A stretch of DNA of 64,000 nucleotides from an uncultured bacterium (GTDB lineage: Bacteria; Desulfobacterota; Binatia; HRBIN30; CADEER01), in contig CBFGUK010000003.1 in NCBI GenBank assembly GCA_965651925.1, forward strand, positions 6,801-70,800, in the 5' to 3' direction. Within the stretch, counting starts at the first letter, position 1. Every line of letters starts with the position of its first letter. The position numbers were made by a program, and so were the translations under genes. Positions 1-64,000 of this stretch are shown here, one piece after another. The notes beneath the pieces were generated by a model. The model did no database searches, was not told the DNA's origin, and saw nothing but the letters and a program-made list of their open reading frames with translations.

Positions 1-1830
1 AGCCGGCTCGCCGGGTAGAGTGCCGAGGCGCCGAGCGCGAGCGTCACCGCGAGCGTCAGGTACGGATGGCGCATGACCAGGCGGAAGAGCGGCTCGTAGA
101 GCGCGACCGAGGCGCGGTTGAGCGGATTGCGCTCCTCGGACGGGATGCGCCCGCGGATCAGGTAGACCATCAGCACCGGGACGACGGTGATGCCGAGCAG
201 GGCGCCGGCGGCGATGGCGAACGTCTTGGTGTAGGCGAGCGGCGTGAACAGCCGGCCGGACTGGTCACCGAGCGCGAAGATCGGCAGGAACGCGACGGTG
301 ATGACGAGCAGCGAGAAGAAGAGGCTCGGGCCGACCTCGGTCGCCGCGGCGAGGATGACCGGCACCTGGCTGCGCGGCGGCGCCCCGTCGGCGCGCCGCT
401 GGCGCTCGCGCTCGAGATGCTTGTGCGCGTTCTCGATCATCACCACGCCCGAGTCGACCATCACGCCGATCGCCAGCGCGAGCCCACCGAGGCTCATGAT
501 GTTCGCGTTGATCCCGAGCAGCTGCATGACGAGCAGCGAGGCGAGCAGCCCGATCGGCAGCACGAGCACGGCGACCAGCGCGCTGCGCACGTGGGCGAGG
601 AAGATGACACAGATGATCGCCACCACGATCAGCTCTTCGGCGACCGCGGTGCGCAGGGTCTCCACCGCCCGCCCGATCAGCGCCGACCGGTCGTAGGTGG
701 TCAGGATGAAGACGCCCGGCGGCAGCCCGTCCTCGAGCGCGGCGAGCGCCGCCTTCGCGTCGTGGATGACCTGGTAGGCGTTCTCGCCGAAACGCGAGAT
801 CACCACGCCGCCGACCGCCTCGCCGACGCCGTCGAGCTCGCCGATGCCGCGCCGCGGCGCGCCGCCGATCTGCAGCCGCGCGACGTCGCGCAGCAGCACC
901 GGGGTGCCTCCGGGCCCGGTGCCGACGACGACGGCGCCGAGATCGTCGAGCCCGCGCAGGTAGCCGCGGCTGCGCACCATGTACTCGTGCTCGGCCATCT
1001 CGACCACCGAGCCGCCGACGTCGGCATTCGATCGCCGGATCGCCTCGCCGACGTCGCGCAGCGCGAGGCCGAACGCCTGCAGCACCTGCGGGTCGACGAC
1101 GACCTGGTACTGTCTGACGAAGCCGCCGATCGCCGCGACCTCGGCCACACCGGAGACGGCAGTCAGCGGATAGCGCACGTACCAGTCCTGCAGGCTGCGC
1201 AGCGAGGCGAGGTCCTGGTTCGAGGACACCAGCGCGCTGCCGTCGAGCGGGCAGGTGCCCGCGGCGCGGAAGCCGCGTACGCGCGTCAGCTGCTCGCGCC
1301 GGTCGGCCGGCGCCGCCTCGCGGTCGGCGTACCAGCGGTCCGCGGCCGCATCGTGCCAGATGCCCTGCGGATGCGCGGCGCAGTACCAGCCGGGATACAG
1401 CACGTACTGCAGGACCCAGCCGACGCCGGTGGCGTCGGGGCCGAGCCGCGGCTGCACGCCGGCGGGCAGCCGGTCGCGTGCGAAGTTGAGGTATTCGAGC
1501 ACGCGGCTGCGCGCCCAGTAGATGTCGGTGCCGTCGGCGAACAGGACGTAGACGAAGGACAGCTCGAACATGCTGTAGCCGCGCACGACCGTCGCGCCGG
1601 GCACGGCGAGCATGGCGCTGGCGAGCGGGTAGGTGACCTGCTCCTCGACGACCTCCGGGTGCTGTCCCGGGTAGTCGGTGACGACGATCACCTGCACGTC
1701 GGAGAGATCGGGGATCGCGTCGAGGCGGATGTTGTACGTGCCCCACACCCCGAGCGCGAGCACGATCGCGGTGAGCAGGAGCACGAGCAGGCGGTTGTGC
1801 ACCGACCACTCGATGACGCGCGCGATCATG
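1..1830 (-). CDS. Heavy-metal efflux RND permease (HME family, CusA/CzcA-like). 5'-complete and 3'-partial: the C-terminus lies beyond the window start.
   Basis: Not in the ORF track because the frame stays open to position 1. My translation of the minus strand from the ATG at 1830-1828 gives MIARVIEWSVHNRLLVLL...PDLSDVQVIVVTDYPGQHPEVVEEQVTYPL...DGTDIYWARSRVLEYLN. This is the typical CusA/CzcA N-terminus, followed by TM helices and periplasmic loops, with 610 complete codons to position 1. It sits downstream of the adaptor and TolC-like genes on the same strand. Confidence 0.88.
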
Positions 1831-2015
1831 TTGCCTCCGGCACGCGCGTTCGCGGGGCCAGGCGCCCGCCCCGAGCGACCCGCGCCGAGTCCGTGCCGGA
1901 CGGCGGGCGGCTCGCCCACCGCGCCGCGCGCTGGTGACGAACCGCACTCAGCGAGGTCGCCGGTCCGGGCGGAGGAACCGTTCGCCGCGCCGGGCCGCGC
2001 CGCTGTGACACACGC

Positions 2016-3371
2016 TCAGTGCACATGCGGCACCGCCTCCCGGGGCGCCGGTGGCGCCGCGTCCGGGTCGCCGGCCGGCGGCGCCGGCATCGGTTCGCCG
2101 GCCGTGCCGAGGAACCGCGCCACCGCCTCGCGGAAGTTGCTTTCTGCATCGAGCAGGAACTGCCCGCTGGTGACCACCGTGTCGCCCGCCGCGAGCCCGG
2201 CGCGGATCTCGACCAGGCCGTCGTCGCCGGTCGGGCCGACGGTGACGCGCCGCGGCGCGAAGTGTCCCTCGGCGCGGGCGATGAAGACGACCTGCTCGGT
2301 GCCGGTGTCGATCACCGCCTCGCGCGGTGCGAGCAGCACGCCGGCGATCGGCGCGGCGTCGATCACCACCGTCGCATACATGCCCTGCAGCAGCCGCTCG
2401 CCGGGATTCGCCACCTCGATGCGCGCCAGCGCCGTGCGCGTCGTCGGATCGAGATGCGGGTGGACGAACGTCACGCGTCCGGCGAGCGGCTCGCCGGGCA
2501 GTGAGGCGAGGTGCACGGTCGCCGGCCGGCCGACGCCGACCAGCGCCAGGTCCTGCTCGAAGATGCGCGCGTCGATCCACATCGTGCCGCGGTCCGACAG
2601 CCGCAGGACGCGTTCGCCGGCCTGCACGGCGTCGCCGGCGACGACCAGCTTCTCGGTGACGTGGCCGGTGATCGGGCTGGTGAACGTCACCGTTGCCGGC
2701 GGGCGATCGAGCCGCGCCAGCCGGTCGACCTGGGCGCGCGGCAGGCCGAGCAGCTCGAGCTTCTGTCGCCCGGTCTCGTACAGCAGCGCGGCGGCGCTGC
2801 CCGGGGCGGCCTCGCGCGGCAGCGCCGCGCGCGCGCCGATCAGCTCGCCGATCGCGACCTGCAGCTCGGGGCTGTAGAGCTCGAACAGCGGCTCCCCGGC
2901 GCGCACCGGCATGCCCTCGACGTCGGCGAACAGTCGCTCGATCCAGCCCGAGACGCGCAGCGCGATGTCGTGCTGGCTCGGCTCGGGCTCGCGCACGACC
3001 GCCACCGCGCGCACCGAGCGGCGCAGGGTGCCGCGGCGCACCGCCGCCGTGCGCACGCCCATGTTCTGCACGACGGCGGGATCGATGGTCACCGCCGGGC
3101 CGGCGTCATCTGCCTCGCGTGCCTCGCCGTTGCCGGACGGGCCGCCGTTGGTGACCAGCGGCGTCAGCTCCATGCCGCAGATCGGGCAGGTGCCCGGCCG
3201 ATCGCGGATCACCTGCGGGTGCATGCCGCAGGTGTAGAGCTGCTTCGGCTGCGCGTGCCCGGCATGCGGATCGCCGGGCTGCGCGTGCAGCATCGGCGCG
3301 CCGAGGAGCAGCGCGGCGGCGAACACCAGCATCCGCGCCGGTCCCCGGCGCGCGCGATCGTGCGCCGTCAT
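2016..3371 (-). CDS. Efflux RND periplasmic adaptor (membrane fusion protein, CusB/CzcB-like) with an N-terminal CxxxH...CPxCGM heavy-metal-binding domain.
   Basis: Internal start of the track ORF 2016..4232 at MTAHDRARRG (ATG at 3371-3369). The upstream part of the ORF is Arg-rich junk. Signal/TM segment MLVFAAALLLGAPMLHA, then YTCGMHPQVIRDRPGTCPICGMELTP, then the HlyD-like barrel-sandwich/beta-barrel body. The ATGA junction overlaps the stop of the upstream TolC-like gene. Confidence 0.85.
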   Translation of the reverse strand: MTAHDRARRGPARMLVFAAALLLGAPMLHAQPGDPHAGHAQPKQLYTCGMHPQVIRDRPGTCPICGMELTPLVTNGGPSGNGEAREADDAGPAVTIDPAVVQNMGVRTAAVRRGTLRRSVRAVAVVREPEPSQHDIALRVSGWIERLFADVEGMPVRAGEPLFELYSPELQVAIGELIGARAALPREAAPGSAAALLYETGRQKLELLGLPRAQVDRLARLDRPPATVTFTSPITGHVTEKLVVAGDAVQAGERVLRLSDRGTMWIDARIFEQDLALVGVGRPATVHLASLPGEPLAGRVTFVHPHLDPTTRTALARIEVANPGERLLQGMYATVVIDAAPIAGVLLAPREAVIDTGTEQVVFIARAEGHFAPRRVTVGPTGDDGLVEIRAGLAAGDTVVTSGQFLLDAESNFREAVARFLGTAGEPMPAPPAGDPDAAPPAPREAVPHVH

Positions 3372-4771
3372 GACGGCATCTCCTCGCGCATCGCGGCGGC
3401 GGCGAGCTGCTCTGCATCGATGCCCGCCAGCTCCTCGAGCTCGGCGACGCGACGCTCGCGGGCGATGCGCGTCTCGGCGAGCGTCAGCTCGAGATCGAGC
3501 AGCGTGCGGCGGGCGGCGATCAGGGCCGCCAGGTCGCCGGCACCGGTGGTGTACAGCCGCTCGGCGGCCTCGGCGGCCTGGTTCGCCGCCGGGACGACGT
3601 GGCGGTCGAGCAGCGTCCGCTGGCGCTCGCTGCTGCGCAGGGCGAGCAGCGCGGCGACGAACGCGGCGTCGCGCTCGTGTGCCGCCTGGCGCAGTACGGC
3701 TTCGCTGGCACGCAGCGTGGCGCGCGCCTCGCGGATGCCGGCGCGGATCTGCGGCAGCGTGCTCGGCAGCGTGATCGCCGCCCCGACGACCTGCGCCATG
3801 CTGCCTTCGAGGCCGACGAACGGGTTGATGTCGGGGAAGTACTGCTGCCGCGCGAGACTGAGCGCATCCTCGCGTCCCGCGACGTCGCGTGCGAGCGCCG
3901 CGAGGGTCGGATTGGCGCGCGTGCCGAGCGCCAGCAGGCGCGCGTCGTCGGCCGGCAGCGGTCGCGGCTCGGGCAGATCGGGCTCGGTGAGCGGCGCGTC
4001 GGCGGGGCGGGCGAGGAGGGCGTTCAGCCGCGCACGGACCTGCGGCAGCTCGTCGCGCAGGTTGATCAGGTCGTGATGGCCGTGCTGGCGCTCGACCTCG
4101 GCGGCGAGGAGCTCCTGCTGCGGGCCGCCGCCGCGCACACGGGCGGCCGCGGCGTCGGCGGCGAGATCGAGCAGTGCCAGCTGCGCGCGCTGGATGCGGA
4201 CGCGCGCGGCGAGGAGTGCGTAATCGAGCCACGCGTCGAGCACGCGGCGCTGCAGCGCGAACTTCGTCGCCGCAAAGCGCTGGCCGGCGCTGCGCGCCCC
4301 TTCGGTGGCGACGCGCCCGGCGGTCAGCACCTTGGTCGGGAACGCGAGGTTCTCCATCGGGTCGAACCCGACGGTGAGCGCCGTGCGATCCCAGCCGGTC
4401 AGGTTGGCGCCGGAGAAGAGATAGTCGAACCCGAGCGACACGTTGGTGTTCGGGTACCCTGCGGCGATGTCGATGCGCTCGATGGCCGCCAGCCAGGTGA
4501 AGTAGCTCGCCTCGAGCTCGCCGTTGTGCCGCAGCGCGTAGCGCAGCAGCCCGCGCCAGTCGGCGTCGACCGGCAGCTCGTCCTCGAGGCGCTCGGGCGC
4601 GGGCACGGCATAGACCGCGCCGGCGGCCTCGGCGCGCGCGCGCTCGTCGGCCGCCTCACGCGGGGCCAGCGAGCAGCCGGCGAGCGCGATCGCGAGGACC
4701 GCGACGGGGGGGAATTTCAGTGCGGGGCCGGCGTGTCGCACACGCCGGCACGGGACAGTGACAACGGACAT
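3368..4771 (-). CDS. TolC-family outer membrane efflux lipoprotein (CusC/CzcC-like).
   Basis: 467 aa with a lipoprotein signal (AIALAGCSLAP) and alpha-helical coiled-coil repeats typical of outer membrane factors. The stop overlaps the adaptor start (ATGA). Confidence 0.85.
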   Translation of the reverse strand: MSVVTVPCRRVRHAGPALKFPPVAVLAIALAGCSLAPREAADERARAEAAGAVYAVPAPERLEDELPVDADWRGLLRYALRHNGELEASYFTWLAAIERIDIAAGYPNTNVSLGFDYLFSGANLTGWDRTALTVGFDPMENLAFPTKVLTAGRVATEGARSAGQRFAATKFALQRRVLDAWLDYALLAARVRIQRAQLALLDLAADAAAARVRGGGPQQELLAAEVERQHGHHDLINLRDELPQVRARLNALLARPADAPLTEPDLPEPRPLPADDARLLALGTRANPTLAALARDVAGREDALSLARQQYFPDINPFVGLEGSMAQVVGAAITLPSTLPQIRAGIREARATLRASEAVLRQAAHERDAAFVAALLALRSSERQRTLLDRHVVPAANQAAEAAERLYTTGAGDLAALIAARRTLLDLELTLAETRIARERRVAELEELAGIDAEQLAAAAMREEMPS

Positions 4772-4858
4772 TGCTCCTCCAGTGGCCGGGGCGGCGCGCG
4801 CGTGAGGCGCGGCCGCGATGCTCGTCGACGAGGGGGCGATCCCCCGCGCGAGCGCGGC

Positions 4859-5224
4859 TCAGAGGAGGAGCGAGGTGTGACGGGCGACGAGCGTGTCGGG
4901 TGGTGCCTGGGCGCGTGCGCGTTCACGGGTGCTGCGCGACGCGGCCGGCGCAACGAGGGCGACCTCGGTCGGCGCGAGTGCCGGGGCGTGAATGCCGGCG
5001 TGGGTCGTGCCGAGGTCGAGCGCGCGTTCCGGAGCGCCGACCGGCACCGTCCGGCCGATCTGCGCCGGCTCGTCGCAGCAGCTCGGGCGCGTCAGCCCGT
5101 CCTGCTGGCAGCACGCCATCGAGCGCGCCTGCACGGTCGCGCAGCTGCCGTCGGGGCAGGGCACGGCGCTCGCACCGGTCAGCACCAGTGCAATGGCGAT
5201 CAGCAGGGCGGCCAGGCGACGCAT
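4859..5224 (-). CDS. Small secreted cysteine-rich protein (121 aa), function unknown. It is the first gene of the HME-RND operon orientation.
   Basis: Internal Met of the track ORF 4859..5971: MRRLAALLIAIALVLTGASA signal peptide, then CPDGSC...ACCQQDGLTRPSCCDEP (6 Cys in about 30 aa), then an Ala/Pro-rich tail. Codon third positions are GC-rich as in the real genes. It lies 87 bp upstream of the TolC-like gene on the same strand. It would otherwise leave a 717-bp gap. Confidence 0.45.
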   Translation of the reverse strand: MRRLAALLIAIALVLTGASAVPCPDGSCATVQARSMACCQQDGLTRPSCCDEPAQIGRTVPVGAPERALDLGTTHAGIHAPALAPTEVALVAPAASRSTRERARAQAPPDTLVARHTSLLL

Positions 5225-5488
5225 CGCGGCGTCAGGATGAGCGCGGCCGGCATGCATGTCAATCGCATCCACCCGTCGATGGCGCAGGACCTGGGGGGGG
5301 GCGCTGAGGCCCGGCCGGCGATCGATGGCAGGTTCCACATGCTTTTCGCCGGGCGGGTCTGGTAGAGCGGGAACGTGATCGAGGGCAGGTAGGGGCGTGC
5401 CGCTGGTACGCCGAGGGGCCGCGCACGACGCGGCGTGGTGGCCGGCCGGGCGGGCGCGACGCCGGGCCACCGCGGGGAGCGGTGTGCG

Positions 5489-6448
5489 ATGAAGGTGCTG
5501 ATCACCGGCGGCGGCGGCTTCCTCGGTTCGCACCTCGCCGACGCGTTCCTCGCGCGCGGCGACGAGGTATTCGTGCTCGACAACGGCATCGACGCGAAGA
5601 CCCGCCACCTCGTCGGGCGCCCCGGCTTCGTGCACGTGCGCGACAGCATCTTCGACGTCGACATCCTCGACGGCCTGATCGCCAAGTGCGATCTCGTCTA
5701 CCACCTGGCGGCGGTCGTCGGCGTCGAGCATTACCTCAGCGATCCGTTCGAGGTGCTCAACGTCAACGTCAACGGCACACAGACCGTGCTGAAGCTCGCC
5801 TTCAAGTATGGCCGCAAGGTCGTCTTCAGCTCGACCTCGGAGATCTACGGGCGCAATCCGCGCGTGCCGTGGCGCGAGGACGACGACCGCGTGCTCGGCT
5901 CCACGCGCATCGACCGCTGGTGCTACTCGACGTCGAAGGCCGCCGGCGAGCACTTCTGCTTCGCCTATCACGCGATGGGGCTACCGGTGACCGTGACGCG
6001 GTACTTCAACGTCTACGGCCCGCGACTCGACCGGCTCGACGCCGGACGGGTGATCACGATCTTTCTCGGGCAGGCGCTGCGCAACGAGCCGCTGACGGTG
6101 ATCGGCGACGGACAGCAGACGCGCTGCTTCACCTATGTCGACGACGCGATCCGCGCCACCGTCGCCGCCGGCCTGGCGCCGGGGACTGATGGCCAGGTGT
6201 TCAACGTCGGCTGCGACGTCGAGACGACGATCCTCTCGCTCGCCGAGCAGATCATTGCGCTGAGCGGCTCGCGCAGCACGATCACGCACGTACCGCAGGC
6301 GGCGGTGTATGGCGCGAGCTACGAGGACATCGCGCGGCGCGTTCCCGACGTGACGAAGATGCACAGCGTGCTCGGCGTGACGGCGGACACGCCGCTCGCC
6401 GCGGGCCTGCGCGACACGATCGACTGGTTCATGCAGCAGAAGGCCTGA
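5489..6448 (+). CDS. NAD-dependent epimerase/dehydratase of the SDR family, UDP-glucuronate decarboxylase (UXS/ArnA-C-terminal)-like.
   Basis: Start at MKVLITGGGGFLGSHL (Rossmann GxxGxxG). YSTSKAAGE catalytic YxxxK. Length 319 aa. Confidence 0.85.
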   Translation: MKVLITGGGGFLGSHLADAFLARGDEVFVLDNGIDAKTRHLVGRPGFVHVRDSIFDVDILDGLIAKCDLVYHLAAVVGVEHYLSDPFEVLNVNVNGTQTVLKLAFKYGRKVVFSSTSEIYGRNPRVPWREDDDRVLGSTRIDRWCYSTSKAAGEHFCFAYHAMGLPVTVTRYFNVYGPRLDRLDAGRVITIFLGQALRNEPLTVIGDGQQTRCFTYVDDAIRATVAAGLAPGTDGQVFNVGCDVETTILSLAEQIIALSGSRSTITHVPQAAVYGASYEDIARRVPDVTKMHSVLGVTADTPLAAGLRDTIDWFMQQKA

Positions 6449-6461
6449 GCGCGCCGGCGGC

Positions 6462-7346
6462 TCACCCGGCGGCCGGCTGCAGGAACGCCGCGGCGAAGCG
6501 CTCGAGCAGCTCGAGGTAGTGCGCGAGGCTGCGGTGGCGGAAGCGCAGGTTGAGCGCCGTCGCGCCGAGGGCCGCGAGCCCGTCGATCGTCGCGCGGGCG
6601 GCGTCGAGGTCGGCGTCACTGTCGAGTGCCAGCGGGGCGTCAGGGCTGAGGACGACCTCGAAATCCGCACGCCACTGCGGCGACTCGCGCGCGCGGCCGA
6701 GCAGCGCCGCGAGCTGCGTGCGGTCGAGGCCGAAGGGATCCCAGCCGTCGGCCAGAGCGAGCGCGCGGCGCAGCGAGCGCGCGGAGCGGCCGCCGAGCCA
6801 GATCGGGACGCGCGCCTGCACGGGGCACGGGTCGAGCCGGACACGCTCGAAGCGGTAGTGCGTCCCCGCGTAGGCCGGTTCCGGGTCGGCGAGCGCCGCG
6901 CGCAGGGCGCGCAGCGCGTCCTCGTAGCGTGGGCCGCGGCCGGCGAAGTCGATGCCGAGGAGGGCGAACTCCTCGGCGAGGCTGCCGACGCCGATGCCGA
7001 GGATCAGCCGGCCGTCGGAGAGACGGTCGAGCGTCCCGTACGTCTTCGCCACGGCGAGCGGGTGGTGGTAGGGCAGCACGACGACGTGCGTCAGCAGGCG
7101 GATGCGGCGGGTGTGGGCGGCGATCCAGGCGAGCGTCGTGGCCGGATCATAGTAGCGCGGCCCGCGATGGCGATCGGTGAGGTCGCGCGGGATGCCGACG
7201 TGCTCGCTGCAGGTCAGGTGGGCGTAGCCCAGGCGATCGGCGGTTTCCGCGATGCGCCGGATTTCCGCCGGGCCGGCTGCCACTTCCCAGGCGGCGTGCG
7301 TGCCTGGCACGAGCGTCACCACCGGCGTCGTCAGCCCGAAGCGCAT
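6462..7346 (-). CDS. Luciferase-like monooxygenase (LLM) family oxidoreductase. The flavin or F420 cofactor is undetermined.
   Basis: Internal Met MRFGLTTPVV of the track ORF 6462..7715; the upstream part is Arg/Pro junk. TIM-barrel LLM motifs: HLTCSEHVGIP and ILGIGVGSLAEEFALLG. Confidence 0.75.
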   Translation of the reverse strand: MRFGLTTPVVTLVPGTHAAWEVAAGPAEIRRIAETADRLGYAHLTCSEHVGIPRDLTDRHRGPRYYDPATTLAWIAAHTRRIRLLTHVVVLPYHHPLAVAKTYGTLDRLSDGRLILGIGVGSLAEEFALLGIDFAGRGPRYEDALRALRAALADPEPAYAGTHYRFERVRLDPCPVQARVPIWLGGRSARSLRRALALADGWDPFGLDRTQLAALLGRARESPQWRADFEVVLSPDAPLALDSDADLDAARATIDGLAALGATALNLRFRHRSLAHYLELLERFAAAFLQPAAG

Positions 7347-7384
7347 GGCGCTTCCTAGCGGACGTGGCGCGGCGGTGAAACCGG

Positions 7385-9130
7385 TCAGCCCGTGAGTCGC
7401 GGACGGTCGGCGGGTGCGTGCAGTTGCAACCCGGGTGGCGCGGCACGGCGGCGGTGCACGGCCCAGCGGCCGATCACGGTTTCGATCACGTACTCGCGCG
7501 CCAGCAGGTCGCGCAGCCAGGGAAAGTCGGGCGCGAACGCCGGGCCGTCCCACACCTGCAGGGAGTCGCCGGTGGCGGTGACGATCACCGGCGGGCGGAC
7601 GGCGGCGATGTCGGCGATGAGCTCGGCGAGATGGCGGCGCTGCAGGGCCGTCGGCGGCCGGCTGCAGGCGCCGACCAGCCGGTAGTCGTGCGGATCGTCC
7701 GGCTCGACGCACCACACCGCGGTGCTCTGCAGGAAACGGCTCGGCGCCGGGCGGCCGGCGGCGTAGTGGACGGCCGCCACCGGACCCCAGAGCAGTACCG
7801 GCGCGCCGTCGGGTGTGTGCGTGCGCAGATAGCGCGCCACCGCGGCCTGCTCGTCGCTGTCGGCGACCAGCAGCGCGTAGGGCGGCTGCTCCTGCAGCGC
7901 GATGCGCAGGTTGGCCGGCAGGCTACGGGCGGCGTCGACGATCGGCCGCATGGTGAGCACCGGGATGCCGACGGTGAGCACGGCGATCACGGCGAGCGCC
8001 GCGATCCGGCCGCCAGCTCCTGACCACTGCGCGAGCGGCGCGAGCACGCGGCTCCAGCCGATCCCGGCCAGGGCCGCCGCACAGGCCAGCACCGGCCAGT
8101 ACTGATAGCGATAGCTCTTCGCCTCGAGCAGGCGCACGGCGATGCAGGCGAGCAGCGCGCCGAGCAGCCAGGCGCGCAGCATCGGCGCGCCGGCGGCGGT
8201 GCGGCGGTCGCGATCGGACAGCGCGACCTGCCAGCCGGCGAGCGCGAGCAGCAGGCCGACCCACAGGACCTGCGGTGTGTCGAGCAGCAGCTTGAGCAGG
8301 ACCGCGCCGGGCGGCTTGCGGTCGATCTGCGCGTACACGGTGACGATGTAGAGGAACGTATCGCGCAGGATCGCGCCGAACCCGGCGGCGGTGAAGACCG
8401 CAAGGAAGAGCAGCGTCGGCAGCGCGCTCACGACGCCGAGCAGCAGCGCCGCGCGCAGCCCGTCGCCGGTGGTCCGGCCGCGCCATCCCTGCCACAGCAG
8501 CGCACCCATCGCGGCCGCCACGAGCACCGCGAAGCTCGGTCGGAGCAGGCAGGCGACGCCGAGCGCGATCCCGGCGGCGGCGAGCGCGCGGCGTGTCGGC
8601 GGCGCGCCGCGGCCGGCGAGGGCGAGCACGGCGCCGAGCAGCAGCGGCACGGCGAAGCCATCGCGCTGCGCGGTGTGGTAGTAGCCGGCGCTGACGTAGG
8701 CGACGGCATAGAGCAGGGCGGCGATCAGCCCGGCAGTGGGACCGGCGACCCGGCGTGCCGCGGTGTAGAGCAGGCCCGCCGCCGCCAGCTGCACGACCCC
8801 GTCGACGAGCCGCAACGCCAGCGGGCCGCTGCCGAGCAGCAACGCGGGCACGTGGACGAGCAGGAACCCCGGTGCCTGCATGTCCCAGCTCTCGACGTAG
8901 GGCCACCGTCCCTGCAGGGTCGTCGAGGCGATGTAGTGCAGCAGTCCCTGGTCGTACCCGAACCCGAAACCGAGCGTCGGCAGCAGCACCAGCGCCGCGC
9001 CGAGCAGCGCGACCAGCAGCCCCGTCGCCGGCGACAGCTCCGTCACGGCGCGTTCGGCGCGATGCGGGTCAGGTGGTGTGCAGCCGTCGGTCACGTGCGC
9101 CCCGGACCTCCCGCTCGCGTCAACGAGCAA
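7385..9130 (-). CDS. Polytopic membrane glycosyltransferase, GT39/GT83 (ArnT/PMT)-like, putative.
   Basis: 581 aa. About 12 predicted TM helices over the first ~400 aa, then a ~180-aa soluble C-terminal domain. Start is uncertain: ATG at 9130, or the internal GTG near VTELSPATG. Confidence 0.5.
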
Positions 9131-9268
9131 GTTGCACGCCGCGCCGCGACGGCGTGCGCGACGGCGCGCGCGGCCGGCCGCGGCGGGAACGAATTACAGC
9201 GCGTGGTGCAGGTTGCCGGCGCGGGTTCCTTGACTTCGCGCCGGCCCGCTCCCAATCTCGGCGCTCCC

Positions 9269-12118
<2,850 letters not shown>

Positions 12119-12208
12119 CGGGCCGGGTGCCGCGCCGCGCGGGCCTGTGCTGCGCGGTGCGCGCGTCTGAGGGGTCGGGGGAGGCCATACTGGCCTGCGA
12201 GCCGGGGG

Positions 12209-13417
12209 TTGGTTACCATCGCCGCCGTGTCACGGGTCGTCTATCTCGACAATCACGCCACCACGCCGGTCGATCCGCGCGTGCTCGAGGCGATGCTGCC
12301 GTACTTCAGCGAGCGGTTCGGCAATGCGGCGAGCCGCAGCCACCGCTTCGGCTGGCAGGCCGAGGAGGCGGTCGAGACCGCCCGCGGGCAGATCGCGGCA
12401 CTGATCGGTGCGCAGCCGCGCGACGTGATCTTCACCAGCGGCGCGACGGAGTCGGACAACCTGGCGATCAAGGGCGTCGTCGAGTTCCTCGCCGAGCGCG
12501 GCGAGCACGTGATCACGGCCGTTACCGAGCACAATGCGGTGCTCGACCCCTGTCGCGCGCTCGAGCGGGCGGGGCGCGCGCGGCTCACCGTGCTGCCCGT
12601 CGACCGCACCGGTCAGGTCGACCCCGACGCGGTGTGCGCGGCGCTGACGCCCCGTACGGTGCTCATCTCGCTCATGCATGCGAACAACGAGATCGGCACG
12701 CTGCACCCGATTGCCACCGTCGGCCGCATCGCCAAACAGGCGGGCGTGCTCTTCCACTGCGACGCGGCGCAGAGCGTCGGCAAGGTGCCGGTCGACGTCG
12801 AGGCGCTCGGCGTCGATCTGCTGTCGCTCACCGCGCACAAGCTCTACGGTCCGAAGGGTATCGGGGCGCTGTGGGTGCGCGGTCGCAATCCGCGCGTGCG
12901 TCTCGCGGCACAGATGCACGGCGGCGGGCACGAGCGCGGCATGCGCTCGGGGACGCTCAACGTGCCCGGCATCGTCGGCTTCGGCGCCGCGTGCGCGATC
13001 GCGGCGGGCGAGATGGGCGCCGAGGGCGCACGCGTCGCGCGGCTGCGCGAGCGACTGTGGCGCGGGCTGGCGGCGCGCCTCGAGGCAATCACCGTGCACG
13101 GGCATGCGGAGGAGCGGCTCCCGGGCAACCTGAACGTCGGCTTCACCGGCATCGATGGCGACTCGCTCATGGCGGCGCTGCCCGACGTGGCGGTGTCGTC
13201 GGGCTCGGCCTGCACCTCGGCGACGCTCGAACCGTCGCACGTGCTGCGCGCGGTCGGGCTCGATGACGAGGCCGCGCACGGCGCGATCCGGTTCGGCCTC
13301 GGGCGGTTCAACACCGATGCCGACGTCGACTACGCGGTCGAACGTGTGGCACAGGAAGTCACGCGGCTGCGCACGCTGTCGCCCGCCTGGGCGATGCACC
13401 GCCGGGCGGCATCCTGA
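12209..13417 (+). CDS. iscS: Cysteine desulfurase (IscS/NifS class).
   Basis: 402 aa. PLP-binding [16 protein letters not shown], active-site loop SSGSACTS, and the N-terminal motif YLDNHATTP. Confidence 0.9.
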
Positions 13418-13429
13418 AGGAGGACGTTC

Positions 13430-13747
13430 GTGGCGATCACACTGACCGACAACGCCGTGATGAAGATTCTCAGCCTGGTGAGCGAGGCGCCGTCGAAGGG
13501 GCTCCGCGTGAAGGTTGTCGGCGGCGGCTGCTCCGGCCTGCAGTACCGGATGGATCTCGACGAGCCCAAGGCGGGCGACAAGATCTTCGAGCGCGACGGG
13601 GCACGGATGATCGTCGACCGCAAGAGCTTTCTGTACCTGAATGGCACCGAGCTCGATTTCGCCGACGGGCTGATGGCCACCGGCTTCACGCTGCACAACC
13701 CGAACGTCAAGAAGACCTGCGGCTGCGGCGCGTCGTTCTCGGTGTGA
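13430..13747 (+). CDS. iscA: Fe-S cluster assembly A-type carrier (IscA/HesB family).
   Basis: 105 aa. GGGCSG...KKTCGCGASFSV conserved cysteines. Starts 13 nt after iscS. Confidence 0.9.
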   Translation: MAITLTDNAVMKILSLVSEAPSKGLRVKVVGGGCSGLQYRMDLDEPKAGDKIFERDGARMIVDRKSFLYLNGTELDFADGLMATGFTLHNPNVKKTCGCGASFSV

Positions 13748-13903
13748 CCGGCGTGCCGGCGCGGGGCAGTTCCGCGCGCAGGTGACCGCGCAACAATCTT
13801 TTACATGCCCGCCCGGGCGCCCGTCCCTCCGTCCCCCGAGGCGCGCCAATCGGGCGGACGCCAGCGGAATTGCTGGCGTTTCGCGCCAGCCGCCCACGGT
13901 TCC

Positions 13904-13935
13904 GGGGTGCCGCGCGACCGCCCCAGCTTTTTTTT
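13904..13935 (+). terminator. Candidate intrinsic terminator downstream of iscS-iscA.
   Basis: Stem GGGGTG (13904-13909), loop ccgcgcgac, stem CGCCCC (13919-13924) with one G.U pair, then agc and a T8 tract (13928-13935). A T8 run is exceptional in this GC-rich sequence. Confidence 0.45.
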
Positions 13936-13977
13936 CGCTTGGTCGAATACCGATCACGAGCCTCCGTCTACGGGGGC

Positions 13978-14403
13978 ATGCGTGACGACCACGTAGGCGA
14001 GGGACGCCTCTTCGAACCCGACATCATGCTCCCGGCGCAGTACTTCGCGGTCCTGCGCAAGTCGGCTCCCCAGGGACCCGAGTACCAGCTGGTCCTGGCG
14101 ATGCTGCAGGACGCGGTCGAATGCTTCCAGAAGCATCGCTTCGCGGTCGAACCGCACGGCCGAGAGCTCTTCGAGGATGCACGCGACTGGATCCTCTCCG
14201 AGGATCGGAGCTGGCCATTCTCGTTCGAGAACGTCTGCATGATCCTGCGGCTCGAACCGAGCTTCGTACGCAATGGCCTGCTGCGCTGGGCCGAGCGCGC
14301 CGAGGCGGCACGCCGCAGCGGCAAGCTGGTGCCGTTCGCCCCCACCGCCCGGGCGGCGCGGCGCGGCGCCGAGCCGCCGACGGTCACGGCGAAGGCCAGC
14401 TGA
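13978..14403 (+). CDS. Hypothetical protein (141 aa).
   Basis: Internal ATG (MRDDHVGEGRLFEPDIM...) of the track ORF 13870..14403. The upstream part spans the T8 terminator and is low GC. No recognisable domain. GC-rich third positions. Confidence 0.4.
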   Translation: MRDDHVGEGRLFEPDIMLPAQYFAVLRKSAPQGPEYQLVLAMLQDAVECFQKHRFAVEPHGRELFEDARDWILSEDRSWPFSFENVCMILRLEPSFVRNGLLRWAERAEAARRSGKLVPFAPTARAARRGAEPPTVTAKAS

Positions 14404-14458
14404 CACAGCCCCCCGGCGCGCATTGCCCGGGGGCAGGGCGGCAGCGTAGGCTCGCGCC

Positions 14459-16147
14459 ATGTGGCGCACGCTCCGGCGCGCGGCAGCGCGCGGCCTGCTC
14501 CATGCCGCCGGCTGGGTGCGTCGTGACAAGCCGTCCGGTGTGCTCAGCCTCGCGCTCAGCGGCGAGCTGGCCGAGGACGGCGGCGAGCCGCGGCTGGTCG
14601 GCCTGCTGCGCAAGCCGCCGATCGATTACCTCGCGACGCTGACGCTGCTGCGCTGGGCGCGCGAGGATCCCGCCCTGCGCGGCGTCCTGCTGCGCCTCGA
14701 CGACCTGCACGTCAGCTGGGCACGGCTGCAGGGCCTGCGGCGCGCGATCGAGCGCCTGCGGCTTTGCGGCAAAACCGTCTGGGTGCACCTCGAGCGTGCC
14801 GGCCTCGCCGAGTACTACCTCGCGTCGGCCGCAACGCGCGTGCTGCTCGCGCCCGCCGCGACGCTCGATGTCGCCGGCCTGTCCTCCGAGGCGCTGTTCC
14901 TGCACGACGTCCTCGACCGCATCGGGGTCGACGCCGAGGTCATCCAGATCGGCCGCTTCAAGTCGGCGGGCGAGACGCTCACCCGATCCGACATGTCGCC
15001 CGCCCATCGCGAAATGCTCGAGGCCGTGGTCGACGATCTCTTCGAGCAGGTGGTCGCGGCGGTCGCCACGGCGCGCGCGCTGCCGCCGGAGGTGGTCCGC
15101 GAGCGCCTCGGCGCGGGGCCGTACGTCGCCGCCGAGGCGCAGGCGCACGGGCTGATCGATGCCACCGCGTACGCCGACGAAGCCGAGGCGCAGCTCGTCG
15201 AGGCGTGCGCCGCGGCTCCGCTGATCGAGCGCGACGACTACGTGCGCCAACGCGGGCGGGTCATGCGCCTGGCGGCACTGCGCGGCGAACGGCGCACTGT
15301 CGCGCTGCTCTACGTCACGGGCACGATCAAGGCGGGCGACAGTGTGACGCGGCCGGACGGCGCCACCGCCGCCGGCGCGCGCACGCTCGCCGCGGCGCTG
15401 CGGCGCATCCGGGAACGCGAGGACATCGCGGCGCTGGTGCTGCGCGTCGCCAGCCCGGGCGGGTCGGCGCTCGCCTCCGACCTCATCTGGCGCGAGCTCG
15501 AGCGCACACGCGCGGCGAAGCCGGTGGTCGTCAGCTGCGGCGATGTCGCCGCCTCCGGCGGCTACTACATCGCCCTCGCCGGCCAGCCGCTGCTCGCCGA
15601 GGCCGGGTCGCTGACCGGCTCGATCGGCGTGCTCGCCGGCAAGGCGACCCTGCGCCGCCTGTACGACCGGATCGGGGTGCGCAAGGAGCTGGTGACGCGC
15701 GGGCGGCACGCGGGAATGTTTTCCGACTACACGATGCTCGATGCCGACGGGCGGGGACGCATCACCGTGCAGGCCGAGACGTTCTACCGCGACTTCGTCG
15801 CCAAGGTCGCCGCGGCGCGCGGCCTCGCGCCCGACGCCGCCGAGGCGAGCGCGCAGGGCCGGGTGTGGACGGGTCGTCAGGCGCAGGCGCGCGGACTCGT
15901 CGACGAGCTCGGCGGGCTCGAAGAGGCGTTCGACATCGTCAAGCGCGCGCTCGGCGTGCCGCTCGACGAACCGGTGCTCGTCGAGCGCTTCCCGCGCCCG
16001 CGCCGCTGGTGGGAGCTGTCGTTCGGCCTGCCGATCCCGCGGCGCGCGGCACTCGGCGACGAGCTGATCACCGCCGTGCCGGCGCTGTCCATCCTGCTGC
16101 GCGAACGCGTCTGGGCGCTGCTCCCGTTCCACATCCGCTTCTTCTGA
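14459..16147 (+). CDS. sppA: Signal peptide peptidase SppA (protease IV, 67K type) with two ClpP/crotonase-like domains.
   Basis: 562 aa. Duplicated S49 domains; catalytic region VVVSCGDVAASGGYYIALAG with the Ser-Lys dyad context. Confidence 0.85.
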   Translation: MWRTLRRAAARGLLHAAGWVRRDKPSGVLSLALSGELAEDGGEPRLVGLLRKPPIDYLATLTLLRWAREDPALRGVLLRLDDLHVSWARLQGLRRAIERLRLCGKTVWVHLERAGLAEYYLASAATRVLLAPAATLDVAGLSSEALFLHDVLDRIGVDAEVIQIGRFKSAGETLTRSDMSPAHREMLEAVVDDLFEQVVAAVATARALPPEVVRERLGAGPYVAAEAQAHGLIDATAYADEAEAQLVEACAAAPLIERDDYVRQRGRVMRLAALRGERRTVALLYVTGTIKAGDSVTRPDGATAAGARTLAAALRRIREREDIAALVLRVASPGGSALASDLIWRELERTRAAKPVVVSCGDVAASGGYYIALAGQPLLAEAGSLTGSIGVLAGKATLRRLYDRIGVRKELVTRGRHAGMFSDYTMLDADGRGRITVQAETFYRDFVAKVAAARGLAPDAAEASAQGRVWTGRQAQARGLVDELGGLEEAFDIVKRALGVPLDEPVLVERFPRPRRWWELSFGLPIPRRAALGDELITAVPALSILLRERVWALLPFHIRFF

Positions 16148-16214
16148 CCGCGGCGATTGCTTTCATTCCGGGACTTGGCGTCCCTGGCGCCTCGGCGGTT
16201 CAGTTTCTGGAGCA

Positions 16215-17132
16215 TCACCGTTCGTACGGCTGTCCGAGGGCGGCGGGAGCGGCGCGGCGGCCGACGAAGCCGGCGAGGACGAGCAGCGTCAGGACGTAGG
16301 GCAGGATCAGGAAGAACTGGAACGGTACGTCGAGGCCGAGCGCCTGGAAATGGAACTGCAGCGCCGTGGCGAAGCCGAAACCGAGCGCGGCGAGCAGGGC
16401 CCCGAGCGGGTGGCGCCGGCCGACGATGACGATGGCCAGCGCGATGAAGCCGCGGCCGGCCGACATGCCCTCGACGAACGTGTTCGCATAGGCAGTCGAG
16501 AGAAACGCGCCGCCGCTCGCCGCAAGGGCGCCACAGGCGAGGAGGGCCGCCAGGCGCACGCGGCGCACGGCGACCCCCTGCGTCTCCGCCGCCCACGGGT
16601 TCTCGCCGACCATGCGCACCCGCAGCCCGGCGAGCGTGCGCGTGAAGAACAGCCAGAGGAGCGGCACGAGCGCGAAGGCCGCGTAGCCGAGCAGCGTCTG
16701 GTCGAACAACGGTCCGATCACCGGCAGCCCGGCAAGTCCGGGCACGGAGAGGCGCGGCATCCCGGCGACGGTGAGCGCCGCGCCGGTGACCCCGAACGTC
16801 GCGCGGTAGGCGACGCCGGTGAGCCCGGCGGCGAGGAGATTGAGGGCCGTGCCGGCGACCACCTGATGCGCCTGCCAGTGAACGACGAACAATCCGAGGA
16901 GGGCGCCGGACGCGAGACCGACGAGCAGTGCGGCGCCGACACCGAGCACGGTCGAGCCGCTGAGCAGGGTGACCACGAGCGCCGCGAACGCGCCGCCGAG
17001 CAGCATTCCCTCGAGGCCGATGTTGAGCACGCCGGCGCGCTCGGCGATCAGCTCGCCGAGCGCCGCCAGCAGCAACGGCACCGCCATGGTGATCGTCGAG
17101 GCGATGAGCGCCGTGAGCAGGTCGTCGCTCAT
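16215..17132 (-). CDS. ABC transporter permease (BMP/nucleoside-sugar type, second permease).
   Basis: Internal start MSDDLLTALIAS of the track ORF 16215..18218. About 8 TM helices. The ATGA junction overlaps the upstream permease stop. Confidence 0.85.
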   Translation of the reverse strand: MSDDLLTALIASTITMAVPLLLAALGELIAERAGVLNIGLEGMLLGGAFAALVVTLLSGSTVLGVGAALLVGLASGALLGLFVVHWQAHQVVAGTALNLLAAGLTGVAYRATFGVTGAALTVAGMPRLSVPGLAGLPVIGPLFDQTLLGYAAFALVPLLWLFFTRTLAGLRVRMVGENPWAAETQGVAVRRVRLAALLACGALAASGGAFLSTAYANTFVEGMSAGRGFIALAIVIVGRRHPLGALLAALGFGFATALQFHFQALGLDVPFQFFLILPYVLTLLVLAGFVGRRAAPAALGQPYER

Positions 17133-18139
17133 GTGGGCACCGCGCCGCGGCGCTGCTCGAGCGCGAGCAGCGTCAGGATGACGATCGCCTGCACGGCGGC
17201 AACGAGCACCGACGACACGCCGGCGACGCGCTGCATCGCCAGCGAGCCGACGTCGAGCGCGGCGAAGAAGAGGGCCGCGCCGAGCACGCCGAGTGGATGC
17301 AGGCGGCCGAGCAGCGCGACGGCGATCGCGGTGAACCCATAGCCAGGCGAGAAGTTCTCGTAGAGCCGGAAGGTGACGGCGCTCACCTCGATGCCCCCGG
17401 CCAGCCCGGCGAGCGCACCGCTGTAGAGCAGGGCCTGCGCCACGGCGCTGCCGGTGCGCAGGCCGGCGAGGCGCGCGGCAATCGGGTTGAGTCCGGCGGC
17501 GCGCATCTCGAAGCCGAGCGCCGTGCGGAACAGGAGGACCCAGGCGCCGGCCGCCGCGAGCCCGGCGAGCAGGAGTCCGACGTGCACGCGGTAACCGCTG
17601 AACAGGCGCGGCAGCCGGACCGCGCTGCTCACCGCGTCGCTCTGCGGATACGCGCCCGCGGCCTCCATCAACGGCCCGTGCACCAGCCAGCCGACCAGGC
17701 CGAGGGCGACGAAGTTGAGCATGATCGTGCTGATCACCTCGTCGACACCGCGCGTCGTGCGCAGCACTGCCGCGATGCCCGCCCACGCGGCGCCGGCGAG
17801 CGCCGCCGCGACGAGCGCGGCGGGCGCGGCGCACCACGCCGGCCAGCCGGCCAGCGGTGCCCCGAGGGCTGCGACGACGATGGCGCCGAGCAGCAGCTGT
17901 CCCTCGGCGCCGATGTTCCAGATCCCGGCGCGGAACGCGATCGCAACCGCGAGGCCGGTGAGCAGCAGCGGCGCGGTGCGCACGCCGACCTCCGACCACG
18001 CGTCGGCGCTGCCGAACGCGCCCTCGACGAGCGCACCGAGCGCCAGGCGCGGATCGCCGCCGGCGACGATGATGAGCAGCGCGCTGGCGGCGAACGCCGC
18101 CGCCAGCGCGCCGGCCGGCGCCGCGATGCGTCCGGTCAC
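17129..18139 (-). CDS. ABC transporter permease (first permease of the BMP-type importer).
   Basis: GTG start at VTGRIAAPAG (residue 187 of the track ORF 17129..18697), overlapping the ATPase stop as GTGA. Polytopic membrane protein. Confidence 0.8.
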   Translation of the reverse strand: MTGRIAAPAGALAAAFAASALLIIVAGGDPRLALGALVEGAFGSADAWSEVGVRTAPLLLTGLAVAIAFRAGIWNIGAEGQLLLGAIVVAALGAPLAGWPAWCAAPAALVAAALAGAAWAGIAAVLRTTRGVDEVISTIMLNFVALGLVGWLVHGPLMEAAGAYPQSDAVSSAVRLPRLFSGYRVHVGLLLAGLAAAGAWVLLFRTALGFEMRAAGLNPIAARLAGLRTGSAVAQALLYSGALAGLAGGIEVSAVTFRLYENFSPGYGFTAIAVALLGRLHPLGVLGAALFFAALDVGSLAMQRVAGVSSVLVAAVQAIVILTLLALEQRRGAVPT

Positions 18140-19644
18140 GCGACCTCGCTTCCCGCCAGCATCGCGCCGAGCCGCTCCACCGGCAGTGGCCGCTCGAGCC
18201 ATGGGCCGAGGCGGCCACGGAACAGCACGGCGACGCGATGCGCGTGCGCGACGATCTCGTCGAGATCGCTGGCGATCAGCAGCACGCCCGCGCCGCGCGC
18301 CAGCGCGGCGCGCAGCGCCGCATACACGGCGGCGGCGGCGGCGACGTCGAGCCCGCGGGTCGGATTGACCGCCACCAGCACGCGCGGCGTGGTCACCAGC
18401 GCCCGCCCGACGATGAGCTTCTGCAGGTTGCCGCCGGAGAGACTGCGCGCCGGTACATCGAGCCCGCCGGTGCGGATCTGGTACGCATCGATCAGGGCGC
18501 GCGCCGTGGCGCGCTGTGCCGCCGGGCGGAGCAGCGCGCCGTGGGCGCGCAGCAGGCGCACGTTCAGCACGGCATTCTCGGCGACGGTCATCTCGGCGAC
18601 CACGCCGTCGCGCTGGCGATCGGGCGGGATACAAGCGAGGCCGCCGGCGATCGCCGCGGCCGGCGTGCCGGGCGGCAGCGGGGCACCGCCGATCCACATC
18701 GCGCCGCGCAGCGGGACGCGCACGCCGGTGAGCGCCTCGAAGAGCTCCGTCTGTCCGTTGCCATCGACGCCGGCGATGCCGACGATCTCGCCCCCGTGCA
18801 CGGTGAGCGACACGCCATCGAGTGCCGGGGAGGCGCCGGGCGTGCCGACGACGAGGTCGGCGACGCGCAGCTGCTCCGCGCCCCGCACGCCGGCGCCTGC
18901 GCCTTCATCGCCGCTGGCGAGCGTGCCGACCATCAGTTGTGCAAGCCGCGCGGCGTCGGCCTCGGCGCGACCGACCTGCGCGACGACGCGGCCGCGGCGC
19001 ATCACGGTCACCGTGTCGGCGAGCAGGGTCACCTCGGCGAGCCGGTGCGTGATGAACAGGACGGCGGTGCCCTGGTCGCGCAGGCGGTCGAGCACGGCGA
19101 ACAGGTGCGTGACCTCGGCGGGCGTCAGCACCGCCGTCGGTTCGTCGAGGATCAGCACGCGGGTGTTGCCGGCCAGCGCCTTGACGATCTCGATCCGCTG
19201 GCGCTGGCCGACGGGCAGGGAGCCGACGGGTGCGTCGAGGTCGCCGAGCTCCAGGCCGATCTCGCCGGCGAGCCGCCGCGCCGCGGCGGCAACCCGGTCC
19301 GGCCGCCAGCGGCGCTCCCCCGGCGGGCTCAGCGCCAGCGCGAGATTTTCGGTGACACTGAGCGCGTCGATGAGCGCGAACTCCTGATGCACCATGCCGA
19401 TGCCGGCCCGGCGCGCGTCGAGCGCGCTGGAGAAGCGCACCGCCGCCCCGTCGAGGGACAGCGTGCCGCTGTCCGGCGCGACGAGGCCGTAGATCACCCG
19501 CATCAGCGTCGACTTGCCGGCACCGTTCTCGCCGAGCACGGCGTGCACCGTGCCGCGCTGCACGTCGAGATCCACGCCGGCGAGCGCCTCGACGGCGCCG
19601 AAGCGCTTGCTGATGCCGCGCAGCGAGAGCACGCAGCTCATCAC
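18136..19644 (-). CDS. ABC transporter ATP-binding protein with two fused nucleotide-binding domains.
   Basis: 502 aa. Walker A GENGAGKST in the first NBD and GVDGNGQTE in the second. ABC signatures LPVGQRQR and LSGGNLQK. Confidence 0.9.
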   Translation of the reverse strand: MMSCVLSLRGISKRFGAVEALAGVDLDVQRGTVHAVLGENGAGKSTLMRVIYGLVAPDSGTLSLDGAAVRFSSALDARRAGIGMVHQEFALIDALSVTENLALALSPPGERRWRPDRVAAAARRLAGEIGLELGDLDAPVGSLPVGQRQRIEIVKALAGNTRVLILDEPTAVLTPAEVTHLFAVLDRLRDQGTAVLFITHRLAEVTLLADTVTVMRRGRVVAQVGRAEADAARLAQLMVGTLASGDEGAGAGVRGAEQLRVADLVVGTPGASPALDGVSLTVHGGEIVGIAGVDGNGQTELFEALTGVRVPLRGAMWIGGAPLPPGTPAAAIAGGLACIPPDRQRDGVVAEMTVAENAVLNVRLLRAHGALLRPAAQRATARALIDAYQIRTGGLDVPARSLSGGNLQKLIVGRALVTTPRVLVAVNPTRGLDVAAAAAVYAALRAALARGAGVLLIASDLDEIVAHAHRVAVLFRGRLGPWLERPLPVERLGAMLAGSEVA

Positions 19645-19675
19645 GCGGGAGTGCCTGGCGCGCGGCCGAGCGCGA

Positions 19676-20659
19676 TCAGAACTCCGCGCTCGGCGGCACG
19701 AGCGTGCCGGCGACGATCGCCTGGCGCGCTGCCTCGATGCGGTCGCGCACGTCGGCCGGTACGCGGTCGACGAGTGCCGGATTGTATTCCAGCGTCACCA
19801 CGCCGTCGCGCATGCCGAGCTTCTCGACGCGCGCGACGAACGTGCCGTCCTTCACCTGGCGGGCGACGGTGAGAAAGCCGCGCGGAATGTCGATCACCGC
19901 GCTGGCGAGCACGACGTCGGGTGCGATGGCGTTCTGGTTCTTGTTGGCGCCGAACGCGAGCACCTGGCGCTGCTGGGCGGCCTGGAACACGCCGAGCCCG
20001 GCGGCGTCGGCATTGTGGAACAGGAAGTCCGCGCCCTGCTGGACGAGCGCCAGCGCCGCCTCCTTCGCCGCGCCGACGTCCTCCCAGTTGCCGACGTAAC
20101 TGGTGAGCACCCGAAAATCCGGACGCACGGCTTGCGCGCCCGCCTCGTACGCGAGGATCGTGCTCTTCACCGAGGGTATCGCCATGCCGCCGACCGCGCC
20201 GGCCGTGCCGGTCTTCGACAGGGCGGCGGTCAACATGCCCTCGAGGTAGGTTGCCTCCTCGAGCATGAAGCGCAGCGGCGCGACGTTCGGGCGCACGGTG
20301 TTGCCCGAGGTGGTGATGAACACCGTCGCCGGGAAATCGGGGGCGACCGCGGCCGCGGCGTCCTGGAATTCGAACCCGTGGCCGAAGACGAGATCGAAGC
20401 CGCGCCGGGCAAAGTCGCGGAAGCCCTCCTCGAACTGCGCCGGGGTCTTCACCTCCACCTGCGCGATCTCCGCGCCGAGCTGGTCGCGAATCGCGAGCAG
20501 GCCCTCGTAGGCGAGCGCGTTCCAGCCGGCATCGCTCACCGGACCCGGACTGAGGAGCGCGACCTTGAACGTGTCGTCGCCCGCCGCCGGGGCCGAGGAA
20601 TCACGCGAGCAGGCGGCGACGAGGCAGGTGAGCAGCAGCAGGAGCAGGCGGCAGCGCAT
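19676..20659 (-). CDS. BMP-family (basic membrane protein, Med/PnrA-like) ABC substrate-binding lipoprotein.
   Basis: Internal Met MRCRLLLLLLTCLVAAC (lipobox) of the track ORF 19676..20725. Periplasmic-binding-protein fold. First gene of the four-gene ABC operon. Confidence 0.85.
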   Translation of the reverse strand: MRCRLLLLLLTCLVAACSRDSSAPAAGDDTFKVALLSPGPVSDAGWNALAYEGLLAIRDQLGAEIAQVEVKTPAQFEEGFRDFARRGFDLVFGHGFEFQDAAAAVAPDFPATVFITTSGNTVRPNVAPLRFMLEEATYLEGMLTAALSKTGTAGAVGGMAIPSVKSTILAYEAGAQAVRPDFRVLTSYVGNWEDVGAAKEAALALVQQGADFLFHNADAAGLGVFQAAQQRQVLAFGANKNQNAIAPDVVLASAVIDIPRGFLTVARQVKDGTFVARVEKLGMRDGVVTLEYNPALVDRVPADVRDRIEAARQAIVAGTLVPPSAEF

Positions 20660-20920
20660 CGGCGGACCTTTATCGGAGGCGGCCCGGAGCGACAACGATT
20701 CACGTTCCGAACGCGATGCGGCCACGGCGGCGCAGAGGACACGCCGTCGAAAAACGGCTCAGTCCCTCGGATCCGCTGCTGCATCCGTCGACTCGGTGTT
20801 CTCTCCCCCTCGGTGGCAGATCGCGCCGCCCGGAGCACCCGTCGCATCGCGACCGCGAATCGGCGATAAGCGAACAGCCCCTTGGCGTGCGGTGCGCTCC
20901 GCACCTCGGGGTGGCACGCC

Positions 20921-21736
20921 ATGCCGAATCACTTCCTGCTGATCGTCCTCGACAGCTGCCGGTTCGATAGCTTCGTCGCCGCCAATCCGCGCACGATCCA
21001 GCGGCTCGGCACGCTCGAACGGCGCTGGAGCTGGGCGTCGTGGACCTCGCCCTCGCACTACAACCTGCTCACCGGCCTGCTGCCGCACACCAGCCCGCGG
21101 CACGTGTTTGCGTCCGAGTACTACAAACACGACTTCGCAAAGTACGCCGAGCGGCTCGGGGTCGAGCAGGTGGCGTTCAAGGACCTGCTGCCGTCGCTCT
21201 GGCTGCCGACCTTCCTGCGTCGGCGGCTCGGCTTCCGCACGCACGCCCTGGTCTCGCTGCCGGTGCTCAACCCCGCCACGCCGCTGGCGCACGACTTCGA
21301 TTCGTTCACGCTGATGCCGGCGCACAACGACATGGCGGCGATGCTCGATCGGCTGCAGCTCGGCGACGGGCCGAGCTTCCACCTGCTGAACGTCGGCGAG
21401 ACGCATTACCCGTTCGCGCTGCCGGGCGAGGATCCGGCCGCCTGGCCGCGGCTGTCGGGCGTGCATGGCACGCTGCGGCGGCTCGACACGCCGGGCGCCG
21501 GTCCGCCGCCGTTCGATGCGGCGCAGCTCGCGACGCTGCGCGAGCGTCAGGTGGCGGCCGTACGCTATCTCGACGGCGTGTTCGAGCGGCTGTTCGACCT
21601 GCTGCCGCCGCGCACCTGGGTCACTGTCACCGCCGATCACGGCGAGCTCTTCGGCGAGGACGGCTACGTCGGGCACGGTCCGATCCAGCACGACAAGGTG
21701 TTCGAGGTGCCGTTCATCGAGGGCCGGCTGCGCTGA
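20921..21736 (+). CDS. Alkaline-phosphatase-superfamily metalloenzyme, sulfatase-like fold, short form of 271 aa.
   Basis: Internal Met MPNHFLLIVLDSCRFDSF (residue 14 of the track ORF 20882..21736). The sulfatase signature is degenerate: SWTSPSHYNLLTG with Thr where the formylglycine Cys/Ser would sit. C-terminal metal ligands TADHGELFGEDG. Confidence 0.5.
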   Translation: MPNHFLLIVLDSCRFDSFVAANPRTIQRLGTLERRWSWASWTSPSHYNLLTGLLPHTSPRHVFASEYYKHDFAKYAERLGVEQVAFKDLLPSLWLPTFLRRRLGFRTHALVSLPVLNPATPLAHDFDSFTLMPAHNDMAAMLDRLQLGDGPSFHLLNVGETHYPFALPGEDPAAWPRLSGVHGTLRRLDTPGAGPPPFDAAQLATLRERQVAAVRYLDGVFERLFDLLPPRTWVTVTADHGELFGEDGYVGHGPIQHDKVFEVPFIEGRLR

Positions 21737-21921
21737 GCGCGTACGGGCGGGCCGTGCCGCCCCGATCTTCCAGACGTCGAGACGCCGCGGGGGAAGCTGC
21801 AGCGTCAGTCGCATACCGCTCCGCTCCGGCGGGAGGCGACGCGTGGTTGCCGGTGGTGCGCCGCACCTGACATGCGGGGGTGACCACCACCCGGCATACG
21901 CCTTGCTGACCGTCACCTCCG

Positions 21922-24147
21922 ATGGTCGCCGAGGCCCTGCCGTCCGACGACGCTCGCATGCGCGCCGCCTTCCGGGACGAGGGGCGTGCGCTCACCGATC
22001 GCGCCGTGCGCACGGTGTGTGCGGTCGGCGTGCCGCTGGTCGTCGGCTTCGGCCTGTACGACTACATCCGCCACCCGGAGATCATCGAGGCCTCGCTTGC
22101 CCTGCGCGCCGCGGTCGCCACCGTCATGGTGCTCGTCTGGTATCTCGCCGGAACGCGCCTGGGGCATCGGGCCGCGCCGTGGCTGGCGCTGACCTGCGTC
22201 AGCGCCTGCGGTGCGCTGATGTACGCACTCATGCGCCTGACCGGCATCCAGGCGAGTCAGTACTCCGCCGGGCTCAGCATGCTGCCGCTCACGGTCGCGC
22301 TGATCATGCCGTGGGCGGCGCGCTGGACGGCGCTGATGTGCGTCGGCGTGCTCGGCACCTTTGCGCTCGGCGCCGTGACCAGCGGCGCGGGGCTGCGCAC
22401 CCAGGTGTTCTTCGACAACGCCTCGACGATCCTCGCCGCGAGCTTCATCGCGATCATCATGACGGCGCTGCGCGGGCGGCTGCGCTGGCGCGAGTTCACG
22501 CTGCGCTGGACCCTTGCCGAGGCGCACGACGCGCTGCGCGCCAGCGAGGAGCGGTACCGCGCCGCGCTGGTCAATGCCGAGGCCGCCAACCGCGCGAAGA
22601 GCGAGTTCCTCGCCAACATGAGCCACGAGGTGCGCACGCCGATGAACGGCATCATCGGCATGACCGATCTCGCGCTGCAGACGCGGCTGAGCGATGAGCA
22701 GCGCGAGTATCTGACGATGGCGCGCGAATCGGCGGACACGCTGCTCGCGGTCATCAACGACATCCTCGACTTCTCGAAGATCGAGGCGCGCAAGCTCGAG
22801 CTGTCGCCGGTGTCGTTCAGCCTGCGCGAAGTCGTCGCCGGCGCCCTGCGGCCGTTCGCGCTGCGTGCCGACGAAAAGCAGATCGAGCTGATCAGCCAGG
22901 TGGCGCCGCCGATCCCCGATCTGCTGATCGGCGATCCGCTGCGGCTGCGCCAGGTGCTGTCGAACCTGGTGAGCAACGCCGTCAAGTTCACCGATCACGG
23001 CGAGGTCGTGGTGCGCGTCGATCCCGTTGCGCCGCACGCGGACGGGCTGACGCTGCGCTTCGCGGTGAGCGACACGGGCATCGGCATCCCGCCCGACAAG
23101 CAGGCGGCGATCTTCGCGCCGTTCGCGCAGGCCGACGGCTCGACCAGCCGCCGCTACGGCGGCACGGGACTCGGGCTGGCGATCTCCGGCGAGCTCGTCG
23201 GGCTGATGGGTGGTGCGCTCACGGTCGAGAGCGCGCCGGGGCGTGGCAGCACGTTCGCGTTCTCGATCGACCTGCCGGTGGACGGCAGTGGGAGCGAGCG
23301 GCATCAGCCGCCGTGCTCGAGCTCGGTGCGCGGCGCCCGCGTGCTGGCGGTCGACGACAATGCGACCAACCGCCGCATTTTGCAGGAGCTGCTGACGTAC
23401 TGGGGCATGGATCCGGTGCTGGTTGCCGACGGCGCCACGGCGCTGCAGATGCTGCGCAGCGCCGTGCGCGAGCGCCAGCCGTTCCGTCTCGTGCTGCTCG
23501 ACTGCATGATGCCGGACCTCGACGGCTTCGCCGCCGCGCAACGGATCCGCGCCATCGACGAGCTCGGGCGCGTGCCGATCATCATGCTGACCTCGAGCGG
23601 TCAGCCGGGCGACATCGAGCGCTGCCGGACGATCGGCATCGACGCGCATCTGCTGAAGCCGCTCAACCAGTCGGAGCTGCTCGATGCGATCATGATCGCG
23701 CTCGCCGCCGCGCCGGCATCCGCCGCGGACGCCGACGGCCTGCCGTACGTGCGCCCGAGCAGCCGCTCGCTGCGGGTGCTGCTCGCCGAGGACAACCTGA
23801 TCAACCAGCGCCTCGCGGTGCGCATGCTCGAGCGGCTCGGGCACGTCGTCGAGGTGGCCGACGACGGGCTGCATGCGCTCGCCGCCTTCGAACGCACGAG
23901 CTTCGATCTCGTGCTGATGGACGTGCAGATGCCCGGCATGGACGGCTTTGCCGCCACCGCCGCGATCCGGGCCCGCGAGGAAGGATCCGACCGGCGCGTG
24001 CCGATCGTCGCCATGACCGCGCACGCGATGAAGGGCGACCGCGAACGGTGCCTGGCGGCGGGCATGGACGACTACATCACCAAGCCCGTCGATCTCGCGA
24101 CGGTGCGCGCCGTCCTCGAACGGCTGTTGACGGCCAGGGCGGCGTAG
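21922..24147 (+). CDS. Hybrid sensor histidine kinase / response regulator: membrane sensor, HisKA, HATPase, and two REC domains.
   Basis: 741 aa. About 6 TM helices at the N-terminus. H-box [18 protein letters not shown]-box region GTGLGLAIS. First [15 protein letters not shown]...DCMMPDLDG, second [15 protein letters not shown]...DVQMPGMDG. Confidence 0.85.
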
Positions 24148-24185
24148 CCGCCGCCGGGCCGCCGTGGTGCAGGGGGGCGGGGTAC

Positions 24186-24224
24186 CGGGTTGAGGGGTGG
24201 GCCGGATCCCGGCCCCTCAACCCC
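24186..24224. terminator. GC-rich nested hairpin between convergent genes, candidate bidirectional terminator.
   Basis: CGGGTTGAGGGG (24186-24197), loop tgggccggatcccggc (itself palindromic, GCCGG-atc-CCGGC), CCCTCAACCCC (24213-24223). It sits between the kinase stop at 24147 and the sat stop at 24271. No T-tract. Confidence 0.4.
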
Positions 24225-24270
24225 GAGTCCCCTGCCGGCATGACGGGCGCGTCGCACGCGCCCGCGGGTG

Positions 24271-25521
24271 TCACTTGCTGCGATAGTGCTCGATCAGCAG
24301 ATCGGCGATCTCGGGCCGCAGGATGCGGGGGTCGGGACGCTGGCCGGAGGTGAGCGCCTTGCGCACCTCGGTGCCGGAGATGATCACCGGCTTCTCGTCC
24401 TTGTGGTTCTCCATCAGATCCACGCGGCCGACGCTGTCGTAGTACGCGGCGAAGCCGATCTTGCACGGCCGGATGTGCAGCTGGCCGTTGAGCTGCGAGA
24501 AGATCTCCTGGGCATCGAAGTCGCCCCAGATCGCCTTGCCGTCGTCATACGGGGCGTCGGCGTGCTTGCGGCCGATGACGATGTCGGTGAAGCCGTGGTT
24601 CTGGCGGTAGATGCTGTGCATCACCGCTTCCTTCGGTCCGCCGTAGAGCATCTTGATGTCGAGGCCGACGAGCTCGAACACCTCGGTGAGATCGTAGCCG
24701 CGCTCGCGCCAGAGCGCCTCGTCCTTGTCGCCCTGCCCGAGCAGCTGCTGGTCGTGCAGGGCGCGGTAGCAGCGCATGCGCACGCGCGCCGGCACGTCGT
24801 CGCCCTTCAGCTCGCCGACGAGCGGATTGAGCACCACGCCGGCGAAGGCGCCCTGGCGCGTGAGCTGCTCGACGCCGGCGACCAGGGCGTACTCGTGGGC
24901 GCGGTGCAGCGGGTTGCGCGTCTGGAAGGCGAGGGCGCGCTCCCAGCGTCGCTCGGCGATCAGCGTACGCGTCTGCCGCGGGCTGAACAGATACTGGCCA
25001 TACTCGGCATCGACCGGCTGCGGCAGCGCCCACAGCTCGCCGCCGATCAGCTTCGTGCGCGGGTCGTCCATGATCATGTGCCCGCCCGGATGATCGGTGC
25101 GGGACGTGCCGTAGAAGCGCTCGACGTGCTTGGCCTTGTCCCAGTCGAACACGCTCGCGACCTGCACGATGCCGACCACGCTGCCCTCGTGCGTCAGCGC
25201 CGCGGCGCGACCGACGCGCAGCGCCTTCGCTTCCTCGTCGGTGACGGGGAACGAGATCGGCGCCGTCCACGCATAGGTGCGGAACCCGTACTCGATGGTG
25301 TCGGTGTCCAGCACGTGATGCCAGGTGTCCTCGTTCATCGGCCCCGAGAGCGGCGACAGGGTGCCGTCGGCGATGCGGTAAACGGTCGCCAGATCGGCGC
25401 GCGACATCTCGATGCGCGGCAGCGACTCGGCCTCGGCGAGGAAGCGGCGGCGGCGCGACAGCGGCACGATGCGCGAGACGGGGACCTCGAGGCCACCGTG
25501 AACGGGTACCAGATCGGGCAT
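24271..25521 (-). CDS. sat: Sulfate adenylyltransferase (ATP sulfurylase, homo-oligomeric Sat type).
   Basis: Internal Met MPDLVPVHGG (residue 17 of the track ORF 24271..25569). QTRNPLHRAHE and GRKHAD motifs of ATP sulfurylase. Confidence 0.9.
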   Translation of the reverse strand: MPDLVPVHGGLEVPVSRIVPLSRRRRFLAEAESLPRIEMSRADLATVYRIADGTLSPLSGPMNEDTWHHVLDTDTIEYGFRTYAWTAPISFPVTDEEAKALRVGRAAALTHEGSVVGIVQVASVFDWDKAKHVERFYGTSRTDHPGGHMIMDDPRTKLIGGELWALPQPVDAEYGQYLFSPRQTRTLIAERRWERALAFQTRNPLHRAHEYALVAGVEQLTRQGAFAGVVLNPLVGELKGDDVPARVRMRCYRALHDQQLLGQGDKDEALWRERGYDLTEVFELVGLDIKMLYGGPKEAVMHSIYRQNHGFTDIVIGRKHADAPYDDGKAIWGDFDAQEIFSQLNGQLHIRPCKIGFAAYYDSVGRVDLMENHKDEKPVIISGTEVRKALTSGQRPDPRILRPEIADLLIEHYRSK

Positions 25522-25790
25522 ATTCGTGAGCTCCTTCGTGTTGGTGGACGGTGCAGGCGCCCGGCGCACCGCGCGTGCGCGCGGCGCATCTCGACCGAGG
25601 GTGAGCGGTGAGCGGGACCTTCGAGTCGCTATGCGACCCCCTTGGGGGAGTCAAGTCCGCACCGATCGCGGTGATGCGGTGCGCGGACGGACCGCATCAC
25701 CGCGCGACCTGGCTGCGGCGCGGGCGACGGATCCGCCCTGTCGGCCGCGGTGCGCCGGTGCCCGCTTGCGAGCGGGCATCGGCGCGAATC

Positions 25791-27164
25791 TCAGCGGCGA
25801 TGCGTGGCCTTCTTGCCGGCGGTGGTGCGCTTGGCGGGCGCGGTGTTGCTGCGGCGCGGCTTCGCTGCCTTCGATGCCGCGCCGCGCTTGGGCTGCTGGA
25901 CCACCCGACTGCGCTTCGCCGGCGCCTTGGCGGAGACGCTCTGCTTGCGCGTCCGCTGCGTCGTGACAGTGCGCTTCGAACGCTTCTTGGCGCTGGCGAC
26001 CTGCACCGGCGCGCCGCCGGGGATGTGCAGGCGCTGGCCGGTGCGCAGCGCCCGCGCCCGCGCGATGCCGTTGGCACGCTGCAGCGCGCGCACCGAGACA
26101 CCGTAGCGACGGGCGATGCGCGACAGGGTTTCGCCGCGGCGGACGCGATGCGTGCGGCCGCGCGTCGACGAGGCATGCCGCACACTTGGCGGCGGCTCGC
26201 GATACGAGGCGAGTGCCAGCGTGAACTGCTCGCGCGTGCCTTCGGGGAGGCGGATCGGATAGCCGTCGGGCGGCACCATGCCGCGGCGCAGCGCCGGATT
26301 GAGCTCCTTGATGGTGTCGAGATCGCTGCCCGAGAGCTGGGCCACGGCCTTCAGCGAGATCGGGCGCGTCACCTCGATGACGTCGAACCGGCGCTCCGGG
26401 CTGTCCGGAATCTCGATGCCGTACTGCCGGGCCTCGCGCGCCACCTGCATCGCGGCGAGCACCTTGGGCACGTATTCCGAGGTTTCCGACGGCAGGAAGC
26501 CGCGCTCGCGCATCTCCCAGAACGTGTCGCAGCCGCGCTTGTTCTGGATGCGCTCGATGTTGCCTTCGCCGGTGTTGTACGCGGCGAGCGCGAGGTGCCA
26601 GTCGCCGAAGCGGTCGTAGAGATCGCGCAGGTAGCGCGCCGCGGCGCGCGTCGCCTTCTCCGGATCGCGGCGCTCGTCGACGTAGCCGTCGATGCGCAGC
26701 CCGTAGCGCTTGCCGGTGCCGCGGATGAACTGCCACGGTCCGACCGCGCCCGCGTGCGAGGTCGCGTGCAGGCTGTAGCCGCTCTCGACGATCGGGACCC
26801 CGTACGCGAACTCGGGCGGCACGCCCTCTTCGCGCAGCGTCGACTGCATGCGCGGCAGGTACTTGCTGCCGCGCTCGAGCGCGCGCTCCAGCGTCGGCCG
26901 CATCCGTCCCTGATAGGCTTCGACCAGATCGAGCACGCGCGGGTGCTCGACATCGAGCTCGGGCAGCGTGGCGTCCGGCGGGACCGCCGTGAGGTCGTCG
27001 GCGAGCTCGAGCCCGACGGCGACCTCAGGAAGGACAGTTGCCGGTGTACCTCCCGCTGATGCGACCGGTTGCACCGGTCGCCGGCTGCTCGCGCAGCCGG
27101 AAATGGCCCAGACGCACAGGAGCACTCCCAGGGCCACGATAGGTCGCTGATTCGCAGCGCGCAT
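25791..27164 (-). CDS. Membrane-bound lytic murein transglycosylase (MltD-like): SLT domain plus LysM, lipoprotein.
   Basis: Internal Met MRAANQRPIVALGVLLCVWAISGCAS (lipobox). The upstream part of the track ORF is junk. SLT motifs ESGYSLHATSHAGAVGPWQF and AYNTGEGN. LysM HRVRRGETLSRIARRYGVSVRALQRAN. Lys/Ala/Pro-rich C-terminal tail. Confidence 0.8.
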   Translation of the reverse strand: MRAANQRPIVALGVLLCVWAISGCASSRRPVQPVASAGGTPATVLPEVAVGLELADDLTAVPPDATLPELDVEHPRVLDLVEAYQGRMRPTLERALERGSKYLPRMQSTLREEGVPPEFAYGVPIVESGYSLHATSHAGAVGPWQFIRGTGKRYGLRIDGYVDERRDPEKATRAAARYLRDLYDRFGDWHLALAAYNTGEGNIERIQNKRGCDTFWEMRERGFLPSETSEYVPKVLAAMQVAREARQYGIEIPDSPERRFDVIEVTRPISLKAVAQLSGSDLDTIKELNPALRRGMVPPDGYPIRLPEGTREQFTLALASYREPPPSVRHASSTRGRTHRVRRGETLSRIARRYGVSVRALQRANGIARARALRTGQRLHIPGGAPVQVASAKKRSKRTVTTQRTRKQSVSAKAPAKRSRVVQQPKRGAASKAAKPRRSNTAPAKRTTAGKKATHRR

Positions 27165-27417
27165 AGGTTCCTCCCTCCTGCCAGCCCGGCTGCCTGGGTG
27201 GGGAAGAGCCAGAGGCGCCCCAAGGCAACCGAGACGTCGCGACCTGCTGCGACGTCTGTCCAACCACCCGTGACGTACCCGCCGTTGCGGGCGTCACCTG
27301 CCTCACTCCATCATCAAACATCGTGCGCCCCGCTCCCGCGGGGCGCTCCTCGGTACCATGAAGGTTTTGCCGAGAGCAACCCGTTTGTGGGTTGGCGTCA
27401 GGAATTTGACGCGGCCG

Positions 27418-28416
27418 CTAGCGCGACCGGGCGACGGCGAGTTGCGCGGCGAGCTGCAGGGCGGCGGTCATGCTGCGCGCATCGGCGCGGCCGCTGCCGG
27501 CGATGTCGTGCGCGGTGCCGTGATCGGGCGAGGTGCGGATCACCGGCAGGCCGGCGGTGAAATTCACGCCGTCGGCGAAGTGCAGGAGCTTGAACGGGGC
27601 GAGCCCCTGGTCGTGGTACATGCACACGACGGCGTCGAAGCGGCCGGCCTGCGCGTGCGGGAAGGCGCTGTCGGCGGCGAGCGGGCCGACGGCGTCGATG
27701 CCGCGGCGGCGGGCGCGGCGCACGGCGGGGGCGATCACCTCCGCATCCTCTTTGCCGAAGACCCCCTGCTCGCCGGCGTGCGGATTGAGGCCGGCGATGC
27801 CGAGGCGCGGGTGGCGGATGGCGAACCGCTCGCGCAACGCTCGCGCGGTGATGACGATCGTGTCGAGCACGCCGGCCGTGGTAATCGCATCAGGAACGTC
27901 GCGCAGCGCGAGATGCGTCGTGACCAGCGCGACGCGCAGCGTGCGGCCGACCATCATCATGCGCACCGGCGCGCCGCCGCAGGTGGCGGCGAGCAGCTCG
28001 GTGTGGCCGGTCGCGCCGACGCCGGCGGCGGCGAGATTGGCCTTGCTGATCGGCGCCGTGGCGAGGGCGTCGGCGACGCCGCTGCGCACCAGCGCGAGCG
28101 CGGCGAGAATCGCGTCATACGCGGCGCGGCCGCCGGCTGCGGTCGGCCGGCCGGGCCGGCGTTCACGCGGGCGCAGGGCGGCGACGGCATGGACCGCCAG
28201 CGCATCGCGCGGCAGCGGCGTCGGCGGTGCCCAGGTGGCGAAGCGCAGCGGCAGCCGGAGCTGGCGCGCGGTGTCGGCGTAGACGGCCGGATCGCCGACG
28301 AGGATCGGCGCCAGCGCGGCGCGCAGGGCGCGGCTGCGCAGCGCGACGAGCGTGACCTCGGGCCCGATGCCGGTCGGATCGCCCATCGAGATGGCGACCC
28401 GCGGCGGGCGCCTCAC
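27418..28416 (-). CDS. pdxA: 4-hydroxythreonine-4-phosphate dehydrogenase (PdxA).
   Basis: 332 aa. VAISMGDPTGIGPE N-terminus, metal-binding His residues (GHTE, NPHAGE) and VCMYHDQGL. The GTGA-type junction overlaps the upstream gene stop at 28413-28416, matching the SurA-PdxA synteny of proteobacteria. Confidence 0.9.
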   Translation of the reverse strand: MRRPPRVAISMGDPTGIGPEVTLVALRSRALRAALAPILVGDPAVYADTARQLRLPLRFATWAPPTPLPRDALAVHAVAALRPRERRPGRPTAAGGRAAYDAILAALALVRSGVADALATAPISKANLAAAGVGATGHTELLAATCGGAPVRMMMVGRTLRVALVTTHLALRDVPDAITTAGVLDTIVITARALRERFAIRHPRLGIAGLNPHAGEQGVFGKEDAEVIAPAVRRARRRGIDAVGPLAADSAFPHAQAGRFDAVVCMYHDQGLAPFKLLHFADGVNFTAGLPVIRTSPDHGTAHDIAGSGRADARSMTAALQLAAQLAVARSR

Positions 28417-30260
28417 GGCAGAATCTCCACCACGTGCCGCTGGCGCAGATCCTCCTTCAACCAGCGCGCATACCGCTCCTCGAGCGCCTTCGCGTACAGC
28501 TGTTCCTTGATCTCCTCACGCGCCTCGTCGGACAGCTCCGGCTGCTCGTCGCTGCCGAGCCGGGCATCGAGGCGGATGATGTGGATCGCGGTGTCGGTGC
28601 GCACCGGCTCGCTGTGCTCGCCGGGATCGAGGTCGGCCACCGCCGCCTCGAGCTCGTCGCGCATCTCACCCGCGCGGAACGTGCCGAGTTTGCCGCCGCC
28701 CGCCGCCGCCGCGTCCTGGGACTCCTGCCGCGCCAGCTCGGCGAAATTCGCGCCCGCCGCGAGCTGCGCGTGCAGCGCGGCGGCACGCGCCTCGATCGCG
28801 GCGACCTCCTCCGCACTCGCGCCGGGCGGGATCTGCAGGACGATGTGCGAGATCTCCACCTGTTCCGCCGCCGTGGCGCTCACGTCCCCGCCCGACTGTT
28901 CCTGCTGGAAGCGGGCGATCTCCTCGGGCGAGACGCTCACCTTGCCGCGGATCTCCCGGTTGATCAGCTGGGCGCGCTCCAGCTCCTCGCGGATCTGGGC
29001 GCGGTAGCGCTCGCGGGTCATGCCCTGCTGGGCGAGCGCGGCATCGAGCTGCTCGTCCGTGAGGTTGTTGCGCTGGCGGATGTTGGCGACGTAGCGATCG
29101 ATCTCCTCGTCGGAGATGACGATGCCCTGCGCCTCGACTTCCTTGGCGAGGATGCGCTGCGTGATCAGCACGTCGAGCACGCCGGCGCGGTCGGCCAGCG
29201 CCGCCTGCGCCAGGCGCGGATCGCTGTTCGCGAACTGCATCAGCTCGAGCGAGGTGATCGGGTCGCCGTCGACCAGGGCGAGGATGCGGTCGACGACCGT
29301 GCCGCTGCGGGCGACGGGCTGTTCGTAGGCGCCGATGTCGCAGCGCGGGCCGGCCGGCCGGCGGATGCCGCGCTGATCGACGCTGAGCACGCGACCCGTC
29401 TCCGGATCGCTGCAGCCGGCGGGATCGCCGGCATCGATGGCCGGGCTGCCGCCGGTCAGCGCGGCGGTCGCCGTCGGTCCGCCGTTCGCGGCCAGCGGCA
29501 GCAGGCGCACGTCCTGCGTGTGCAGGTCGCCCGGTTCGGCGAACGCGCAGGATTCGTCGTCGACGAGGTTGTGGCCCGCCGACGTCACGGCGCCGTGGCA
29601 GGCGCGCAGATTGCCGGCGAGCAGCGTGTTCGTCAGCCGCGCGCTCGCGCCCTCGATCTGCACGCCGATGCCGCGGTTGTGTGCCACCGTGCAGCTGGCG
29701 AGCTCGACCGCGCCATCGGTGGCGCGCACGCCCGCGCCGCCGTTGTCGGCCACGGTCGAGTTGATGCAGCGCACGGTGGTGCCGTCACTCTCGATGCCCG
29801 GCCCGGCATTGCCGGCGACGAGGGAGCGGGAGAGAGTGAGGCGGCCGCGTTCGACCAGGACGCCCGCGGCGCCGCTGTCGCGCACCGCGACCTCGAGCAG
29901 CGTGACGCGGCCGCGCTCCACGGTGACGGTCGCCTCGCGGCCGCCGCTGATCGTCAGCCCGCTGATGGACACCGTGCCGCCGCTGCGCACGACGATCTCG
30001 CCGCTGCCGCGCAGGGTGACGCGATCGGCGCCTGGCCCGCGCACGGTCAGCGTGCCGAACACCTCGATCGGATCGTCGACGGCGATCGTGCCGCGGACGT
30101 CGCTGGCGAAGACGATCGTGTCGCCCTCCTCGGCTTCCTCGACCGCCTCGCGCAGCGATCCTTCGCCGTCGGCCTCGGTGTTGCGGACGGTGTGAATCGC
30201 CGCGCCGGCGGGACCGGCGACGAGCAGGACGAGGAGCAGCAGGACGGGGGCGCGCTTCAT
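28413..30260 (-). CDS. surA: Fusion protein: signal peptide, then a right-handed beta-helix domain of the CSLREA/choice-of-anchor-Q type, then a SurA-like chaperone (SurA N-domain plus parvulin PPIase).
   Basis: Internal Met MKRAPVLLLLVLLVAGPAGA of the 1497-aa track ORF; its upstream 880 aa are antisense to mfd. Residues 20-315: GSLREAVEEAEEGDTIVF, PbH1-like repeats (AGNAGPGIE, ADNGGAGVR, AHNRGIGVQ), then LLPLAANGGPTATAALTGGSPAIDAGD...DQRGIRRPAGPRCDIGAYE. It then runs without a stop into VVDRILALVDGDPITSLEL... (SurA N-terminal chaperone domain) and a PpiC parvulin domain (ISHIVLQIP...GGGKLGTFRAGEM). 615 aa. Confidence 0.7.
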   Translation of the reverse strand: MKRAPVLLLLVLLVAGPAGAAIHTVRNTEADGEGSLREAVEEAEEGDTIVFASDVRGTIAVDDPIEVFGTLTVRGPGADRVTLRGSGEIVVRSGGTVSISGLTISGGREATVTVERGRVTLLEVAVRDSGAAGVLVERGRLTLSRSLVAGNAGPGIESDGTTVRCINSTVADNGGAGVRATDGAVELASCTVAHNRGIGVQIEGASARLTNTLLAGNLRACHGAVTSAGHNLVDDESCAFAEPGDLHTQDVRLLPLAANGGPTATAALTGGSPAIDAGDPAGCSDPETGRVLSVDQRGIRRPAGPRCDIGAYEQPVARSGTVVDRILALVDGDPITSLELMQFANSDPRLAQAALADRAGVLDVLITQRILAKEVEAQGIVISDEEIDRYVANIRQRNNLTDEQLDAALAQQGMTRERYRAQIREELERAQLINREIRGKVSVSPEEIARFQQEQSGGDVSATAAEQVEISHIVLQIPPGASAEEVAAIEARAAALHAQLAAGANFAELARQESQDAAAAGGGKLGTFRAGEMRDELEAAVADLDPGEHSEPVRTDTAIHIIRLDARLGSDEQPELSDEAREEIKEQLYAKALEERYARWLKEDLRQRHVVEILP

Positions 30261-30382
30261 CGGCCGTGCCCTACCACAGAATGTCGCGCTGGTGGACCGC
30301 TGCGGCGAGCCGCGGCCGCGCGTGGGGGCCTGGGCGGGTCGCGCCGCCGCGTCCTCGGTGCGGCGGAGACGCCGGCGCCCGC

Positions 30383-33300
30383 TCAGCGTACCGCCGTCTG
30401 CGGCGGCGCCCCGGATGCGGTGAGCGGCTGCTGCACCTCGCGCAGCACGCCCTGGATCTCCTGCACGAGGCCATCCCAGTCGGTGTGGCGCGGCGTGAAG
30501 CTGAGCTGGAAGTCGGCCGAGAGACGGAAGCGGCCCTTGCTGCGCTGCACGAGCGCGACGAGCTGATCGACCTCGACCGGCGCCTCGGGGTGGAACGTCA
30601 GCGTCACCGAGCCCTGGCGCAGGATGGCGCGCACGATCATGCACGCCTTCAGCACCCGGCGCAGATCCATGATGCGCAGGAAGCTGTCGACCAGCGGCGG
30701 AATCGGGCCGTAGCGCTCGCGCAGCTCGGTGGCGATCTCCTCGAGCTCCGGGGTGCCGCGCGTGTTCGCCAGCCGGCGGTAGAAGACGAGCCGCTGGTTC
30801 TCGTCGGGGATGTACGAGTCGGGGATGTAGGCCGGGAAGCCGAGCTGGATCTCCGGCTCGACGTCGATCGCGCGGCGCTGGCCGCGCAGCTCCATCACCG
30901 CCTCCTCCATCATCTGCGTGTAGAGCTCGAACCCGACGGCGCTGATCTGTCCCGACTGCTGCTTGCCGAGCAGGTTGCCGGCGCCGCGGATCTCGAGATC
31001 GTGCGCCGCGAGCTTGAAGCCGCCGCCGAGGTCGTCGAGCTCCTGCAGCACGCGCAGGCGCTTCTGCGCGTCCTTGGTGATCAGGTGCTCGCCGGGAATC
31101 ATCAGGTACGCGTAGGCGCGTTCGTGCGACCGGCCGACGCGGCCGCGCAGCTGGTAGAGCTGCGCGAGGCCGAAGTGGTCGGCGCGGTTGATGATGATCG
31201 TGTTCGCGTTCGGGATGTCGATGCCCGACTCGATGATCGTCGAGCACACCAGCACGTCGACCTCGCGCTGCATGAACTGCAGCATGACCTTCTCGAGCTC
31301 GCGCTCGTGCATCTGGCCGTGCGCGACGGCGAAGCGCGCCTCGGGGACGATGGTGTGCAGGTGGCGTGCCATCAGCTCGATGTTCTCGACCACGTTGTGC
31401 ACGAAGAACACCTGCCCCTGCCGGCCGAGCTCGCGGCGGATCGCATCGCGGATGACGTCGTCGTCGAAGCGCGTGACGTAGGTGCGCACGGCGAGGCGGT
31501 CGACCGGCGGTGTCTCGATCACGCTCAGGTCGCGGATGCCGGTGAGCGACATCTGCAGCGTGCGCGGGATCGGCGTCGCGGTCATCGCCATGACGTCGAC
31601 CAGCGCGCGCAGCTGCTTGATCTTCTCCTTGTGCTTGACGCCGAAGCGGTGCTCCTCGTCGATGACGAGCAGCCCGAGCTGCTTGAACCGCACGTCGTCC
31701 TGCAGCAGGCGGTGCGTGCCGATGACGATGTCGACGGCGCCGCTCGCCAGCCCGCGCAGCACCTCGCGCTGCTGCGCCGCGGTCTGGAAGCGCGACAGCT
31801 GCTCGACGCGCACCGGGTAGCCCTCGCAGCGCCGGCGGAACGTGACGAAGTGCTGCTGCGCGAGCACGGTGGTCGGCACGAGCACGGCGACCTGACGGCC
31901 GTCCATGACGGCGAGGAACGCGGCGCGCAGCGCCACCTCGGTCTTGCCGTACCCGACGTCGCCGCAGATCAGGCGGTCCATCGGCTTGTCGCGCGCCAGG
32001 TCGGCCATGACGTCGTCGATCGCCTGCTTCTGGTCGGGCGTCTCCTCGAACGGGAAGGCGGCCTCGAACTCGCGGAAGTAGTTGTCCGGCGCGACGTAGG
32101 CGCGGCGCGCATCGATCTCGCGGGCGGCGTGGACGTCGAGCAGCTCCCTGGCCATGGCGAGGATCGACTCGCGCGTGCGCGCCTTGACCTTCTCCCAGCT
32201 CGCGCCGCCGAGCTTGTCGAGCGTCGGCGCGCTGCCTTCGGCACCGACGTACTTCTGCACCAGGCTGATGCGGTCGACCGGCAGGTAGAGGCGGTCGCCG
32301 CCGGCGTACTCGAGGTGCAGGTAGTCGCCCTCGGTGCCGGCGACCTGGAGGTGACGCAGGCCGCGGTAGATGCCGACGCCGTGGTCGAGGTGGACGACGT
32401 AATCCTCGGGCTTGAGCTCGGAGAGGCTCTGCAGGAGCTGCGAGACCGACACACGGCGGGCGGCGCGGCGCCGGGCTTCGCCGAACACGTCCGCCTCGGT
32501 GACCACCGCGAGGCCATCCTCGGGGACGCGGAAGCCCTCGCTCAGGTGGCCGAGGAGGATGTCGACGCGCGGCGGGCCGCCGGCACGCGGCTCGGCGACG
32601 ACCTCGCTGAACGGGCGCGCGCCGACGCTCGCGCGGATCTCGTTCGTTTCCAGCAGGCGGGCGAGGCGTTGCGCCTGTGGCTCGGTGCCGGCGACGAACA
32701 CGAGGCGCTGCCCGTCGGCCTGCCAGGCGCGCACCTGCTCGGCGACCGGCGCGAAGCTCACCTCGTGCCGCTGGTGCGTGCGCGCGGCACGCAGGTCGGC
32801 GGTCGAGAACGACTGCACCGAGAAGCGCGTGTCGCTCGGGTCGGCGGCGAGCAGATCGAGCATCTCGAGCTCGAGCCGGGGTCGCGTCGCGAGCGCCGCG
32901 CGCCACGCGGCGGGTGTCAGGTACAGCGTGTCCGGTGGCGGCAGGAAGCGGTGCTCGGCGAGCCGCTCGGCGGCACGCCGCTCGACCAGCGCCGCGAAGC
33001 GCTCGAGCTGCGCGTCGACCTCGCCCGCCTGATCGATGCAGACCAGGCAGTCGGCGGGCAGGTAGTCCCAGACGGTGTCGAGTCGCGGATGGAAGTACGG
33101 CAGGCAGAACTCGACGCCGGGGAACAGCAGCCCGCTCGCCAGCCCGTCCATGATGATCGCGCGCTCGTCACGCAGCAGCTCGAGGTCGAGCGCGCGCATC
33201 TCGATCGTGCGCGCGATCTCCGGGCGCTGCCCGGCGGTCGGGTCGAATTCGCGCATCGGCAGGACGAGCAGCTCGGCCTGCGCGCCGGCGAGGCGCTGGC

Positions 33301-33955
33301 TGACGGGATCGAACGCGTGCATCGCCTCGATCTGATCGCCGAACAGCTGCAGGCGCAGCGGCTGCGGGTGCGCGGGCGGGAAGATGTCGACGATGCCGCC
33401 GCGCACGGTGAAGTCGCCGCGGTCCTCGACCAGCGGCACGCGCCGGTAGCCCCAGGAGACGAGCTGCGCGGCGACCGCGTCGCGGTCGATCTCCTCGCCC
33501 TCGACCAGGTACAGGTACTGGCTGGCGAACGGATCACGCGGCGGCACGCGCTGCAGCAGGGCCTCGGCGGTCGTGACGATGATCGGGTGGCGGCTCTGGC
33601 GCAGGTGGTAGAGGCCCTCGATGCGCGCCGCGACGACGTCGGGCGTCGGCGACAGATCCTCGAACGGCGTCACTTCCCAGCCCGGCAGATAGTGCACGCG
33701 GCGGGCGAACGGCGCGACGTCGTCCGGCTCGCCGAGGCAGAAGCGCAGGTCGCCGGCGAGGCGCTCGGCCTCCTTGCCGCCGGGCGCGATGATCAGCGCC
33801 GGACGCGGCGCCGCCTGGAGCAGGCGGTACAGGAAATAGGCGCGGGCGCCTCCCTTGAGGCCCTGAACGCGCCACTCGGCGGCGCCCGGCCGCGCGAGAC
33901 CGGCGGCCAGTGCGCGCAGAGCGGGCTCCCAGGTTCTGGCTGCGGGAAGGCTCAT
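30383..33955 (-). CDS. mfd: Transcription-repair coupling factor Mfd.
   Basis: Internal Met [11 protein letters not shown] of the track ORF 30383..34198. UvrB-homology N-domain, RNAP-interacting domain, DEAD-like helicase ([19 protein letters not shown]), TRG motif region. 1190 aa. Confidence 0.95.
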
Positions 33956-34070
33956 GGACGCGGTGAACCTCTCCCGATACCAGCCGTCATGGACCGCAAC
34001 AACGGCACCCGGCCACACGGGCTGCCGGGAGCGCGCCGGCGCCCGCCGAGGCGCCGGCGGAACGTGCCCC

Positions 34071-34490
34071 TCACTCCCCGCTGGCGCGGTTGGCGCGGCG
34101 GAACGCCTTGTACACCTCGACGACGGTCTCGCGCTGCTGCTCGGTGAGGTGCGGGTCGCGGCGCAGCTCGCGCACCGCATCCGACTCGTCGACCTCACGC
34201 GGATCGAGGACCCCGGCCTGCAGATAGAGCGTCTCGGCCGACAGCCGCAGCGCCCCGGCGAGGGTCTGCAGGATCGCCTGGCTGGGATTCTTCAGCCCGC
34301 CCTCGATCTCCTTCAGCACGGCGCCGGAAATGCCGCTGCGTTCGATGATCTTGCGCAGCGAGATGTCGGCGAGGTTGCGCTGGCGGCTCAGGTAGTCGCT
34401 GAGCGACGACTGGCGCGGGCGCTGCGCGGGTTCGGGAACGGCGGCGGCCTCCGGTCGCGGTGCTGCGGGCGGTTTCCGCTTGCGCGCCAT
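34071..34490 (-). CDS. XRE-family helix-turn-helix transcriptional regulator.
   Basis: 139 aa. HTH_3-like segment ISLRKIIERSGISGAVLKEIEGGLKNPSQAILQTLAGAL. Divergent from the PLP enzyme gene. Confidence 0.7.
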   Translation of the reverse strand: MARKRKPPAAPRPEAAAVPEPAQRPRQSSLSDYLSRQRNLADISLRKIIERSGISGAVLKEIEGGLKNPSQAILQTLAGALRLSAETLYLQAGVLDPREVDESDAVRELRRDPHLTEQQRETVVEVYKAFRRANRASGE

Positions 34491-34590
34491 GCCGAGCTAG
34501 TCGCACGCGGCGGGCGCGCCGGCAATACCCGCGCCGGCCGGCAGCGGCCGACGGGCGCGCAGCGATCGGGAAAACTGGTAAGAGGGCGCG

Positions 34591-35712
34591 ATGCGAGAGG
34601 AACGGACGCCGACCGAGGCGCTGCCACTGGTGCGCCGCTTTCCGCGCCTGGCGCGGCTGCCGCGGCACGCGCTCACGTGCCTGCCGACGCCGGTGATGCC
34701 GCTCGAGCGGCTGGCGGCGGCCGCCGGCGCCGGCCCGCTGTGGGTAAAGCGCGATGATCTGACCTCGCCGCTCTACGGCGGCAACAAGCCGCGCAAGCTC
34801 GAGTGGCTGCTCGGCGCCGCCGTGGCGCGCGGCCGGCGGGCGGTGATCACGTTCGGCGGCATCGGCACGCATCACGGCCTCGCCACCGCGATCTGCGCGC
34901 GCGATGCCGGGCTGGACACCGTGCTGGTGCTGCTGCCGCAGCCGGTGACCGCGCACGTCCGCCAGTGCCTGCTCCTGCACCGCGCCGCCGGCGCCGAAAT
35001 GCTGTTCGCGCCGTCGGTGCCCGGCGTCGCCGGCTGCGCGCTACGCCGGCTCGCCGCGGGCGCGCTCGCCGGCAAGCCGCTGGCCATCATTCCGACCGGC
35101 GGCACGTCGGCGCTCGGTGCGATCGGCTACGTCAATGCCGGGCTCGAGCTCGCCGAGCAGATCGCCGACGGCGTGCTGCCCGAGCCGGCGGCGATCGTCG
35201 TGCCGCTCGGCAGCGGCGGCACGGTGGCAGGCCTGGTGCTCGGCCTGCGCCTGGCCGGCCTGCGCTGCCCCGTGCACGCCGTGCTGGTCAGCGACATCCT
35301 GCCGCCGAGCTCGGCGGCGCTCGCGCGTCTGGCGCGCGCCGCGCTGCGCCGCCTGCGCCGCGCCGATCCGGCGGTGCCGGCGGTCGCCATCACCGCCGCC
35401 GACTTCCCCGTCGAGCGGACGTATCTCGGTCGCTGCTACGGGGCGGTCACCGAGGCCGGTCTTGCCGCCCAGCGCCTGTTTGCCGAGCACGAGGACATCG
35501 CGCTGGAGACGACCTACACCGCCAAGGCCGCCGCGGCGCTGCTCGACTGCGCCGCGCGCCCGGAGTGGCGCGGCCGGCCGCTGCTGTTCTGGAACACTTA
35601 CAACTCGGTCGACCTCACCGCCCGCTATGCGCCCCTGCCTGACTGGCGGACGCTGCCGGCGCCGTTCCATCAGTTCTTCGCCGCCGAGCACGCATCGGCG
35701 GCCGGAATGTGA
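34591..35712 (+). CDS. PLP-dependent enzyme of the 1-aminocyclopropane-1-carboxylate deaminase / D-cysteine desulfhydrase family.
   Basis: 373 aa. LYGGNKPRKLEWLL with the PLP lysine, and a glycine-rich loop GGTSALGAIGY, typical of the tryptophan-synthase-beta-like fold. Confidence 0.8.
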   Translation: MREERTPTEALPLVRRFPRLARLPRHALTCLPTPVMPLERLAAAAGAGPLWVKRDDLTSPLYGGNKPRKLEWLLGAAVARGRRAVITFGGIGTHHGLATAICARDAGLDTVLVLLPQPVTAHVRQCLLLHRAAGAEMLFAPSVPGVAGCALRRLAAGALAGKPLAIIPTGGTSALGAIGYVNAGLELAEQIADGVLPEPAAIVVPLGSGGTVAGLVLGLRLAGLRCPVHAVLVSDILPPSSAALARLARAALRRLRRADPAVPAVAITAADFPVERTYLGRCYGAVTEAGLAAQRLFAEHEDIALETTYTAKAAAALLDCAARPEWRGRPLLFWNTYNSVDLTARYAPLPDWRTLPAPFHQFFAAEHASAAGM

Positions 35713-35800
35713 CTCCCGATCGCGCCGGCGCGGCATCGGTCGCGCGGGAACGCGCAGGCACTCGCTTGGCGTACCCCGAGGGCTTGTGTAGGGCAGGGCC

Positions 35801-36349
35801 ATGGACGTGCGTGTCGACCGGCGCCGCTTTCTCGGACTCGCCGGGTTCTCCGCCGGCATGCTGGCGCTGGCGCGGTTGCGCGCGCTGCCGGCGGCGGCCC
35901 ACGCGGTGGCTGCGACGGATGCGCCGCTTTACGTCCTCGGCGCCGACGACGCGCGCATCATGGCGGCGGTCGCCGAGCGCATGACGTTCACGGGTGATGC
36001 GAGCATGCCGCTCTTCTCCGCCACCGACGGGCTGCGCACCATCGACACCGCGCTGCGGCAGGCGGCGCCCGACGTCGCCTACCAGCTGTCGTGGGCATTG
36101 TGGCTGTTCGAATTCGGCCCACCGCTGCTGATCGGCAAGCCGGCGCGCTACACGCGTCTCGCGCCGCAGTGGCAGGACGTCTATCTCGCCGACTGGGCGG
36201 CGAGCGGCCTGCAGATGCGCCGCATGATCTTCCAGGCGCTCAAGAACCTCTCGATGCTCGGCTACTACGCGCAGGATGCGACCTGGGCCGGCATCCATTA
36301 CGGCGGTCCCCTGCTGCCGCGGCCCCGCATGGTGCTGCCGGATACCTGA
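35801..36349 (+). CDS. Tat-exported small subunit of the gluconate 2-dehydrogenase subunit 3 (gamma) family.
   Basis: 182 aa. Twin-arginine signal RRRFLGLAG. Family-typical pairing with the downstream GMC flavoprotein. Confidence 0.7.
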   Translation: MDVRVDRRRFLGLAGFSAGMLALARLRALPAAAHAVAATDAPLYVLGADDARIMAAVAERMTFTGDASMPLFSATDGLRTIDTALRQAAPDVAYQLSWALWLFEFGPPLLIGKPARYTRLAPQWQDVYLADWAASGLQMRRMIFQALKNLSMLGYYAQDATWAGIHYGGPLLPRPRMVLPDT

Positions 36350-36398
36350 CGAACCACTTCCCGGCGAAAGACGATCCGCCACCGAGGGCGCCGAGGAC

Positions 36399-36530
36399 AT
36401 GAAGTTGAACAGACTTGATCGTTCCAGATTCGATGGGCCAGTCGACTCGGTGTCCTCGACACCCTGGGTGGCTGATCTGTCGGCGCTGGCCAGCGCAGCG
36501 CTGTCACCGGTCACGGTTCCCTTCCCATGA
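36399..36530 (+). CDS. Small ORF (43 aa) between the gamma-like subunit and the GMC flavoprotein, speculative.
   Basis: ATG preceded by the GAGGA Shine-Dalgarno (ccgaGGAcATG). Its stop overlaps the GMC start as ATGA. MKLNRLDRSRFDGPVDSVSSTPWVADLSALASAALSPVTVPFP. Confidence 0.25.
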   Translation: MKLNRLDRSRFDGPVDSVSSTPWVADLSALASAALSPVTVPFP

Positions 36531-38065
36531 TCACGCGCGGCCGTACCCTCGATCGCGATCTGCACCTGCGCGCCGAGGTCTGCGTCATCGGCAGCGGCGC
36601 CGGTGGGGCGGTGATCGCCAGGGAGCTCGCCGAGGCGGGGCGCGACGTGGTGGTGCTCGAGCAGGGCGGCTACCACACGAAGGAGGATTTCACGCAGCGC
36701 GAGGACGAGATGATGCCGCTGCTCTTCGAGGACATGGGGCAGCGCGCGACCGACGATCAGTCGGTCCTCATCCTCCAGGGCCGCAACGTCGGCGGCTCGA
36801 CGGTGCACAATCTCTGCTACTGCTTCCGCACCCCGGAACCGATCCTGCACCGCTGGGCCGAGCTCGGCGTGCGCGACATGGGCCCGACCGAGCTGCTGCC
36901 CTCCTTCGAGCGCGTCGAGCGCATGCTCAAGGTGAAGCCGATCCGTCCCGACGAGGTCAACGCGCTCAACAACAAGGTTCGCGTCGGCGCCGAGAAGCTC
37001 GGCTACAGCGGCTTCGTCACCAACCACAACCGCGAAAACTGCACCCAGTCCGGCTTCTGCCTGCTCGGCTGTCCGTTCGATGCCAAGCAGAGCATGCTGA
37101 TCACCTACATCCCGGCGGCCGAGCGGGCCGGCGCGCGCATCTACGCCGACTGCGCGGTGCGGCGCCTGGTCACCGAGGCCGGGCGCGTGCGTCGCGTCGA
37201 GGGCGAGATCCTCGATGCGCTCAACCGGCCGCGGCACCGCCTCACCGTCGATGCGCAGGTGGTGGTGCTCAGCGCCGGTGCGATCAACTCGCCGGCGCTG
37301 CTGCTCGCCAGCGGCATCGCCAACGGCAACGGCCGCGTCGGCCAGGACCTGCACCTGCATCCGAGCGTGCTGCTCTCCGGCATCTACGACGAGGACATCT
37401 ACGGCTACCGCGGCATCCCGCAGAGCTACTACGTCGACGAGTTCATCGATCTCGAGCGCGATCCCGACAGCGGCTACGTGCTGATGCCGGTGTACGGCTT
37501 CCCGGTGATGACGGCGGCGCAGCTGCCCGGCTTCGGGCCCGCGCACTTCGAGATCATGCGCAACTTCCACCGCATGGTCGGCATCCTCGTGCTGATGCAC
37601 GATCAATCGAGCGGCACGGTGACCGCCGACCGCAGCGGGCGGCCGCGCATCACCTACACGCTGAACGAGAAGGATCGCCGGTTGATGGCCGAGGGCATGC
37701 GGCATTGTGCCGAGATCCTGTTCGCCAGCGGGGCGCGGCAGGTGATCGCGCCGTACGACCGGCCGGTGATGCTGGCGCCCGGCGATGCGCTCGACGTATT
37801 CGCGACGCGCGGCGTGCGCCAGGGCGAGATTCCGATCGCCTCGACGCATCCGCAGAGCACCTGCCAGATGGGCGAGGATCGCACGCGCGCGGTCGTCAAC
37901 TCGTACTGCCAGTCGCACGAGGTGCCGAACCTGTTCGTCTGCGACATGAGCGTCTTCCCGACCTCGCTCGGCGCGCCGCCGCAGATCTCGACCGCGGCGA
38001 TCGCCGACCGTACCGCGCACTACATCGCCGCGAACTGGGCACGGCTGGGCGCGTCGCCCGCTTGA
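36527..38065 (+). CDS. GMC-family FAD-dependent oxidoreductase (dehydrogenase large subunit).
   Basis: 512 aa. FAD-binding GSGAGGAVIARELAEAG. GMC signature regions and a C-terminal active-site His context. Confidence 0.85.
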   Translation: MITRGRTLDRDLHLRAEVCVIGSGAGGAVIARELAEAGRDVVVLEQGGYHTKEDFTQREDEMMPLLFEDMGQRATDDQSVLILQGRNVGGSTVHNLCYCFRTPEPILHRWAELGVRDMGPTELLPSFERVERMLKVKPIRPDEVNALNNKVRVGAEKLGYSGFVTNHNRENCTQSGFCLLGCPFDAKQSMLITYIPAAERAGARIYADCAVRRLVTEAGRVRRVEGEILDALNRPRHRLTVDAQVVVLSAGAINSPALLLASGIANGNGRVGQDLHLHPSVLLSGIYDEDIYGYRGIPQSYYVDEFIDLERDPDSGYVLMPVYGFPVMTAAQLPGFGPAHFEIMRNFHRMVGILVLMHDQSSGTVTADRSGRPRITYTLNEKDRRLMAEGMRHCAEILFASGARQVIAPYDRPVMLAPGDALDVFATRGVRQGEIPIASTHPQSTCQMGEDRTRAVVNSYCQSHEVPNLFVCDMSVFPTSLGAPPQISTAAIADRTAHYIAANWARLGASPA

Positions 38066-38109
38066 CCGCACGCCGCCCGCTCGCCACGGTGCACGCCGGG
38101 GAGGGGGCG

Positions 38110-38262
38110 ATGGAGCGACGTGACGAGCCGCGGTCGGGCGGCGAACCCGACGTGACGCCGTACTGCTACAACTGCGGCGAACGCGGCGAATGGCAGAAGT
38201 GCAAGCTCATCTGCCGCAACCCGCGCTGCGCGGTGCTGATCATCCTCGCGTGCGTCGATTGA
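38110..38262 (+). CDS. Small Cys-rich ORF (50 aa), speculative Zn-ribbon-like.
   Basis: MERRDEPRSGGEPDVTPYCYNCGERGEWQKCKLICRNPRCAVLIILACVD: CxxC...CxxxC...C spacing. 44 nt downstream of the GMC gene. Confidence 0.25.
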   Translation: MERRDEPRSGGEPDVTPYCYNCGERGEWQKCKLICRNPRCAVLIILACVD

Positions 38263-38322
38263 GCGCTCGACCGGACGCGGGGACGAGCGCGCCGGCGGCG
38301 CGCCGGCCGCGCGGTCGCGACG

Positions 38323-38733
38323 TCAGGCCGGGAGCGGCTCGAACTTCGGCAGCGTCACCACGTCGCTGATCTGCTCGAAGACGACGCGCGCCGGCATGCC
38401 GATGCGGATGGCGTGCGGGTCGACGCCGACGAGGTTCGAAACCATCCGCGGCCCCTCGGCGAGCTGCACGATGACCACCGCGTAGGGCACCTCGGTGGCG
38501 AAGCCGGGGTGGTAGACCTGGTGCATCACGGTGAAGCTGAACACCTCGCCGCGGCCGCTGACCGGGATCCACTCCGACGCGGTCGAGAGGCATGCGGTAC
38601 ACAGCGGCCGCGCCGGAAAGCGCAGCGCGCCGCAGCCGCCGCAGCGCTGCACGACGAGCTCGCCGCGTGCCGCGGCGGCGTAGAACGGCCGCATCTCCTC
38701 GGTGATCGCCGGGACGGGCTTCGCCGCCGCCAT
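38323..38733 (-). CDS. Zn-ribbon/OB-fold protein (DUF35 family), partner of SCP-x-type thiolases.
   Basis: Internal Met MAAAKPVPAITEE of the track ORF 38323..38820. CGGCGALRFPARPLCTAC rubredoxin-like Zn ribbon, then an OB-fold. Confidence 0.75.
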   Translation of the reverse strand: MAAAKPVPAITEEMRPFYAAAARGELVVQRCGGCGALRFPARPLCTACLSTASEWIPVSGRGEVFSFTVMHQVYHPGFATEVPYAVVIVQLAEGPRMVSNLVGVDPHAIRIGMPARVVFEQISDVVTLPKFEPLPA

Positions 38734-38740
38734 CGCCGGA

Positions 38741-39919
38741 TCAGTGCGCATTGCCGAGCACCAGCGTCGCGTGCGTGGAGAGGATGCCGCCGTTGCCGCT
38801 GACCAGCGCGACGCGCGCATCGCGGACCTGCCGTTCGCCGCCGTCGCCGCGCAGCTGGATGACCGCCTCGGAGATCGGCGTCATGCCCCACATATAGAAG
38901 GACGACAGCTGGCCGCCGCCGGTGTTGACCGGCAGTGCGCCGCCGGGCGCGAGGCGCGTGCCGTCGCCGACGAAAGCGCCCCCCTCGCCCTTGGCGCAGA
39001 AGCCGTAGTCCTCGAGCGAGACGAGCACGGTGAACGTGTAGCAGTCATAGAGCTCGACGACGTCGATGTCGTCGCGGGTCAGGTCCGCCATCGCGAACGC
39101 CTGCGCCGCCGCGAGCGGAGCGCCCGAGGTCAGCGTATCGAGTGGATCGCCGCCGGGGTGCCCCTGGCCCATGCCGAGCACGTACACCGGCGCCCGCCGG
39201 GCGTCGCGCGCCCGTTCGGCGCTGGTGACGATCACCGCGAGGCCGCCGTTCGACACCAGGCAGCAGTCGAGCAGGTGAAACGGCTCCACCACCCAGCGCG
39301 AGCGGTGATAGTCGTCGCGCGTCATCGGCGTCGCGAAGAACTGCGCCGCCGGGTTGCGGTTCGCCCACTGCCGCTGCGCGACGGCGATCGCGCCGAGGTG
39401 GTCGTTCGTCGTGCCGAAGCGGTGCATGTGGCGCCGCGCAATCATCGCGTACGCGGCGTTGACGCCGAAGTGTCCGTACGCCGCCTCGAGGCCGCGGCCG
39501 AAGCCGTAGGCGCCGGCCGATCCGCTGCGCGCGGCGTCGCCGCTGCCCGCCGGCCGCGGCGGCTTGAGCGGCGCGTCGGAGAAGACACAGGCGACCGCAC
39601 GGCATTGCCCGCTGGCGATCGCCTGCGCGGCGACCTGCACCATCGTCGCGGCGGTGGCACCGCCCGAGTTCATGCTGGCCGACAGGCGGAGGTCGCGCAG
39701 GCCCATCGCCTGCTGGAGCTGGAACGACGCCATGCCGAAATCGCCCCACGACAGGCCAGGGTTGACCAGCAGGCCGTCGAGATCGCCGCGCGTCAGTCCC
39801 GCGTCGTCGAGCGCGAGCCGGACTGCCTCGACCGCGAAGCCGACGGGCGTGCGCCCGTACACCTTGCCCTGCGGCGTGATGCCCAACCCCGCGATCGCCG
39901 CGCGCCCGCGCAGTGACAT
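38741..39919 (-). CDS. Thiolase-like protein of the SCP-x / nonspecific lipid-transfer-protein type.
   Basis: Internal Met MSLRGRAAIAGLGITPQGK of the track ORF 38741..40108. The upstream part runs into the repeat region. Thiolase fold with C-terminal NTGGGQLS and GNGG. Confidence 0.8.
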   Translation of the reverse strand: MSLRGRAAIAGLGITPQGKVYGRTPVGFAVEAVRLALDDAGLTRGDLDGLLVNPGLSWGDFGMASFQLQQAMGLRDLRLSASMNSGGATAATMVQVAAQAIASGQCRAVACVFSDAPLKPPRPAGSGDAARSGSAGAYGFGRGLEAAYGHFGVNAAYAMIARRHMHRFGTTNDHLGAIAVAQRQWANRNPAAQFFATPMTRDDYHRSRWVVEPFHLLDCCLVSNGGLAVIVTSAERARDARRAPVYVLGMGQGHPGGDPLDTLTSGAPLAAAQAFAMADLTRDDIDVVELYDCYTFTVLVSLEDYGFCAKGEGGAFVGDGTRLAPGGALPVNTGGGQLSSFYMWGMTPISEAVIQLRGDGGERQVRDARVALVSGNGGILSTHATLVLGNAH

Positions 39920-39969
39920 GAGGTCGCGATAGCCGCGCGGCCCGGGCGGGGCAAGACGGTGAGGGGATC

Positions 39970-40047
39970 GGTGACCGGTGACCGGTGACCGGTGAGGTGC
40001 CGATCTGGATCGAGTGCTGACGTACTGACGTGTTGACGTGCTGACGT
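39970..40047. repeat. Left arm of a compound inverted repeat: a (gACCGGT)x3 heptad array followed by a (nnTGACGT)x4 octad array.
   Basis: 39970-39997 reads gGTGACCGGTGACCGGTGACCGGTGAgg. 40016-40047 reads gcTGACGTacTGACGTgtTGACGTgcTGACGT. Confidence 0.7.
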
Positions 40048-40309
40048 TTGTTCGTTGCGACGGAGTGACCTCGACGATGCATCGGGCGCGCGCCGTCCGC
40101 GGCAGCACGTCGGCTCATCAGCACATCAACACGTCAGCGCGGCCGTCAATCACCTTCGGCAGGATTCCGTGTCTATCGCGTCAGCCGCGCTGCGCGCGGC
40201 AACTTGCTCGCGCTGGAGCTGTCGGACGCCCCTCACCCTGACCCTCTCCCCTGGCGGGGAGAGGGGACCCGGGTTCGTCGCGCGTAGGGGACGCGCCCGT
40301 AGCGCAGTT

Positions 40310-40386
40310 CACGTCAGCACGTCAGCACATCAGCACGTCAGCACCGGCCGCGCGCCAGCGCGGCCGACCGGTCACCGGTCACGGTC
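40310..40386. repeat. Right arm of the compound inverted repeat, the reverse complement of the left arm: (ACGTCAgc)x4 then (ACCGGTc)x2.
   Basis: 40310-40345 reads cACGTCAgcACGTCAgcACaTCAgcACGTCAgcacc. 40366-40386 reads gACCGGTcACCGGTcacggtc. Between the arms lie the hairpins CTCTCCCCtggcGGGGAGAG (40244-40263) and GCGCGTaggggACGCGC, plus a further degenerate ACGTCAGC run at about 40105-40135. Confidence 0.7.
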
Positions 40387-40390
40387 TTCG

Positions 40391-41101
40391 TCACGACATC
40401 AGCAGATGCTGAATGATGCCGTACGCGATGGTGACGGCGACGAGCGCGACGATGCGGGCCTGCGGGAGGTCGAGGGCGACGGCGAGCGCGCCGGTGAAGC
40501 AGCCGACGCCGGCGGCGAACGACAGCGGCGTGACGTATGGATTCCACGCGCTGCCGACCATGGCGAGCAGCATGGCGCCCCAGAAGAGCGCGAGGCCGGC
40601 GAGGGCGCCGGCACACCAGACGTGCGTGGCGGTCAGCGCGGCGGCGATCGGCAGGCTGACGAGCAGCACGGTCATCAGCGGGCGCAGGAGCGCCGGCGGA
40701 CGATCGCCGAGCCGGCCGAAGCGCGCGCTGATGTCGGCATCGGCGCCATATCCTCCGGCGCGCCCGTCGGCGCCATGGCTCAGCACGTCGGCCCAGTCGG
40801 GGCCGGTGGGCGCATACACGTACGGATGTCCCCACGGATCGTCGGGCACGTACGGCACGAATTCCGGCGCCAGCACGCGCAGGCCTTCCTGCGCGGTCGG
40901 CATGCGATGATGCTGCCCGCGGTAGCGGTCGAGCGCCGCGGCGAGGTCGCGCGCGCCGGTGACCGCCATGCTGTACGTCCCGGCATCCTGCAGGCTGTCG
41001 TAGAGCGTGGTGGCCGCGCGCGCGAACACGAGCACCAGCAGGGGCGTGACCAGCAGGCCGAGCAGGGCTCCGGCTGCGAAGGCAAGCGGGCGGCGGCGCA
41101 C
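40391..41101 (-). CDS. Membrane protein with a periplasmic type II secretion GspG-like (pseudopilin C-terminal) domain. It lacks a prepilin leader.
   Basis: 236 aa. N-terminal TM helix, then LDRYRGQHHRMPTAQEGLRVLAPEFVPYVPDDPWGHPYVYAPTGPDWADVLSHGADGRAGGYGADADI, matching the T2SS-G motif. Three more TM helices at the C-terminus. Confidence 0.6.
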   Translation of the reverse strand: MRRRPLAFAAGALLGLLVTPLLVLVFARAATTLYDSLQDAGTYSMAVTGARDLAAALDRYRGQHHRMPTAQEGLRVLAPEFVPYVPDDPWGHPYVYAPTGPDWADVLSHGADGRAGGYGADADISARFGRLGDRPPALLRPLMTVLLVSLPIAAALTATHVWCAGALAGLALFWGAMLLAMVGSAWNPYVTPLSFAAGVGCFTGALAVALDLPQARIVALVAVTIAYGIIQHLLMS

Positions 41102-41110
41102 GTGCCGCGA

Positions 41111-41389
41111 TCAGCGTTTGAGGATGCGGAACGAGCGCCGCAGGCGCGCGACCTGATCCTGCACCGAGCGCGTCTTCTGCGCGTCGACCAGTGCATGGAA
41201 GAGCTCGAGGTCGCTCACCTCCGGCTCCGTGGCATGCGCCGCGGCGATCGCATCGATCAGATCGTTGATCAGCCGTGGAATCTCGCGCTGCGGCACGACG
41301 AGATCCCCGCGCCCGAGGCTGCCGCTCCAGTTTGCGGCGTACGGGCGCAGCACGTCGAGAATCTTCTCCGTTTCGGGGCGCTCGCGCAT
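41111..41389 (-). CDS. Hypothetical small protein (92 aa).
   Basis: First ATG (MRERPETEKILDVLRPYAANWSG...) within the track ORF 41111..41407, which begins at a GTG. Ends 9 nt before the GspG-like gene. No recognised domain. Confidence 0.35.
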   Translation of the reverse strand: MRERPETEKILDVLRPYAANWSGSLGRGDLVVPQREIPRLINDLIDAIAAAHATEPEVSDLELFHALVDAQKTRSVQDQVARLRRSFRILKR

Positions 41390-41560
41390 GTGTGTCGGGG
41401 ATACCACACGCGTCGCGGACGGGGAACGGAGCGTCGCGCGTTGCCCACCCGACGCGCGATTGCTACTCGGAACGGGATGCGTGCGGAGGTGCGGAGGTGC
41501 GGAACGTCGGCCGGCGCCGCCGCGACGCCGGCCGCCGGTGCCAGTCCGACCGCCGGGCGT

Positions 41561-41944
41561 TCAGGGCGCGCGGTGCACGCCACCGCCGGGCGGCGCGGCC
41601 CGACCGACCGGTGGCGGCCCGGCGGCGCCGAGTGGCGCCGGGCCGGCGGCACCGAGCGGCGCGGGCCCGGCCGCACCGCGCGGCGGCGGACCCGCGGCGC
41701 CGAGCGGCGCCGGTCCGGCCGCGCCGCCTGGTACCTGTCCCGGTGGCGCGACGCGCGTCTGCAGGCAGGCCTGCACCGCGCCGAGCGGCGCACCGAGCGC
41801 GCTGGCGATCTGGTCGGGACGCGCGCCCTGGCGGAAGAGCTGGCGCGCCTGTGCGCAGCCGTCAGCCGCGGCGGGAGTCACGTCGATGATGGCGAGCGAC
41901 GCGCCGAGCAGCAGGCCGCCGAGCAGCAGCCGGGTTTCTCTCAT
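41561..41944 (-). CDS. Secreted low-complexity protein with (GAAGPAPL)n octapeptide repeats.
   Basis: Internal Met MRETRLLLGGLLLGASLAIIDVTPAAA (signal peptide) of the track ORF 41561..42082. Two Cys after the signal peptide, then five tandem GAAGP(A/P)PL units. Confidence 0.5.
   Translation of the reverse strand: MRETRLLLGGLLLGASLAIIDVTPAAADGCAQARQLFRQGARPDQIASALGAPLGAVQACLQTRVAPPGQVPGGAAGPAPLGAAGPPPRGAAGPAPLGAAGPAPLGAAGPPPVGRAAPPGGGVHRAP
41611..41730. repeat. 24-nt tandem repeat of about 5 units, encoding the GAAGPAPL units.
   Basis: ccgagYggcgcSggBccggcSgca units are visible on the plus strand. Coding, not a CRISPR array. Confidence 0.6.
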
Positions 41945-42038
41945 ACGACACCCCTCTCCCGTTCCCTGTCGGTCGATCATAGGAGCCGGGCAGCGATGCG
42001 GCAATCGGGCTCGCGCGCCGGCGCGATGGAGGCGGACG

Positions 42039-42941
42039 GTGCGCAAACCGCACCCGCTGCGTCCCGGTGATCTGATCGGCATCGCCGCGCCCGCGGCGGC
42101 GGTGGACCGGGCGGCGGTCGAGGCCGGCGTCGGCGTGCTCGAGCGCGCCGGCTACCGCGTGCGCGTCGGCGAGGCGGTCTTCCGCCAGGCCGGCTATCTC
42201 GCCGGCAGCGATGCCGAGCGGCTCGCCGATCTGCACGCGCTGCTCGCCGACCGCGCGGTCCGGGCGATCATCTGTGCGCGTGGCGGATACGGCAGCGGCC
42301 GGCTCGTGCCGCAGCTCGACATCGAGCTGGCGCGCCGCCAGGCGAAGATCGTCGTCGGCTACAGCGACATCACCTTCCTGCTGACGCAGCTCGTGCAGCG
42401 TGCCGGCATGGTCGCGTTCCACGGGCCGATGCTCGCCGACTTCCCCGCCAATGCCGCCGGCAGCGAGGCGCTCCTGCGGCTGCTCGCCGGCGATCGCACC
42501 CTGTGGAATCTGCGCGCGCGCGAGATCGTCCAGCCCGGCACCAGCGAGGGCGTGCTCGTCGGTGGCTGTCTCTCGATCCTCGTCGCCGGGCTCGGCACGC
42601 CGTACGCCATCGAGACGAAGGGGCGGCTGCTGTTCCTCGAAGACGTGAACGAAAAGCCGTATCGTGTCGATCGCATGCTCACCCAGCTCCGCCAGGCCGG
42701 CAAGCTCGACGGGGTCGCCGGTGTGCTGTTCGGCGACATGACCGGTTGCGGCCATGCCGGCGATGCGGTGACCGTCCGCGACGTGATTCGCGAGGCGTTT
42801 GCGAGCGCGCGCTATCCGGTCGTCTTCGGCCTGCCGACCGGCCACGGCGGCGGCGCGGTCACGCTGCCGCTCGGCGTCCGCGCCCGCCTGGCCGGCGAGC
42901 GGCTGCACCTGCTCGAATCGCCGCTGGCGGAGTCCGGGTGA
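42039..42941 (+). CDS. ldcA: LD-carboxypeptidase (muramoyltetrapeptide carboxypeptidase, peptidase S66).
   Basis: GTG start at VRKPHPLRPGDLIGIAAP within the track ORF 41229..42941. S66 nucleophile motif VVGYSDITFLL, and His/Glu near the C-terminus. Confidence 0.8.
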   Translation: MRKPHPLRPGDLIGIAAPAAAVDRAAVEAGVGVLERAGYRVRVGEAVFRQAGYLAGSDAERLADLHALLADRAVRAIICARGGYGSGRLVPQLDIELARRQAKIVVGYSDITFLLTQLVQRAGMVAFHGPMLADFPANAAGSEALLRLLAGDRTLWNLRAREIVQPGTSEGVLVGGCLSILVAGLGTPYAIETKGRLLFLEDVNEKPYRVDRMLTQLRQAGKLDGVAGVLFGDMTGCGHAGDAVTVRDVIREAFASARYPVVFGLPTGHGGGAVTLPLGVRARLAGERLHLLESPLAESG

Positions 42942-44080
42942 TCTTCCAGCGTGTCGAGCAGGCCATGCACGAGGCCGTGCGGCGCGGCGTCTTTCCCGGC
43001 GCCGTGCTGCTCGTGCGCGCGGCGGAGCGCGTCTTCTACCTGCGCGCCTTCGGCGACCGGCAGGTCGAGCCGACGCGCGCCGCGATGGCCGAGGACACGA
43101 TCTTCGACCTCTCGTCGCTGACCAAGCCGCTGGCGACGACGACCGCCGTGATGCTGCTCGTCCGCGACGGCAAGCTGCGTCTCGACGACCGCGTGACGCG
43201 CTTCCTGCACAACTTCGGCGTGCACGGGAAGATGCCCGTCACGCTGCGCCACCTGCTCGCGCACACCTCCGGACTCGCGGCGTGGCGACCGTTCTACAAG
43301 GACATCCTGCGCATCGAGAAGCGGGGCGAGAAGATCAACTTCCTCGGCAGCAGCGGGGCGAAGGAGTACGTCTACCAGCAGGTCGGTCGCGAGCGGCCGG
43401 AGGCGCCGGCGGGTACGCGCACGCTGTACAGCGATCTCGGCTTCATGATCCTCGGCGAGCTCGTCGAGCTGGCGAGCGGCACGACGCTCGACCGCTTCTG
43501 CCAGGACCGCATCGTGCGGCCGCTCGGGCTGCGCGAGACCTCGTTCATCGACCTCGGCCTGGTGCGCACGCGGCGCCTCGTGCCGGCGCGCGACCGCATC
43601 GCGGCCACCGAGCGTTGCCCGTGGCGCAAGCGCGTCCTGTGCGGCGAGGTGCACGACGACAACGCCTACGCGATGGGCGGCGTCGCCGGGCACGCCGGGC
43701 TGTTTGCCTCGGCGCGCGACGTCGACACGATCCTCTGCCGCCTGCGCGCCTGCTGGCAGGGGCGCGACGAGTTCCTGCCGGCGGCGCTGGTGCGCGAGTT
43801 CTGGACCCGCGACCCGGCGGTGGCGGGCTCGACCTGGGCGCTCGGCTGGGACACGCCGTCGCCGACGGCGTCCTCGGCCGGCACGCGCTTCTCGCCCGAG
43901 ACCGTCGGTCATCTCGGCTTCACCGGCACGTCGATCTGGATGGATCTGGCGCGTGACCGGCACGTCATCCTGCTGTCCAACCGCGTTCATCCGACGCGTG
44001 ACAACGAACGCATCAAGGAGTTCCGGCCCGTGCTGCATGATCTCGTGAACGAGGCGCTGGACGAGGAGGGGAAGGGATGA
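42938..44080 (+). CDS. Serine hydrolase of the beta-lactamase / class C (AmpH-like) family.
   Basis: GTG start overlapping the ldcA stop (GTGA) within the track ORF 42503..44080. SLTKPL (SxxK), YSDLG (YxN-equivalent) and HLGFTG (KTG-equivalent) motifs. Confidence 0.75.
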   Translation: MIFQRVEQAMHEAVRRGVFPGAVLLVRAAERVFYLRAFGDRQVEPTRAAMAEDTIFDLSSLTKPLATTTAVMLLVRDGKLRLDDRVTRFLHNFGVHGKMPVTLRHLLAHTSGLAAWRPFYKDILRIEKRGEKINFLGSSGAKEYVYQQVGRERPEAPAGTRTLYSDLGFMILGELVELASGTTLDRFCQDRIVRPLGLRETSFIDLGLVRTRRLVPARDRIAATERCPWRKRVLCGEVHDDNAYAMGGVAGHAGLFASARDVDTILCRLRACWQGRDEFLPAALVREFWTRDPAVAGSTWALGWDTPSPTASSAGTRFSPETVGHLGFTGTSIWMDLARDRHVILLSNRVHPTRDNERIKEFRPVLHDLVNEALDEEGKG

Positions 44081-45525
44081 CCGAGCGCGACCGGCCGCGC
44101 GTCGATCTCGCGCAGGTGCGCCACGTCCATCTCGTCGCCATCGGCGGTGTCGCGATGGCGGCGCTCGCCGGCATGCTGCAGCGCCGCGGACTGCAGGTCA
44201 CCGGCTCGGACGAGGGCGTCTATCCGCCGATGAGCACCGTGCTGGCGCGGCTCGGCATCCGCGTGCGCGACGGCTACCGACCGGCGAATCTCGAGCCCCG
44301 CCCCGATCTCGTCGTCATCGGCAACAAGGTCTCGCGCGACAATGCCGAGGTGCAGGCGGTGCTCGCCGCCGGCCTGCCGTACCTGTCGCTGCCGGAGACG
44401 CTCGGCGCCCTCTTTCTCGCCGGCCGGCAGTCACTCGTGGTCGCCGGCACGCACGGCAAGACGACCTCGACCGCGATGCTCGGCTGGGTGCTCGAGTGCG
44501 CGGGATACGATCCCAGCCTGCTGGTCGGCGGCGAGAGCCTCGACTTCGGCGGCAACTTCAAGCTCGGCGATGGTCCGCACTTCGTCATCGAGGGCGACGA
44601 GTACGACAGCGCGTTCTTCGACAAGGGGCCGAAGTTCCTCCACTACCGACCCGCGGCCGCGATTCTCACCGCGGTCGAGTTCGATCATGCCGACATCTAT
44701 CGCGACCTCGATCATGTGAAGGAGGCGTTCCAGCGCTTCGTCGCGCTGCTGCCCGCCGGTGCGCCGCTGGTGGTCGCCCAGGCCTTTCCGCACGCGCTCG
44801 AGGTGGCGCGCAGCGGCGCGGCACGCGTCGTCACCTTCGGCCGCGCGGCCGAGGCGGAGTGGGAATGCCGCGACCTCGCCGACCGCGACGGCGCGCTGCA
44901 CTTCCGCGTCGCACATCGCGGCCGCGACGAAGGCGCGCTGACGCTGCGCGTACCGGGCGCGATCAATGCGCTCAACGCGCTCGGCGTTTACGCGCTGGCG
45001 CGCGAGCTCGATGTGCCGCACGACGCGATCGCCGGCGGTCTGGCGTCGTTCCGCGGCGTTGCGCGGCGCCAGGAGCTGGTCGGCACGTGGCGCGGCGTGA
45101 CGGTGATCGACGACTTCGCCCATCATCCGACGGCAGTCGCCGGGACGCTTGCCGCGCTGCGCGCCCGCTATCCCCGGCAGCGCCTGTGGGGGGTGTTCGA
45201 GCCGCGGTCGAACACCAGCCGGCGGCGCATTTTCCAGCGCGAGTACGTCGACGCGCTCGCCGCCGCCGACGCGGTGATCGTCGGGGGGGTGTTCCGCAAG
45301 GAGACCGATGCCGTCGCCGCCGATCTGCTGTTCTCCCCCGAACAGCTCGCCGCCGATCTCACGGCGCGCGGCGTTGCGGCGCGCGCCATCGCCGCCACCA
45401 ACGATATCGCGGCGACCCTCGCCGGCGAGGCCGTTCCCGGCGACGTGATCGTGCTGATGTCGAACGGCGCCTTCGGCGGGCTGCGCGAGCAGCTGGTCGG
45501 CGAACTGCAGAAGCGTGACCGGTGA
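44077..45525 (+). CDS. mpl: UDP-N-acetylmuramate:L-alanyl-gamma-D-glutamyl-meso-diaminopimelate ligase (murein peptide ligase Mpl).
   Basis: 482 aa. Mur ligase P-loop VAGTHGKTTSTAML. ATGA overlap with the upstream gene. Mpl-like rather than MurC by length and synteny with ldcA. Confidence 0.8.
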   Translation: MTERDRPRVDLAQVRHVHLVAIGGVAMAALAGMLQRRGLQVTGSDEGVYPPMSTVLARLGIRVRDGYRPANLEPRPDLVVIGNKVSRDNAEVQAVLAAGLPYLSLPETLGALFLAGRQSLVVAGTHGKTTSTAMLGWVLECAGYDPSLLVGGESLDFGGNFKLGDGPHFVIEGDEYDSAFFDKGPKFLHYRPAAAILTAVEFDHADIYRDLDHVKEAFQRFVALLPAGAPLVVAQAFPHALEVARSGAARVVTFGRAAEAEWECRDLADRDGALHFRVAHRGRDEGALTLRVPGAINALNALGVYALARELDVPHDAIAGGLASFRGVARRQELVGTWRGVTVIDDFAHHPTAVAGTLAALRARYPRQRLWGVFEPRSNTSRRRIFQREYVDALAAADAVIVGGVFRKETDAVAADLLFSPEQLAADLTARGVAARAIAATNDIAATLAGEAVPGDVIVLMSNGAFGGLREQLVGELQKRDR

Positions 45526-45544
45526 CCAGTGACTGGTGACCGGT
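45515..45544. repeat. Second copy of the heptad ACCGGT-type array, (gACCGGT, gACCaGT, gACtGGT, gACCGGT), overlapping the mpl stop codon.
   Basis: The sequence reads GTGACCGGTGACCAGTGACTGGTGACCGGT. The mpl stop TGA (45523-45525) lies inside the first GGTGACC. The same motif family occurs at 39970-39997 and 40366-40386. Confidence 0.55.
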
Positions 45545-45757
45545 AGGAGGAGGATCCCCCGGGAAGCGGACGCGGCGAGTGTCCGTATGCTGCTCGATCC
45601 GGGCCGTCCGCTGAGTCTCCGGACGCTTCTTTTCTCGACTTCGCGTCCTCGGCGTCTTCGCGGCTGATGGTCGGGTTCATGGAAAACCGCACACCGGTCA
45701 CCGTCGCACAGGGGCCAGTGGCACGGCCGGCACGCATACGCTAGGAACCGGACTGTC

Positions 45758-46510
45758 ATGTCCGTCGCCATCGACCGGTCGGTGCTCGATGCGGTGCTCT
45801 CGCGGGCCTTCGATGCGAAGTCGCCCGAGGAGATTCTGCGTTGGGGGCTGGAGACGTTCGCGCCGCGGATCGCGCTCTCGGCGAGTTTCGGATCGCCCGA
45901 GGGCATGGTGCTCCTCGACATGATGCACGCCATCGATCCGGCGAAGACACGCGTCTTCACCATCGATACCGGGCGGCTGCACCAGGAGACCTACGACCTG
46001 ATGGATCGCGTGCGCACCCGCTACGATCTCGAGGTCGAGGTGTATTTCCCCAATCCCGACGCGGTACAGGCGATGGTCCGCAAGCACGGCCTGAACCTCT
46101 TCTACGACGCGGTCGAGCTGCGCCGGAAGTGCTGCGGCATCCGCAAGGTCGAGCCGCTCGGGCGCGCACTCGCCGACCTCGACGCGTGGATCGCGGGGCT
46201 CCGGCCGGGACAGGGTGTGACGCGCAACGAGGTGCGTGCGGTCGAGATCGACGAGGTGCACGGCGGACGCATCAAGCTCAATCCGCTGGTCGGATGGACG
46301 CGCGAACAGGTGATGGACTACGTCGAGCGCCATCACGTCCCGGTGAACCGGCTGCATGCCGACGGCTACCCGAGCGTCGGCTGCGTCCCGTGTACGCGCT
46401 CCATCCAGCCGGGCGAGGATGAACGCGCCGGCCGCTGGTGGTGGGAGAACGAAGACCAGCGCGAGTGCGGCATCCACGTCGGCTACGAGGAGAAGGGCTC
46501 GGGCATCTGA
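45758..46510 (+). CDS. cysH: Thioredoxin-dependent adenylylsulfate / phosphoadenylylsulfate reductase (CysH) of the Fe-S cluster type, likely APS reductase.
   Basis: 250 aa. PP-loop SFGSPEGMVLLDM. Cys pair CCGIRKVEPL plus CVPCTRS ([4Fe-4S] ligands). C-terminal ECGIHVG redox motif. Confidence 0.85.
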   Translation: MSVAIDRSVLDAVLSRAFDAKSPEEILRWGLETFAPRIALSASFGSPEGMVLLDMMHAIDPAKTRVFTIDTGRLHQETYDLMDRVRTRYDLEVEVYFPNPDAVQAMVRKHGLNLFYDAVELRRKCCGIRKVEPLGRALADLDAWIAGLRPGQGVTRNEVRAVEIDEVHGGRIKLNPLVGWTREQVMDYVERHHVPVNRLHADGYPSVGCVPCTRSIQPGEDERAGRWWWENEDQRECGIHVGYEEKGSGI

Positions 46511-46770
46511 GCCCGCGGCCGACGGCGCCACCCCGCGCCCCTGCCGCCGCCGATGCCGGGGACGCGACGCGCTCCCGGCTGCCCCTGCAGACGTGGCCCC
46601 GGCGCGAACACGCGCCTCCGGCCGAGTTTCGCGTTGACTTGTCGCCAGGCGTCTCGCTAGTCGTCCTCACGGTCATCTGACAATTGCTGCATCGGCTCGT
46701 CCCCGGGGGGGCGGCGGGTCGAAGCCCGTGCGCGGCGCGCCGGGTTGGCGTGCCGTCGGGGGAGGAAGGC

Positions 46771-49700
46771 ATGACGCTGGCGGCGAAGAACGCGAGGGCC
46801 TGCGGGTGTGCCCGGATTCGTTCGGGCCTCGTCCGGCTGACCGTCGTTGCGCTTGCGGCCCAGATCGGCGGGCTCGGCCCCGCCGCGGCGGCGCCCCCGG
46901 CGCTGACGACCAGCTCGAGCGCGGTGGCGTCCGCGACCTGTGGCGGCGCACAGGTCACCGTGGGTGTTCACGGCGTCGGTGATCCGGTCACGCAGCGCCG
47001 CCCGCTCGACGTCATGATCGTCTTCGACCGCTCCGGTTCGATGGACGATGCGTGGTGGTTGCCGCCGCAGCCGCTCACCGATGCGAAGACCGGAGCCAGG
47101 GTGCTGGTCGACTCGCTCAGCGCTACGGAGGATCGCGCCGGCCTCACGTCCTTCTCCGACACCGGGACGCTCAACCGCGGCCTGACGTCCAATTTCACCT
47201 CGGTGAAGAGCGCCATCGACGGGCTCTGGGCGCTCGGCGCGACGAACATGGCGCGCGGCATCCAGACCGGCCAGACGGAGCTCGCGGCCAACGGCCGCAG
47301 TACGCCGGCGGTGCGCGTCATGGTCGTGCTCGGTGACGGCGTGCCCACCCGCCGTCTGAACGGGAGCTCGTGCTCGAACACGCCCAGTGCACCGAACGGC
47401 TGCACGCAGGACGCGGTCGCGCAGGCGGCGGCGGCCAAGGCTGCCGGCACGGTGATCTTCACGATCGGCCTGAACCTGACGAACCTGCCGTTTGCGACCG
47501 AGGCGGTGGCGCGCAGCACGCTGCAGGACATCGCCTCCACGCCGGACGCCTACTTCGAGTCGCCGACCTCTGCCGAGCTGGCCGGCATCTTCGCGCAGAT
47601 CGGCGAGATCGTCACGACCCTCGCCGGCTCGGACGTCGTGCTCACGCACGTGCTGCCGGGCGGGGTGTCGTACGTCGGCGGCTCAGCCGTCCCGGCCCCG
47701 AGTGTGGTGAGCGGCCAGACGCTGGTGTGGAATCTCGGCCTGCTGAACATCGGCAGCAGCACGGGGGTGACGTTCACCGTCCACATTGCGGACGCGACTC
47801 CGGGTCAGCCGGTGGTCGCGCCGGGCAGCGGCGTCGACTACCTCGACTACCAGGGAGAGGCCGCGACGGTTGCCGTGCCGCCGGCCGCGGTGAGCGTCGT
47901 TCCCTGCGCGACGGCGACGCCCTCATTGACCGGGACGGCGACGCGCACGCACACGCCGGGACCGACGAACACCCCGACGCACACCGGCACGCCGACGCGC
48001 ACGAGTACGCCCGCGGCGACGGCGACCGCGACCCACACCCCGGCGCCGTTCTGCGGCGATGGGGTGATCGATCCCGGCGAGAGCTGTGATGACGGCAACG
48101 GCTTCGACGGCGATGGATGCGAGTCGGACTGCACCCCATCGGCCGCGTGCGCGTTCGGCCACGACGGCGTCGAGCGGTTCGTCGGCGCATGCGGCGCACC
48201 GAGCCATGCGAGCATCCAGGCGGCGGTGGACGCCGCAGCCGACGGCGACACGATCACCGTCTGCCCGGGCGCGTACACCGAACAGGTGCAGGTCACGCGC
48301 GAGGTGCACCTCCGCGCCGCGGAACCCGGGACGGTGCTGGTGGAGACGAACGGGACGGCGTTCGACCTGCAGCGCAGTGGCATCACGATCGAGGGGCTGG
48401 TGATCACCGCGACCGGCGGCACGGCGGTGACCACCGCGGCGCTGTGTCCGCTCGGCCAGATGACGTGCGCGGCGCCGGATCACGGATCGAAGCTGCGCAT
48501 CGCGAACAACACGATCTCCGGCAGCGTGCTCGGCATCGGCTGGTCGCTGCGCGTCGATTGCGCAGAGATCGCCGGCAATACGCTCACCGACAACACCACG
48601 CACATCGACATCCGGCAGCAGGATGGCCCGTCGGCGGTGCTGGTCGGCATCACCGGCAACCAGGTGTCCCTCGGGGGGACGTCTGGCGCGGCGGTGACGC
48701 TCGCCGGCATCGGCGCGACCATTGCCGCAAACACCATTGCCAGCTCGAGCACGGCCGGGCTCGTGCTGGCGGCGATGAGCGACGGGAGCCAGGTGATCGA
48801 GAACGCCCTTGCCGGCAACGCCGGTGACGGCATCACGTTGCGCTCGGGCGCAAGCGCGGTGCGGGTGCGCGACAACAACATCACCGACAACGGCGTCGGC
48901 CTCGGCAACGAATCCGGCGGGCTGGTCGACGCGCGCGAGAACTGGTGGGATTCGCAGACCGGGCCGAGCGGCGTGACGTGGCCGAATCCCGACCCCGGAC
49001 CGCCGCTGACCGGCAGCGGTGACCTGCTCGTCAACCGCTCGGGCAGCACGACGTTCATCGAGTTCCTGTGCAAACCCTTCCCGCAGGGCTTCCCCAGCGT
49101 GCTCGGGCAATGCGGCACGGAAGTGGCGGAGCTGCGCCAGCTCCTGCCGGGTCGCGCGCCGGATCTCGATCCGTTCGGTCGCTACATCGTGTTCGAATCG
49201 ACGGCCGACATGGATGTCGACGGGCGCACCGCGTACAGCAACGGCGACGCCAGCCAGGAGATCTTCCTGCTGAACCGGCGGCCGCGGAAGCCGCTGATCG
49301 GCGTCTGCCTCGGCGGGCTCGTGCCGTGCGACTTCCGCAATCTCGGCACCTGCACGCCGTGCCGGGGCAGGAAGGAGTGCCCGGGAGATCCGAGCGCCGA
49401 TCCGATCGTCCTGAATGGCGAGTGCGTCGTCGTCACGCAGCTCACCAACGGGCACGGGGAGACGCAGAGTCGCGGGCCGCGGCTGACCGGGCTCGCCAAG
49501 CACGTGGTGTTCGACTCGGACAACCAGCAGGACGGGAACCCCGACGGGTCACGCGAGATCCTGCGCTGGAGCCGGCCGTCGTTCGAGAAGTCCGAGCCGC
49601 CGCTGGCGTCGTACTCGCACGGCACCGCCGACGAGCACTACCAGAACCCGGCGCCGGCGCTGAACGGCAAGTACATCGCGGTCGAATCGAACGCGAACCC

Positions 49701-50409
49701 CACCGGACACAATGCCGACGGCAATATCGAGATCTTCGTGTACAAGCCGCGCAGCGGCGAGTGGCTGCAGCTCACCCACACGCTGCCGCCGGTCGAGAAT
49801 CGCCGTCCCGCGACGGTCGACGGCCGCCGCATCATCTTCGATTCGACCGCCAATCTGCACAACGACCAGAAGGTGCCGGGGGTCAGCAACGCCGACGGCA
49901 ACCGCGAGCTGTTCATGGCGCGCGTCAAGACCGGCGGGATCGAAATCCGGCAGATCACCGACACCCTCGCGCCGGCCGACACGCACGCCGGCAGCGTCGA
50001 TGCGAACAGTGCGCTGGTCGCCTTCTCGTCGACCGGTGATCTGACCGGGCAGAACGCCGACGGCAGTCGCGAGATCTTCACCTGGCACCGGCGTACGGGC
50101 CGGTTCGAGCAGCTCACGCACGCGACGGCGGGCGAGAGCACGAATCCCGTCGTCAACCTGAGTCAGCGTTTCGTCGTATTCGAATCCACCGCCGACCTGA
50201 CGTTCAGCGGTGCAACGAACCGCCGCATCTTCCAGTTCGACCGCGCGCGCGGCGAGCTGCTGCTGCTGTCGCGTTCGCGGTTCGGCACCAACCAGACACC
50301 GCGGATCCGCAAGCGGCGCTACGTGGTGTGGGAGTCGACGAGCAATCTCACCGGCAACAATCCGACCGGTGAGCGGGTGATCTACCTGTTCGACCGCAAG
50401 AAGGACTAG
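46771..50409 (+). CDS. Large secreted multidomain protein. Domains in order: vWA, DUF11 (conserved repeat domain), Thr/Pro linker, Myxococcus-type Cys-rich repeat, right-handed parallel beta-helix (PbH1), and a 7-blade PD40 (TolB-like) beta-propeller.
   Basis: Internal Met [34 protein letters not shown] (signal peptide) preceded by GGAGGAAGG. vWA MIDAS DRSGSM...VLGDG. DUF11-like [17 protein letters not shown]...[19 protein letters not shown]. TP-rich linker. [29 protein letters not shown]. NosD-like repeats ([43 protein letters not shown]). Seven repeats of the type [21 protein letters not shown]. 1212 aa. Confidence 0.8.
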   Translation: [1212 protein letters not shown]

Positions 50410-50508
50410 CGGCGCCGCGCGCGGCACCGGCAACGCCGAAGCGGCCGACGGATGCGCGCCCGCGCACCCGCCGGCCGGGAGCCTTGCGGCTGCAAGGCGG
50501 CGTGCAGG

Positions 50509-50760
50509 TCAGAACGTCTTGCTGACGTGCCCGATCAGCGGCGACGACGCCGCATCGAGGTCGATGGGAATCGCGGCCTGCGCGGCGAGGCCCTGCATCG
50601 CCTTGCGCGCCAGCCGGCTCGGCTCGATATGGCCGTTCTCCCACCGGTTCACGGTCGACACCGTCACGCCGATCGCGTGCGCGAACTCTTCCTGCGTCAT
50701 GCTCAGCCGCTGCCGCAGTTGCGAGATCATCGATCCGTGCTGCCGTTCGTTCATCATCAT
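50509..50760 (-). CDS. XRE-family HTH transcriptional regulator (83 aa).
   Basis: Start at the first of three consecutive ATG codons (MMMNERQHGSMISQLRQRLSMTQEEFAHAIGVTVSTVNRWENGHIEP...), preceded by GGAGGAGG (50761-50773, read on the minus strand). The upstream part of the track ORF is junk. Confidence 0.7.
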   Translation of the reverse strand: MMMNERQHGSMISQLRQRLSMTQEEFAHAIGVTVSTVNRWENGHIEPSRLARKAMQGLAAQAAIPIDLDAASSPLIGHVSKTF

Positions 50761-51018
50761 GGTTGCCTCCTCCGTTGCGCCTGGGGTTGCAGCTGCGTTG
50801 AGCACGGCACATGCCACGAGTGGTGACGACATTTCGTCGAACGCCCTCGCGGAACGCTGTGCGAAGTGATCGTCGAGGAATCGTCGCAGTGTCGCAGTCC
50901 CGACGGTCCCATTCGCACGGCACATGGCGGATGCGCACCGCCGGCGACGTGGCGCGGGGTGCGCAGGCGCAAGGAGCCGAATTGCCGGCGTTTTGCCGCG
51001 TGCTTCCGGACTGTGCAG

Positions 51019-51047
51019 TTGACCCTATTGCACCCGGCGGGCATAGA
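51019..51047 (+). promoter_or_regulatory. Weak sigma-70-like promoter candidate for the dockerin-like gene.
   Basis: TTGACC (51019-51024), 17-nt spacer, CATAGA. Poor -10 box, very tentative. Confidence 0.15.
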
Positions 51048-51081
51048 TCGGCGGGTTGTGAGCCGGCGGACGATCTGCGCG

Positions 51082-53574
51082 ATGGTGAGCGGACACGGGT
51101 GTGTGCTGCTCGCCGCATTGCTGTTCGCCCTTGCTCCCGTCCGGATGGCGCGCGCCGCGGTGCCGTCGCTGCCGGGCGATGCGGACTGCGACGGCGTGGT
51201 GACCGCCGCCGATTTGTCGCAGATCTGGGCCGAGCTCGCCGACGGTGACGGCTGGCTCGCCGCCGAGGCGGACGGCGGTTCGGTGGTCAGCTGCATCGGC
51301 GCAGACGCCAACCGCGATGGTGCGATCACCGCCGCCGATCTCGCCGGCGTCAGCCTGCGCCTCGGCGGCGGCGTCGCCGCCGCCGGGCCGTTCATCACCT
51401 ACATGGGCATTGCGTCCGCGGATGGCACCACGACGGCGCCGGCGGGCGACGTGCCCGTCCCGGTCTGGCAATCGGTCAGCGGGATCGGATTCCGTGTCGT
51501 CATCGAGGTCGCACCGGGCGACGGCGGTGTGCCGGTCGGACAGACGGTCGTCTCGCCGCGGGTCGACGAAGCGCCTGACCTCCAGGTGCAGGTCTCGCGC
51601 CCGCTCGGCGACGGCAGCCGCAACGTCTGCGGCGAGGGCGGTGTGCCCGGCATCGCGCCGCCGCACTTCGAGCCGCTCGACGCGATCAGCCCCGTGCTCA
51701 ACGATCTCGGCTGCCGCTTCGAGGTCGCATCGAATCCGTTCTCCGCGTGCACCACCGATGCCTTCGGCGCTCACCGCTTCGTCGATCCGCGCACCCGCGT
51801 CCAGTTCTGCCTGTTCGTGTCGACCGTCGAGGCGTTCCCGGACGGCCTGACGCTGGTCACCGCACGCGCGCGCGACACAGCGGGGGTGCCGAGCGCCCCC
51901 GCGCAGCTCCTCGTCCGCGTCGGCACCGAGCCGCTCGTCACCGTGACACCGCGGCCGACGGCCACTGCGACCGCGTCTCCCGACGCCACCGAATCGCCGA
52001 CCGCGACGATGACCGCGCCACCCACGGCACCGCCGCCGACCGCGACCGCCACGAGCGATGCGACCGCCACCCGCAGCGGCTCGCCGACGCCGACGCGCAC
52101 GCCGAGTGTCACGGCGGTGCCGACGCGCACCGGAACGCGCACGCGCACGCCGAGTCCGACGACGAGTCCCACCCGGACGCGCACGTACACACCCGGACCG
52201 AGCCCGACGGCCACCATCACGGGCATCGCGACGTCGACGTCGACGCGGACGGCGACCCGCACCGCGACCCGATCGCCAACGCGCACGCCGACGCGCACCG
52301 GATCGGCGACGCGCACCCTGACCCGTACGCCAGGGCCGAGCAGCACCGCGACCGGTACCGGGACGCCGACGCACACGATCACCCGGACGCGCACCCCGAG
52401 CGCGACCCGCACGCGCACGATCACCGGCACGCGACCGCCGACGGCGACGCCGACACGGACGCGCACGGCCACGAGTACGCGGACGGTGACGCCGACGAGC
52501 CGCTTCAGCCTGACGCCGACCCCGACCCGCACCGCAACGGGAACGGCGACGCGCACCGGGACGCGCACCGCGACGCCGACCGGTACGCTGGTCCGTACCC
52601 CGACACAGACGCCGTCGCGTACCGCCACGCGCACCATCACCCCGACGCGCACGCGCACCGGCACGCCGACCCGCACGATCACCGGCACACGGCCGGCGAC
52701 TGCCACCGTGACCCGGACCCGCACGCTGACGCGCACGCCGACGGCCAGTGTCACGCGGACGGTCACGGTGACCCGCCCGCCGGTGGCCACCGGCACCAGC
52801 ACCCGGACGAGGACGGTCACGCGCACGCGGACGCCCACCCCGACGCCGAGCGTAACGCGCACCGGCACCCAGACCCGCACCGCGACGCGAACCGGAACGG
52901 CCACGCTGTCGCCGACCATCACCCGTACGCCCTCGGTGACGCGCACGGCGACCCAGACCCGCACGCCGACGCCGACAGGGCGTCCCGGCGCGGACATCAG
53001 CTATGCCGGGCTGGCGCGGGCCAGCGACACCGTGATCGCGCCATCCGGCACGACGGCGCAGGGCTGGCCGATCTACGAGCGGCCGTTCGGATTCTCGTTC
53101 TCGCTCGTGATCGAAGCGAAGCCAGGTCCGAGCCGGCGTCCCGTCGGACTGAACGCATTCCGCAGCAGCCTGACGGATCCCGCGTTGCGTCCCGACCTCG
53201 AGATCATCGTCTCGCGGCCGCTCGGCAACGGCAGCCTCGACGTCTGCGACGACATGCTGCCGCTTCTCGGCGGAGTGCCCGCCTCGTCCGGATTCGAGCT
53301 CACCCAGCAGATTTCGAACGCCATCAACGATCTCGCCTGCCGGTTCGTCACCGGAGGCGGAGAGCCCGGCGGCCGTCGCAGCGCCGATGCGTGCACGGTC
53401 TTCGGTGACGGCGAGTACCGGTTCATCGATTCGACGAGCACGGTGCAGTTCTGCGCACTGATTGCCGAGCCCTTCGGGTTCCCACTCGGCGATACGGTCG
53501 TCACCGTCCGTGTCCGCGACTCGACGGGCATGCCGGGGCCGCCGGCGAGCTTCGTCGTGCGCGTGCTGCCCTGA
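51082..53574 (+). CDS. Secreted protein: signal peptide, dockerin-like Ca-binding pair, unnamed 4-Cys domain, ~330-aa (T/R/P/S/A)-rich linker, then a second copy of the same 4-Cys domain.
   Basis: Internal Met [25 protein letters not shown] of the track ORF 50866..53574. Dockerin loops [12 protein letters not shown] and [12 protein letters not shown]. Domain copy 1 (~175-345) and copy 2 (~655-830) align: ...VIE(V/A)xPG...(Q/I)VSRPLG(D/N)GSxxVC...(L/I)NDL(G/A)CRF...AC...FG..(H/Y)RF(V/I)D...VQFC...(V/T)V(T/T)xRxRD(T/S)xG(V/M)P...VRV. The linker is TRTxTPTxT-type low complexity. 830 aa. Confidence 0.7.
51940..52980. repeat. About 1 kb cryptic nucleotide repeat (acgcgcacgccgac-type) encoding the Thr/Arg/Pro-rich linker.
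   Basis: ACSCGBACSCCGACS-like units, imperfect and codon-periodic. Coding low-complexity, not a CRISPR array. Confidence 0.6.
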
Positions 53575-53629
53575 CGCCGTTGCCAGGCGCGGTGATCAAC
53601 CACTGAGGCGCGCGTGAAGACGCGTCAGG

Positions 53630-54943
53630 TCATCGCGATCGACGGCGCAGGGCGAGCAGCTTGAACGTTGCGTTGCGCTCGCGCAGGAACTCCCGCACCG
53701 AACGCTCGACATAGCGGCGCACCGGTTCGGTGCGGGCACCGTTCGCCGTCGCCCAGCCGATTGCCCCGCGCCGCCAACTGCGCTCGGCGCCGACGCCGGC
53801 GACCGCGAGCAGCCACGTCAGCGCCCGCTGCGTGAGCATCGCCTCACGGGCCGCCGCATCGAGCGCAACGCCCGACATCCCGGCGAGCAGGGCCTGCGGT
53901 CCGTAGCGCGTGACCGCCCATCCGGCTGCGCGTGCCGCGTCGGCGGCAAGCGTGAAGTCGACCATGAACGTGATGTCGTCGTGCCCCGGATCGTCGAACA
54001 CGCCGCGCCGGGAACGCGGCGGGCCGGCGAACACCTTGCGGTGCTCGGGCGCGCGCAGATGAAACGGGCGGGCCGCACCGTAGTCGATCCACAGCGCATC
54101 GGCCTGCGCGTAGCAGCGGGCGGTGTGCTCGATCAGCCTGGGCAGGCGCGGTGCGACGAACACCGGATGGCGCAGGCGCCGCGGCGGCAGCAGCTCCGGA
54201 TACCAGTGCCGCACGAACGTCTCGAGCGCCGGCAGCTCCGCGAGCGGTACGGTCACTTCCCGGAAGCGCAGCCCGCGGCGCGCCCGCGGATCGGCGAGGA
54301 GGTCGGCCAGCCGTTCGCCCGGCACCGGAGCGCCGCGATGGCGCACGGCGACGTGCACGACCGCGGGCCGACCGTCCGCCCCGCTGACGAGCTTGTGATG
54401 CGGCAGGCAGTCGAGCACTTCGTTGGCGATCAGCAGCCCGTGTACGCCGAACGGCGCCCGCGGCGGCTGCTGCGCCAGGTCGACGTCGCTCCAGGTCACG
54501 CGCGCCGCGAGCGGGCCGAGTTGCCGGCGCTGCCGCTCCGCCAGTGCCGGGCTGCGCTCGACGATCCGATAGCGCGCCAGCGTCGCGAAGCGCTTCCATG
54601 CCGCCGAGCGCCCGCCGCCGGTGTCGAGCGTGAGCAGCGTATCGAGACAGAGCTGTCCGTTGCCGGCGCCGAGCTCGGCGATTTCGAAGGTCGAGGGGGA
54701 TCCGAGACGCCGCCAGGTGCGGAACGCCTGACGGGCAATCATGCGACCGAAGAACGGCGACAACGCGAGCGGGTAGGTGTCGTAATGCCCGCCTTCGCCG
54801 AACCGCACGCCGCCGGTGCTGTAGTACCCCCAGCGCGGATCGAACAGCGCGGCGTCCACGAAGTCGCAGTAACTGAGCAGGTGCGTGCGGCCCGCCGGTG
54901 CGGCCGCGCGGCGCCGGGAGCCGCCCCGGGCGACGGTCGACAT
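53630..54943 (-). CDS. Class I SAM-dependent methyltransferase of the MidA/NDUFAF7 (DUF185) family.
   Basis: Internal Met MSTVARGG of the track ORF 53630..55213. LLSYCDFVDAALFDPRWGYYSTGG and FEIAELGAGNGQL (SAM motif I) and LLIANEVLDCLP. Confidence 0.75.
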   Translation of the reverse strand: MSTVARGGSRRRAAAPAGRTHLLSYCDFVDAALFDPRWGYYSTGGVRFGEGGHYDTYPLALSPFFGRMIARQAFRTWRRLGSPSTFEIAELGAGNGQLCLDTLLTLDTGGGRSAAWKRFATLARYRIVERSPALAERQRRQLGPLAARVTWSDVDLAQQPPRAPFGVHGLLIANEVLDCLPHHKLVSGADGRPAVVHVAVRHRGAPVPGERLADLLADPRARRGLRFREVTVPLAELPALETFVRHWYPELLPPRRLRHPVFVAPRLPRLIEHTARCYAQADALWIDYGAARPFHLRAPEHRKVFAGPPRSRRGVFDDPGHDDITFMVDFTLAADAARAAGWAVTRYGPQALLAGMSGVALDAAAREAMLTQRALTWLLAVAGVGAERSWRRGAIGWATANGARTEPVRRYVERSVREFLRERNATFKLLALRRRSR

Positions 54944-55182
54944 GCGCGGTGCGGCTAGCACATCGCGCCGCGGCGCGCGATGTGGCCGTACGCCAACCGC
55001 CGCGCGCGCCGGCGCGCACGAATCCGGTGAACAGCCACGTTGACTGTGACAGCTGCTTCCGGTATCGCTGCCCCGTCGGGCAGCGTCCGGCCGCCGCGCG
55101 AGATTGGGGTTGCGCGGCCGCGTGGCAGCAGCATGAGCCCCGCCCTCCGCGCTGGCCGATCCAAGTCGTCTGATTCGCGCGC

Positions 55183-55189
55183 AAGGAGG
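55183..55189 (+). promoter_or_regulatory. Shine-Dalgarno AAGGAGG for the first Zn-ribbon mini-gene.
   Basis: gcAAGGAGGcgcatATG, 5-nt spacing to the ATG at 55195. Confidence 0.6.
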
Positions 55190-55194
55190 CGCAT

Positions 55195-55371
55195 ATGGCC
55201 GAGAAGAAGGCAAAGACCGCTCAGAAGGGTCCCGGCGCGGTGATGGTGAAGCACACCTGCCCGAGCTGCGGGGCCGACAGCCGCGTGACCTATTTCACCG
55301 GCTACGGTGCGCAGAAGGGATTCTTCTGGGTGTGCGACAAGAACTGCGGGTACATGGCCCGCACGAAGTGA
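55195..55371 (+). CDS. Small Zn-ribbon protein (58 aa), not in the ORF track because it is under 60 aa.
   Basis: MAEKKAKTAQKGPGAVMVKHTCPSCGADSRVTYFTGYGAQKGFFWVCDKNCGYMARTK: CxxC...CxxxC. Strong SD. GC-rich third positions. Confidence 0.55.
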   Translation: MAEKKAKTAQKGPGAVMVKHTCPSCGADSRVTYFTGYGAQKGFFWVCDKNCGYMARTK

Positions 55372-55400
55372 ACGTACGGTCGAGGACGGGAGCAGGGAGC

Positions 55401-55757
55401 ATGGCCCGCACGACGAGCAAGAAGAGCAAGGGCTCGAGCAAGAAGAGCTACAGCGTGCTCGAGGCGAACGACACGGCGGAAGGCCAGGAAGACAGCGATC
55501 TTCCCAAGGACGAAGCCGGCCGGCGCAAGATCAAGCGTCAGTACGAGACGCTACTCGGCATCCGCATCGAGAAGCTGAAGGGACGCATCCTCAACCGCGA
55601 GCGGATCAACAAGACCATCGAGGGCGTCTACTTCATCTGCGCGGAATGCAAGAAGGTCTGCCACAATATGGACGACGGCCTGGTGGAAGACCCGAACAAC
55701 ACCTACAACCTCTGCGGCCCCTGCGCGAAGGCGAAGGGGAAGGGCAAGGCCGCCTGA
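55401..55757 (+). CDS. Small basic protein (118 aa) with a C-terminal Zn ribbon.
   Basis: Internal Met MARTTSKKSKGSSKK... of the track ORF 55332..55757. C-terminal YFICAECKKVCHN...YNLCGPCAKAKGKGK. Its start shares the 14-mer catggcccgcacga with the 3' end of the preceding mini-gene, in a different frame. Confidence 0.55.
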   Translation: MARTTSKKSKGSSKKSYSVLEANDTAEGQEDSDLPKDEAGRRKIKRQYETLLGIRIEKLKGRILNRERINKTIEGVYFICAECKKVCHNMDDGLVEDPNNTYNLCGPCAKAKGKGKAA

Positions 55758-55774
55758 AACCGTCCCGCGCCTGA

Positions 55775-56689
55775 TCAGGCCGGGACGCGGAAGTCGGGTG
55801 GCGCCGGGCTCTCGATCGAGAGCCATCGTCCGTCGGTGGGGTGGCGTATCGCAAGGCGCGCAGCATGCAGCAGCAGCCGCGCGGCCGGTTGCGTGCCGTA
55901 CAGCGGATCGCCCCACACCGGGTGGCCGGCGGCGGCGAGGTGGACGCGGATCTGGTGGCGCACGCCGGAGGGAATCGTCACCTCGAGCAGCGACGCGCGG
56001 CGCCCGACCTCGAGCGGGCGATAGCGCGTCAGCGCCGGACGCGCGTGCCAGTGGACGGCACGGTGCGGATCCGAGCAGACCACCATGCGTCGGGCGCTGC
56101 GCGGGTGGTGCGCGATCGGCTCGTGCCGCTCGCCCGCGGCGGTGACTCGCCCCTCCACCCAGGCGAGGTAGCGCTTGTCGACGCCCTGTTCGGCGAACTG
56201 CCGGCGCAGGTTCAGCCACGCCGCCCGATCGCGTGCGGCGAGCAGGACGCCCGAGGTGCCGGTATCGAGTCGATGGACGAGGCCGGCCTCGAGCGGCGTG
56301 CGTCCCGCGGCGGCCGTCTCCGGTGCCCGCGCGACGAGGAAGTTCGCCGCTGTGCCGCGGTCGGCCGCGTCGCGCGCGACCGCCGGACAGCCGGCCGGCT
56401 TGTCGACGGCGATCAGCGCCGCGTCGACGTACAGCACCGGCAGATCGAGCTCGGCCTCCGGCACGGCCAGCGGAGCGGTGAGCGCCGCTGGATCGATCTC
56501 CACCACGTCACCGGCGTGCAGGAGATCGCCCTTGCGGGCGCGACGTCCGTTGACCTGCACGGCGGCCGCAGCGATGATCGCCATCGCCCGGCGGCGCGAG
56601 GGCACGCCTGTCTGTTCGACGAGGAAACGATCGAGCCGGATGCCCTCGGACGCACAGACGAACTGCGGTGGTGGCGTACGGGTGGACAC
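55775..56689 (-). CDS. RluA-family 23S/tRNA pseudouridine synthase with an N-terminal S4 domain (RluD/RluC-like).
   Basis: GTG start at residue 387 (VSTRTPPPQFV...) of the 690-aa track ORF; the upstream part is antisense to the aminotransferase gene. S4 region IRLDRFLVEQTGVPSRRRAMAII. Catalytic HRLDTGTSGVLLAAR. The start is uncertain by a few codons. Confidence 0.75.
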   Translation of the reverse strand: MSTRTPPPQFVCASEGIRLDRFLVEQTGVPSRRRAMAIIAAAAVQVNGRRARKGDLLHAGDVVEIDPAALTAPLAVPEAELDLPVLYVDAALIAVDKPAGCPAVARDAADRGTAANFLVARAPETAAAGRTPLEAGLVHRLDTGTSGVLLAARDRAAWLNLRRQFAEQGVDKRYLAWVEGRVTAAGERHEPIAHHPRSARRMVVCSDPHRAVHWHARPALTRYRPLEVGRRASLLEVTIPSGVRHQIRVHLAAAGHPVWGDPLYGTQPAARLLLHAARLAIRHPTDGRWLSIESPAPPDFRVPA

Positions 56690-56716
56690 GACGCGGCATC
56701 CTAGGGAGCGAGCAGG

Positions 56717-57859
56717 GTGACGACAATCGACTGGCAGTACTGGCGCGCGGAGTTCCCGTCCGCCGCCGGGCAGGTGCACATGAACCACGCCGGGCTGGCG
56801 CCGCTCTCCCGCCGCGTGGCCGCGGAAATCCGCGCCTTCGCCGATGAGGCCGAGCAGTTCCTGCCGGGCAGCTACGCGGGCTGGACGGGGCGCGTGACCG
56901 CCGCTCGCGCGGCGATCGCGCGCCTGATCGGGGCGCAGGCGGACGAGATCGCGATCGTGCCGAACACGGCACACGGGCTGTCGCTGGTCGCCGCCGGATT
57001 GCCGTGGCAGGCGGGCGACAACGTCGTCGCGATCGACGGTGAGTATCCGTCGAACATCTATCCGTGGCTCGGCCTGCGGCGGCAGGGCGTCGAAACGCGC
57101 CTGGTGACACGACCGCGCGACGGCCGCTTCGGTGTCGATGAAGTCGCGGCGCTCGTCGATGCGCGGACACGCGTGGTCACGGTCAGCGCCGTCGACTGGC
57201 AGTCGGGGTTCCGCTGCGACCTCGCGGCGCTCGGCGAGTTCTGTGCGCGGCGCGATGTGCTGCTGGTGGTCGACGGCATCCAGGCCGTCGGCGCGCTGCA
57301 GATCGACGTGACGCGCAGCGGCATCGGCTGCCTCGCCGTCGGTGGTCACAAGTGGCTGCTCGCACCCGAGGGCTGCGGCTTCCTGTTCGTCGCCCGGCAC
57401 GTGCTCGATCGCCTGACGCCGGTGCTGCTCGGCTGGAACAGCGTCGCGGACCCCGACACCTATCTGCCGTACCACTTCGACCTGCGCCGCGAGGCGGAAA
57501 AGTTCGAGCCCGGGACGCAGATGCATCTCGGCGTCCGCGCCCTCGGCGCCGCCGTCGATCTGCTGCTCGCCGTCGGTCCCGCGGCGATCGAGGCGCGCGT
57601 GCTGGCGACGACCGACGCGCTCGCGGAGGGGCTGCGCGGGATCGGGGCGACGATCCTCAGCTCCCGACGTCCTGCCGATCGGTCGGGCATTCTCACGTTC
57701 GAGCTCGGCGATACGGCCGCGTTGCACGCAACGCTGGTTCGGCACGGCATCGCCTGCCGGCCCCGCCTCGGCGGTGTCCGGCTCGCGCCGCACTTCTACA
57801 ACGATGCCAGCGATGTCGCGCGCGTCATCGCGGCCGTTCGCGAGCACGCCTCACGTTGA
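56717..57859 (+). CDS. Aminotransferase class V-fold PLP-dependent enzyme (cysteine desulfurase/SufS-like or isopenicillin-N-epimerase-like).
   Basis: 380 aa. GTG start. PLP lysine in VGGHKWLLAPEG. Fold type I aspartate-aminotransferase superfamily. Confidence 0.8.
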   Translation: MTTIDWQYWRAEFPSAAGQVHMNHAGLAPLSRRVAAEIRAFADEAEQFLPGSYAGWTGRVTAARAAIARLIGAQADEIAIVPNTAHGLSLVAAGLPWQAGDNVVAIDGEYPSNIYPWLGLRRQGVETRLVTRPRDGRFGVDEVAALVDARTRVVTVSAVDWQSGFRCDLAALGEFCARRDVLLVVDGIQAVGALQIDVTRSGIGCLAVGGHKWLLAPEGCGFLFVARHVLDRLTPVLLGWNSVADPDTYLPYHFDLRREAEKFEPGTQMHLGVRALGAAVDLLLAVGPAAIEARVLATTDALAEGLRGIGATILSSRRPADRSGILTFELGDTAALHATLVRHGIACRPRLGGVRLAPHFYNDASDVARVIAAVREHASR

Positions 57860-57971
57860 GGCTCGCATCCGCGCGCGGCGGCGGAGCATCCATGCGCCGC
57901 GGCGTGCGTCAGGGCCGTGTTCGTGAGTTGAGTCGCTGCGGGTCGCGGCGCATGATGGGTCGCCGATTGCC

Positions 57972-60575
57972 ATGACCGAGCCTGCCCTGCGCGACACCGA
58001 AACCGAGCCGCACCTGCCGCCCGCCGTTCCCCCGCCGCCGCCCGTTCCGCGATTCAATCTGCTCGTCGAATGGGTCGGCCGCCGCCTGTTCGCCTCGATC
58101 CGCATCGCGCCGAGCGCCGTCGAGCACATCCGCACCCTCGCGGCGCGCGGCAGCCTCGTCTACGTCATGCGCCAGCGATCGTGGGTCGACTACCTGCTGG
58201 TGACCTTCGTCCTGAAGCGCGAAGGGCTGCCGACGCCCGAATTCGTCAACGACCTGCCGCTGTTCTGGGCGCGCCCGCTGCCCGACATGGCGCGCGCCGT
58301 GTGGCGCTGGCTGAAGCGGACGCGACTGTTCGGCCGCCAGCTGCGCGCGTTCGCCGACCGCAGTCGGTGTCAGCGCCTGGTCGCCGCCGGCCGTCCGGTG
58401 CTGCTCTTCCTGCGCGGGCGCCTGCCGGGCGTCGGCGGTCGGAAGCGGCGGGCGCTGCGCGCCCGGACCGGTCCCGACTACCTGCGCGAGATCGTGCATC
58501 ACCAGTGGGGGGGCGAGCAGCCCGACGTGTGGCTGGTGCCGATCGCGGTGCTGCGCGGGCGCGGCATGCGGCGCAGGGAATCGCGTCTCGCGACGCTCGT
58601 GTACAGCGTGCAGGAGGTGCCGGGCGAGATCCGGCGCCTGATCTCGTTGCTGTGGAATCTGCGCGACACGAGTCTCAGCGTCGGCCTCGAGGTCAGCGTC
58701 GGCGACTTCACCCGCAGTTATCAGCGCGAGGGCGAGGAGCGGGTGGTGCGCCGGCTGACGCGCGCCCTGCAGATCTTCCTCTACCGCGAGGAACGCGTGG
58801 TGTGGGGACCGATGCTGCTGCCGCGCCGCGCGGTGCGCCAGCAGACGATGCAGGACGACGAGGTGCGCGCGACGATCCGCGCGCAATCGGCGAGCGGCGC
58901 CACGGCGCAGTCACAGCTCTGGCGACAAGCCGAGCGCTACTTCGACGAGATCGCGGCGAACTTCCACGGCTTCTACTTCTCGATCCTCGAGCTGCTCTTC
59001 AACCGCATCTGGCCGCGGTTGTTCAGCGGCCTCGAGTACAACGGCCTCGACCGCGTCATCGCGGCGATGAAGCAGCATCCGGTGGTGCTGGTGCCGTGTC
59101 ACCGCAGCCACTTCGACTACCTGATCCTGTCCTACCTGTTCCACGTCAACTATCTCAGCCCGCCGCACATCGCCGCCGGCATCAATCTGTCGTTCTGGCC
59201 GCTCGGGCCGCTCTTCCGCGGCGCCGGGGCGTTCTTCATCCGCCGCAGCTTCGACGACAACCCGCTCTACAAGGCGGTCTTTCGCGCCTACCTCCGCTTC
59301 CTCATCCGCGAGGGCTACACGCAGGAGTTCTTCATCGAGGGCGGACGCAGCCGCACCGGCAAGATGCTCACGCCGAAGCTCGGCATGCTGTCGGCGCTGG
59401 TCGATGCATTCCTCGCCGGCGTGCGGCGCGACCTCTACTTCGTGCCGGTGTCGATCCACTACGGCCGCGTGGTCGAGGAAGAGGAGTACCAGCGCGAGCT
59501 CGGCGGCGCCGAGAAGGAGCCCGAGTCGCTCGCCGGCCTCGTGCGCGCCCGGCGCGTGCTGCGCCGGCGCCACGGCACGGTGTACATCACGTTCGCCGAA
59601 CCGATCTCGCTCGCGCAGGCGCTCGGTGATCGCAAGGAGGAGCTGCGCCAGCCCGAGCATCAGGACGCCAGACGGCGCTTCATCCAGAAGCTCGGCTTCC
59701 GGCTGCTGCGCAGCGTCAACGACGTTGCGGTCGCGGGAGCGACGTCGGTGTCGGCGAGCGTGCTCCTCAGCCTGCCGCACCGTGCCTGCCGCATCGACGA
59801 CTTCGTCACCCGGGCCGGCGCGCTGACGCAGTTCCTGCGCCGCCGCGGCGTGCGCTTCACCGCCTCGCTCGAACGCAATGCGGAAGGCGAGTTCCGCGAG
59901 AATCTCGCGTTCCTCGAAAGCGGTGGCCTCGTCCAGCGGCTGCCCGGCGAGGCGCGATCGGTGCTGTACGTCCCGACCGAGAAGCGGCTGGCGCTCGATT
60001 TCTACAAGAACAACACCATCCATTTCTTCCTGCTGCCGGCGCTGGTGACGGATGCGCTGCGCCGCGGGCTTGCGCGGCCCGCGCTGGTCGACGACGTCGC
60101 CTGGTGGCTCGACCTCCTGCGCTGGGAGTTCCCGCTGCCCGAACGCAGCGACACGGCGGCGGCGGTCGACGACGTGTGCGCCGCGCTCGCCGCCGACGGT
60201 GCGCTGACTGACGGGCAGCTGGTCACCGATCACCCGCTCACCGTCACGATGGGCGGCCTGCTCGACAACTTCCGCGAGGCGTACTGGATCGCGGCCCAGA
60301 CGCTGCGCGAGCTGCCCGAGACCGGGCTGCCGCAGCGGGCCGTGCTCGATCGCATGTCGAAGCGGTACCGGGCCGGCCTGCTCCTCGGCGAAGTGCGGAA
60401 GCCGGAGGGCAACTCCTCGGTCACGCTCGGCAACGCGATCAGCCGCTTCGCGGAGCTCGACGTGATTCAGGTGCGTGCCGGCAAGGGCCGCGATCGTCAG
60501 GTCGACCGCGGGCCGCGCTTTGCCGAGTTGTCGGCATTGCTTGCGCGCATCGGCGGTGGCGTGATCCCGCCCTGA
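57972..60575 (+). CDS. plsB: Glycerol-3-phosphate acyltransferase (PlsB).
   Basis: 867 aa. HX4D acyltransferase motif VPCHRSHFDYLILSY. FFIEGGRSRTGK block III. Length typical of PlsB. Confidence 0.85.
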   Translation: MTEPALRDTETEPHLPPAVPPPPPVPRFNLLVEWVGRRLFASIRIAPSAVEHIRTLAARGSLVYVMRQRSWVDYLLVTFVLKREGLPTPEFVNDLPLFWARPLPDMARAVWRWLKRTRLFGRQLRAFADRSRCQRLVAAGRPVLLFLRGRLPGVGGRKRRALRARTGPDYLREIVHHQWGGEQPDVWLVPIAVLRGRGMRRRESRLATLVYSVQEVPGEIRRLISLLWNLRDTSLSVGLEVSVGDFTRSYQREGEERVVRRLTRALQIFLYREERVVWGPMLLPRRAVRQQTMQDDEVRATIRAQSASGATAQSQLWRQAERYFDEIAANFHGFYFSILELLFNRIWPRLFSGLEYNGLDRVIAAMKQHPVVLVPCHRSHFDYLILSYLFHVNYLSPPHIAAGINLSFWPLGPLFRGAGAFFIRRSFDDNPLYKAVFRAYLRFLIREGYTQEFFIEGGRSRTGKMLTPKLGMLSALVDAFLAGVRRDLYFVPVSIHYGRVVEEEEYQRELGGAEKEPESLAGLVRARRVLRRRHGTVYITFAEPISLAQALGDRKEELRQPEHQDARRRFIQKLGFRLLRSVNDVAVAGATSVSASVLLSLPHRACRIDDFVTRAGALTQFLRRRGVRFTASLERNAEGEFRENLAFLESGGLVQRLPGEARSVLYVPTEKRLALDFYKNNTIHFFLLPALVTDALRRGLARPALVDDVAWWLDLLRWEFPLPERSDTAAAVDDVCAALAADGALTDGQLVTDHPLTVTMGGLLDNFREAYWIAAQTLRELPETGLPQRAVLDRMSKRYRAGLLLGEVRKPEGNSSVTLGNAISRFAELDVIQVRAGKGRDRQVDRGPRFAELSALLARIGGGVIPP

Positions 60576-60626
60576 ATCCGGCGGTGTGCGTTGACAGGAC
60601 CGGCGCGGGCGCGGAGGGTGTCGAGT

Positions 60627-61412
60627 GTGAAGCAGCTCTGCCTGCAGATCGGGTCGGCTCTTCTCGCCGCCGCCTTCGCGGCCGCCTGCAGCCGCGACGT
60701 GAGCACGGACGTGGAGGTGCGCGTCCGCCGCGTGGCACTCGATCCGGCATCGCGCTCGCCGGTGATCCTGCTCGAGGATCCGGCCAACGATGTCGCGTTG
60801 CCGATCTGGATCGGTCCGATCGAGGCGCAGGCGATCGCGGCGCACCTCGCCGGCGCCGTGCCACCGCGGCCGCTCACGCACGATCTGATGAAGGCGATGC
60901 TCGACCGGCTCGGCGCGGTGATCAGCCGGGTGATCATCCGCGAGCTGCGCGACGACACGTACTTCGCCGAGATCATTCTCGATCGTGCCGGGGAGGAACT
61001 GGCGCTGGACAGCCGGCCGAGCGACGCGATCGCACTGGCCGTGCGCTTCAACCAGCCGATTTTCGTCAGCCGCGAGCTGTTCGACCGCGAAGCGATCGTC
61101 GACCTGCGCGCCGACGCGGGCGAGGACGCGGTGACGGTCGGGGGAGTGACCGTGCAGGGACTGACCGCCGAGCTGGCGCGGCACTTCGCGCTGCCCGCGG
61201 GCAGCGGCGTGCTCGTCTCCGACGTCGGCGACGCGGCGGCAGCGGAGCTGCGGCGCGGCGACGTCATCCTGGAGATCGATGGCGATCCGGTGCGCGGACC
61301 GGTCGATTTCGGCGCCAAGCTGCGCACCGGATCGGGGCTCGCCGCGCTGCGGGTGCAGCGTGACGAGCGCGTGATCGACGTCCCGCTCGACCGGACGCTG
61401 GCGGCTCGTTGA
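60627..61412 (+). CDS. Lipoprotein with a bifunctional-nuclease (DUF151/BFN) domain plus a PDZ domain.
   Basis: GTG start (VKQLCLQIGSALLAAAFAAAC lipobox) preceded by GGAGGG; alternatively the ATG at 60591. DUF151 motifs PIWIGPIEAQAIA, PRPLTHDL, DSRPSDAIALAVR. The C-terminal PDZ is GVLVSDV...GDVILEIDGDPV. Confidence 0.6.
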   Translation: MKQLCLQIGSALLAAAFAAACSRDVSTDVEVRVRRVALDPASRSPVILLEDPANDVALPIWIGPIEAQAIAAHLAGAVPPRPLTHDLMKAMLDRLGAVISRVIIRELRDDTYFAEIILDRAGEELALDSRPSDAIALAVRFNQPIFVSRELFDREAIVDLRADAGEDAVTVGGVTVQGLTAELARHFALPAGSGVLVSDVGDAAAAELRRGDVILEIDGDPVRGPVDFGAKLRTGSGLAALRVQRDERVIDVPLDRTLAAR

Positions 61413-61499
61413 CGCCAGCGCGGACGGCAGGCGACCCCTGCCGCCCGGGTAGGTTGCACCGCGCGCGCGACTCGCCCATTATTCCGCCGGATCTCCTTC

Positions 61500-62405
61500 A
61501 TGGAACGCATCGCTGAGGCGGTCGGCGTGACCGACGCGCAGGTGTCCGGTCATGCGCTCGCCGATTACGTGGCGCTGACCAAGCCGCGCCTGTGGCTCAT
61601 GGTCGTGATCACCGCGGCCGGCGGATTCTATCTCGGCGCTCCCGGCGCCATCGATCCGCTGCTCCTGCTGCACACGCTGCTCGGCACCGCGCTCGCCGCT
61701 GCCGGGGCGCTGGCATTGAACCAGTATCTGGAGCGCGATCTCGACGCGCGCATGGCGCGGACGAGCCGCCGTCCACTGCCCGCCGGTCGCATCCAGCCGC
61801 TCGCCGCCCTGCTCTTCGGCAGTGCGCTGACCGTGCTCGGGCTGCTCGAGCTGTACTTCGCGGTCAATCCGCTGAGCAGCCTGGTCACCGGGGCGACGTC
61901 GGTCATCTATCTGGCGCTGTACACGCCGCTGAAGCGGGTGACGCCGCTGTGTACGATCGTCGGCGCGGTGCCCGGAGCGCTGCCGCCGGTCACCGGGTGG
62001 GTCGCCACGCAGGGGACGATCGGCGACGGCGCGGTGGTGCTGTTCGCGATCCTGTTCCTCTGGCAGATTCCGCATTCGCTCGCGATTGCGCGCCTGTACG
62101 CCGACGAGTACGCGCGCGCCGGCTTCCGTCTGTTGCCGGTGGTCGAGCCGGAGAGCCGGCGCACCGAGCGGGCCGTGCTGAGTTACAGCGCCGCGCTGGT
62201 TGCCGTCGGCATGCTGCCGACGCTCCTCGGCCTGACCGGGGGAGTGTACCTGACGGCGGCGCTGCTGCTCGGCGCACTGCTCTACGCTGCCGCGGTCGCG
62301 TTCTTCGTGCAGCGCAGCGGGTCGGCGCGCCTGCTGCTGCTGGCCTCGCTGGTGTACCTGCCCGTCCTGCTGACCGTGATGGCGGTCGACCGCATCGCGC
62401 CCTGA
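61500..62405 (+). CDS. ctaB: Protoheme IX farnesyltransferase (heme O synthase, CtaB/CyoE).
   Basis: 301 aa. UbiA-family prenyltransferase with 8-9 TM helices. NQYLERDLDARMARTSRRPLPAG conserved Asp-rich region. Confidence 0.9.
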   Translation: MERIAEAVGVTDAQVSGHALADYVALTKPRLWLMVVITAAGGFYLGAPGAIDPLLLLHTLLGTALAAAGALALNQYLERDLDARMARTSRRPLPAGRIQPLAALLFGSALTVLGLLELYFAVNPLSSLVTGATSVIYLALYTPLKRVTPLCTIVGAVPGALPPVTGWVATQGTIGDGAVVLFAILFLWQIPHSLAIARLYADEYARAGFRLLPVVEPESRRTERAVLSYSAALVAVGMLPTLLGLTGGVYLTAALLLGALLYAAAVAFFVQRSGSARLLLLASLVYLPVLLTVMAVDRIAP

Positions 62406-62441
62406 CGCGAGTTGCTCGGCGCTCGCGGCCGGCGCCCGGCG

Positions 62442-63095
62442 ATGGCGCAGGAAGCGCTGCCCATGGACCCGCACTCCGCCGATCGCCCACCTCGTGGGCT
62501 GCGCCTCGTGCATTCCGGCAGTGCGCCGTTGGGGGCCCCAGCGACCCGCGGCAGCAATGCCGTGCTCGGCATCGACCTGTTCATCGCCAGCGAGGCGATG
62601 CTGTTCGCGGCCCTGATCGTGACGTACCTCGCCCTGCGCGCCGGTGCGGAGCAGTGGCCGCCACCCGGCCAGCCGCGCCTGCCGGTGATCGTCACCGGAC
62701 TCAACACCGTCGTGTTGCTGCTCAGCGGGCTGACCGTCTGGCGCGCGCTGCGTGCCGCGCGTGCGTTTGCCTTGCTCTCCAGCCGGCGATGGCTGCTCGT
62801 CACGGCCGCGCTCGGTGGCGTGTTCCTGCTCGTGCAGGGCGGTGAATGGGTGCGGCTGATCAGCTACGGACTACGCATGACGGGTAATCCGTACGGCGGC
62901 ATCTTCTATACCGTGATCGGGGTGCACGCCGTGCACGTCGCCATCGGGGTCGCGGTGCTGGGCGTCGCGTCCTGGCGTGCGCGGCGCGACCCGCTCGCCC
63001 CCGCGCGGCAGGTTGATATCGAGGTCGGCGCACGCTTCTGGCTTTTCGTCGTCGCCGTCTGGCCCGTTCTCTACGGGCTGGTGTACGTCCTGTGA
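62442..63095 (+). CDS. Heme-copper oxidase subunit III-like membrane protein.
   Basis: Internal Met MAQEALPMDPHS of the track ORF 62412..63095. Five TM helices. The C-terminal FWLFVVAVWPVLYGLVY resembles the COX III tail. The stop overlaps the sco1 start. Confidence 0.65.
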   Translation: MAQEALPMDPHSADRPPRGLRLVHSGSAPLGAPATRGSNAVLGIDLFIASEAMLFAALIVTYLALRAGAEQWPPPGQPRLPVIVTGLNTVVLLLSGLTVWRALRAARAFALLSSRRWLLVTAALGGVFLLVQGGEWVRLISYGLRMTGNPYGGIFYTVIGVHAVHVAIGVAVLGVASWRARRDPLAPARQVDIEVGARFWLFVVAVWPVLYGLVYVL

Positions 63096-63715
63096 GCCTC
63101 ACGCCGACCAGCCGCCGCGCGCCGCGCGCCGGCCTCGTCCTCCTCGCCCTGCTCGGCGGGGCGACGCTTGTCGCCGGCGTACTCCTCTGGCGCGGCCGCA
63201 GCGAACCGCCGCCGGTGCTCGGCGTGGTGCCGGATTTCGCGCTGCTCGAGCGGTCCGGGCGGACGGTGACACCCGGCGACTTCGCCGGCACGCCATACAT
63301 CGCCGACTTCATGTTCACCCGCTGTACGGGGATCTGCCCGGCGCTCTCGACGCGCATGGCGGAGATCCGCCGCTCGGCGGCGCAGGCCAGTCTGCCGGTC
63401 CGGTTCGTCTCCTTCAGCGTCGACCCGTTGCACGATCGGCCCGAGGTGTTGCGCAGCTACGCAGAACAGATCGGTGCCGACGTCGACGACTGGTACTTCC
63501 TCACCGGCGATCGCGATGCGCTGTACGCGTTGATCGGCAAGGGCTTCAAGCTCAGCGTGATCGAGGGAGGGACGGACGGCGGTGAGCTGGTCACGCACAG
63601 CGACCGCCTGGTGCTGGTCGATGGCGCGGCGCAGATCCGCGGCTACTACCGCGGCCCGGAGCCCGATACGGCGGATCGCCTGCTGCGCGATCTCGCCGCG
63701 CTGCACGACGAGTGA
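63092..63715 (+). CDS. SCO1/SenC-family copper chaperone (thioredoxin fold) for cytochrome oxidase assembly.
   Basis: 207 aa. GTG start. TM anchor, CxxxC motif FTRCTGICP and conserved His region. Confidence 0.85.
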   Translation: MSLTPTSRRAPRAGLVLLALLGGATLVAGVLLWRGRSEPPPVLGVVPDFALLERSGRTVTPGDFAGTPYIADFMFTRCTGICPALSTRMAEIRRSAAQASLPVRFVSFSVDPLHDRPEVLRSYAEQIGADVDDWYFLTGDRDALYALIGKGFKLSVIEGGTDGGELVTHSDRLVLVDGAAQIRGYYRGPEPDTADRLLRDLAALHDE

Positions 63716-63718
63716 GGT

Positions 63719-64000
63719 TCAGCGCGCGCTGGCGCGCTCGATCGCCGCGCGGAGCTCGGCGTACGTGCGCGTCACGGGGAATTGCGGGAACTCGCGCGCC
63801 ACGTTGTCGGGCGGGCGGAACAGGATGCCGGCATCGGCTTGGGCGAGCATCGTCGTGTCGTTGTACGAATCCCCGGCGGCGATCACGTCGAGGTTGAGCA
63901 GCTTCAGCGCCATGACCGCCTTGCGCTTGCCGTCGGGCAACCGCAGCCGGTAGTCGCGCACGCGGCCGTCGTCGTCGACGACCAGCGAGTTGCAGAACAG
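63719..64000 (-). CDS. thrH: HAD-family phosphoserine phosphatase / homoserine phosphotransferase ThrH-like. 3'-complete and 5'-partial: the start lies beyond the window end.
   Basis: C-terminal 80+ aa visible: [55 protein letters not shown], matching the ThrH C-terminus (HAD motif IV, GDSYND). Confidence 0.65.

Follow-up and report, generated by a model that had tools for sequence, protein, structure and literature searches.

An in-frame fusion of a choice-of-anchor Q beta-helix module to a SurA-type chaperone at the surA-pdxA position in Binatia

The stretch of 64,000 nucleotides analysed here (hereafter the window) comes from an uncultured bacterium and carries, in the position normally occupied by surA, a gene which appears to encode a beta-helix domain followed by a SurA-type chaperone. 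SurA is a periplasmic protein that brings outer-membrane proteins (OMPs) to the BAM complex for insertion. Is this a genuine single protein, and if so what might a chaperone gain from such an appendage? As the original prediction stated, a signal peptide, a beta-helix/choice-of-anchor Q segment and a SurA-type chaperone lie in one stop-free reading frame of 615 amino acids, which begins with an ATG at position 30,260 of the minus strand (Table 1). No alternative start codon is present in the 14 in-frame codons preceding this ATG and the homologues share the same start position. The N-terminus (MKRAPVLLLLVLLVAGPAGAA) reads as a classic n/h/c signal peptide, with the consensus xxxRxxxxxxxxLLxAxPAxA/ATH among homologues (slashes mark putative cleavage sites throughout). 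It is followed by a beta-helix module of approximately 295 residues with a choice-of-anchor Q end, a linker of 8 residues and a chaperone with a single parvulin domain. Structure prediction of the full-length protein, one of the checks initially proposed, gave two well-modelled folded units with a short, flexible linker between them (pLDDT 91.5, pTM 0.56). An identical protein is present in public collections (P0001). A longer ORF of 1497 amino acids was rejected as a high-GC read-through across mfd, a gene that itself lies in another frame.

Table 1. Coordinates of the fusion gene, its domains and its neighbours in the window
Feature	Residues	Coordinates	Strand	Basis
Whole CDS, beta-helix-SurA fusion	615 codons + stop	28413..30260	-	
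Signal peptide MKRAPVLLLLVLLVAGPAGA	1-20	30201..30260	-	Sequence and homologue consensus; A-x-A type cleavage region, lipobox Cys absent
N-cap (25-42) and right-handed parallel beta-helix body	21-249	29514..30200	-	PF13229, AF2 pLDDT 96-98, invariant columns, motif table
Choice-of-anchor Q domain (module C-terminal cap)	250-314	29319..29513	-	NCBIfam NF041518
Linker QPVARSGTVVDRI	315-326	29283..29318	-	Alignment to 1m5y/9hg5, column frequencies, AF2
SurA N-terminal chaperone domain	327-445	28926..29282	-	PF09312, PF13624, Foldseek to 9hg5_F, 2pv3, 1m5y
Single parvulin (PpiC-type) domain	467-570	28551..28862	-	PF00639, column frequencies
C-terminal helix and strand completing SurA core	571-615	28416..28550	-	AF2, phmmer alignment, invariant residues
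pdxA (context)		27418..28416	-	PF04166, 347 bits
mfd (context)		30383..34198	-	Ends 122 nt upstream of fusion start

The gene order mfd-surA-pdxA is kept in all 24 comparison loci, wherever the flank is present. In the window, the listed GTG start of the downstream pdxA (28416-28414) overlaps the stop codon of the fusion (28415-28413). In E. coli, too, surA adjoins pdxA, while the upstream neighbour differs, being mfd here and lptD in E. coli.

The possibility that a secreted beta-helix gene had been wrongly joined to an ordinary surA, by a frameshift or in assembly, was raised together with the fusion itself. A search for orthologues carrying the same arrangement recovered about 63 full-length homologues (46-80% identity, same Pfam set) from NCBI, JGI, ENA and Logan assemblies, whose contig names indicate different assemblers. 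They maintain a single frame and a module of 291-300 amino acids, and are always found between mfd and pdxA where flanks are present. Both halves are under similar purifying selection: against a relative at 80% identity, the module gives a dN/dS of 0.35 and the SurA half one of 0.31, and mean identity within the family is 54-70% and 65-69% respectively. Moreover, at unfused loci only about 130 bp separate mfd from surA, which leaves no room for a separate upstream gene. An internal start yielding a normal SurA was rejected since neither a signal peptide nor a start context is found before residue 322 (residues 300-322), although unfused orthologues do have one. The one observation in favour of an artefact is a long-read MAG (L010) in which the gene is broken over three frames. 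However, pdxA and sat next to it are broken too, so that general indel error is the likely cause. The artefact explanation is thus refuted for practical purposes, and the fusion is confirmed as real and conserved. It is nevertheless unusual, as had been supposed: among the best 150 hits of a HMMER search of 1.84 billion representative proteins there is one full-length fused representative, each of the remaining listed hits matching only one half. Another candidate for a protein spanning the junction (P0211) was discarded, its extension being an unrelated acidic low-complexity region.

Both motifs quoted in the original prediction were located, GSLREAV at residues 34-40 and LLPLAANGGPT...DQRG.RRP....CDIGAYE at residues 253-313, but only one of the two families named for them holds. 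Membership of choice-of-anchor Q is clear, the NF041518 model being matched over positions 1-57 of 58 with 74.8 bits (cut-off 25). In contrast, the CSLREA_Nterm model TIGR04214 (cut-off 25 bits) gave no match even at E<=10, with residues 21-81 or 21-318 as query, while two stand-alone relatives used as positive controls (P0096 and P0098) both match. At residue 34, which corresponds to the Cys of CSLREA, at least 90% of the 63 members have Gly and none has Cys. The N-cap helix follows the pattern V25-RNT-x-x-x-G-x-GSLREA. The body matches the Pfam Beta_helix profile (PF13229, residues 89-217, 40.5 bits against a gathering threshold of 25.9), with invariant Asn, Gly and Thr ladder positions and invariant Cys165, 190, 221 and 238. 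In the C-terminal cap, D295-Q-R297, C283 and C307-D-x-G-A-x-E313 are invariant, and remain so in stand-alone modules. With a pI of ~4.5 the module is acidic; modelled alone with AF2, it is composed of all-beta coils (pLDDT 96.3, pTM 0.94). It has six invariant Cys whereas the SurA half has none (63 homologues), suggesting that the module is extracytoplasmic. According to the NCBIfam naming rationale, choice-of-anchor modules are followed by interchangeable C-terminal sorting, anchoring or localisation devices. Here no sorting-signal family from Pfam or NCBIfam follows the choice-of-anchor Q domain; the SurA-like chaperone occupies that place and ends in ...HVVEILP.

The closest relatives of the module are giant secreted choice-of-anchor Q/CSLREA proteins (for example P0121, P0096 and P0080), which are built from the same self-contained unit of ~295 amino acids; one of them (P0121, 2821 amino acids) includes 10 stretches matching the module. 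Over its full length, residues 23-315, the module aligns with individual repeats of these proteins (34-45% identity), sharing the invariant T..N, DQR and D.G..E columns and two conserved Cys pairs. The giant proteins carry tandem arrays, in which a module is followed by further modules or a sorting signal, whereas the fusion has one copy followed by the chaperone and exhibits an additional invariant Cys pair (165/190). Sequence comparison of the module with the PDB returned nothing significant. Among the best matches to solved structures is Rhombotarget A (RbtA) of Acinetobacter baumannii (9CDV/9CDU; Foldseek E 3e-5, TM 0.61-0.65 over the query), at 15% identity. RbtA is a 617-aa cell-surface protein that lacks a chaperone domain and carries, by name and by model, a GlyGly-CTERM sorting signal which is absent from the fusion. 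The fusion protein is not listed at E<=1 for the Rhombotarget A equivalog TIGR04212, its C-terminus being the SurA tail, while a stand-alone relative (P0096) shows a partial match to the RbtA model along with its CSLREA_Nterm match. The peptide complex 9CDU was considered as a lead to peptide binding and set aside: its peptide is a computationally designed macrocycle and therefore gives no information on a natural ligand. Weak NCBIfam hits to CsgH-like, FimI and NosD families lie far below cut-off and were taken as chance or generic beta-helix signal. The structure paper on RbtA gives no biochemical function, and a CSLREA-domain protein has been described as a putative T2SS effector in A. baumannii. 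More generally, choice-of-anchor Q is unmentioned in the literature found and CSLREA is rare, appearing in passing in one paper; no function is assigned to this large family, RbtA included, in the papers or annotations found.

The C-terminal half is SurA-like rather than a canonical SurA, and in this respect the initial designation stands in part. SurA_N and parvulin profiles score above their cut-offs: PF09312 (49.5 bits against 30.8) and PF13624 (50.7 bits against 27.2), with SurA_N spanning residues 323-428, and Rotamase PF00639 (residues 472-565, 76.7 bits), which identifies the sole parvulin stretch. The SurA equivalog NF008038, in contrast, reaches only 110 bits against a cut-off of 394 (model positions 24-278 of 431), and the second parvulin domain of E. 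coli-type SurA is absent. The parvulin stretch aligns best with P1 of E. coli SurA, P2 contributing only 22 bits. D516 is invariant and H560 is found in 61 of 63 members; the fusion has H472, a position at which 22 of the 63 carry Gln. AF2 models most of this half with pLDDT ~85-97, including a C-terminal helix (578-608) and strand (611-613), and the tail carries invariant Y589...W600...H609. The SurA_N score and a core fold built by packing of the C-terminal helix and strand against the N-domain agree with the SurA-like superfamily. With E. coli SurA (1M5Y; BAM-SurA complexes 8PZ1 and 9HG5) it shares the N-domain, parvulin and C-tail core (sequence match E 1e-35), and the Sec signal peptide is a putative further common feature. 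Foldseek retrieves 9hg5_F (E 4e-15), the P2-less SurA fragment 2pv3 (E 3e-14) and 1m5y, and the phmmer alignment with 2pv3 extends to query residue 300 of 306. PEB4/Cj1289 (3RFW, 3RGC) and LIC12922 (3NRK) share the fold. The nearest counterparts are unfused SurA-like proteins from other Binatia (L011-L023, P0122), with 45-56% identity over residues 316-615, the same single-parvulin layout and the same mfd-surA-pdxA locus, but without the beta-helix module.

Between the two halves, the linker shows a conserved stretch, G320-T-V-V-(N/D)-R-I326, in which G320, V323, R325 and I326 are conserved at 97-100% (63 members), and AF2 confidence falls below 50 at residues 319-321. The motif VV(D/N)(K/R)(V/I) opens the mature chaperone in both the fusion and E. 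coli SurA, residues 322-326 (VVDRI) aligning with E. coli residues 24-28 (VVDKV), part of the strand that binds BamA POTRA-1 by beta-augmentation. Cryo-EM and genetics showed that the first six mature residues of E. coli SurA hand clients to BAM, and removal of residues 23-28 has effects on the OMP proteome similarly severe to those of a surA deletion (PMC11366764). The docking strand is N-terminal in E. coli SurA whereas it is internal in the fusion, behind a folded module of 295 amino acids. A free end is probably not needed for docking, since the SurA chain in a BAM-SurA cryo-EM structure (8pz1_F, 450 aa) seems, from the alignment offset, to carry ~42 extra N-terminal residues. Conservation of the linker could equally come from its role in the beta-hairpin of the SurA core, or from a processing site.

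The unfused Binatia orthologues give an indication of how the fusion arose. They occupy the same slot, are ~310-330 amino acids long and carry their own signal peptide, which ends directly before VVNRILATVDG. Because these other Binatia keep an unfused SurA-like gene in the slot, the module was inserted between the signal peptide and mature SurA, probably once, in one sub-lineage of uncultured Binatia. The original prediction would have been refuted by absence of the fusion from all relatives; the fusion is absent from sister Binatia lineages at this locus, which indicates a lineage-specific gain rather than counter-evidence. In a tree with 45 stand-alone modules, the fused ones group together to the exclusion of all the others (bootstrap 64), and the core fused group is one clade in both the flanking-gene tree and the SurA tree. 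The common ancestor of all fused sequences obtains 32% support in the SurA tree, the deepest fused lineages being L002/P0068 and P0070, and L002 groups with an unfused clade (B) in the flanking-gene tree. Given this placement, one gain followed by loss and a later gain both fit the trees. Relative to flanking genes, the SurA half evolves ~2.0x as fast in fused pairs and 1.6x as fast in unfused pairs, indicating no strong relaxation. A literature search on SurA in Binatia found nothing relevant.

We favour, with a probability of roughly 0.6, the interpretation that the gene encodes a working periplasmic SurA-type OMP chaperone, vertically inherited, which brings a rigid, acidic, disulfide-bearing and non-enzymatic rod to BAM. 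Once exported by Sec and freed of its signal peptide, the protein would use its C-terminal half as SurA does, the N-domain and C-tail core holding unfolded OMPs and the single parvulin domain acting mainly as a chaperone and less as a catalyst. The TVV(N/D)RI segment would add itself by beta-augmentation to the POTRA-1 edge strand of BamA, placing the module within ~8 residues of POTRA-1. There the module would most likely act, without enzymatic activity, as a spacer or as a platform that binds a protein or envelope ligand, and it would give SurA at BAM a second function or a preference for certain clients. For a family to which no function is assigned, the role of binding platform is a default guess, and the module may, as originally suggested, adapt SurA to a particular class of clients or to a surface structure. 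A more speculative and rather doubtful extension treats the internal docking strand as a tether: a rigid beta-helix rod of ~5 nm, positioned at BamA's periplasmic tip, might connect BAM with peptidoglycan or with inner-membrane export machinery, or might template or capture beta-helical passengers or choice-of-anchor-Q clients.

Three other interpretations deserve consideration. The roles of the two halves may be reversed, the module being the payload and the SurA half an anchor that localises it to BAM or the periplasm, with housekeeping SurA supplied by another gene; a canonical SurA could indeed exist elsewhere in the genomes of fused lineages. Such an arrangement would suit the position of choice-of-anchor modules ahead of exchangeable localisation devices, one stand-alone relative (P0098) has a PA1041-type peptidoglycan-anchor match after its module, the SurA half is slightly faster against flanking genes when fused, and 35% of members lack the first catalytic-type His. 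However, the ancestral surA slot is taken by the fusion and contains no unfused copy, the SurA half is no less conserved than the module, and tblastn detected no paralogue of either half, hence no second SurA, within the window; we consider role reversal unlikely. Still less probable, in our estimation, is a polyprotein-like precursor, jointly exported and cut at the linker (..AV-[TSA]-G/TVVNRI..) into a normal SurA and a periplasmic or secreted beta-helix protein. A cut before T321/V322 would restore the mature N-terminus of the unfused orthologues (A/VVVNRI), the linker is conserved beyond structural need and stand-alone modules are secreted or surface proteins, but the cut has no known protease motif or precedent, BamA docking and the SurA core hairpin explain the conservation equally well, and keeping the two halves covalently joined throughout a deep clade demands less than a fusion that also needs its own protease.

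It is equally improbable that the module acts enzymatically on polysaccharides (as a lyase, epimerase or hydrolase), which would make the protein both an envelope-remodelling enzyme and a chaperone. This idea draws on the right-handed parallel beta-helix fold shared with PL6/PL9 lyases and AlgE epimerases, since the top solved folds include the PL6 alginate lyase 7dmk (TM 0.70 over the query), Pel9A, AlgE epimerases and RbmB, and on a lytic transglycosylase gene two genes downstream of the fusion. Yet these matches (12-15% identity, E ~1e-5) are typical of generic beta-helix similarity, and the module has neither a family-level sequence match to these enzymes nor an identified catalytic or Ca-binding set. 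No enzyme family of Pfam or NCBIfam exceeds its cut-off. The invariant residues of the helix body are restricted to G, N, C, T, S and hydrophobics, none being charged between residues 50 and 240, and aromatic residues average 1.6%. Conserved charged residues cluster in the C-terminal cap, as they do in all choice-of-anchor Q modules. From these sequence features the module is not obviously an enzyme.

A whole Binatia lineage keeps under selection a folded domain of 295 residues directly before the BAM-docking strand. This raises the questions of how much steric freedom the BamA POTRA-1/SurA interface tolerates, what might adjoin POTRA-1 and what choice-of-anchor Q/CSLREA modules do. Fused and unfused orthologues at one locus represent a ready-made comparative pair. 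If the BAM-tethered rod proves true, the protein would be a natural chaperone with a built-in, BAM-localised accessory domain, and a function would be suggested for the choice-of-anchor Q module family.

Scans of the window for promoters and terminators, Rfam families and tRNAs gave nothing relevant to the fusion. The window also encodes a second beta-helix protein (46684-50409), which is VWA/NosD-like and does not belong to choice-of-anchor Q.

The fusion gene is a single frame of 615 codons with a signal peptide at its front (MKRAPVLLLLVLLVAGPAGAA, of textbook type as judged by sequence), which bears out the uninterrupted in-frame fusion originally predicted. The mechanically defined ORF of the same frame reaches 32906 (1497 aa; 28413-32906, minus strand). 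Its upstream stretch is a high-GC read-through (GC ~72%, GC3 ~0.9) over the 3' part of mfd, which lies in a different frame. Such an open frame could mislead start codon calling. None of the 14 in-frame codons preceding the ATG at 30260 is a start codon, and the start positions of the homologues agree with this ATG. The expected surA-pdxA synteny is present, and the order mfd, surA, pdxA, SLT/LysM gene, sat is shared by most of the fused Binatia loci and by several unfused ones. The SLT/LysM gene is an envelope-related neighbour for which a functional link is conceivable.

Coordinates of the fusion, its neighbouring genes and its domains
Feature	Position	Strand	Remarks
mfd	ends at 30383	-	upstream of fusion
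Fusion CDS	28413-30260	-	615 codons from ATG at 30260; stop 28415-28413
pdxA	downstream of fusion	-	PF04166, 347 bits; listed GTG start overlaps fusion stop codon
SLT + LysM lytic transglycosylase	25791-27263	-	after pdxA
ATP sulfurylase (sat)	24271-25569	-	after pdxA and SLT/LysM
Beta_helix	residues 89-217		curated model, above cut-off
choice_anch_Q	residues 250-314		74.8 bits vs cut-off 25
SurA_N	residues 323-428		curated model, above cut-off
Rotamase/parvulin, one copy	residues 472-565		curated model, above cut-off

All parts of the predicted architecture, a beta-helix followed by a SurA N-domain and a parvulin domain, match curated models above their cut-offs. The two motifs named for the N-terminal segment are found at residues 34-40 (GSLREAV) and 253-313 (LLPLAANGGPT...DQRG.RRP....CDIGAYE). 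Assignment to the CSLREA/choice-of-anchor Q family holds for its second part only: the window protein passes choice_anch_Q and fails CSLREA_Nterm, and the Cys position of the CSLREA motif is nearly always Gly and never Cys in the 63 aligned members. It also fails the Rhombotarget A (RbtA) model. The N-terminal half belongs both to the right-handed beta-helix family and to that of choice-of-anchor Q domains. The protein falls outside the E. coli SurA equivalog family (110 vs 394 bits, one parvulin domain); it is the locus orthologue of single-parvulin SurA-like chaperones and is predicted to work alike.

The protein search retrieved an identical protein (P0001) and ~68 near-full-length clusters with the same Pfam set. 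These clusters are drawn from NCBI, JGI, ENA and Logan assemblies, and their contig names point to differing assemblers. Sixty-three were aligned, with identity to the window protein ranging from 80% down to 46%. The module keeps a length of 291-300 aa throughout, and the gene order mfd-fusion-pdxA is found at every locus with flanks available. Mean pairwise identity (n=63) is 0.54 in the helix body, 0.70 in the choice-of-anchor Q cap, 0.69 in SurA_N and 0.65 in the parvulin domain. The nearest relative with DNA available is L025 (80% aa identity); in that comparison the module has an NG86 dN/dS of 0.35 and the SurA half one of 0.31, so selection maintains both to a like degree. The frameshift or misassembly that the original prediction had entertained is contradicted by the homologues from independent assemblies, the constant module length, the synteny and the dN/dS values; a wrongly joined gene is extremely improbable. 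One exception is L010 (6001-7844, MAG MFD05442.bin.2.281, 1.5-Mb contig), whose fused gene is broken over three frames. Since the neighbouring pdxA and sulfate adenylyltransferase (sat) genes are likewise fragmented and the MAG derives from long reads, this is probably an indel error and not a pseudogene. In the database protein P0078 (652 aa), the C-terminal portion of the fusion seems to continue into pdxA via several frame errors; it was rejected as a genuine SurA-PdxA fusion and put down to assembly or gene calling of poor quality.

When 1.84 billion 50%-identity representatives were searched in full with HMMER, 68,835 matches resulted, of which the best 150 were inspected. These include one full-length fused representative (P0036) and fragments of the same family; each of the others matches one half only. 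The half-matches are giant proteins of 1,000-6,800 aa with 2-12 module copies and SurA-like proteins of 300-460 aa. Single repeats of the giant proteins align with the module (in P0121, residues 552-862 with query residues 23-315), which indicates that it is a self-contained unit of ~295 residues that moved whole. Existing public names are generic ('peptidylprolyl isomerase', 'choice-of-anchor Q domain-containing protein'). Full-text literature searches uncovered nothing about the module-SurA combination or the choice-of-anchor Q module; CSLREA occurs in three papers, in one of which the mention is a passing one. In P0211 (438 aa), a SurA-like protein from another source, an N-terminal, acidic low-complexity stretch of ~130 aa separates the signal peptide from a VDAVVASVDG motif, an unrelated second way of lengthening the same end of SurA.

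Some relatives carry the fusion and others do not. When one genome per GTDB species was scanned, 20 loci emerged, most of them under the label Candidatus Binatia or under older or generic names; six carry the full fusion and 14 are unfused and match residues ~316-615 only (45-55% identity). The unfused loci hold a SurA-like gene of ~310-330 aa in the same mfd-surA-pdxA slot. Its signal peptide ends right before (A)VVNRILATVDG, the sequence that follows the module in fused proteins. The gap between mfd and surA is only ~130 bp in these loci, so there is no separate beta-helix gene. The mfd+pdxA tree and the SurA-half tree each resolve a core fused clade next to two clades of unfused loci, counted apart from the deepest fused lineage (L002/P0068). 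The modules of all fused proteins, the divergent P0068 and P0070 among them, group together to the exclusion of 45 stand-alone modules (bootstrap 64); they score ~425 bits with the HMM, and no stand-alone module exceeds 190. The fusion is real, ancient and, among the matches inspected, restricted to this lineage. Most simply, one module was captured once, between the signal peptide and mature SurA, and may later have been lost in one unfused clade.

The insertion point is mechanistically sensitive. In a phmmer alignment, window residues 322-326 (VVDRI) correspond to residues 24-28 of E. coli SurA (VVDKV), which places the module junction eight residues before the strand presumed to dock onto BAM. 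In E. coli SurA, residues 23-28 lack order when the protein is free and pair with an edge strand of BamA POTRA-1 by beta-augmentation, a contact made through the backbone; without them the OMP proteome suffered to about the same extent as after surA deletion (Fenn et al., PMC11366764). Within the fused family G320, V323, R325 and I326 are conserved at 97-100% and T321, V322 and N324 at 83-90%. In unfused Binatia proteins this motif comes first after the signal peptide. Docking without a free N-terminus is probably feasible. The SurA chain of a cryo-EM structure (8pz1_F) has 450 residues, and the alignment offset implies ~42 extra N-terminal residues; lengths and offsets suggest that these match the TwinStrep-TEV construct in the methods of PMC11366764.

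The full-length structure prediction suggested originally yielded two confidently folded bodies. The AlphaFold2 model (63-sequence alignment) has a mean pLDDT of 91.5 and a pTM of 0.56, with residues 319-321 below 50, and predicts no confident fixed orientation between the bodies; the module modelled alone reaches 96.3 and 0.94, respectively. Structures similar to the C-terminal half include E. coli SurA from BAM-SurA complexes (9hg5_F, E 4e-15), SurA without P2 (2pv3), full SurA (1m5y) and the single-parvulin structures of LIC12922, PrsA and PEB4/Cj1289. A sequence search of the module against the PDB found no related entry. Both CSLREA_Nterm and choice_anch_Q find matches in stand-alone relatives of the module, one of which also gives a partial match to the RbtA model. 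In the RbtA 'peptide complex' the peptide is a designed macrocycle. An A. baumannii CSLREA-domain protein is reported as a putative type II secretion substrate.

Taking as established the architecture, its conservation, the locus orthology with unfused SurA-like genes and the two independently folded units, we propose that the fusion would be exported by Sec and act as a working SurA-type OMP chaperone. The docking strand, turned internal, would bring a rigid, probably disulfide-stabilised beta-helix near BamA POTRA-1, where the module may serve as a non-enzymatic binding or spacer platform. Six Cys are invariant in the module (165, 190, 221, 238, 283 and 307) and none in the SurA half; the last four are kept in stand-alone modules too. 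They fit disulfides in an oxidising compartment, the pairing being suggested by Cys spacing. Cleavage at the conserved linker into two proteins is improbable, and it is likewise doubtful that the SurA half chiefly anchors the module while another SurA does the housekeeping. That the module is an enzyme deserves little credence. Its fold resembles that of PL6 and PL9 lyases, AlgE epimerases and A. baumannii RbtA (E ~1e-5, 12-15% identity). In the helix body only G, N, C, T, S and hydrophobic residues are invariant; the charged residues that are conserved (D295-Q-R297, R301, D308, E313 and others) lie together in the C-terminal cap, and all choice-of-anchor Q modules have them. This pattern and the module's acidic, aromatic-poor composition (mean pI 4.5; 1.6% aromatic residues) speak against both a lineage-specific catalytic site and a typical aromatic-lined sugar groove.

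The evolutionary rate of the SurA half is ~2.0 times that of the flanking genes in fused-fused pairs and 1.6 times in unfused-unfused pairs (the pairs being non-independent), at most a mild acceleration in which constraint has not collapsed. In 22 of 63 members Gln replaces the first active-site His of the parvulin domain, H472, whereas D516 and H560 are retained, so selection seems to favour chaperone structure over catalysis. The same holds for P1 of E. coli SurA.

No tRNA genes and no Rfam families at gathering threshold were found in the 64-kb window. A 1241-aa ORF at 46684-50409 (plus strand), ~16 kb from the fusion, combines VWA, a Cys-rich acidic (myxo_disulf/DUF4215) repeat and a NosD-like right-handed beta-helix, and is a second large beta-helix protein, probably secreted; neither a choice-of-anchor Q match nor tblastn similarity to the SurA-fused module was found for it. 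In some relatives (L002 9873-11309, L003 9950-11320, L004 6703-8073) a phosphoglucomutase gene separates pdxA from the SLT/LysM gene; the window and most fused loci lack it there.

Follow-up and report, generated by a model that had tools for sequence, protein, structure and literature searches.

Within the 64,000-nucleotide stretch of DNA analysed here (the window), a non-coding spacer of 470 bp (39920-40390) separates two minus-strand genes, encoding a T2SSG-domain protein and a thiolase. The spacer is occupied by an element that spans approximately 39958/39964-40386 and consists of nested inverted arrays, with a heptamer on the outside and an octamer on the inside. Gene assignments come from a domain scan of the window's open reading frames, and the features of the locus are as follows.

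38323-38820, minus strand: DUF35/ChsH2 gene.
38741-39919, minus strand: thiolase gene.
39920-39957, minus strand: ancestral sequence on the 5' side of the thiolase gene, with a conserved CTTGCC block; outside the insertion by alignment.
39964-39995, plus strand: outer 5' arm, about four copies of the heptamer GTGACCG, the first unit degenerate (Tandem Repeats Finder and sequence).
39996-40013, no strand: left-arm spacer between heptamer and octamer, with a small local inverted repeat (CGATC..GATCG) that is paired locally in predicted folds.
40014-40047, plus strand: inner 5' arm, 4.2 copies of the octamer GTGCTGAC, period 8 (Tandem Repeats Finder and inverted repeat).
40100-40139, minus strand: third octamer array, degenerate and oriented as the right arm, with stops in three minus-strand frames (repeat search).
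40242-40265, no strand: perfect 10-bp hairpin CCCTCTCCCC-TGGC-GGGGAGAGGG within the loop, with 0 expected by chance.
40280-40296, no strand: perfect 6-bp hairpin GCGCGT-AGGGG-ACGCGC within the loop, paired in the predicted fold.
40310-40344, minus strand: right inner arm, 4.4 copies of the octamer GTGCTGAC (CACGTCAG on the plus strand), period 8 (Tandem Repeats Finder and fold).
40345-40366, no strand: right-arm spacer hairpin CGGCCGCGC-GCCA-GCGCGGCCG, with a perfect 9-bp stem that is paired in predicted folds.
40367-40386, minus strand: right outer arm, two to three copies of GTGACCG (ACCGGTC on the plus strand); Tandem Repeats Finder gives period 7 and 3.0 copies.
40391-41101, minus strand: T2SSG-domain protein gene, with its TGA stop at 40391-40393.

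A first-pass annotation had described heptad and octad tandem arrays that are reverse-complementary between a left and a right arm, two perfect internal hairpins, a further degenerate octamer run, and flanking genes with the GspG/T2SSG-domain stop at 40391 and the thiolase start at 39919. Tandem Repeats Finder, an inverted-repeat search and reading of the sequence bear out every part of this description, position by position. Beyond it, a small spacer hairpin separates the heptamer array from the octamer array in each arm.

The four arrays found by Tandem Repeats Finder match their consensus at 84-100%; that at 39969-39995 (period 7, 3.9 copies, 100% match) is built of CGGTGAC, a register shift of GTGACCG. 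Separated by 373-380 nt, the heptamer arms make up an inverted repeat of 16 nt with 100% complementarity; the octamer arms, 263 nt apart, make up one of 34 nt that is 91% complementary, with 40310-40344 paired to 40014-40047 in the predicted fold. By inverted-repeat search the left octamer arm is also 76-78% complementary to the array at 40100-40139, which could be an alternative pairing partner for it. The pattern GTGACCGGTGACCG, with up to two mismatches allowed, occurs 16 times in the window where 1.38 occurrences would be expected; for the octamer dimer the figures are 11 and 4.15. Both 5' arms (39964-39995 and 40014-40047) carry TGA in all three plus-strand frames, and the right outer arm starts 4-8 nt past the TGA stop of the T2SSG-domain gene. 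The element is a compound extragenic palindrome with stems built of simple sequence repeats (SSRs), GTGACCG outside and the octamer GCTGACGT inside.

The region is not an assembly artefact, since an independent ENA assembly of the same species (L112) is 100% identical across its left 339 bp. The L112 contig terminates inside the hairpin at 40242-40265. As a practical matter, repeat-armed hairpins of this kind break assemblies, as in L112, and cause spurious ORF calls in high-GC MAGs.

Three other assignments were rejected. A CRISPR array combines repeats of 23-50 nt with unique spacers of similar length, whereas the units here are 7-8 nt, contiguous and arranged in inverted pairs. Iterons or a replication origin do not fit the housekeeping chromosomal context, from which rep genes are absent. 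An interpretation as small ORFs was likewise discarded for the element.

Is the element an old resident of this junction? In four related contigs the spacer between the T2SS-G-like gene and the thiolase measures 46 bp (L113), 44 bp, 55 bp and 69 bp (L235), and in alignment 39920-39957 is homologous to the whole of these 44-69 bp spacers. The thiolase-proximal 40 nt or so are conserved in relatives and lie outside the arrays, and the ends of the additional segment coincide with the inverted heptamer arrays by alignment and inverted-repeat search. Relative to the four contigs, the segment is an insertion. The flanks show no direct duplication; the relatives share only about 84% identity in their proteins, and the empty site therefore offers no base-for-base alignment. 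Two further relatives carry something else at the same junction: L234 has a different hairpin with arms of 9-nt period (z = -5.4), and L001 an (NGAGCGA)n hairpin. Three different unit sequences therefore stand at the T2SSG-thiolase junction in three lineages, and the presence or absence of a hairpin there varies among close relatives.

The 480-nt region is predicted to fold at -269 kcal/mol, against -219 +/- 6.5 in shuffles (z = -7.75), and its minimum-free-energy structure is one long interrupted hairpin. Folding as DNA is likewise strongly favoured (z = -6.8), and fold z-scores for the element and related ones run from -4.8 to -12.7. No canonical intrinsic terminator (stem-loop plus U-tract) was found on either strand of 39800-40500, a promoter consensus scan of the region found none, and a tRNA/tmRNA search of the window was empty. 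Rfam 15 gave 0 matches at the gathering threshold across the whole window and, within 39800-40500, nothing beyond hits at chance level (E >= 0.086). Related elements have just 14-50 nt between the end of the 3' arm and the next start codon, which argues against efficient termination. The first-pass suggestion of a highly structured RNA or terminator complex is plausible and on structural grounds fits best, though neither a canonical terminator nor an Rfam match accompanies it.

The three octamer arrays would permit two mutually exclusive pairings (91% and 76-78%), and the element might accordingly be pictured as a switch-like leader or attenuator in which 40310-40344 and 40100-40139 compete for 40014-40047 and so control read-through into the thiolase operon. 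We find this scarcely credible: the third array is degenerate, the minimum-free-energy fold uses the outer pairing only, a homologous composite element on another contig has a single octamer pair, the same operon in relatives lacks any such leader, and Rfam holds no match.

That homologous element lies on an unrelated metagenomic contig (L191), where the same architecture of outer heptamer and inner octamer recurs (z = -4.8) with one octamer pair only. The four composite arms of the two elements, each made of heptamer, spacer hairpin and octamer, can be aligned. A scan of a genome collection gave 0 matches to the composite heptamer-plus-octamer pattern, the source MAG apparently not being one of the species representatives; (GTGACCG)3 occurred at no fewer than 110 loci, six of them within one related MAG, and GTGACCG arrays were found across many phyla. 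The related MAG contains many GTGACCG and TGAGCGA hairpins that start 0-8 nt past stop codons, and about 50 kb of it held six further, unselected repeat-armed hairpins. As a control, (GTGACCG)3 was found in 1 viral contig, while three composition-matched heptamers were found in 7, 3 and 1; viral contigs give no indication that GTGACCG is special there. The element is one of a little-studied class of intergenic hairpins with repeat arms, abundant in its Binatia-like lineage.

The class has some of the marks of a MITE, which the first-pass annotation had suggested. Composite terminal inverted repeats of about 75 nt would then serve as recognition sites for a transposase whose gene lies elsewhere in the genome, and filled and empty sites among relatives, insertion ends that coincide with arrays, the composite arm shared with L191, many arm copies per genome and a polarity that is consistent inside each family all agree with this; stops in all frames at both ends would also reduce the harm of an insertion near gene ends. 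What lies between the arms tells a different story. A BLAST comparison of the 470 bp with the window and with related loci matched only the heptamer arms and the same-species L112, and the interior (positions 77-447) had no second copy there; the loops of 20 related elements are mutually unrelated and differ completely in length and sequence. Arm copy numbers are unequal at the two ends, no target-site duplication is recognisable at this divergence from the relatives, and the 30 window ORFs scanned include no transposase domain and no RAYT. The insertion, its array ends and the shared arm thus stand from the MITE-like reading, which as a whole we consider improbable.

A second locus in the window bears on whether the arrays serve the thiolase operon.

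45515-45544, plus strand: solo array of the units GTGACCG, GTGACCA, GTGACTG and GTGACCG (Tandem Repeats Finder and pattern search).

This array provides the TGA stop of a Mur-ligase (mpl-like) gene (44077-45525), and its inverted remnant amounts to only 1.5 units (approximately 45688-45701). We treat it as a solo array because the fold of 45505-45760 is no better than shuffles (z = -0.12). A further first-pass suggestion, an array of binding sites for a regulator of the thiolase/DUF35 operon, does not survive: arrays adjoin unrelated genes, here at the mpl stop and again in relatives, and orthologous spacers with the corresponding promoter regions have no arrays or different ones. An operon-specific operator is therefore ruled out. 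More broadly, the arrays or a cruciform might act as DNA, binding a nucleoid protein, gyrase or an IHF-like protein, or a regulator specific to thiolase/DUF35. Repeats of a TGAC core phased at 7-8 bp do resemble iterated half-sites, and the DNA fold is strong. BIMEs bind gyrase, IHF and Pol I, and by analogy these elements might do so too. Yet the differing units at one junction argue against sequence-specific recognition, no candidate binding protein presents itself, and we rate action at the DNA level as very unlikely.

Arm polarity was scored by the discriminating core, GTGAC versus GTCAC. Arrays had their inverted partner downstream in 20 cases and upstream in one. The TGA-bearing arm is thus almost always the 5' arm, on both strands, and TGA shuts all three frames at the foot of the stem, whichever side it is approached from. 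In 56 unselected heptamer arrays TGA occurred 32 times against 13.8 in composition-matched shuffles, and GTGA 18 times against 4.2, counts reached by 0 of 2000 shuffles. By crude gene calls, some 93% of arrays in high-GC loci fall between genes; 15 arrays provide the stop codon of the upstream gene, a figure biased by the fact that arrays with stops terminate every ORF by construction. In the elements that were read, arms begin 0-8 nt past stops. Solo arrays between co-directional genes are sense rather than antisense to the genes by 21 to 9. Elements between divergent genes show no depletion (8 of 57 against a 16% background, again by crude gene calls), which is unexpected for pure 3'-end elements.

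Nor is the three-frame stop universal. It is absent from the 9-mer hairpin of L234 and from an CACAAAGG hairpin, and in the TTGACGTT octamer family polarity is reversed; overall, the stop-bearing arm comes first in 16 elements and last in 7, while 4 have no stops. Polarity within a family would also be expected from common descent of one mobile element.

Could the hairpins be functionless? Near-palindromic units may simply be amplified by slippage and template switching in permissive intergenic DNA, as a harmless neutral or selfish by-product, the stop-containing units being those that can neither pass for coding sequence nor become part of it. In many genomes heptamer repeats outnumber all other long SSRs, and slippage has been proposed for them (Mrazek 2007, as summarised in PMC4679880). 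Such a process would leave unrelated loops, presence and absence at one junction among close relatives, three unit sequences there in three lineages, a solo array free of significant structure at the second locus and elements between divergent genes as well. It would not by slippage and hairpin formation alone be expected to yield a 20:1 arm polarity; the tight placement of arms 0-8 nt past stops, the recurrence of the composite arm on an unrelated contig and the enrichment of TGA and GTGA beyond composition also speak against it. A neutral or selfish origin accounts for most observations equally well, and we regard a lack of function as a serious possibility, though on balance a doubtful one.

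The reading we favour, with about even confidence, is a gene-boundary hairpin that was inserted or amplified in place and acts at the RNA level, its function being purely inferred. The element would be transcribed together with the flanking minus-strand genes and would serve as an RNA-level gene-boundary element, by analogy with REP/BIME. Ribosomes might be halted in any frame directly at the stem, and the long stem could block 3' exonucleases, be processed by RNase III or terminate transcription in part. The upstream gene would thereby be uncoupled from the thiolase operon. Arms would lengthen and shorten through replication slippage, and since each GTGACCG unit differs from its complement at a single base (GT[G/C]AC), point change and homogenisation could turn one array into a hairpin.

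We tentatively extend this to a general proposal, one that will probably prove too broad: that repeat-armed hairpins are a widespread and convergently evolving punctuation of gene boundaries in high-GC bacteria, renewed in place. If so, a 5' arm that closes all three frames by TGA, whichever strand is read, would join a translation stop independent of frame to a long RNA stem, and a mutational process that amplifies palindromes would explain the three units in three lineages at the T2SSG-thiolase junction. STRR, GGGAATC and TAACTGA repeats would share one rationale that invokes neither G-quadruplexes nor a specific binding protein. The record of intergenic heptamer repeats goes back to 1990, and in 2007 they were recognised as the dominant long simple-sequence repeats in many bacteria; the best-studied case has been attributed to G-quadruplex formation, and the units here cannot form quadruplexes. 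With different units turning over at one orthologous junction, the focus moves from the sequence of the unit to the hairpin-plus-stop design, which yields concrete, testable predictions.

How does the element compare with known systems? The nearest are intergenic heptamer SSRs, namely the Xanthomonas GGGAATC pairs, cyanobacterial STRR and Beggiatoa TAACTGA repeats, and REP/BIME sequences are also close. Hairpin-only ("I-shaped") intrinsic terminators of high-GC bacteria have a long GC-rich stem directly past the stop and little or no U-tract. The element shares the GC-rich stem past a stop, and some related elements have short U-runs (CCUUUUCUU in L191, GCUUUUC in L021). Its class differs in stems of 20-75 bp, which are far longer and made of tandem units. 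Moreover, the canonical terminator scan of 39800-40500 was negative, and in relatives the next start codon is reached in 14-50 nt, too short a distance to hold a promoter, unlike at I-shaped terminators.

MITEs such as Correia/NEMIS, ERIC and RUP resemble the element in their length of 100-500 bp, terminal inverted repeats, intergenic position, filled and empty sites and folding into long RNA hairpins. Here, unlike in MITEs, the terminal repeats are tandem arrays of variable copy number, copies have no interior in common in the window and the compared loci, and no target-site duplication was found. REP, BIME and REPIN sequences of Enterobacteria and Pseudomonas are likewise extragenic and palindromic, often lie between cistrons just past stops, fold as hairpins from inverted doublets, form mosaics of motifs (BIME) and are polymorphic among relatives. 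Liang, Rudd and Deutscher are said to have proposed in 2015 that REPs protect mRNA 3' ends and affect translation when within about 15 nt of the stop. A REP, however, is a single imperfect, conserved palindrome of 20-40 nt rather than tandem units of 7-8 nt, and REPIN loops are conserved and the elements are linked to RAYT transposases, whereas the loops here are unrelated and no RAYT occurs among the 30 window ORFs.

As with long simple-sequence repeats of 5-11-nt units (LSSR) and STRR-type heptamers, the units of the element run head to tail above chance, are non-coding and occupy several loci per genome. Cyanobacterial STRR (short tandemly repeated repetitive) heptamers were reportedly described by Mazel and colleagues in 1990 (cited in PMC4692102). 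The STRR2 unit TTGGTCA reads TGACCAA in reverse complement and has the TGACC core in common with the element's unit. Like the element, STRR and TAACTGA repeats are heptanucleotide arrays of 2-6 or more units, intergenic, present at many loci per genome and phylogenetically patchy. TAACTGA repeats occur in Beggiatoaceae, Cyanobacteria and Bacteroidetes (MacGregor 2015, PMC4679880), and in forward orientation their stops, too, limit coding overlap. They differ in comprising 169 direct sets against 1 indirect and in lying just upstream of starts with no predicted structure (PMC4679880), whereas the elements here are typically inverted pairs with long stems just past stops.

The closest parallel is with Xanthomonas GGGAATC and Nostoc GGGGAYT, both intergenic heptameric SSRs (Rehm et al. 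2015, PMC4692102). GGGAATC arrays have a mode of 4 units, form 70-75 convergent pairs per genome, are mostly transcribed and sit at most 50 bp from a stop or start codon (PMC4692102). The element resembles these repeats in its 7-nt unit, a mode of about four units, loci that number in the hundreds per genome, convergent inverted pairs that can fold into stem-loops, and lack of association with IS elements (PMC4692102). In both, arrays lie between co-directional ORFs, no more than 50 bp from a stop (sense) or start (antisense), and some overlap the stop (PMC4692102). Our element, too, has arrays on opposite strands and a predicted stem-loop near a gene end. Unlike the Xanthomonas repeats, neither GTGACCG nor GCTGACGT has G-runs, so that the G-quadruplex idea put forward for Xanthomonas cannot apply. 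The host here is an uncultured Binatia-like lineage, the arms carry TGA in three frames, and 7- and 8-nt families are nested in one hairpin together with spacer hairpins.

Between the T2SSG-domain gene and the thiolase-like gene lies a compound palindrome whose arms are built of short tandem repeats. The first-pass annotation had described inverted heptamer and octamer arrays with hairpins between them, and that description was borne out: Tandem Repeats Finder recovered the arrays listed below, and inverted arms and hairpins were all located.

Arrays of the element, the right-arm spacer hairpin and the neighboring genes
38323-38820, minus strand, DUF35/ChsH2 OB-fold protein
38741-39919, minus strand, thiolase-like protein
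39969-39995, left heptamer array, (CGGTGAC) x 3.9, 100% match
40014-40047, left octamer array, (GTGCTGAC) x 4.2
40310-40344, right octamer array, (CACGTCAG) x 4.4
40345-40366, right-arm spacer hairpin, perfect 9-bp stem
40367-40386, right heptamer array, (ACCGGTC) x 3.0
40391-41101, minus strand, T2SSG-domain protein

Repeat search pairs the octamer arms as an inverted repeat over 34 nt (91% complementary, separation 263 nt) and the heptamer arms over 16 nt (100% complementary, separation ~375 nt). A third, degenerate octamer array in right-arm orientation (40100-40139) is 76-78% complementary to the left arm, and the perfect hairpins named in the annotation lie at 40242-40265 and 40280-40296. 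Within each arm, a small hairpin also separates the heptamer array from the octamer one, a feature that the annotation did not mention. The heptamer dimer occurs 16 times in the window against 1.38 expected, and the octamer dimer 11 times against 4.15. Folded as RNA, the 480-nt stretch reaches -269 kcal/mol versus -219 +/- 6.5 for shuffles (z = -7.75), the outer heptamer arms pairing together, the inner octamer arms likewise and the spacer hairpins locally; the DNA fold of the element gives z = -6.8. The suggestion of a structured RNA or terminator complex is plausible and, given the RNA fold, suits the structure best of the annotation's three readings; no promoter, canonical terminator or Rfam family matched the element. 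Its repeats and structure are not due to chance. Nor is it an assembly artefact, because a same-species contig assembled independently from another sample (ENA ERZ23329302) matches the left 339 bp at 100% identity and ends within the CTCTCCCC/GGGGAGAG hairpin.

How does this junction look in relatives? Searching with the thiolase protein, the closest that we found (81-84% identity) were uncultured bacteria labelled Deltaproteobacteria or Candidatus Binatia, with the same gene order around the junction.

Spacers from T2SSG stop to thiolase ATG, by contig
L113, 46 bp, empty
P0016, 44 bp, empty
P0015, 55 bp, empty
L235, 69 bp, empty
L234, 197 bp, hairpin with 9-nt-period arms (CACAGATGN x 3 ... 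CATCTGTGN x 3), fold z = -5.4
L001 (MAG GCA_033764095.1), ~1.1 kb, extra PT-rich ORF and heptamer hairpin
Window, 470 bp, composite hairpin, heptamer and octamer

The L001 hairpin, (NGAGCGA)n/(TCGCTCN)n, lies just upstream of the thiolase gene (fold z = -5.6). The alignment shows conservation, in the window and all these relatives, of ~40 nt next to the thiolase start that open with a CTTGCC block. Since this block lies directly outside the left heptamer array in the window, the inserted segment spans ~39958-40386, with the heptamer arrays as its ends; relative to the four contigs with empty spacers, the element is an insertion. One junction holds three different repeat-armed hairpins in three lineages and is empty in four others. 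Such elements may have arisen neutrally, by slippage and template switching, or may be selfish, and this main rival reading accounts for the presence/absence polymorphism, for the different units at one junction and for loops that differ in length and sequence between elements without relation, even inside one genome. A classical MITE, as the annotation had proposed, is less likely: the inserted segment and its inverted terminal arrays agree with it, but the interior is not common to copies (no second copy was found in the window or the loci compared), no target-site duplication was seen, and the 30 window ORFs scanned include no transposase, being housekeeping genes such as uvrA, mfd, pdxA, ATP sulfurylase, cysH and mpl. 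An array of regulator sites for the thiolase/DUF35 operon, also proposed, is excluded, as the same arrays adjoin unrelated genes and are missing from orthologous spacers.

The L001 spacer also contains, at ~1547-2320, a plus-strand ORF encoding a signal peptide, a long linker rich in Pro and Thr and a C-terminus resembling dockerin (GDCNRNGTVTVDELI...); two minus-strand ORFs in the stored gene calls there are probably miscalls. Hairpins with other units (9-mer CACAGATGN, heptamer TGAGCGA, octamers CGGTGAGC and CACAAAGG) were seen in relatives at L234 2327-2457, L001 2305-2367 and 4229-4326, L021 3180-3296 and L092 5011-5069. Two occupy the T2SSG-thiolase junction, as the window's element does, and one lies 7 nt past a GMC-oxidoreductase stop, where the window has none (38066-38110).

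A cellular scan with one genome per species detected (GTGACCG)3 at 110 loci or more; among the matches listed, at least six are in the L001 MAG, and several each in Gemmatimonadales, Burkholderiales, Steroidobacteraceae, Chloroflexia and one betaproteobacterium. The array lies between genes in that MAG and in several other lineages, and its inverse follows 16-110 nt later; these elements have fold z of -7.8 to -12.7. About 50 kb of the same MAG hold six further repeat-armed hairpins, not selected by the search, with units AGCGATG/TGAGCGA in four and the octamers CGGTGAGC and CACAAAGG in one each. Heptamers predominate: loci fetched for GTGACCG contain 56 arrays of other heptamer sequence and just 14-15 each of periods 6, 8 and 9. 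The window's nesting recurs in a metagenomic contig found by scanning for the octamer (L191, GC 0.71; fold z = -4.8). There, a histidine-kinase gene stops within (GTGACCA GTGACCG CTGACCG), followed by 9 nt, (GCTGACGT) x 3, a 15-nt loop, (GTCAGCAC) x 3, 18 nt and (ACCGGTC) x 4. In an alignment, all four arms, two from each element, share the order (GTGACCG)2-4, a spacer varying between 9 and 23 nt, and (GTGCTGAC)3-4. Hairpins with octamer arms only also occur (L183, L128, L222).

In Chloroflexia and Gemmatimonadota, GTGACCG arrays continue straight into other heptamer arrays (GTGATAA, CTGACAA, GTAACCG, CTGAAAC, GTGAACC), mostly with TGA or TAA, and a GTGA core is common to many units of these mosaic arms (L053 4805-4890, L063 2326-2429, L010 5351-5409, L095 4822-4887, L007 4684-4831). 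Viral contigs show no enrichment of (GTGACCG)3 over composition-matched controls. The only IMG/VR 'viral' contig with the (GCTGACCG-free) (GTGACCG)3 is L236, with divergent arrays 1.3 kb apart at 1376-1395 (minus) and 2659-2678 (plus). Its source, JGI sample 3300042876, has a number near that of L113's sample, 3300042874, and the contig is possibly a provirus, or else a cellular piece of that lineage that was misassigned.

Both units of the window's element contain TGA, a point absent from the annotation. Neither period, 7 or 8, is divisible by three, so each array presents TGA in all three frames, on the plus strand in the left arm and the minus strand in the right, so that the stop-bearing arm is the 5' arm on either strand. 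GTGACCG differs from its register-shifted complement, GTCACCG, by one base per unit; therefore, a direct array is already 6/7 self-complementary, and G-to-C changes in half its units could, judging from these sequences, make it a perfect hairpin.

At loci with GC >= 0.60, crude GC3-based gene calls place ~93% of GTGAC arrays in intergenic DNA; in 15 cases the upstream gene takes its TGA from the array. In elements read base by base, the 5' arm starts 0-8 nt past the upstream stop and the 3' arm ends 14-50 nt ahead of the next start codon. The inverted partner of GTGAC arrays lies downstream in 20 and upstream in 1, in a test that tells GTGAC from GTCAC and counts pairs twice in the 20 where both arms have >= 3 units; such polarity is not needed to form a hairpin. 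The 56 unselected heptamer arrays were compared with 2000 composition-matched shuffles: TGA occurs in 32 (13.8 expected) and GTGA in 18 (4.2 expected), values reached by no shuffle, and any stop codon in 40 (30.0 expected; reached once). Solo arrays between co-directional genes are sense to the genes 21:9. Flanking genes are co-directional in 32 cases, convergent in 17 and divergent in 8, against a background of 65%, 19% and 16%, which amounts to a mild enrichment of convergent pairs and no depletion of divergent ones. Exceptions exist: the L234 9-mer hairpin and the CACAAAGG hairpin have no three-frame stops, and polarity is reversed in the TTGACGTT octamer family. Across all 7/8-nt families, the stop-bearing arm comes first in 16 pairs and last in 7, and 4 pairs have no stops. 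A neutral or selfish origin alone leaves unexplained the polarity, the placement beside stops and the recurrence of composite arms.

Elsewhere in the window, a solo array of GTGACCG/GTGACCA/GTGACTG (45515-45544) overlaps an mpl-like Mur ligase gene (44077-45525, upstream of cysH at 45758-46510) and supplies its TGA stop; its inverted partner is a 1.5-unit remnant 145 nt downstream (45688-45701), and the fold of this locus is not significant. A short (GGTGAGC) x 2.3 array (25600-25615), ~30 nt upstream of the ATP-sulfurylase start, is a TGA-containing heptamer array with no inverted partner. Between a 98-aa ORF and the LD-carboxypeptidase gene, the 41.4-42.0 kb stretch contains a perfect octamer array without stop codons, (GTGCGGAG) x 2.9 (41481-41503), adjoining a 24/48-nt repeat x 5 (41604-41726); the stretch probably overlaps the minus-strand coding region of a small, secreted repeat protein whose start is near 41943. 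The stretches 51771-52997 and 47929-48039 are highly repetitive (periods 6/12/24/42/54 nt, e.g. ACGCCGACGCGC) and a trap for gene callers: translation of the high-GC3 ORF on the minus strand gives an implausible VRVGVRV... protein, and the true product is probably encoded on the plus strand, as a repeat protein rich in Pro and Thr.

What might the element do? The most likely role, by analogy with REP/BIME, is that of a gene-boundary element acting at the RNA level, to which we give an even chance. Both flanking genes are on the minus strand, and a transcript of them would run into TGA in every frame no more than ~70 nt past the T2SSG stop, and then into a stem of ~75 paired bases that side hairpins interrupt. 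This stem would be expected to block 3' exonucleases, serve as an RNase III substrate or partially terminate. Full termination is unlikely in related elements because the downstream start lies 14-50 nt past the stem, and a role as intercistronic stabiliser or processing site fits better. Liang, Rudd and Deutscher reportedly found in 2015 that REPs within ~15 nt of a stop codon lower translation of the upstream gene; the arm-to-stop spacing here falls inside that range.

It is secure that the element is a compound extragenic palindrome with simple-sequence-repeat arms, inserted in a short spacer and belonging to a dispersed class. It resembles REP/BIME/REPIN and MITEs in several respects, but its stems are tandem arrays rather than the conserved 20-40-nt palindrome of REP, and copies do not share the interior expected of a MITE. 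The closest described phenomenon is the heptamer repeats of Xanthomonas and Nostoc. Xanthomonas GGGAATC repeats are found at ~185 loci in a genome, most often as 4 units, and in 70-75 cases as convergent pairs able to form stem-loops; they lie between co-directional ORFs, <= 50 bp from stop or start codons and some overlapping the stop, are mostly transcribed and show no link to mobile elements (PMC4692102). The architecture is the same, but the G-quadruplexes proposed to explain them (PMC4692102) cannot be formed by the units here. Repeats of the same kind are the STRR heptamers of cyanobacteria and the TAACTGA repeats of Beggiatoaceae, which are essentially direct rather than inverted (PMC4679880); as summarised there, heptanucleotide units were found in 2007 to be the dominant class among the long simple-sequence repeats of many genomes. 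Within the literature searched, no paper has the GTGACCG dimer in this context. The kind is thus already known, if poorly understood, and the element is more regular than the first-pass annotation could see. New here are the nested heptamer-plus-octamer arms, the TGA-bearing, non-G-rich units, the different lineage and the turnover of different units at one orthologous junction.

Follow-up and report, generated by a model that had tools for sequence, protein, structure and literature searches.

Type I dockerins of cellulosomes, such as those of C. thermocellum GH9 (4fl4) and Xyn10B (1ohz_B) and of C. cellulolyticum Cel5A (2vn6_B), are built on a duplicated loop-helix segment of ~22 residues, with a GDxNxDGxV signature and two-fold symmetry. 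Scaffoldins, e.g. CipA, combine repeated beta-sandwiches and PT-type linkers with one dockerin. Dockerin-like modules are also said to occur outside cellulosomes, on secreted proteins of Bacteria and Archaea that often have no cohesins, and they are reportedly common in organisms without cohesins. Bacterial Ig-like or E-set domains (PKD, HYR, Big, and those of PorU, 6za2, and of the Y_Y_Y sensors, 3v9f) are found as tandem copies in secreted proteins. Pro/Thr-rich linkers act as interdomain spacers of variable length, with potential O-glycosylation, in secreted glycoside hydrolases and in surface proteins of Chloroflexi and Actinobacteria.

We analysed a stretch of 64,000 nucleotides, hereafter the window, from contig CBFGUK010000003.1 of an uncultured bacterium of the Binatia. 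These bacteria are globally distributed in soils and sediments, and methylotrophy and alkane degradation are predicted for them (PMC8262859). A preliminary description of one gene of the window had proposed a secreted protein with a signal peptide, a dockerin-type module, two copies of an unnamed domain with four Cys and a long Thr/Arg/Pro-rich linker between them, and all these parts are indeed present in a single ORF (Table 1). What is new at this locus is the domain family, and not the kind of system. On balance, and by a narrow preference, we read the product as a modular protein without enzymatic function that is exported by the Sec route and serves for binding or as a scaffold, either on the surface of the Binatia (Binatota) cell or in its extracellular matrix.

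Table 1. Features of the locus, with positions in the window; residues are counted from the ATG at 51082.
Feature	Position	Strand	Basis or remark
Upstream neighbour, large predicted secreted protein	46684..50409	+	Pfam: VWA, DUF4215 Cys-rich repeat, right-handed beta-helix
XRE-family HTH regulator, 84 aa from ATG 50763	50509..50763	-	PF01381 HTH_3, E=7.7e-12
Putative shared intergenic control region	50764..51057	.	Conserved blocks in 15 aligned orthologous upstream regions
Promoter-like element, TTGACC (-35), 17-nt spacer, CATAGA (-10-like)	51019..51047	+	10 nt 5' of GTG 51058
CDS of the dockerin and 2x 4-Cys-domain protein	51058..53574	+	Stop codon 53572-53574
Sec-type signal peptide, residues 1-25	51082..51156	+	Read from sequence
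Dockerin type I-like module, residues 31-94	51172..51363	+	PF00404 score; module profile against solved dockerins
4-Cys Ig-like domain copy 1, residues 102-286	51385..51939	+	Family HMM 175 bits; AF2 pLDDT about 80-97
Antisense shadow ORF, 408 aa, VRVGV-type	51771..52997	-	Artefact across linker
Linker, residues 287-632	51940..52977	+	Composition, repeat structure
4-Cys Ig-like domain copy 2, residues 633-830	52978..53571	+	Better conserved copy; reaches C-terminus

The enclosing ORF runs from 50866 to 53574 on the forward strand, and the product counts 838 aa from the GTG at 51058 or 830 aa from the ATG at 51082. Judging from the sequence, GTG 51058 is a start at least as plausible as ATG 51082, because this codon and the residues that it adds ((W/R)R-T-V/I-C) are kept in orthologs and because the TTGACC-N17-CATAGA element lies 5' of it. 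The limits first proposed for the two domain copies (residues ~175-345 and ~655-830) had been counted from the upstream GTG at 50866; the copies themselves stand, with the numbering of Table 1 from the real start. The gene is a real, conserved gene, with syntenic orthologs in more than 15 loci. A query with the exact sequence retrieved no record of the window protein from public assemblies.

The signal peptide initially assumed agrees with a signal-peptide-like N-terminus seen by eye, in which a hydrophobic core is followed by ARA↓A and to which a start at GTG 51058 would add the n-region MSRRTICA. In all dockerin-bearing relatives the N-terminus has a corresponding hydrophobic stretch that ends in AxA directly before (S/P)(L/I)PGD. 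The lipobox [LVI][ASTVI][GAS]C is not found in the window protein, which reads VRMARA↓AVPSL without a Cys at +1, and is present in many one- and two-copy paralogs (e.g. LAISLAAC, IVGC). A Tat signal, as might be read in the SRRTICA that follows GTG 51058, was rejected because the orthologs carry WR instead of RR.

In the dockerin-like segment two EF-hand-type Ca loops, D33-D44 and D75-D86, are each followed by a helix, and the two dockerin-type Ca loops noticed at the outset were thus found again as motifs at residues 33 and 75. The PF00404 score lies above the cutoff of 22.9 bits for the whole protein (24.2), for its N-terminal part (25.9) and for the isolated module (29.8), and 38 of 40 homologous modules match this family as well (best E=3e-9). 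When a profile of the module was compared with the PDB, it matched 4fl4_A (3.2e-8), 2vn6_B (3e-6), 1daq_A (1.1e-5) and 1ohz_B (2.2e-4), and solved cellulosomal dockerins mostly outranked EF-hand proteins and calmodulins; the dockerin-like nature of the segment has thereby withstood the profile searches. At loop positions 1, 3, 5 and 12, the Ca ligands D/N show little or no variation among the 40 modules, and both repeats of the module carry TAAD at positions 9-12 of the loop, an internal two-fold symmetry that, like the GDxNxDGxV signature, is shared with cellulosomal dockerins. We regard the dockerin assignment, as read from sequence, as solid. The AF2 model has helices at residues 42-54 and 84-94, with a pLDDT of only 50-68. 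The module by itself, with 77 aa, proved too small a query for a search among 5.8 billion sequences, which gave no homologs; a local HMM built from 40 modules was used in its place.

Several features set this module apart from cellulosomal dockerins. It is N-terminal on a non-enzymatic protein, in a non-cellulolytic, diderm and uncultured lineage. It has a conserved Cys pair of its own, C36 at position 4 of loop 1 and C71 four residues before loop 2, which is invariant among related modules and probably forms a disulfide staple. Its two repeats are separated by an 11-residue Asp/Gly-rich insert specific to the ortholog group of the window gene. If this description holds, it adds a disulfide-stapled variant to the dockerins, fused to the 4-Cys domain family in nearly all cases examined. 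Non-cellulosomal dockerin-like modules differ from the window type in being scattered over diverse enzymes, whereas the latter, in the loci examined, is nearly always fused to one lineage-restricted domain family, in a sample biased towards that family.

The initial remark that no cohesin gene lies in the window was borne out, none being found among the 31 window proteins scanned; the accompanying statement that a dockerin implies a cohesin-bearing partner was not, and such a partner is an assumption, because dockerin-like modules are reportedly common where cohesins are absent. In a classical dockerin-cohesin system, a cohesin scaffold would be encoded elsewhere in the genome and the 4-Cys domains would be cargo or binding modules. 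The relationship of the module to cellulosomal type I dockerins, including the two-fold symmetry of TAAD in both repeats, speaks for this reading, but besides the cohesin-free window, neither glycoside hydrolases nor other enzymes with this dockerin were found in 1.3 Mb of related loci, and non-cellulosomal dockerin-like modules are said to be often without cohesin partners. We consider a classical system unlikely.

The 4-Cys domain measures ~185-190 aa, and its two copies in the window protein share 39% identity over 192 columns (E=3e-36), a similarity well above what chance would give. Four Cys (C90, C121, C139 and C159 of copy 2) as well as NDxxCRF and QFC are invariant in an alignment of 75 sequences, in agreement with the two copies and four conserved Cys first reported. 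Neither the single sequence nor a profile of the 75 sequences gave a significant match in Pfam, NCBIfam or the PDB, so that no known family was found to replace the label of unnamed domain. A profile match to LpqN, a mycobacterial lipid-binding lipoprotein, was rejected as noise (E=0.16). The domain had also been called unrecognised; this is true of its sequence family but not of its fold, which is Ig-like in the model, and it is not unique to the window protein.

The AlphaFold2 model of the domain (pLDDT 95.8) is an Ig-like (E-set) beta-sandwich, with two sheets in Greek-key arrangement, into which a Cys-rich stretch of ~75 residues (~79-155) is inserted; this stretch includes a helix, and of the four invariant Cys three lie in it. 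A Foldseek search of the PDB gave no match with TM>0.4 and no close fold. In comparison with bacterial Ig-like domains the 4-Cys domain, at ~190 aa, has double the usual length and can be superposed over only ~100 residues, the insert is without structural match, and no Pfam family is reached at threshold: none of the HYR, PKD and Big families scores above gathering, with HYR matching 6 of the 75 members (best E=0.018) and Big_13 two of 75. A C-terminal strand pair, 'VTVRVxDxxGxxG...VxV', is shared with HYR/PKD-type domains, and the weak HYR matches in P0121 and P0124 cover only the last ~25 profile positions. No cohesin was recognised in the domain either by sequence profile or as a 9-stranded jelly-roll fold. 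We conclude that the domain represents an uncatalogued family, for which an Ig-like fold is predicted with high confidence. If this description holds, an extracellular domain family is added that would merit a Pfam/InterPro entry.

For the binding or scaffold protein that we favour, the following arrangement can be proposed. After export the four Cys would form two disulfides. The dockerin would bind Ca2+ and tether the protein to a receptor on the cell or to another matrix protein, while the linker would act as a long extended spacer, possibly O-glycosylated, that holds the conserved C-terminal domain off the anchor point. The Ig-like domains may then bind a ligand, be it a glycan, a protein or a surface. 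An extracellular location is favoured because the contour of the linker, up to ~100 nm, would exceed the periplasm; the term 'extracellular' rests on this length and on analogy, since Sec export by itself ends in the periplasm of a diderm. The lipoprotein paralogs could be periplasmic.

The domain family comprises about 900 cluster representatives at 50% identity, almost only from MAGs of Candidatus Binatia, and by its sequences it is a Binatia-restricted paralogous expansion, which offers a concrete handle on the cell-surface biology of these bacteria. Two types of members can be distinguished, dockerin-bearing proteins with 2-5 domain copies and dockerin-less proteins, mostly of lipoprotein type, with one or two. 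The regions associated with the domain, namely dockerin-like modules, PPC, an ELWxxDGT-repeat region, lipoprotein signal peptides and Pro/Thr linkers, are all non-catalytic, and no catalytic Pfam domain was found in 20 larger family members scanned. The 4-Cys domain accompanies the window-type dockerin in 48 of the 50 ORFs that carry this dockerin in ~1.3 Mb of Binatia loci, a proportion biased by the choice of loci for containing that domain. In about 15 loci, dockerin-bearing and dockerin-less members lie side by side; no lipoprotein paralog adjoins the window gene.

These observations could be understood if the 4-Cys domain were itself a cohesin analogue and the receptor of the Cys-stapled dockerin. 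Dockerin-bearing multi-copy proteins would then chain in a scaffoldin-like manner, and dockerin-less paralogs, mostly lipoproteins, would anchor them to the membrane, forming a Binatia-specific, Ca-dependent and self-assembling surface network without classical cohesin. The repeated beta-sandwiches, Pro/Thr linkers and single dockerin are laid out as in a scaffoldin, with anchored relatives nearby in some loci, and the frequent co-occurrence of dockerin and domain, the adjacent genes and the window free of cohesin are all compatible with such a network. Tandem duplication and domain shuffling, however, explain adjacency and co-occurrence equally well, the latter being inflated by locus selection, and the window gene itself has no lipoprotein paralog beside it. 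An AF2 model of the dockerin with copy 1 reached a pTM of only 0.71, with the dockerin at low confidence and no confident packing indicated, and speaks neither for nor against the network. Unlike scaffoldins, the family has a repeated module that is no cohesin by sequence or fold, no CBM and no dockerin-bearing enzymes seen. We hold a network of this kind to be distinctly improbable, and a long-standing question would be touched only if it were true.

It is more doubtful still that the 4-Cys sandwich encloses a hydrophobic ligand, as ML/NPC2 and RhoGDI do, and captures or shuttles hydrophobic substrates at the cell surface. RhoGDI and NPC2 are among the Foldseek matches with higher TM (TMq 0.34-0.39, E~1e-2, prob up to 0.98), the sub-threshold LpqN profile match and the many lipoproteins among the paralogs point the same way, and Binatota are predicted to degrade alkanes and C1 compounds (PMC8262859). 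All these matches are weak, however, with E>=1e-3 and TM<0.4, as would be expected for any Ig-like sandwich, and the one to LpqN falls short of significance. Gly, Pro, Cys and Phe, together with charged residues, make up most of the conserved positions, with no evident cavity signature, and alkane and C1 genes are unlinked in every locus examined.

The linker was found to be Thr/Arg/Pro-rich as first described, but its length had to be corrected from ~330 to ~346 aa (354 aa between the HMM envelopes). It is a degenerate (Thr-X)n sequence, in which X stands mainly for Arg, Pro, Ala, Ser or Gly, with a Thr autocorrelation that is positive at lag 2 (+0.65) and negative at lag 1 (-0.66) and with degenerate repeats of 6, 12, 24 and 42 nt in its DNA. 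Its core of 287 residues (346-632) contains 122 Thr, 46 Arg, 35 Pro and 0 acidic residues; the net charge of the linker is about +46, acidic residues being almost absent. The comparison of linker length among relatives that had been proposed showed variation, with 321-798 aa in orthologs, 7-15% Arg, net charges of +28 to +55 and almost no acidic residues; composition and great length are conserved, and sequence is not. Compared with other Pro/Thr-rich linkers, those of the window group are exceptionally long, strictly alternating in Thr-X and cationic.

One frame carries the dockerin and both domain copies, and dN/dS against four orthologs indicates purifying selection on copy 2 (0.15-0.36), copy 1 (0.20-0.39) and the linker (0.34-0.44), values obtained with dS close to saturation. 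On the opposite strand, the ORF at 51771-52997 owes its high GC3 of 0.90 solely to being the mirror image of the ACG/CGC/CCG codons in the linker. It is called as a gene in public assemblies, with the consequence that the true gene is truncated and ~190-aa C-terminal 'proteins' are left. The shadow ORF of a (Thr-X)n linker thus misleads gene callers, and many public entries of the family are truncated to the C-terminal domain. That the architecture is an artefact, i.e. a chance frame in DNA of 72% GC or two genes fused via low complexity, with the real gene on the minus strand, might be argued from the GC3 and public annotation of the antisense ORF, but is effectively refuted. All four parts, from the dockerin to copy 2, share an uninterrupted frame in the window as well as in over 40 independent loci whose linkers differ so much in length, the linker has a low dN/dS in the forward frame, the antisense product is pure VRVGV low complexity, and the C-terminal copies annotated alone have no start or signal peptide context. 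The minus-strand ORF was rejected as the real gene.

The divergent gene upstream encodes the XRE-family regulator, for which a 138-aa version starting at 50925 is probably over-extended; its AGGAGG-N5-ATG is conserved. In 20 loci this regulator lies divergently next to the ortholog of the window gene; six of these loci have a different wider gene context, and the pairing holds across two synteny backgrounds. The intergenic region between both genes may be regulatory, as its conserved blocks suggest, and the XRE regulator would then control the expression of the window gene. The TTGAC and GGCAT-A blocks are kept across the 15 orthologous upstream regions. A sigma-70 consensus scan found no promoter and missed the element at 51019..51047, and the promoter-like call is therefore based on phylogenetic conservation. 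A near-palindrome, GACGACATTTCGTCGA, is located at about 50830, and an inverted-repeat scan of the region gave weak repeats only. A terminator-like match at 53076 was discarded as it falls inside the coding region.

The large predicted secreted protein encoded upstream of the regulator also has a TxT linker, as well as a C-terminal region of ~450 aa without Pfam match. It adjoins the HTH/dockerin pair in nine orthologous loci. In L007, L010, L012 and L014, tblastn matched other neighbours from the window but not this protein; it is a frequent, not an obligatory neighbour. When ~1,300 ORFs from 77 loci were clustered, the sole neighbour persisting across differing contexts was the XRE regulator. 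Other recurrent neighbours (HEAT-repeat protein, AMIN-like lipoprotein, Mrp/ApbC, LLM oxidoreductase and others, and likewise MurC-like ligase, PAPS reductase and GPAT) were rejected as functional partners, being housekeeping genes kept by synteny. The gene neighbourhood gives no functional hint beyond the XRE regulator. The window also encodes envelope and secretion genes of a diderm, OEP/TolC and the T2SS pseudopilin G. Around the lipoprotein paralog P0088, a gene for a small PKD protein is adjacent and the genes are otherwise metabolic, a setting that gives no clue to function.

The modular protein of the window is encoded by an open reading frame of 902 open codons, in DNA with a GC content of 70-75% across the whole window. 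Initiation at the ATG at 51082 yields a product of 830 residues, on which the residue numbers of the whole protein are based, and its N-terminus resembles a Sec signal peptide in the sequence itself, with cleavage before AVPSLPGD. The true start is probably the GTG at 51058, since this codon and the eight residues that it adds (MSRRTICA) are kept in the orthologs and a conserved TTGACC-N17-CATAGA element lies 10 nt before it. The domain positions in the preliminary description had been counted from an upstream GTG; both domains are present, with their numbering shifted.

The module at the N-terminus belongs to the dockerin type I sequence family by all sequence criteria examined. Its two EF-hand-type loops begin at residues 33 and 75 and are the sole such motifs across all frames of the window. 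Pfam Dockerin_1 scores it at 24.2-29.8 bits, above the gathering score of 22.9, and matches 38 of the 40 homologous modules taken from related loci (best E=3e-9). A profile of these 40 modules finds cellulosomal dockerins of experimentally solved structure (4fl4_A at 3.2e-8, followed by 2vn6_B, 1daq_A, 2ccl_B and 1ohz_B), most of them ranking above calmodulin-type EF-hands. Across the 40 modules the positions of the Ca ligands vary little or not at all, and TAAD stands at loop positions 9-12 of both repeats, a sequence-level internal symmetry typical of dockerins. Distinctive are the N-terminal position, an Asp/Gly-rich insert of 11 residues in the ortholog group of the window gene, and an invariant pair of Cys, probably a disulfide staple, of which one occupies position 4 of loop 1 and the other precedes loop 2 by four residues. 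An AF2 model of residues 25-290 (overall pTM 0.71) places a helix after each loop, with a low pLDDT of 50-68 for the dockerin. The function that defines dockerins is cohesin binding. That the genome codes for a true cohesin outside the window appears unlikely, and none was found among the 31 window proteins scanned.

The uncatalogued domain with four Cys (4-Cys domain) is found at residues 102-286 (copy 1) and 633-830 (copy 2), which align over 192 columns at 39% identity (E=3e-36). The collinear motif string and the four Cys described earlier as common to both copies were borne out, the Cys, NDxxCRF and QFC being invariant in an alignment of 75 sequences. Neither copy nor any of the 75 members reached the threshold for a Pfam or NCBIfam family, and the PDB gave no match by sequence or by profile; the sole echoes, sub-threshold matches to HYR and Big_13, cover the last two strands. 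The AF2 model from this alignment (pLDDT 95.8, pTM 0.92) has strands at residues 5-14, 18-20, 31-36, 41-49, 74-78, 156-162, 171-181 and 190-197, and a long excursion (~79-155) with one helix (110-120), carrying C90, C121 and C139, with C159 located in the strand that follows (numbers of this model are those within copy 2). As modelled, the domain is an Ig-like beta-sandwich with a large, presumably disulfide-stabilised insert, for which PDB searches gave no structural precedent, and cohesin is absent from the top structural matches. Tried as a member of cohesin, HYR, PKD or Big, it failed each family's test; it is of the Ig-like fold class, but of no described sequence family.

A word-indexed search returned 180 relatives, all 'hypothetical' and without Pfam domains; where a source was named, in a few cases, it was Candidatus Binatia or bacterium HR30. 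When 1.84 billion cluster representatives were searched exhaustively with a profile, 897 passed E<=1e-3 and 401 passed E<=1e-30, each protein carrying one to five copies of the domain. Scanning one genome per GTDB species gave 200 loci, mostly labelled Candidatus Binatia, the others carrying 'uncultured bacterium' or older or odd names (Deltaproteobacteria, Myxococcales, Margulisiibacteriota). Labels of the Deltaproteobacteria, Myxococcota and Desulfobacterota type agree with the classification that Binatota sequences had before their phylum was named (PMC8262859). Each genome holds several paralogs, which a domain HMM scan of all fetched loci divides into class A (signal peptide, N-terminal dockerin and 2-5 copies) and class B (signal peptide, Pro/Thr spacer, then 1-2 copies, no dockerin). 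Most class B members have a lipoprotein signal peptide with a lipobox, e.g. LAISLAAC. The domain is also combined with PPC domains, with an ELWxxDGT-repeat region and with a dockerin-like variant at the C-terminus; scans of 20 of the larger members turned up no catalytic domain.

In the related proteins P0232, P0198, P0182, P0279 and P0284 a second variant of dockerin-like module occurs, CxGDCNxDGxVxVxELIxxVNxALxGC with Cys at both ends, so that the family uses at least two dockerin-like module types. This variant is placed C-terminally in PPC-PPC-domain proteins, with or without the ELWxxDGT-repeat region, and N-terminally in some single-copy members. Another relative, P0107, ends in GCAMGSG...LLAFLALALVRWGARRGVRTRRRC, a Cys-containing motif, hydrophobic helix and Arg-rich tail. 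This end resembles a C-terminal sorting signal of the MYXO-CTERM/PEP-CTERM type, a hint that the family may be anchored in a third way.

The 4-Cys domain could itself be the dockerin receptor, a cohesin analogue. The scaffoldin-like layout of the family proteins, the adjacent class A and class B genes (about 15 loci) and the co-occurrence of this dockerin type with the domain in 48 of 50 ORFs, from loci selected for having the domain, point that way, but duplication accounts for the same data, and we regard this as rather improbable. Binding of a lipid or another small molecule by the domain, as weak RhoGDI, NPC2 and LpqN echoes would suggest, is still less probable. An artefactual ORF is ruled out by one frame conserved across more than 40 loci.

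Recurrent tandem pairs consist of a 3-copy dockerin protein followed by a 2-copy lipoprotein (loci L032, L043, L055, L059, L067 and L054), or of a 1-copy dockerin-less protein, usually with lipobox, followed by a 2-copy dockerin protein (L046, L048, L038, L064, L075, L078, L070, L047 and L060), the latter with genes for a HEAT-repeat protein, an AMIN-like lipoprotein and Mrp/ApbC on its flanks. In the window there is a single family gene and no tandem pair.

The order of genes around the window gene is common to loci L005-L019 and L034. It comprises a Mur ligase, a PAPS reductase, an optional VWA/DUF4215/beta-helix protein and an XRE HTH gene on the opposite strand upstream, and Methyltransf_28, a conserved 141-aa ORF, a pseudouridine synthase, an aminotransferase and GPAT downstream. 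The XRE gene stands in divergent orientation beside this gene in 20 loci, among them L023, L027, L033, L040, L052 and L074, whose wider context differs, so this regulator-gene pair is conserved beyond general synteny. The start of the XRE gene is most likely the ATG at 50763 and not 50925, and AGGAGG-N5-ATG is conserved there. Conserved blocks in the 294-bp intergenic region include the near-palindrome GACGACATTTCGTCGA (~50830) and the TTGACC-N17-CATAGA element, whose distance of only ~10 nt from the GTG points to a transcript with a very short leader or with none.

Features of the window discussed in the text
Feature	Position	Strand	Remarks
TolC-like OEP	3368-4771	-	
PMT_2-family glycosyltransferase	7385-9130	-	42 kb from window gene
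T2SS pseudopilin G	40391-41101	-	
Upstream neighbour	46684-50409	+	1241 aa, predicted secreted
XRE HTH gene	50509-50763	-	84 aa
Intergenic region	50764-51057		between XRE and dockerin genes
Dockerin gene (ORF)	50866-53574	+	
TTGACC-N17-CATAGA	51019-51047		
Antisense shadow ORF	51771-52997	-	GC3 0.90
141-aa ORF	55332-55757	+	Lys/Ser-rich N-terminus, zinc-ribbon-like CxxC...CxxC C-terminus
Over-extended ORF	55775-57847	-	690 aa; most loci match C-terminal ~300 residues only
Aminotransferase gene	56717-57859	+	

The closest ortholog (L005) is 79% identical in copy 2, 64% in copy 1, 58% in the dockerin and 59% in the linker, the last against 42% for shuffled linkers. The dN/dS ratios, with dS near saturation, are 0.15-0.36 (copy 2), 0.20-0.39 (copy 1) and 0.34-0.44 (linker). 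The upstream neighbour, which combines VWA, a TxT linker, a DUF4215 Cys-rich repeat (CGDG...CDDGN) and a NosD-like right-handed beta-helix with a C-terminal ~450 aa lacking a Pfam match, is found with the HTH/dockerin pair in 9 orthologous loci and has no match in L007, L010, L012 and L014. The 141-aa ORF, 90% identical to that of L005 and found in 17 loci, has no Pfam match. To judge from its sequence, the C-terminal part of the over-extended ORF looks like an RluA/RluD-like pseudouridine synthase; its N-terminal half overlaps the aminotransferase gene, and apparent matches to that half coincide with a class-V aminotransferase gene on the opposite strand.

The linker between the two copies has a 287-residue core with 122 Thr, 46 Arg, 35 Pro and no acidic residue. 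Its DNA is a degenerate 6/12/24/42-nt repeat, and Thr alternates with another residue for hundreds of positions (autocorrelation +0.65 at lag 2 and -0.66 at lag 1, lasting to lag 8). In the ortholog group it is always long (321-798 aa; 20-210 aa in other paralog types), with Thr 35-43%, Arg 7-15%, Pro 13-20%, acidic residues 1-3% and a net charge of +28 to +55. A length class and composition that are kept, and a sequence that is not, fit a spacer. At ~0.3 nm per residue its contour would reach up to ~100 nm. That is longer than a periplasm, and the case for an extracellular location rests mainly on this.

The (Thr-X)n linker also yields an antisense 'VRVGV' shadow ORF, which gene callers annotate in public assemblies, cutting the true gene to its C-terminal domain. 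Thus P0001 (187 aa) lies beside a 299-aa minus-strand call (L082, 1-897), and P0036 (176 aa) is on a contig where L012 8147-10591 is a full two-copy ORF. Many ~190-aa database entries of the family are probably such truncations.

We lean towards the view that the window protein is secreted and serves at the cell surface or in the matrix as a non-catalytic binding or scaffold protein that depends on Ca and on disulfides. Through its dockerin it would be tethered to a putative receptor, and it would display the conserved C-terminal Ig-like module to a ligand on a long cationic stalk, its expression being governed by the XRE-type regulator. It is built of known kinds of part (dockerin, Ig-like modules, PT-type linker); for specialists, the Binatia-restricted family and the stapled dockerin merit cataloguing, without being very surprising. 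The TolC-type OEP and the T2SS pseudopilin indicate a diderm organism with a secretion route, and the PMT_2 enzyme could be a protein O-glycosyltransferase, thus relevant to Thr-rich linkers. The remaining genes of the window are housekeeping genes (UvrA, Mfd, PdxA, ATP sulfurylase, GPAT, UbiA and COX3).
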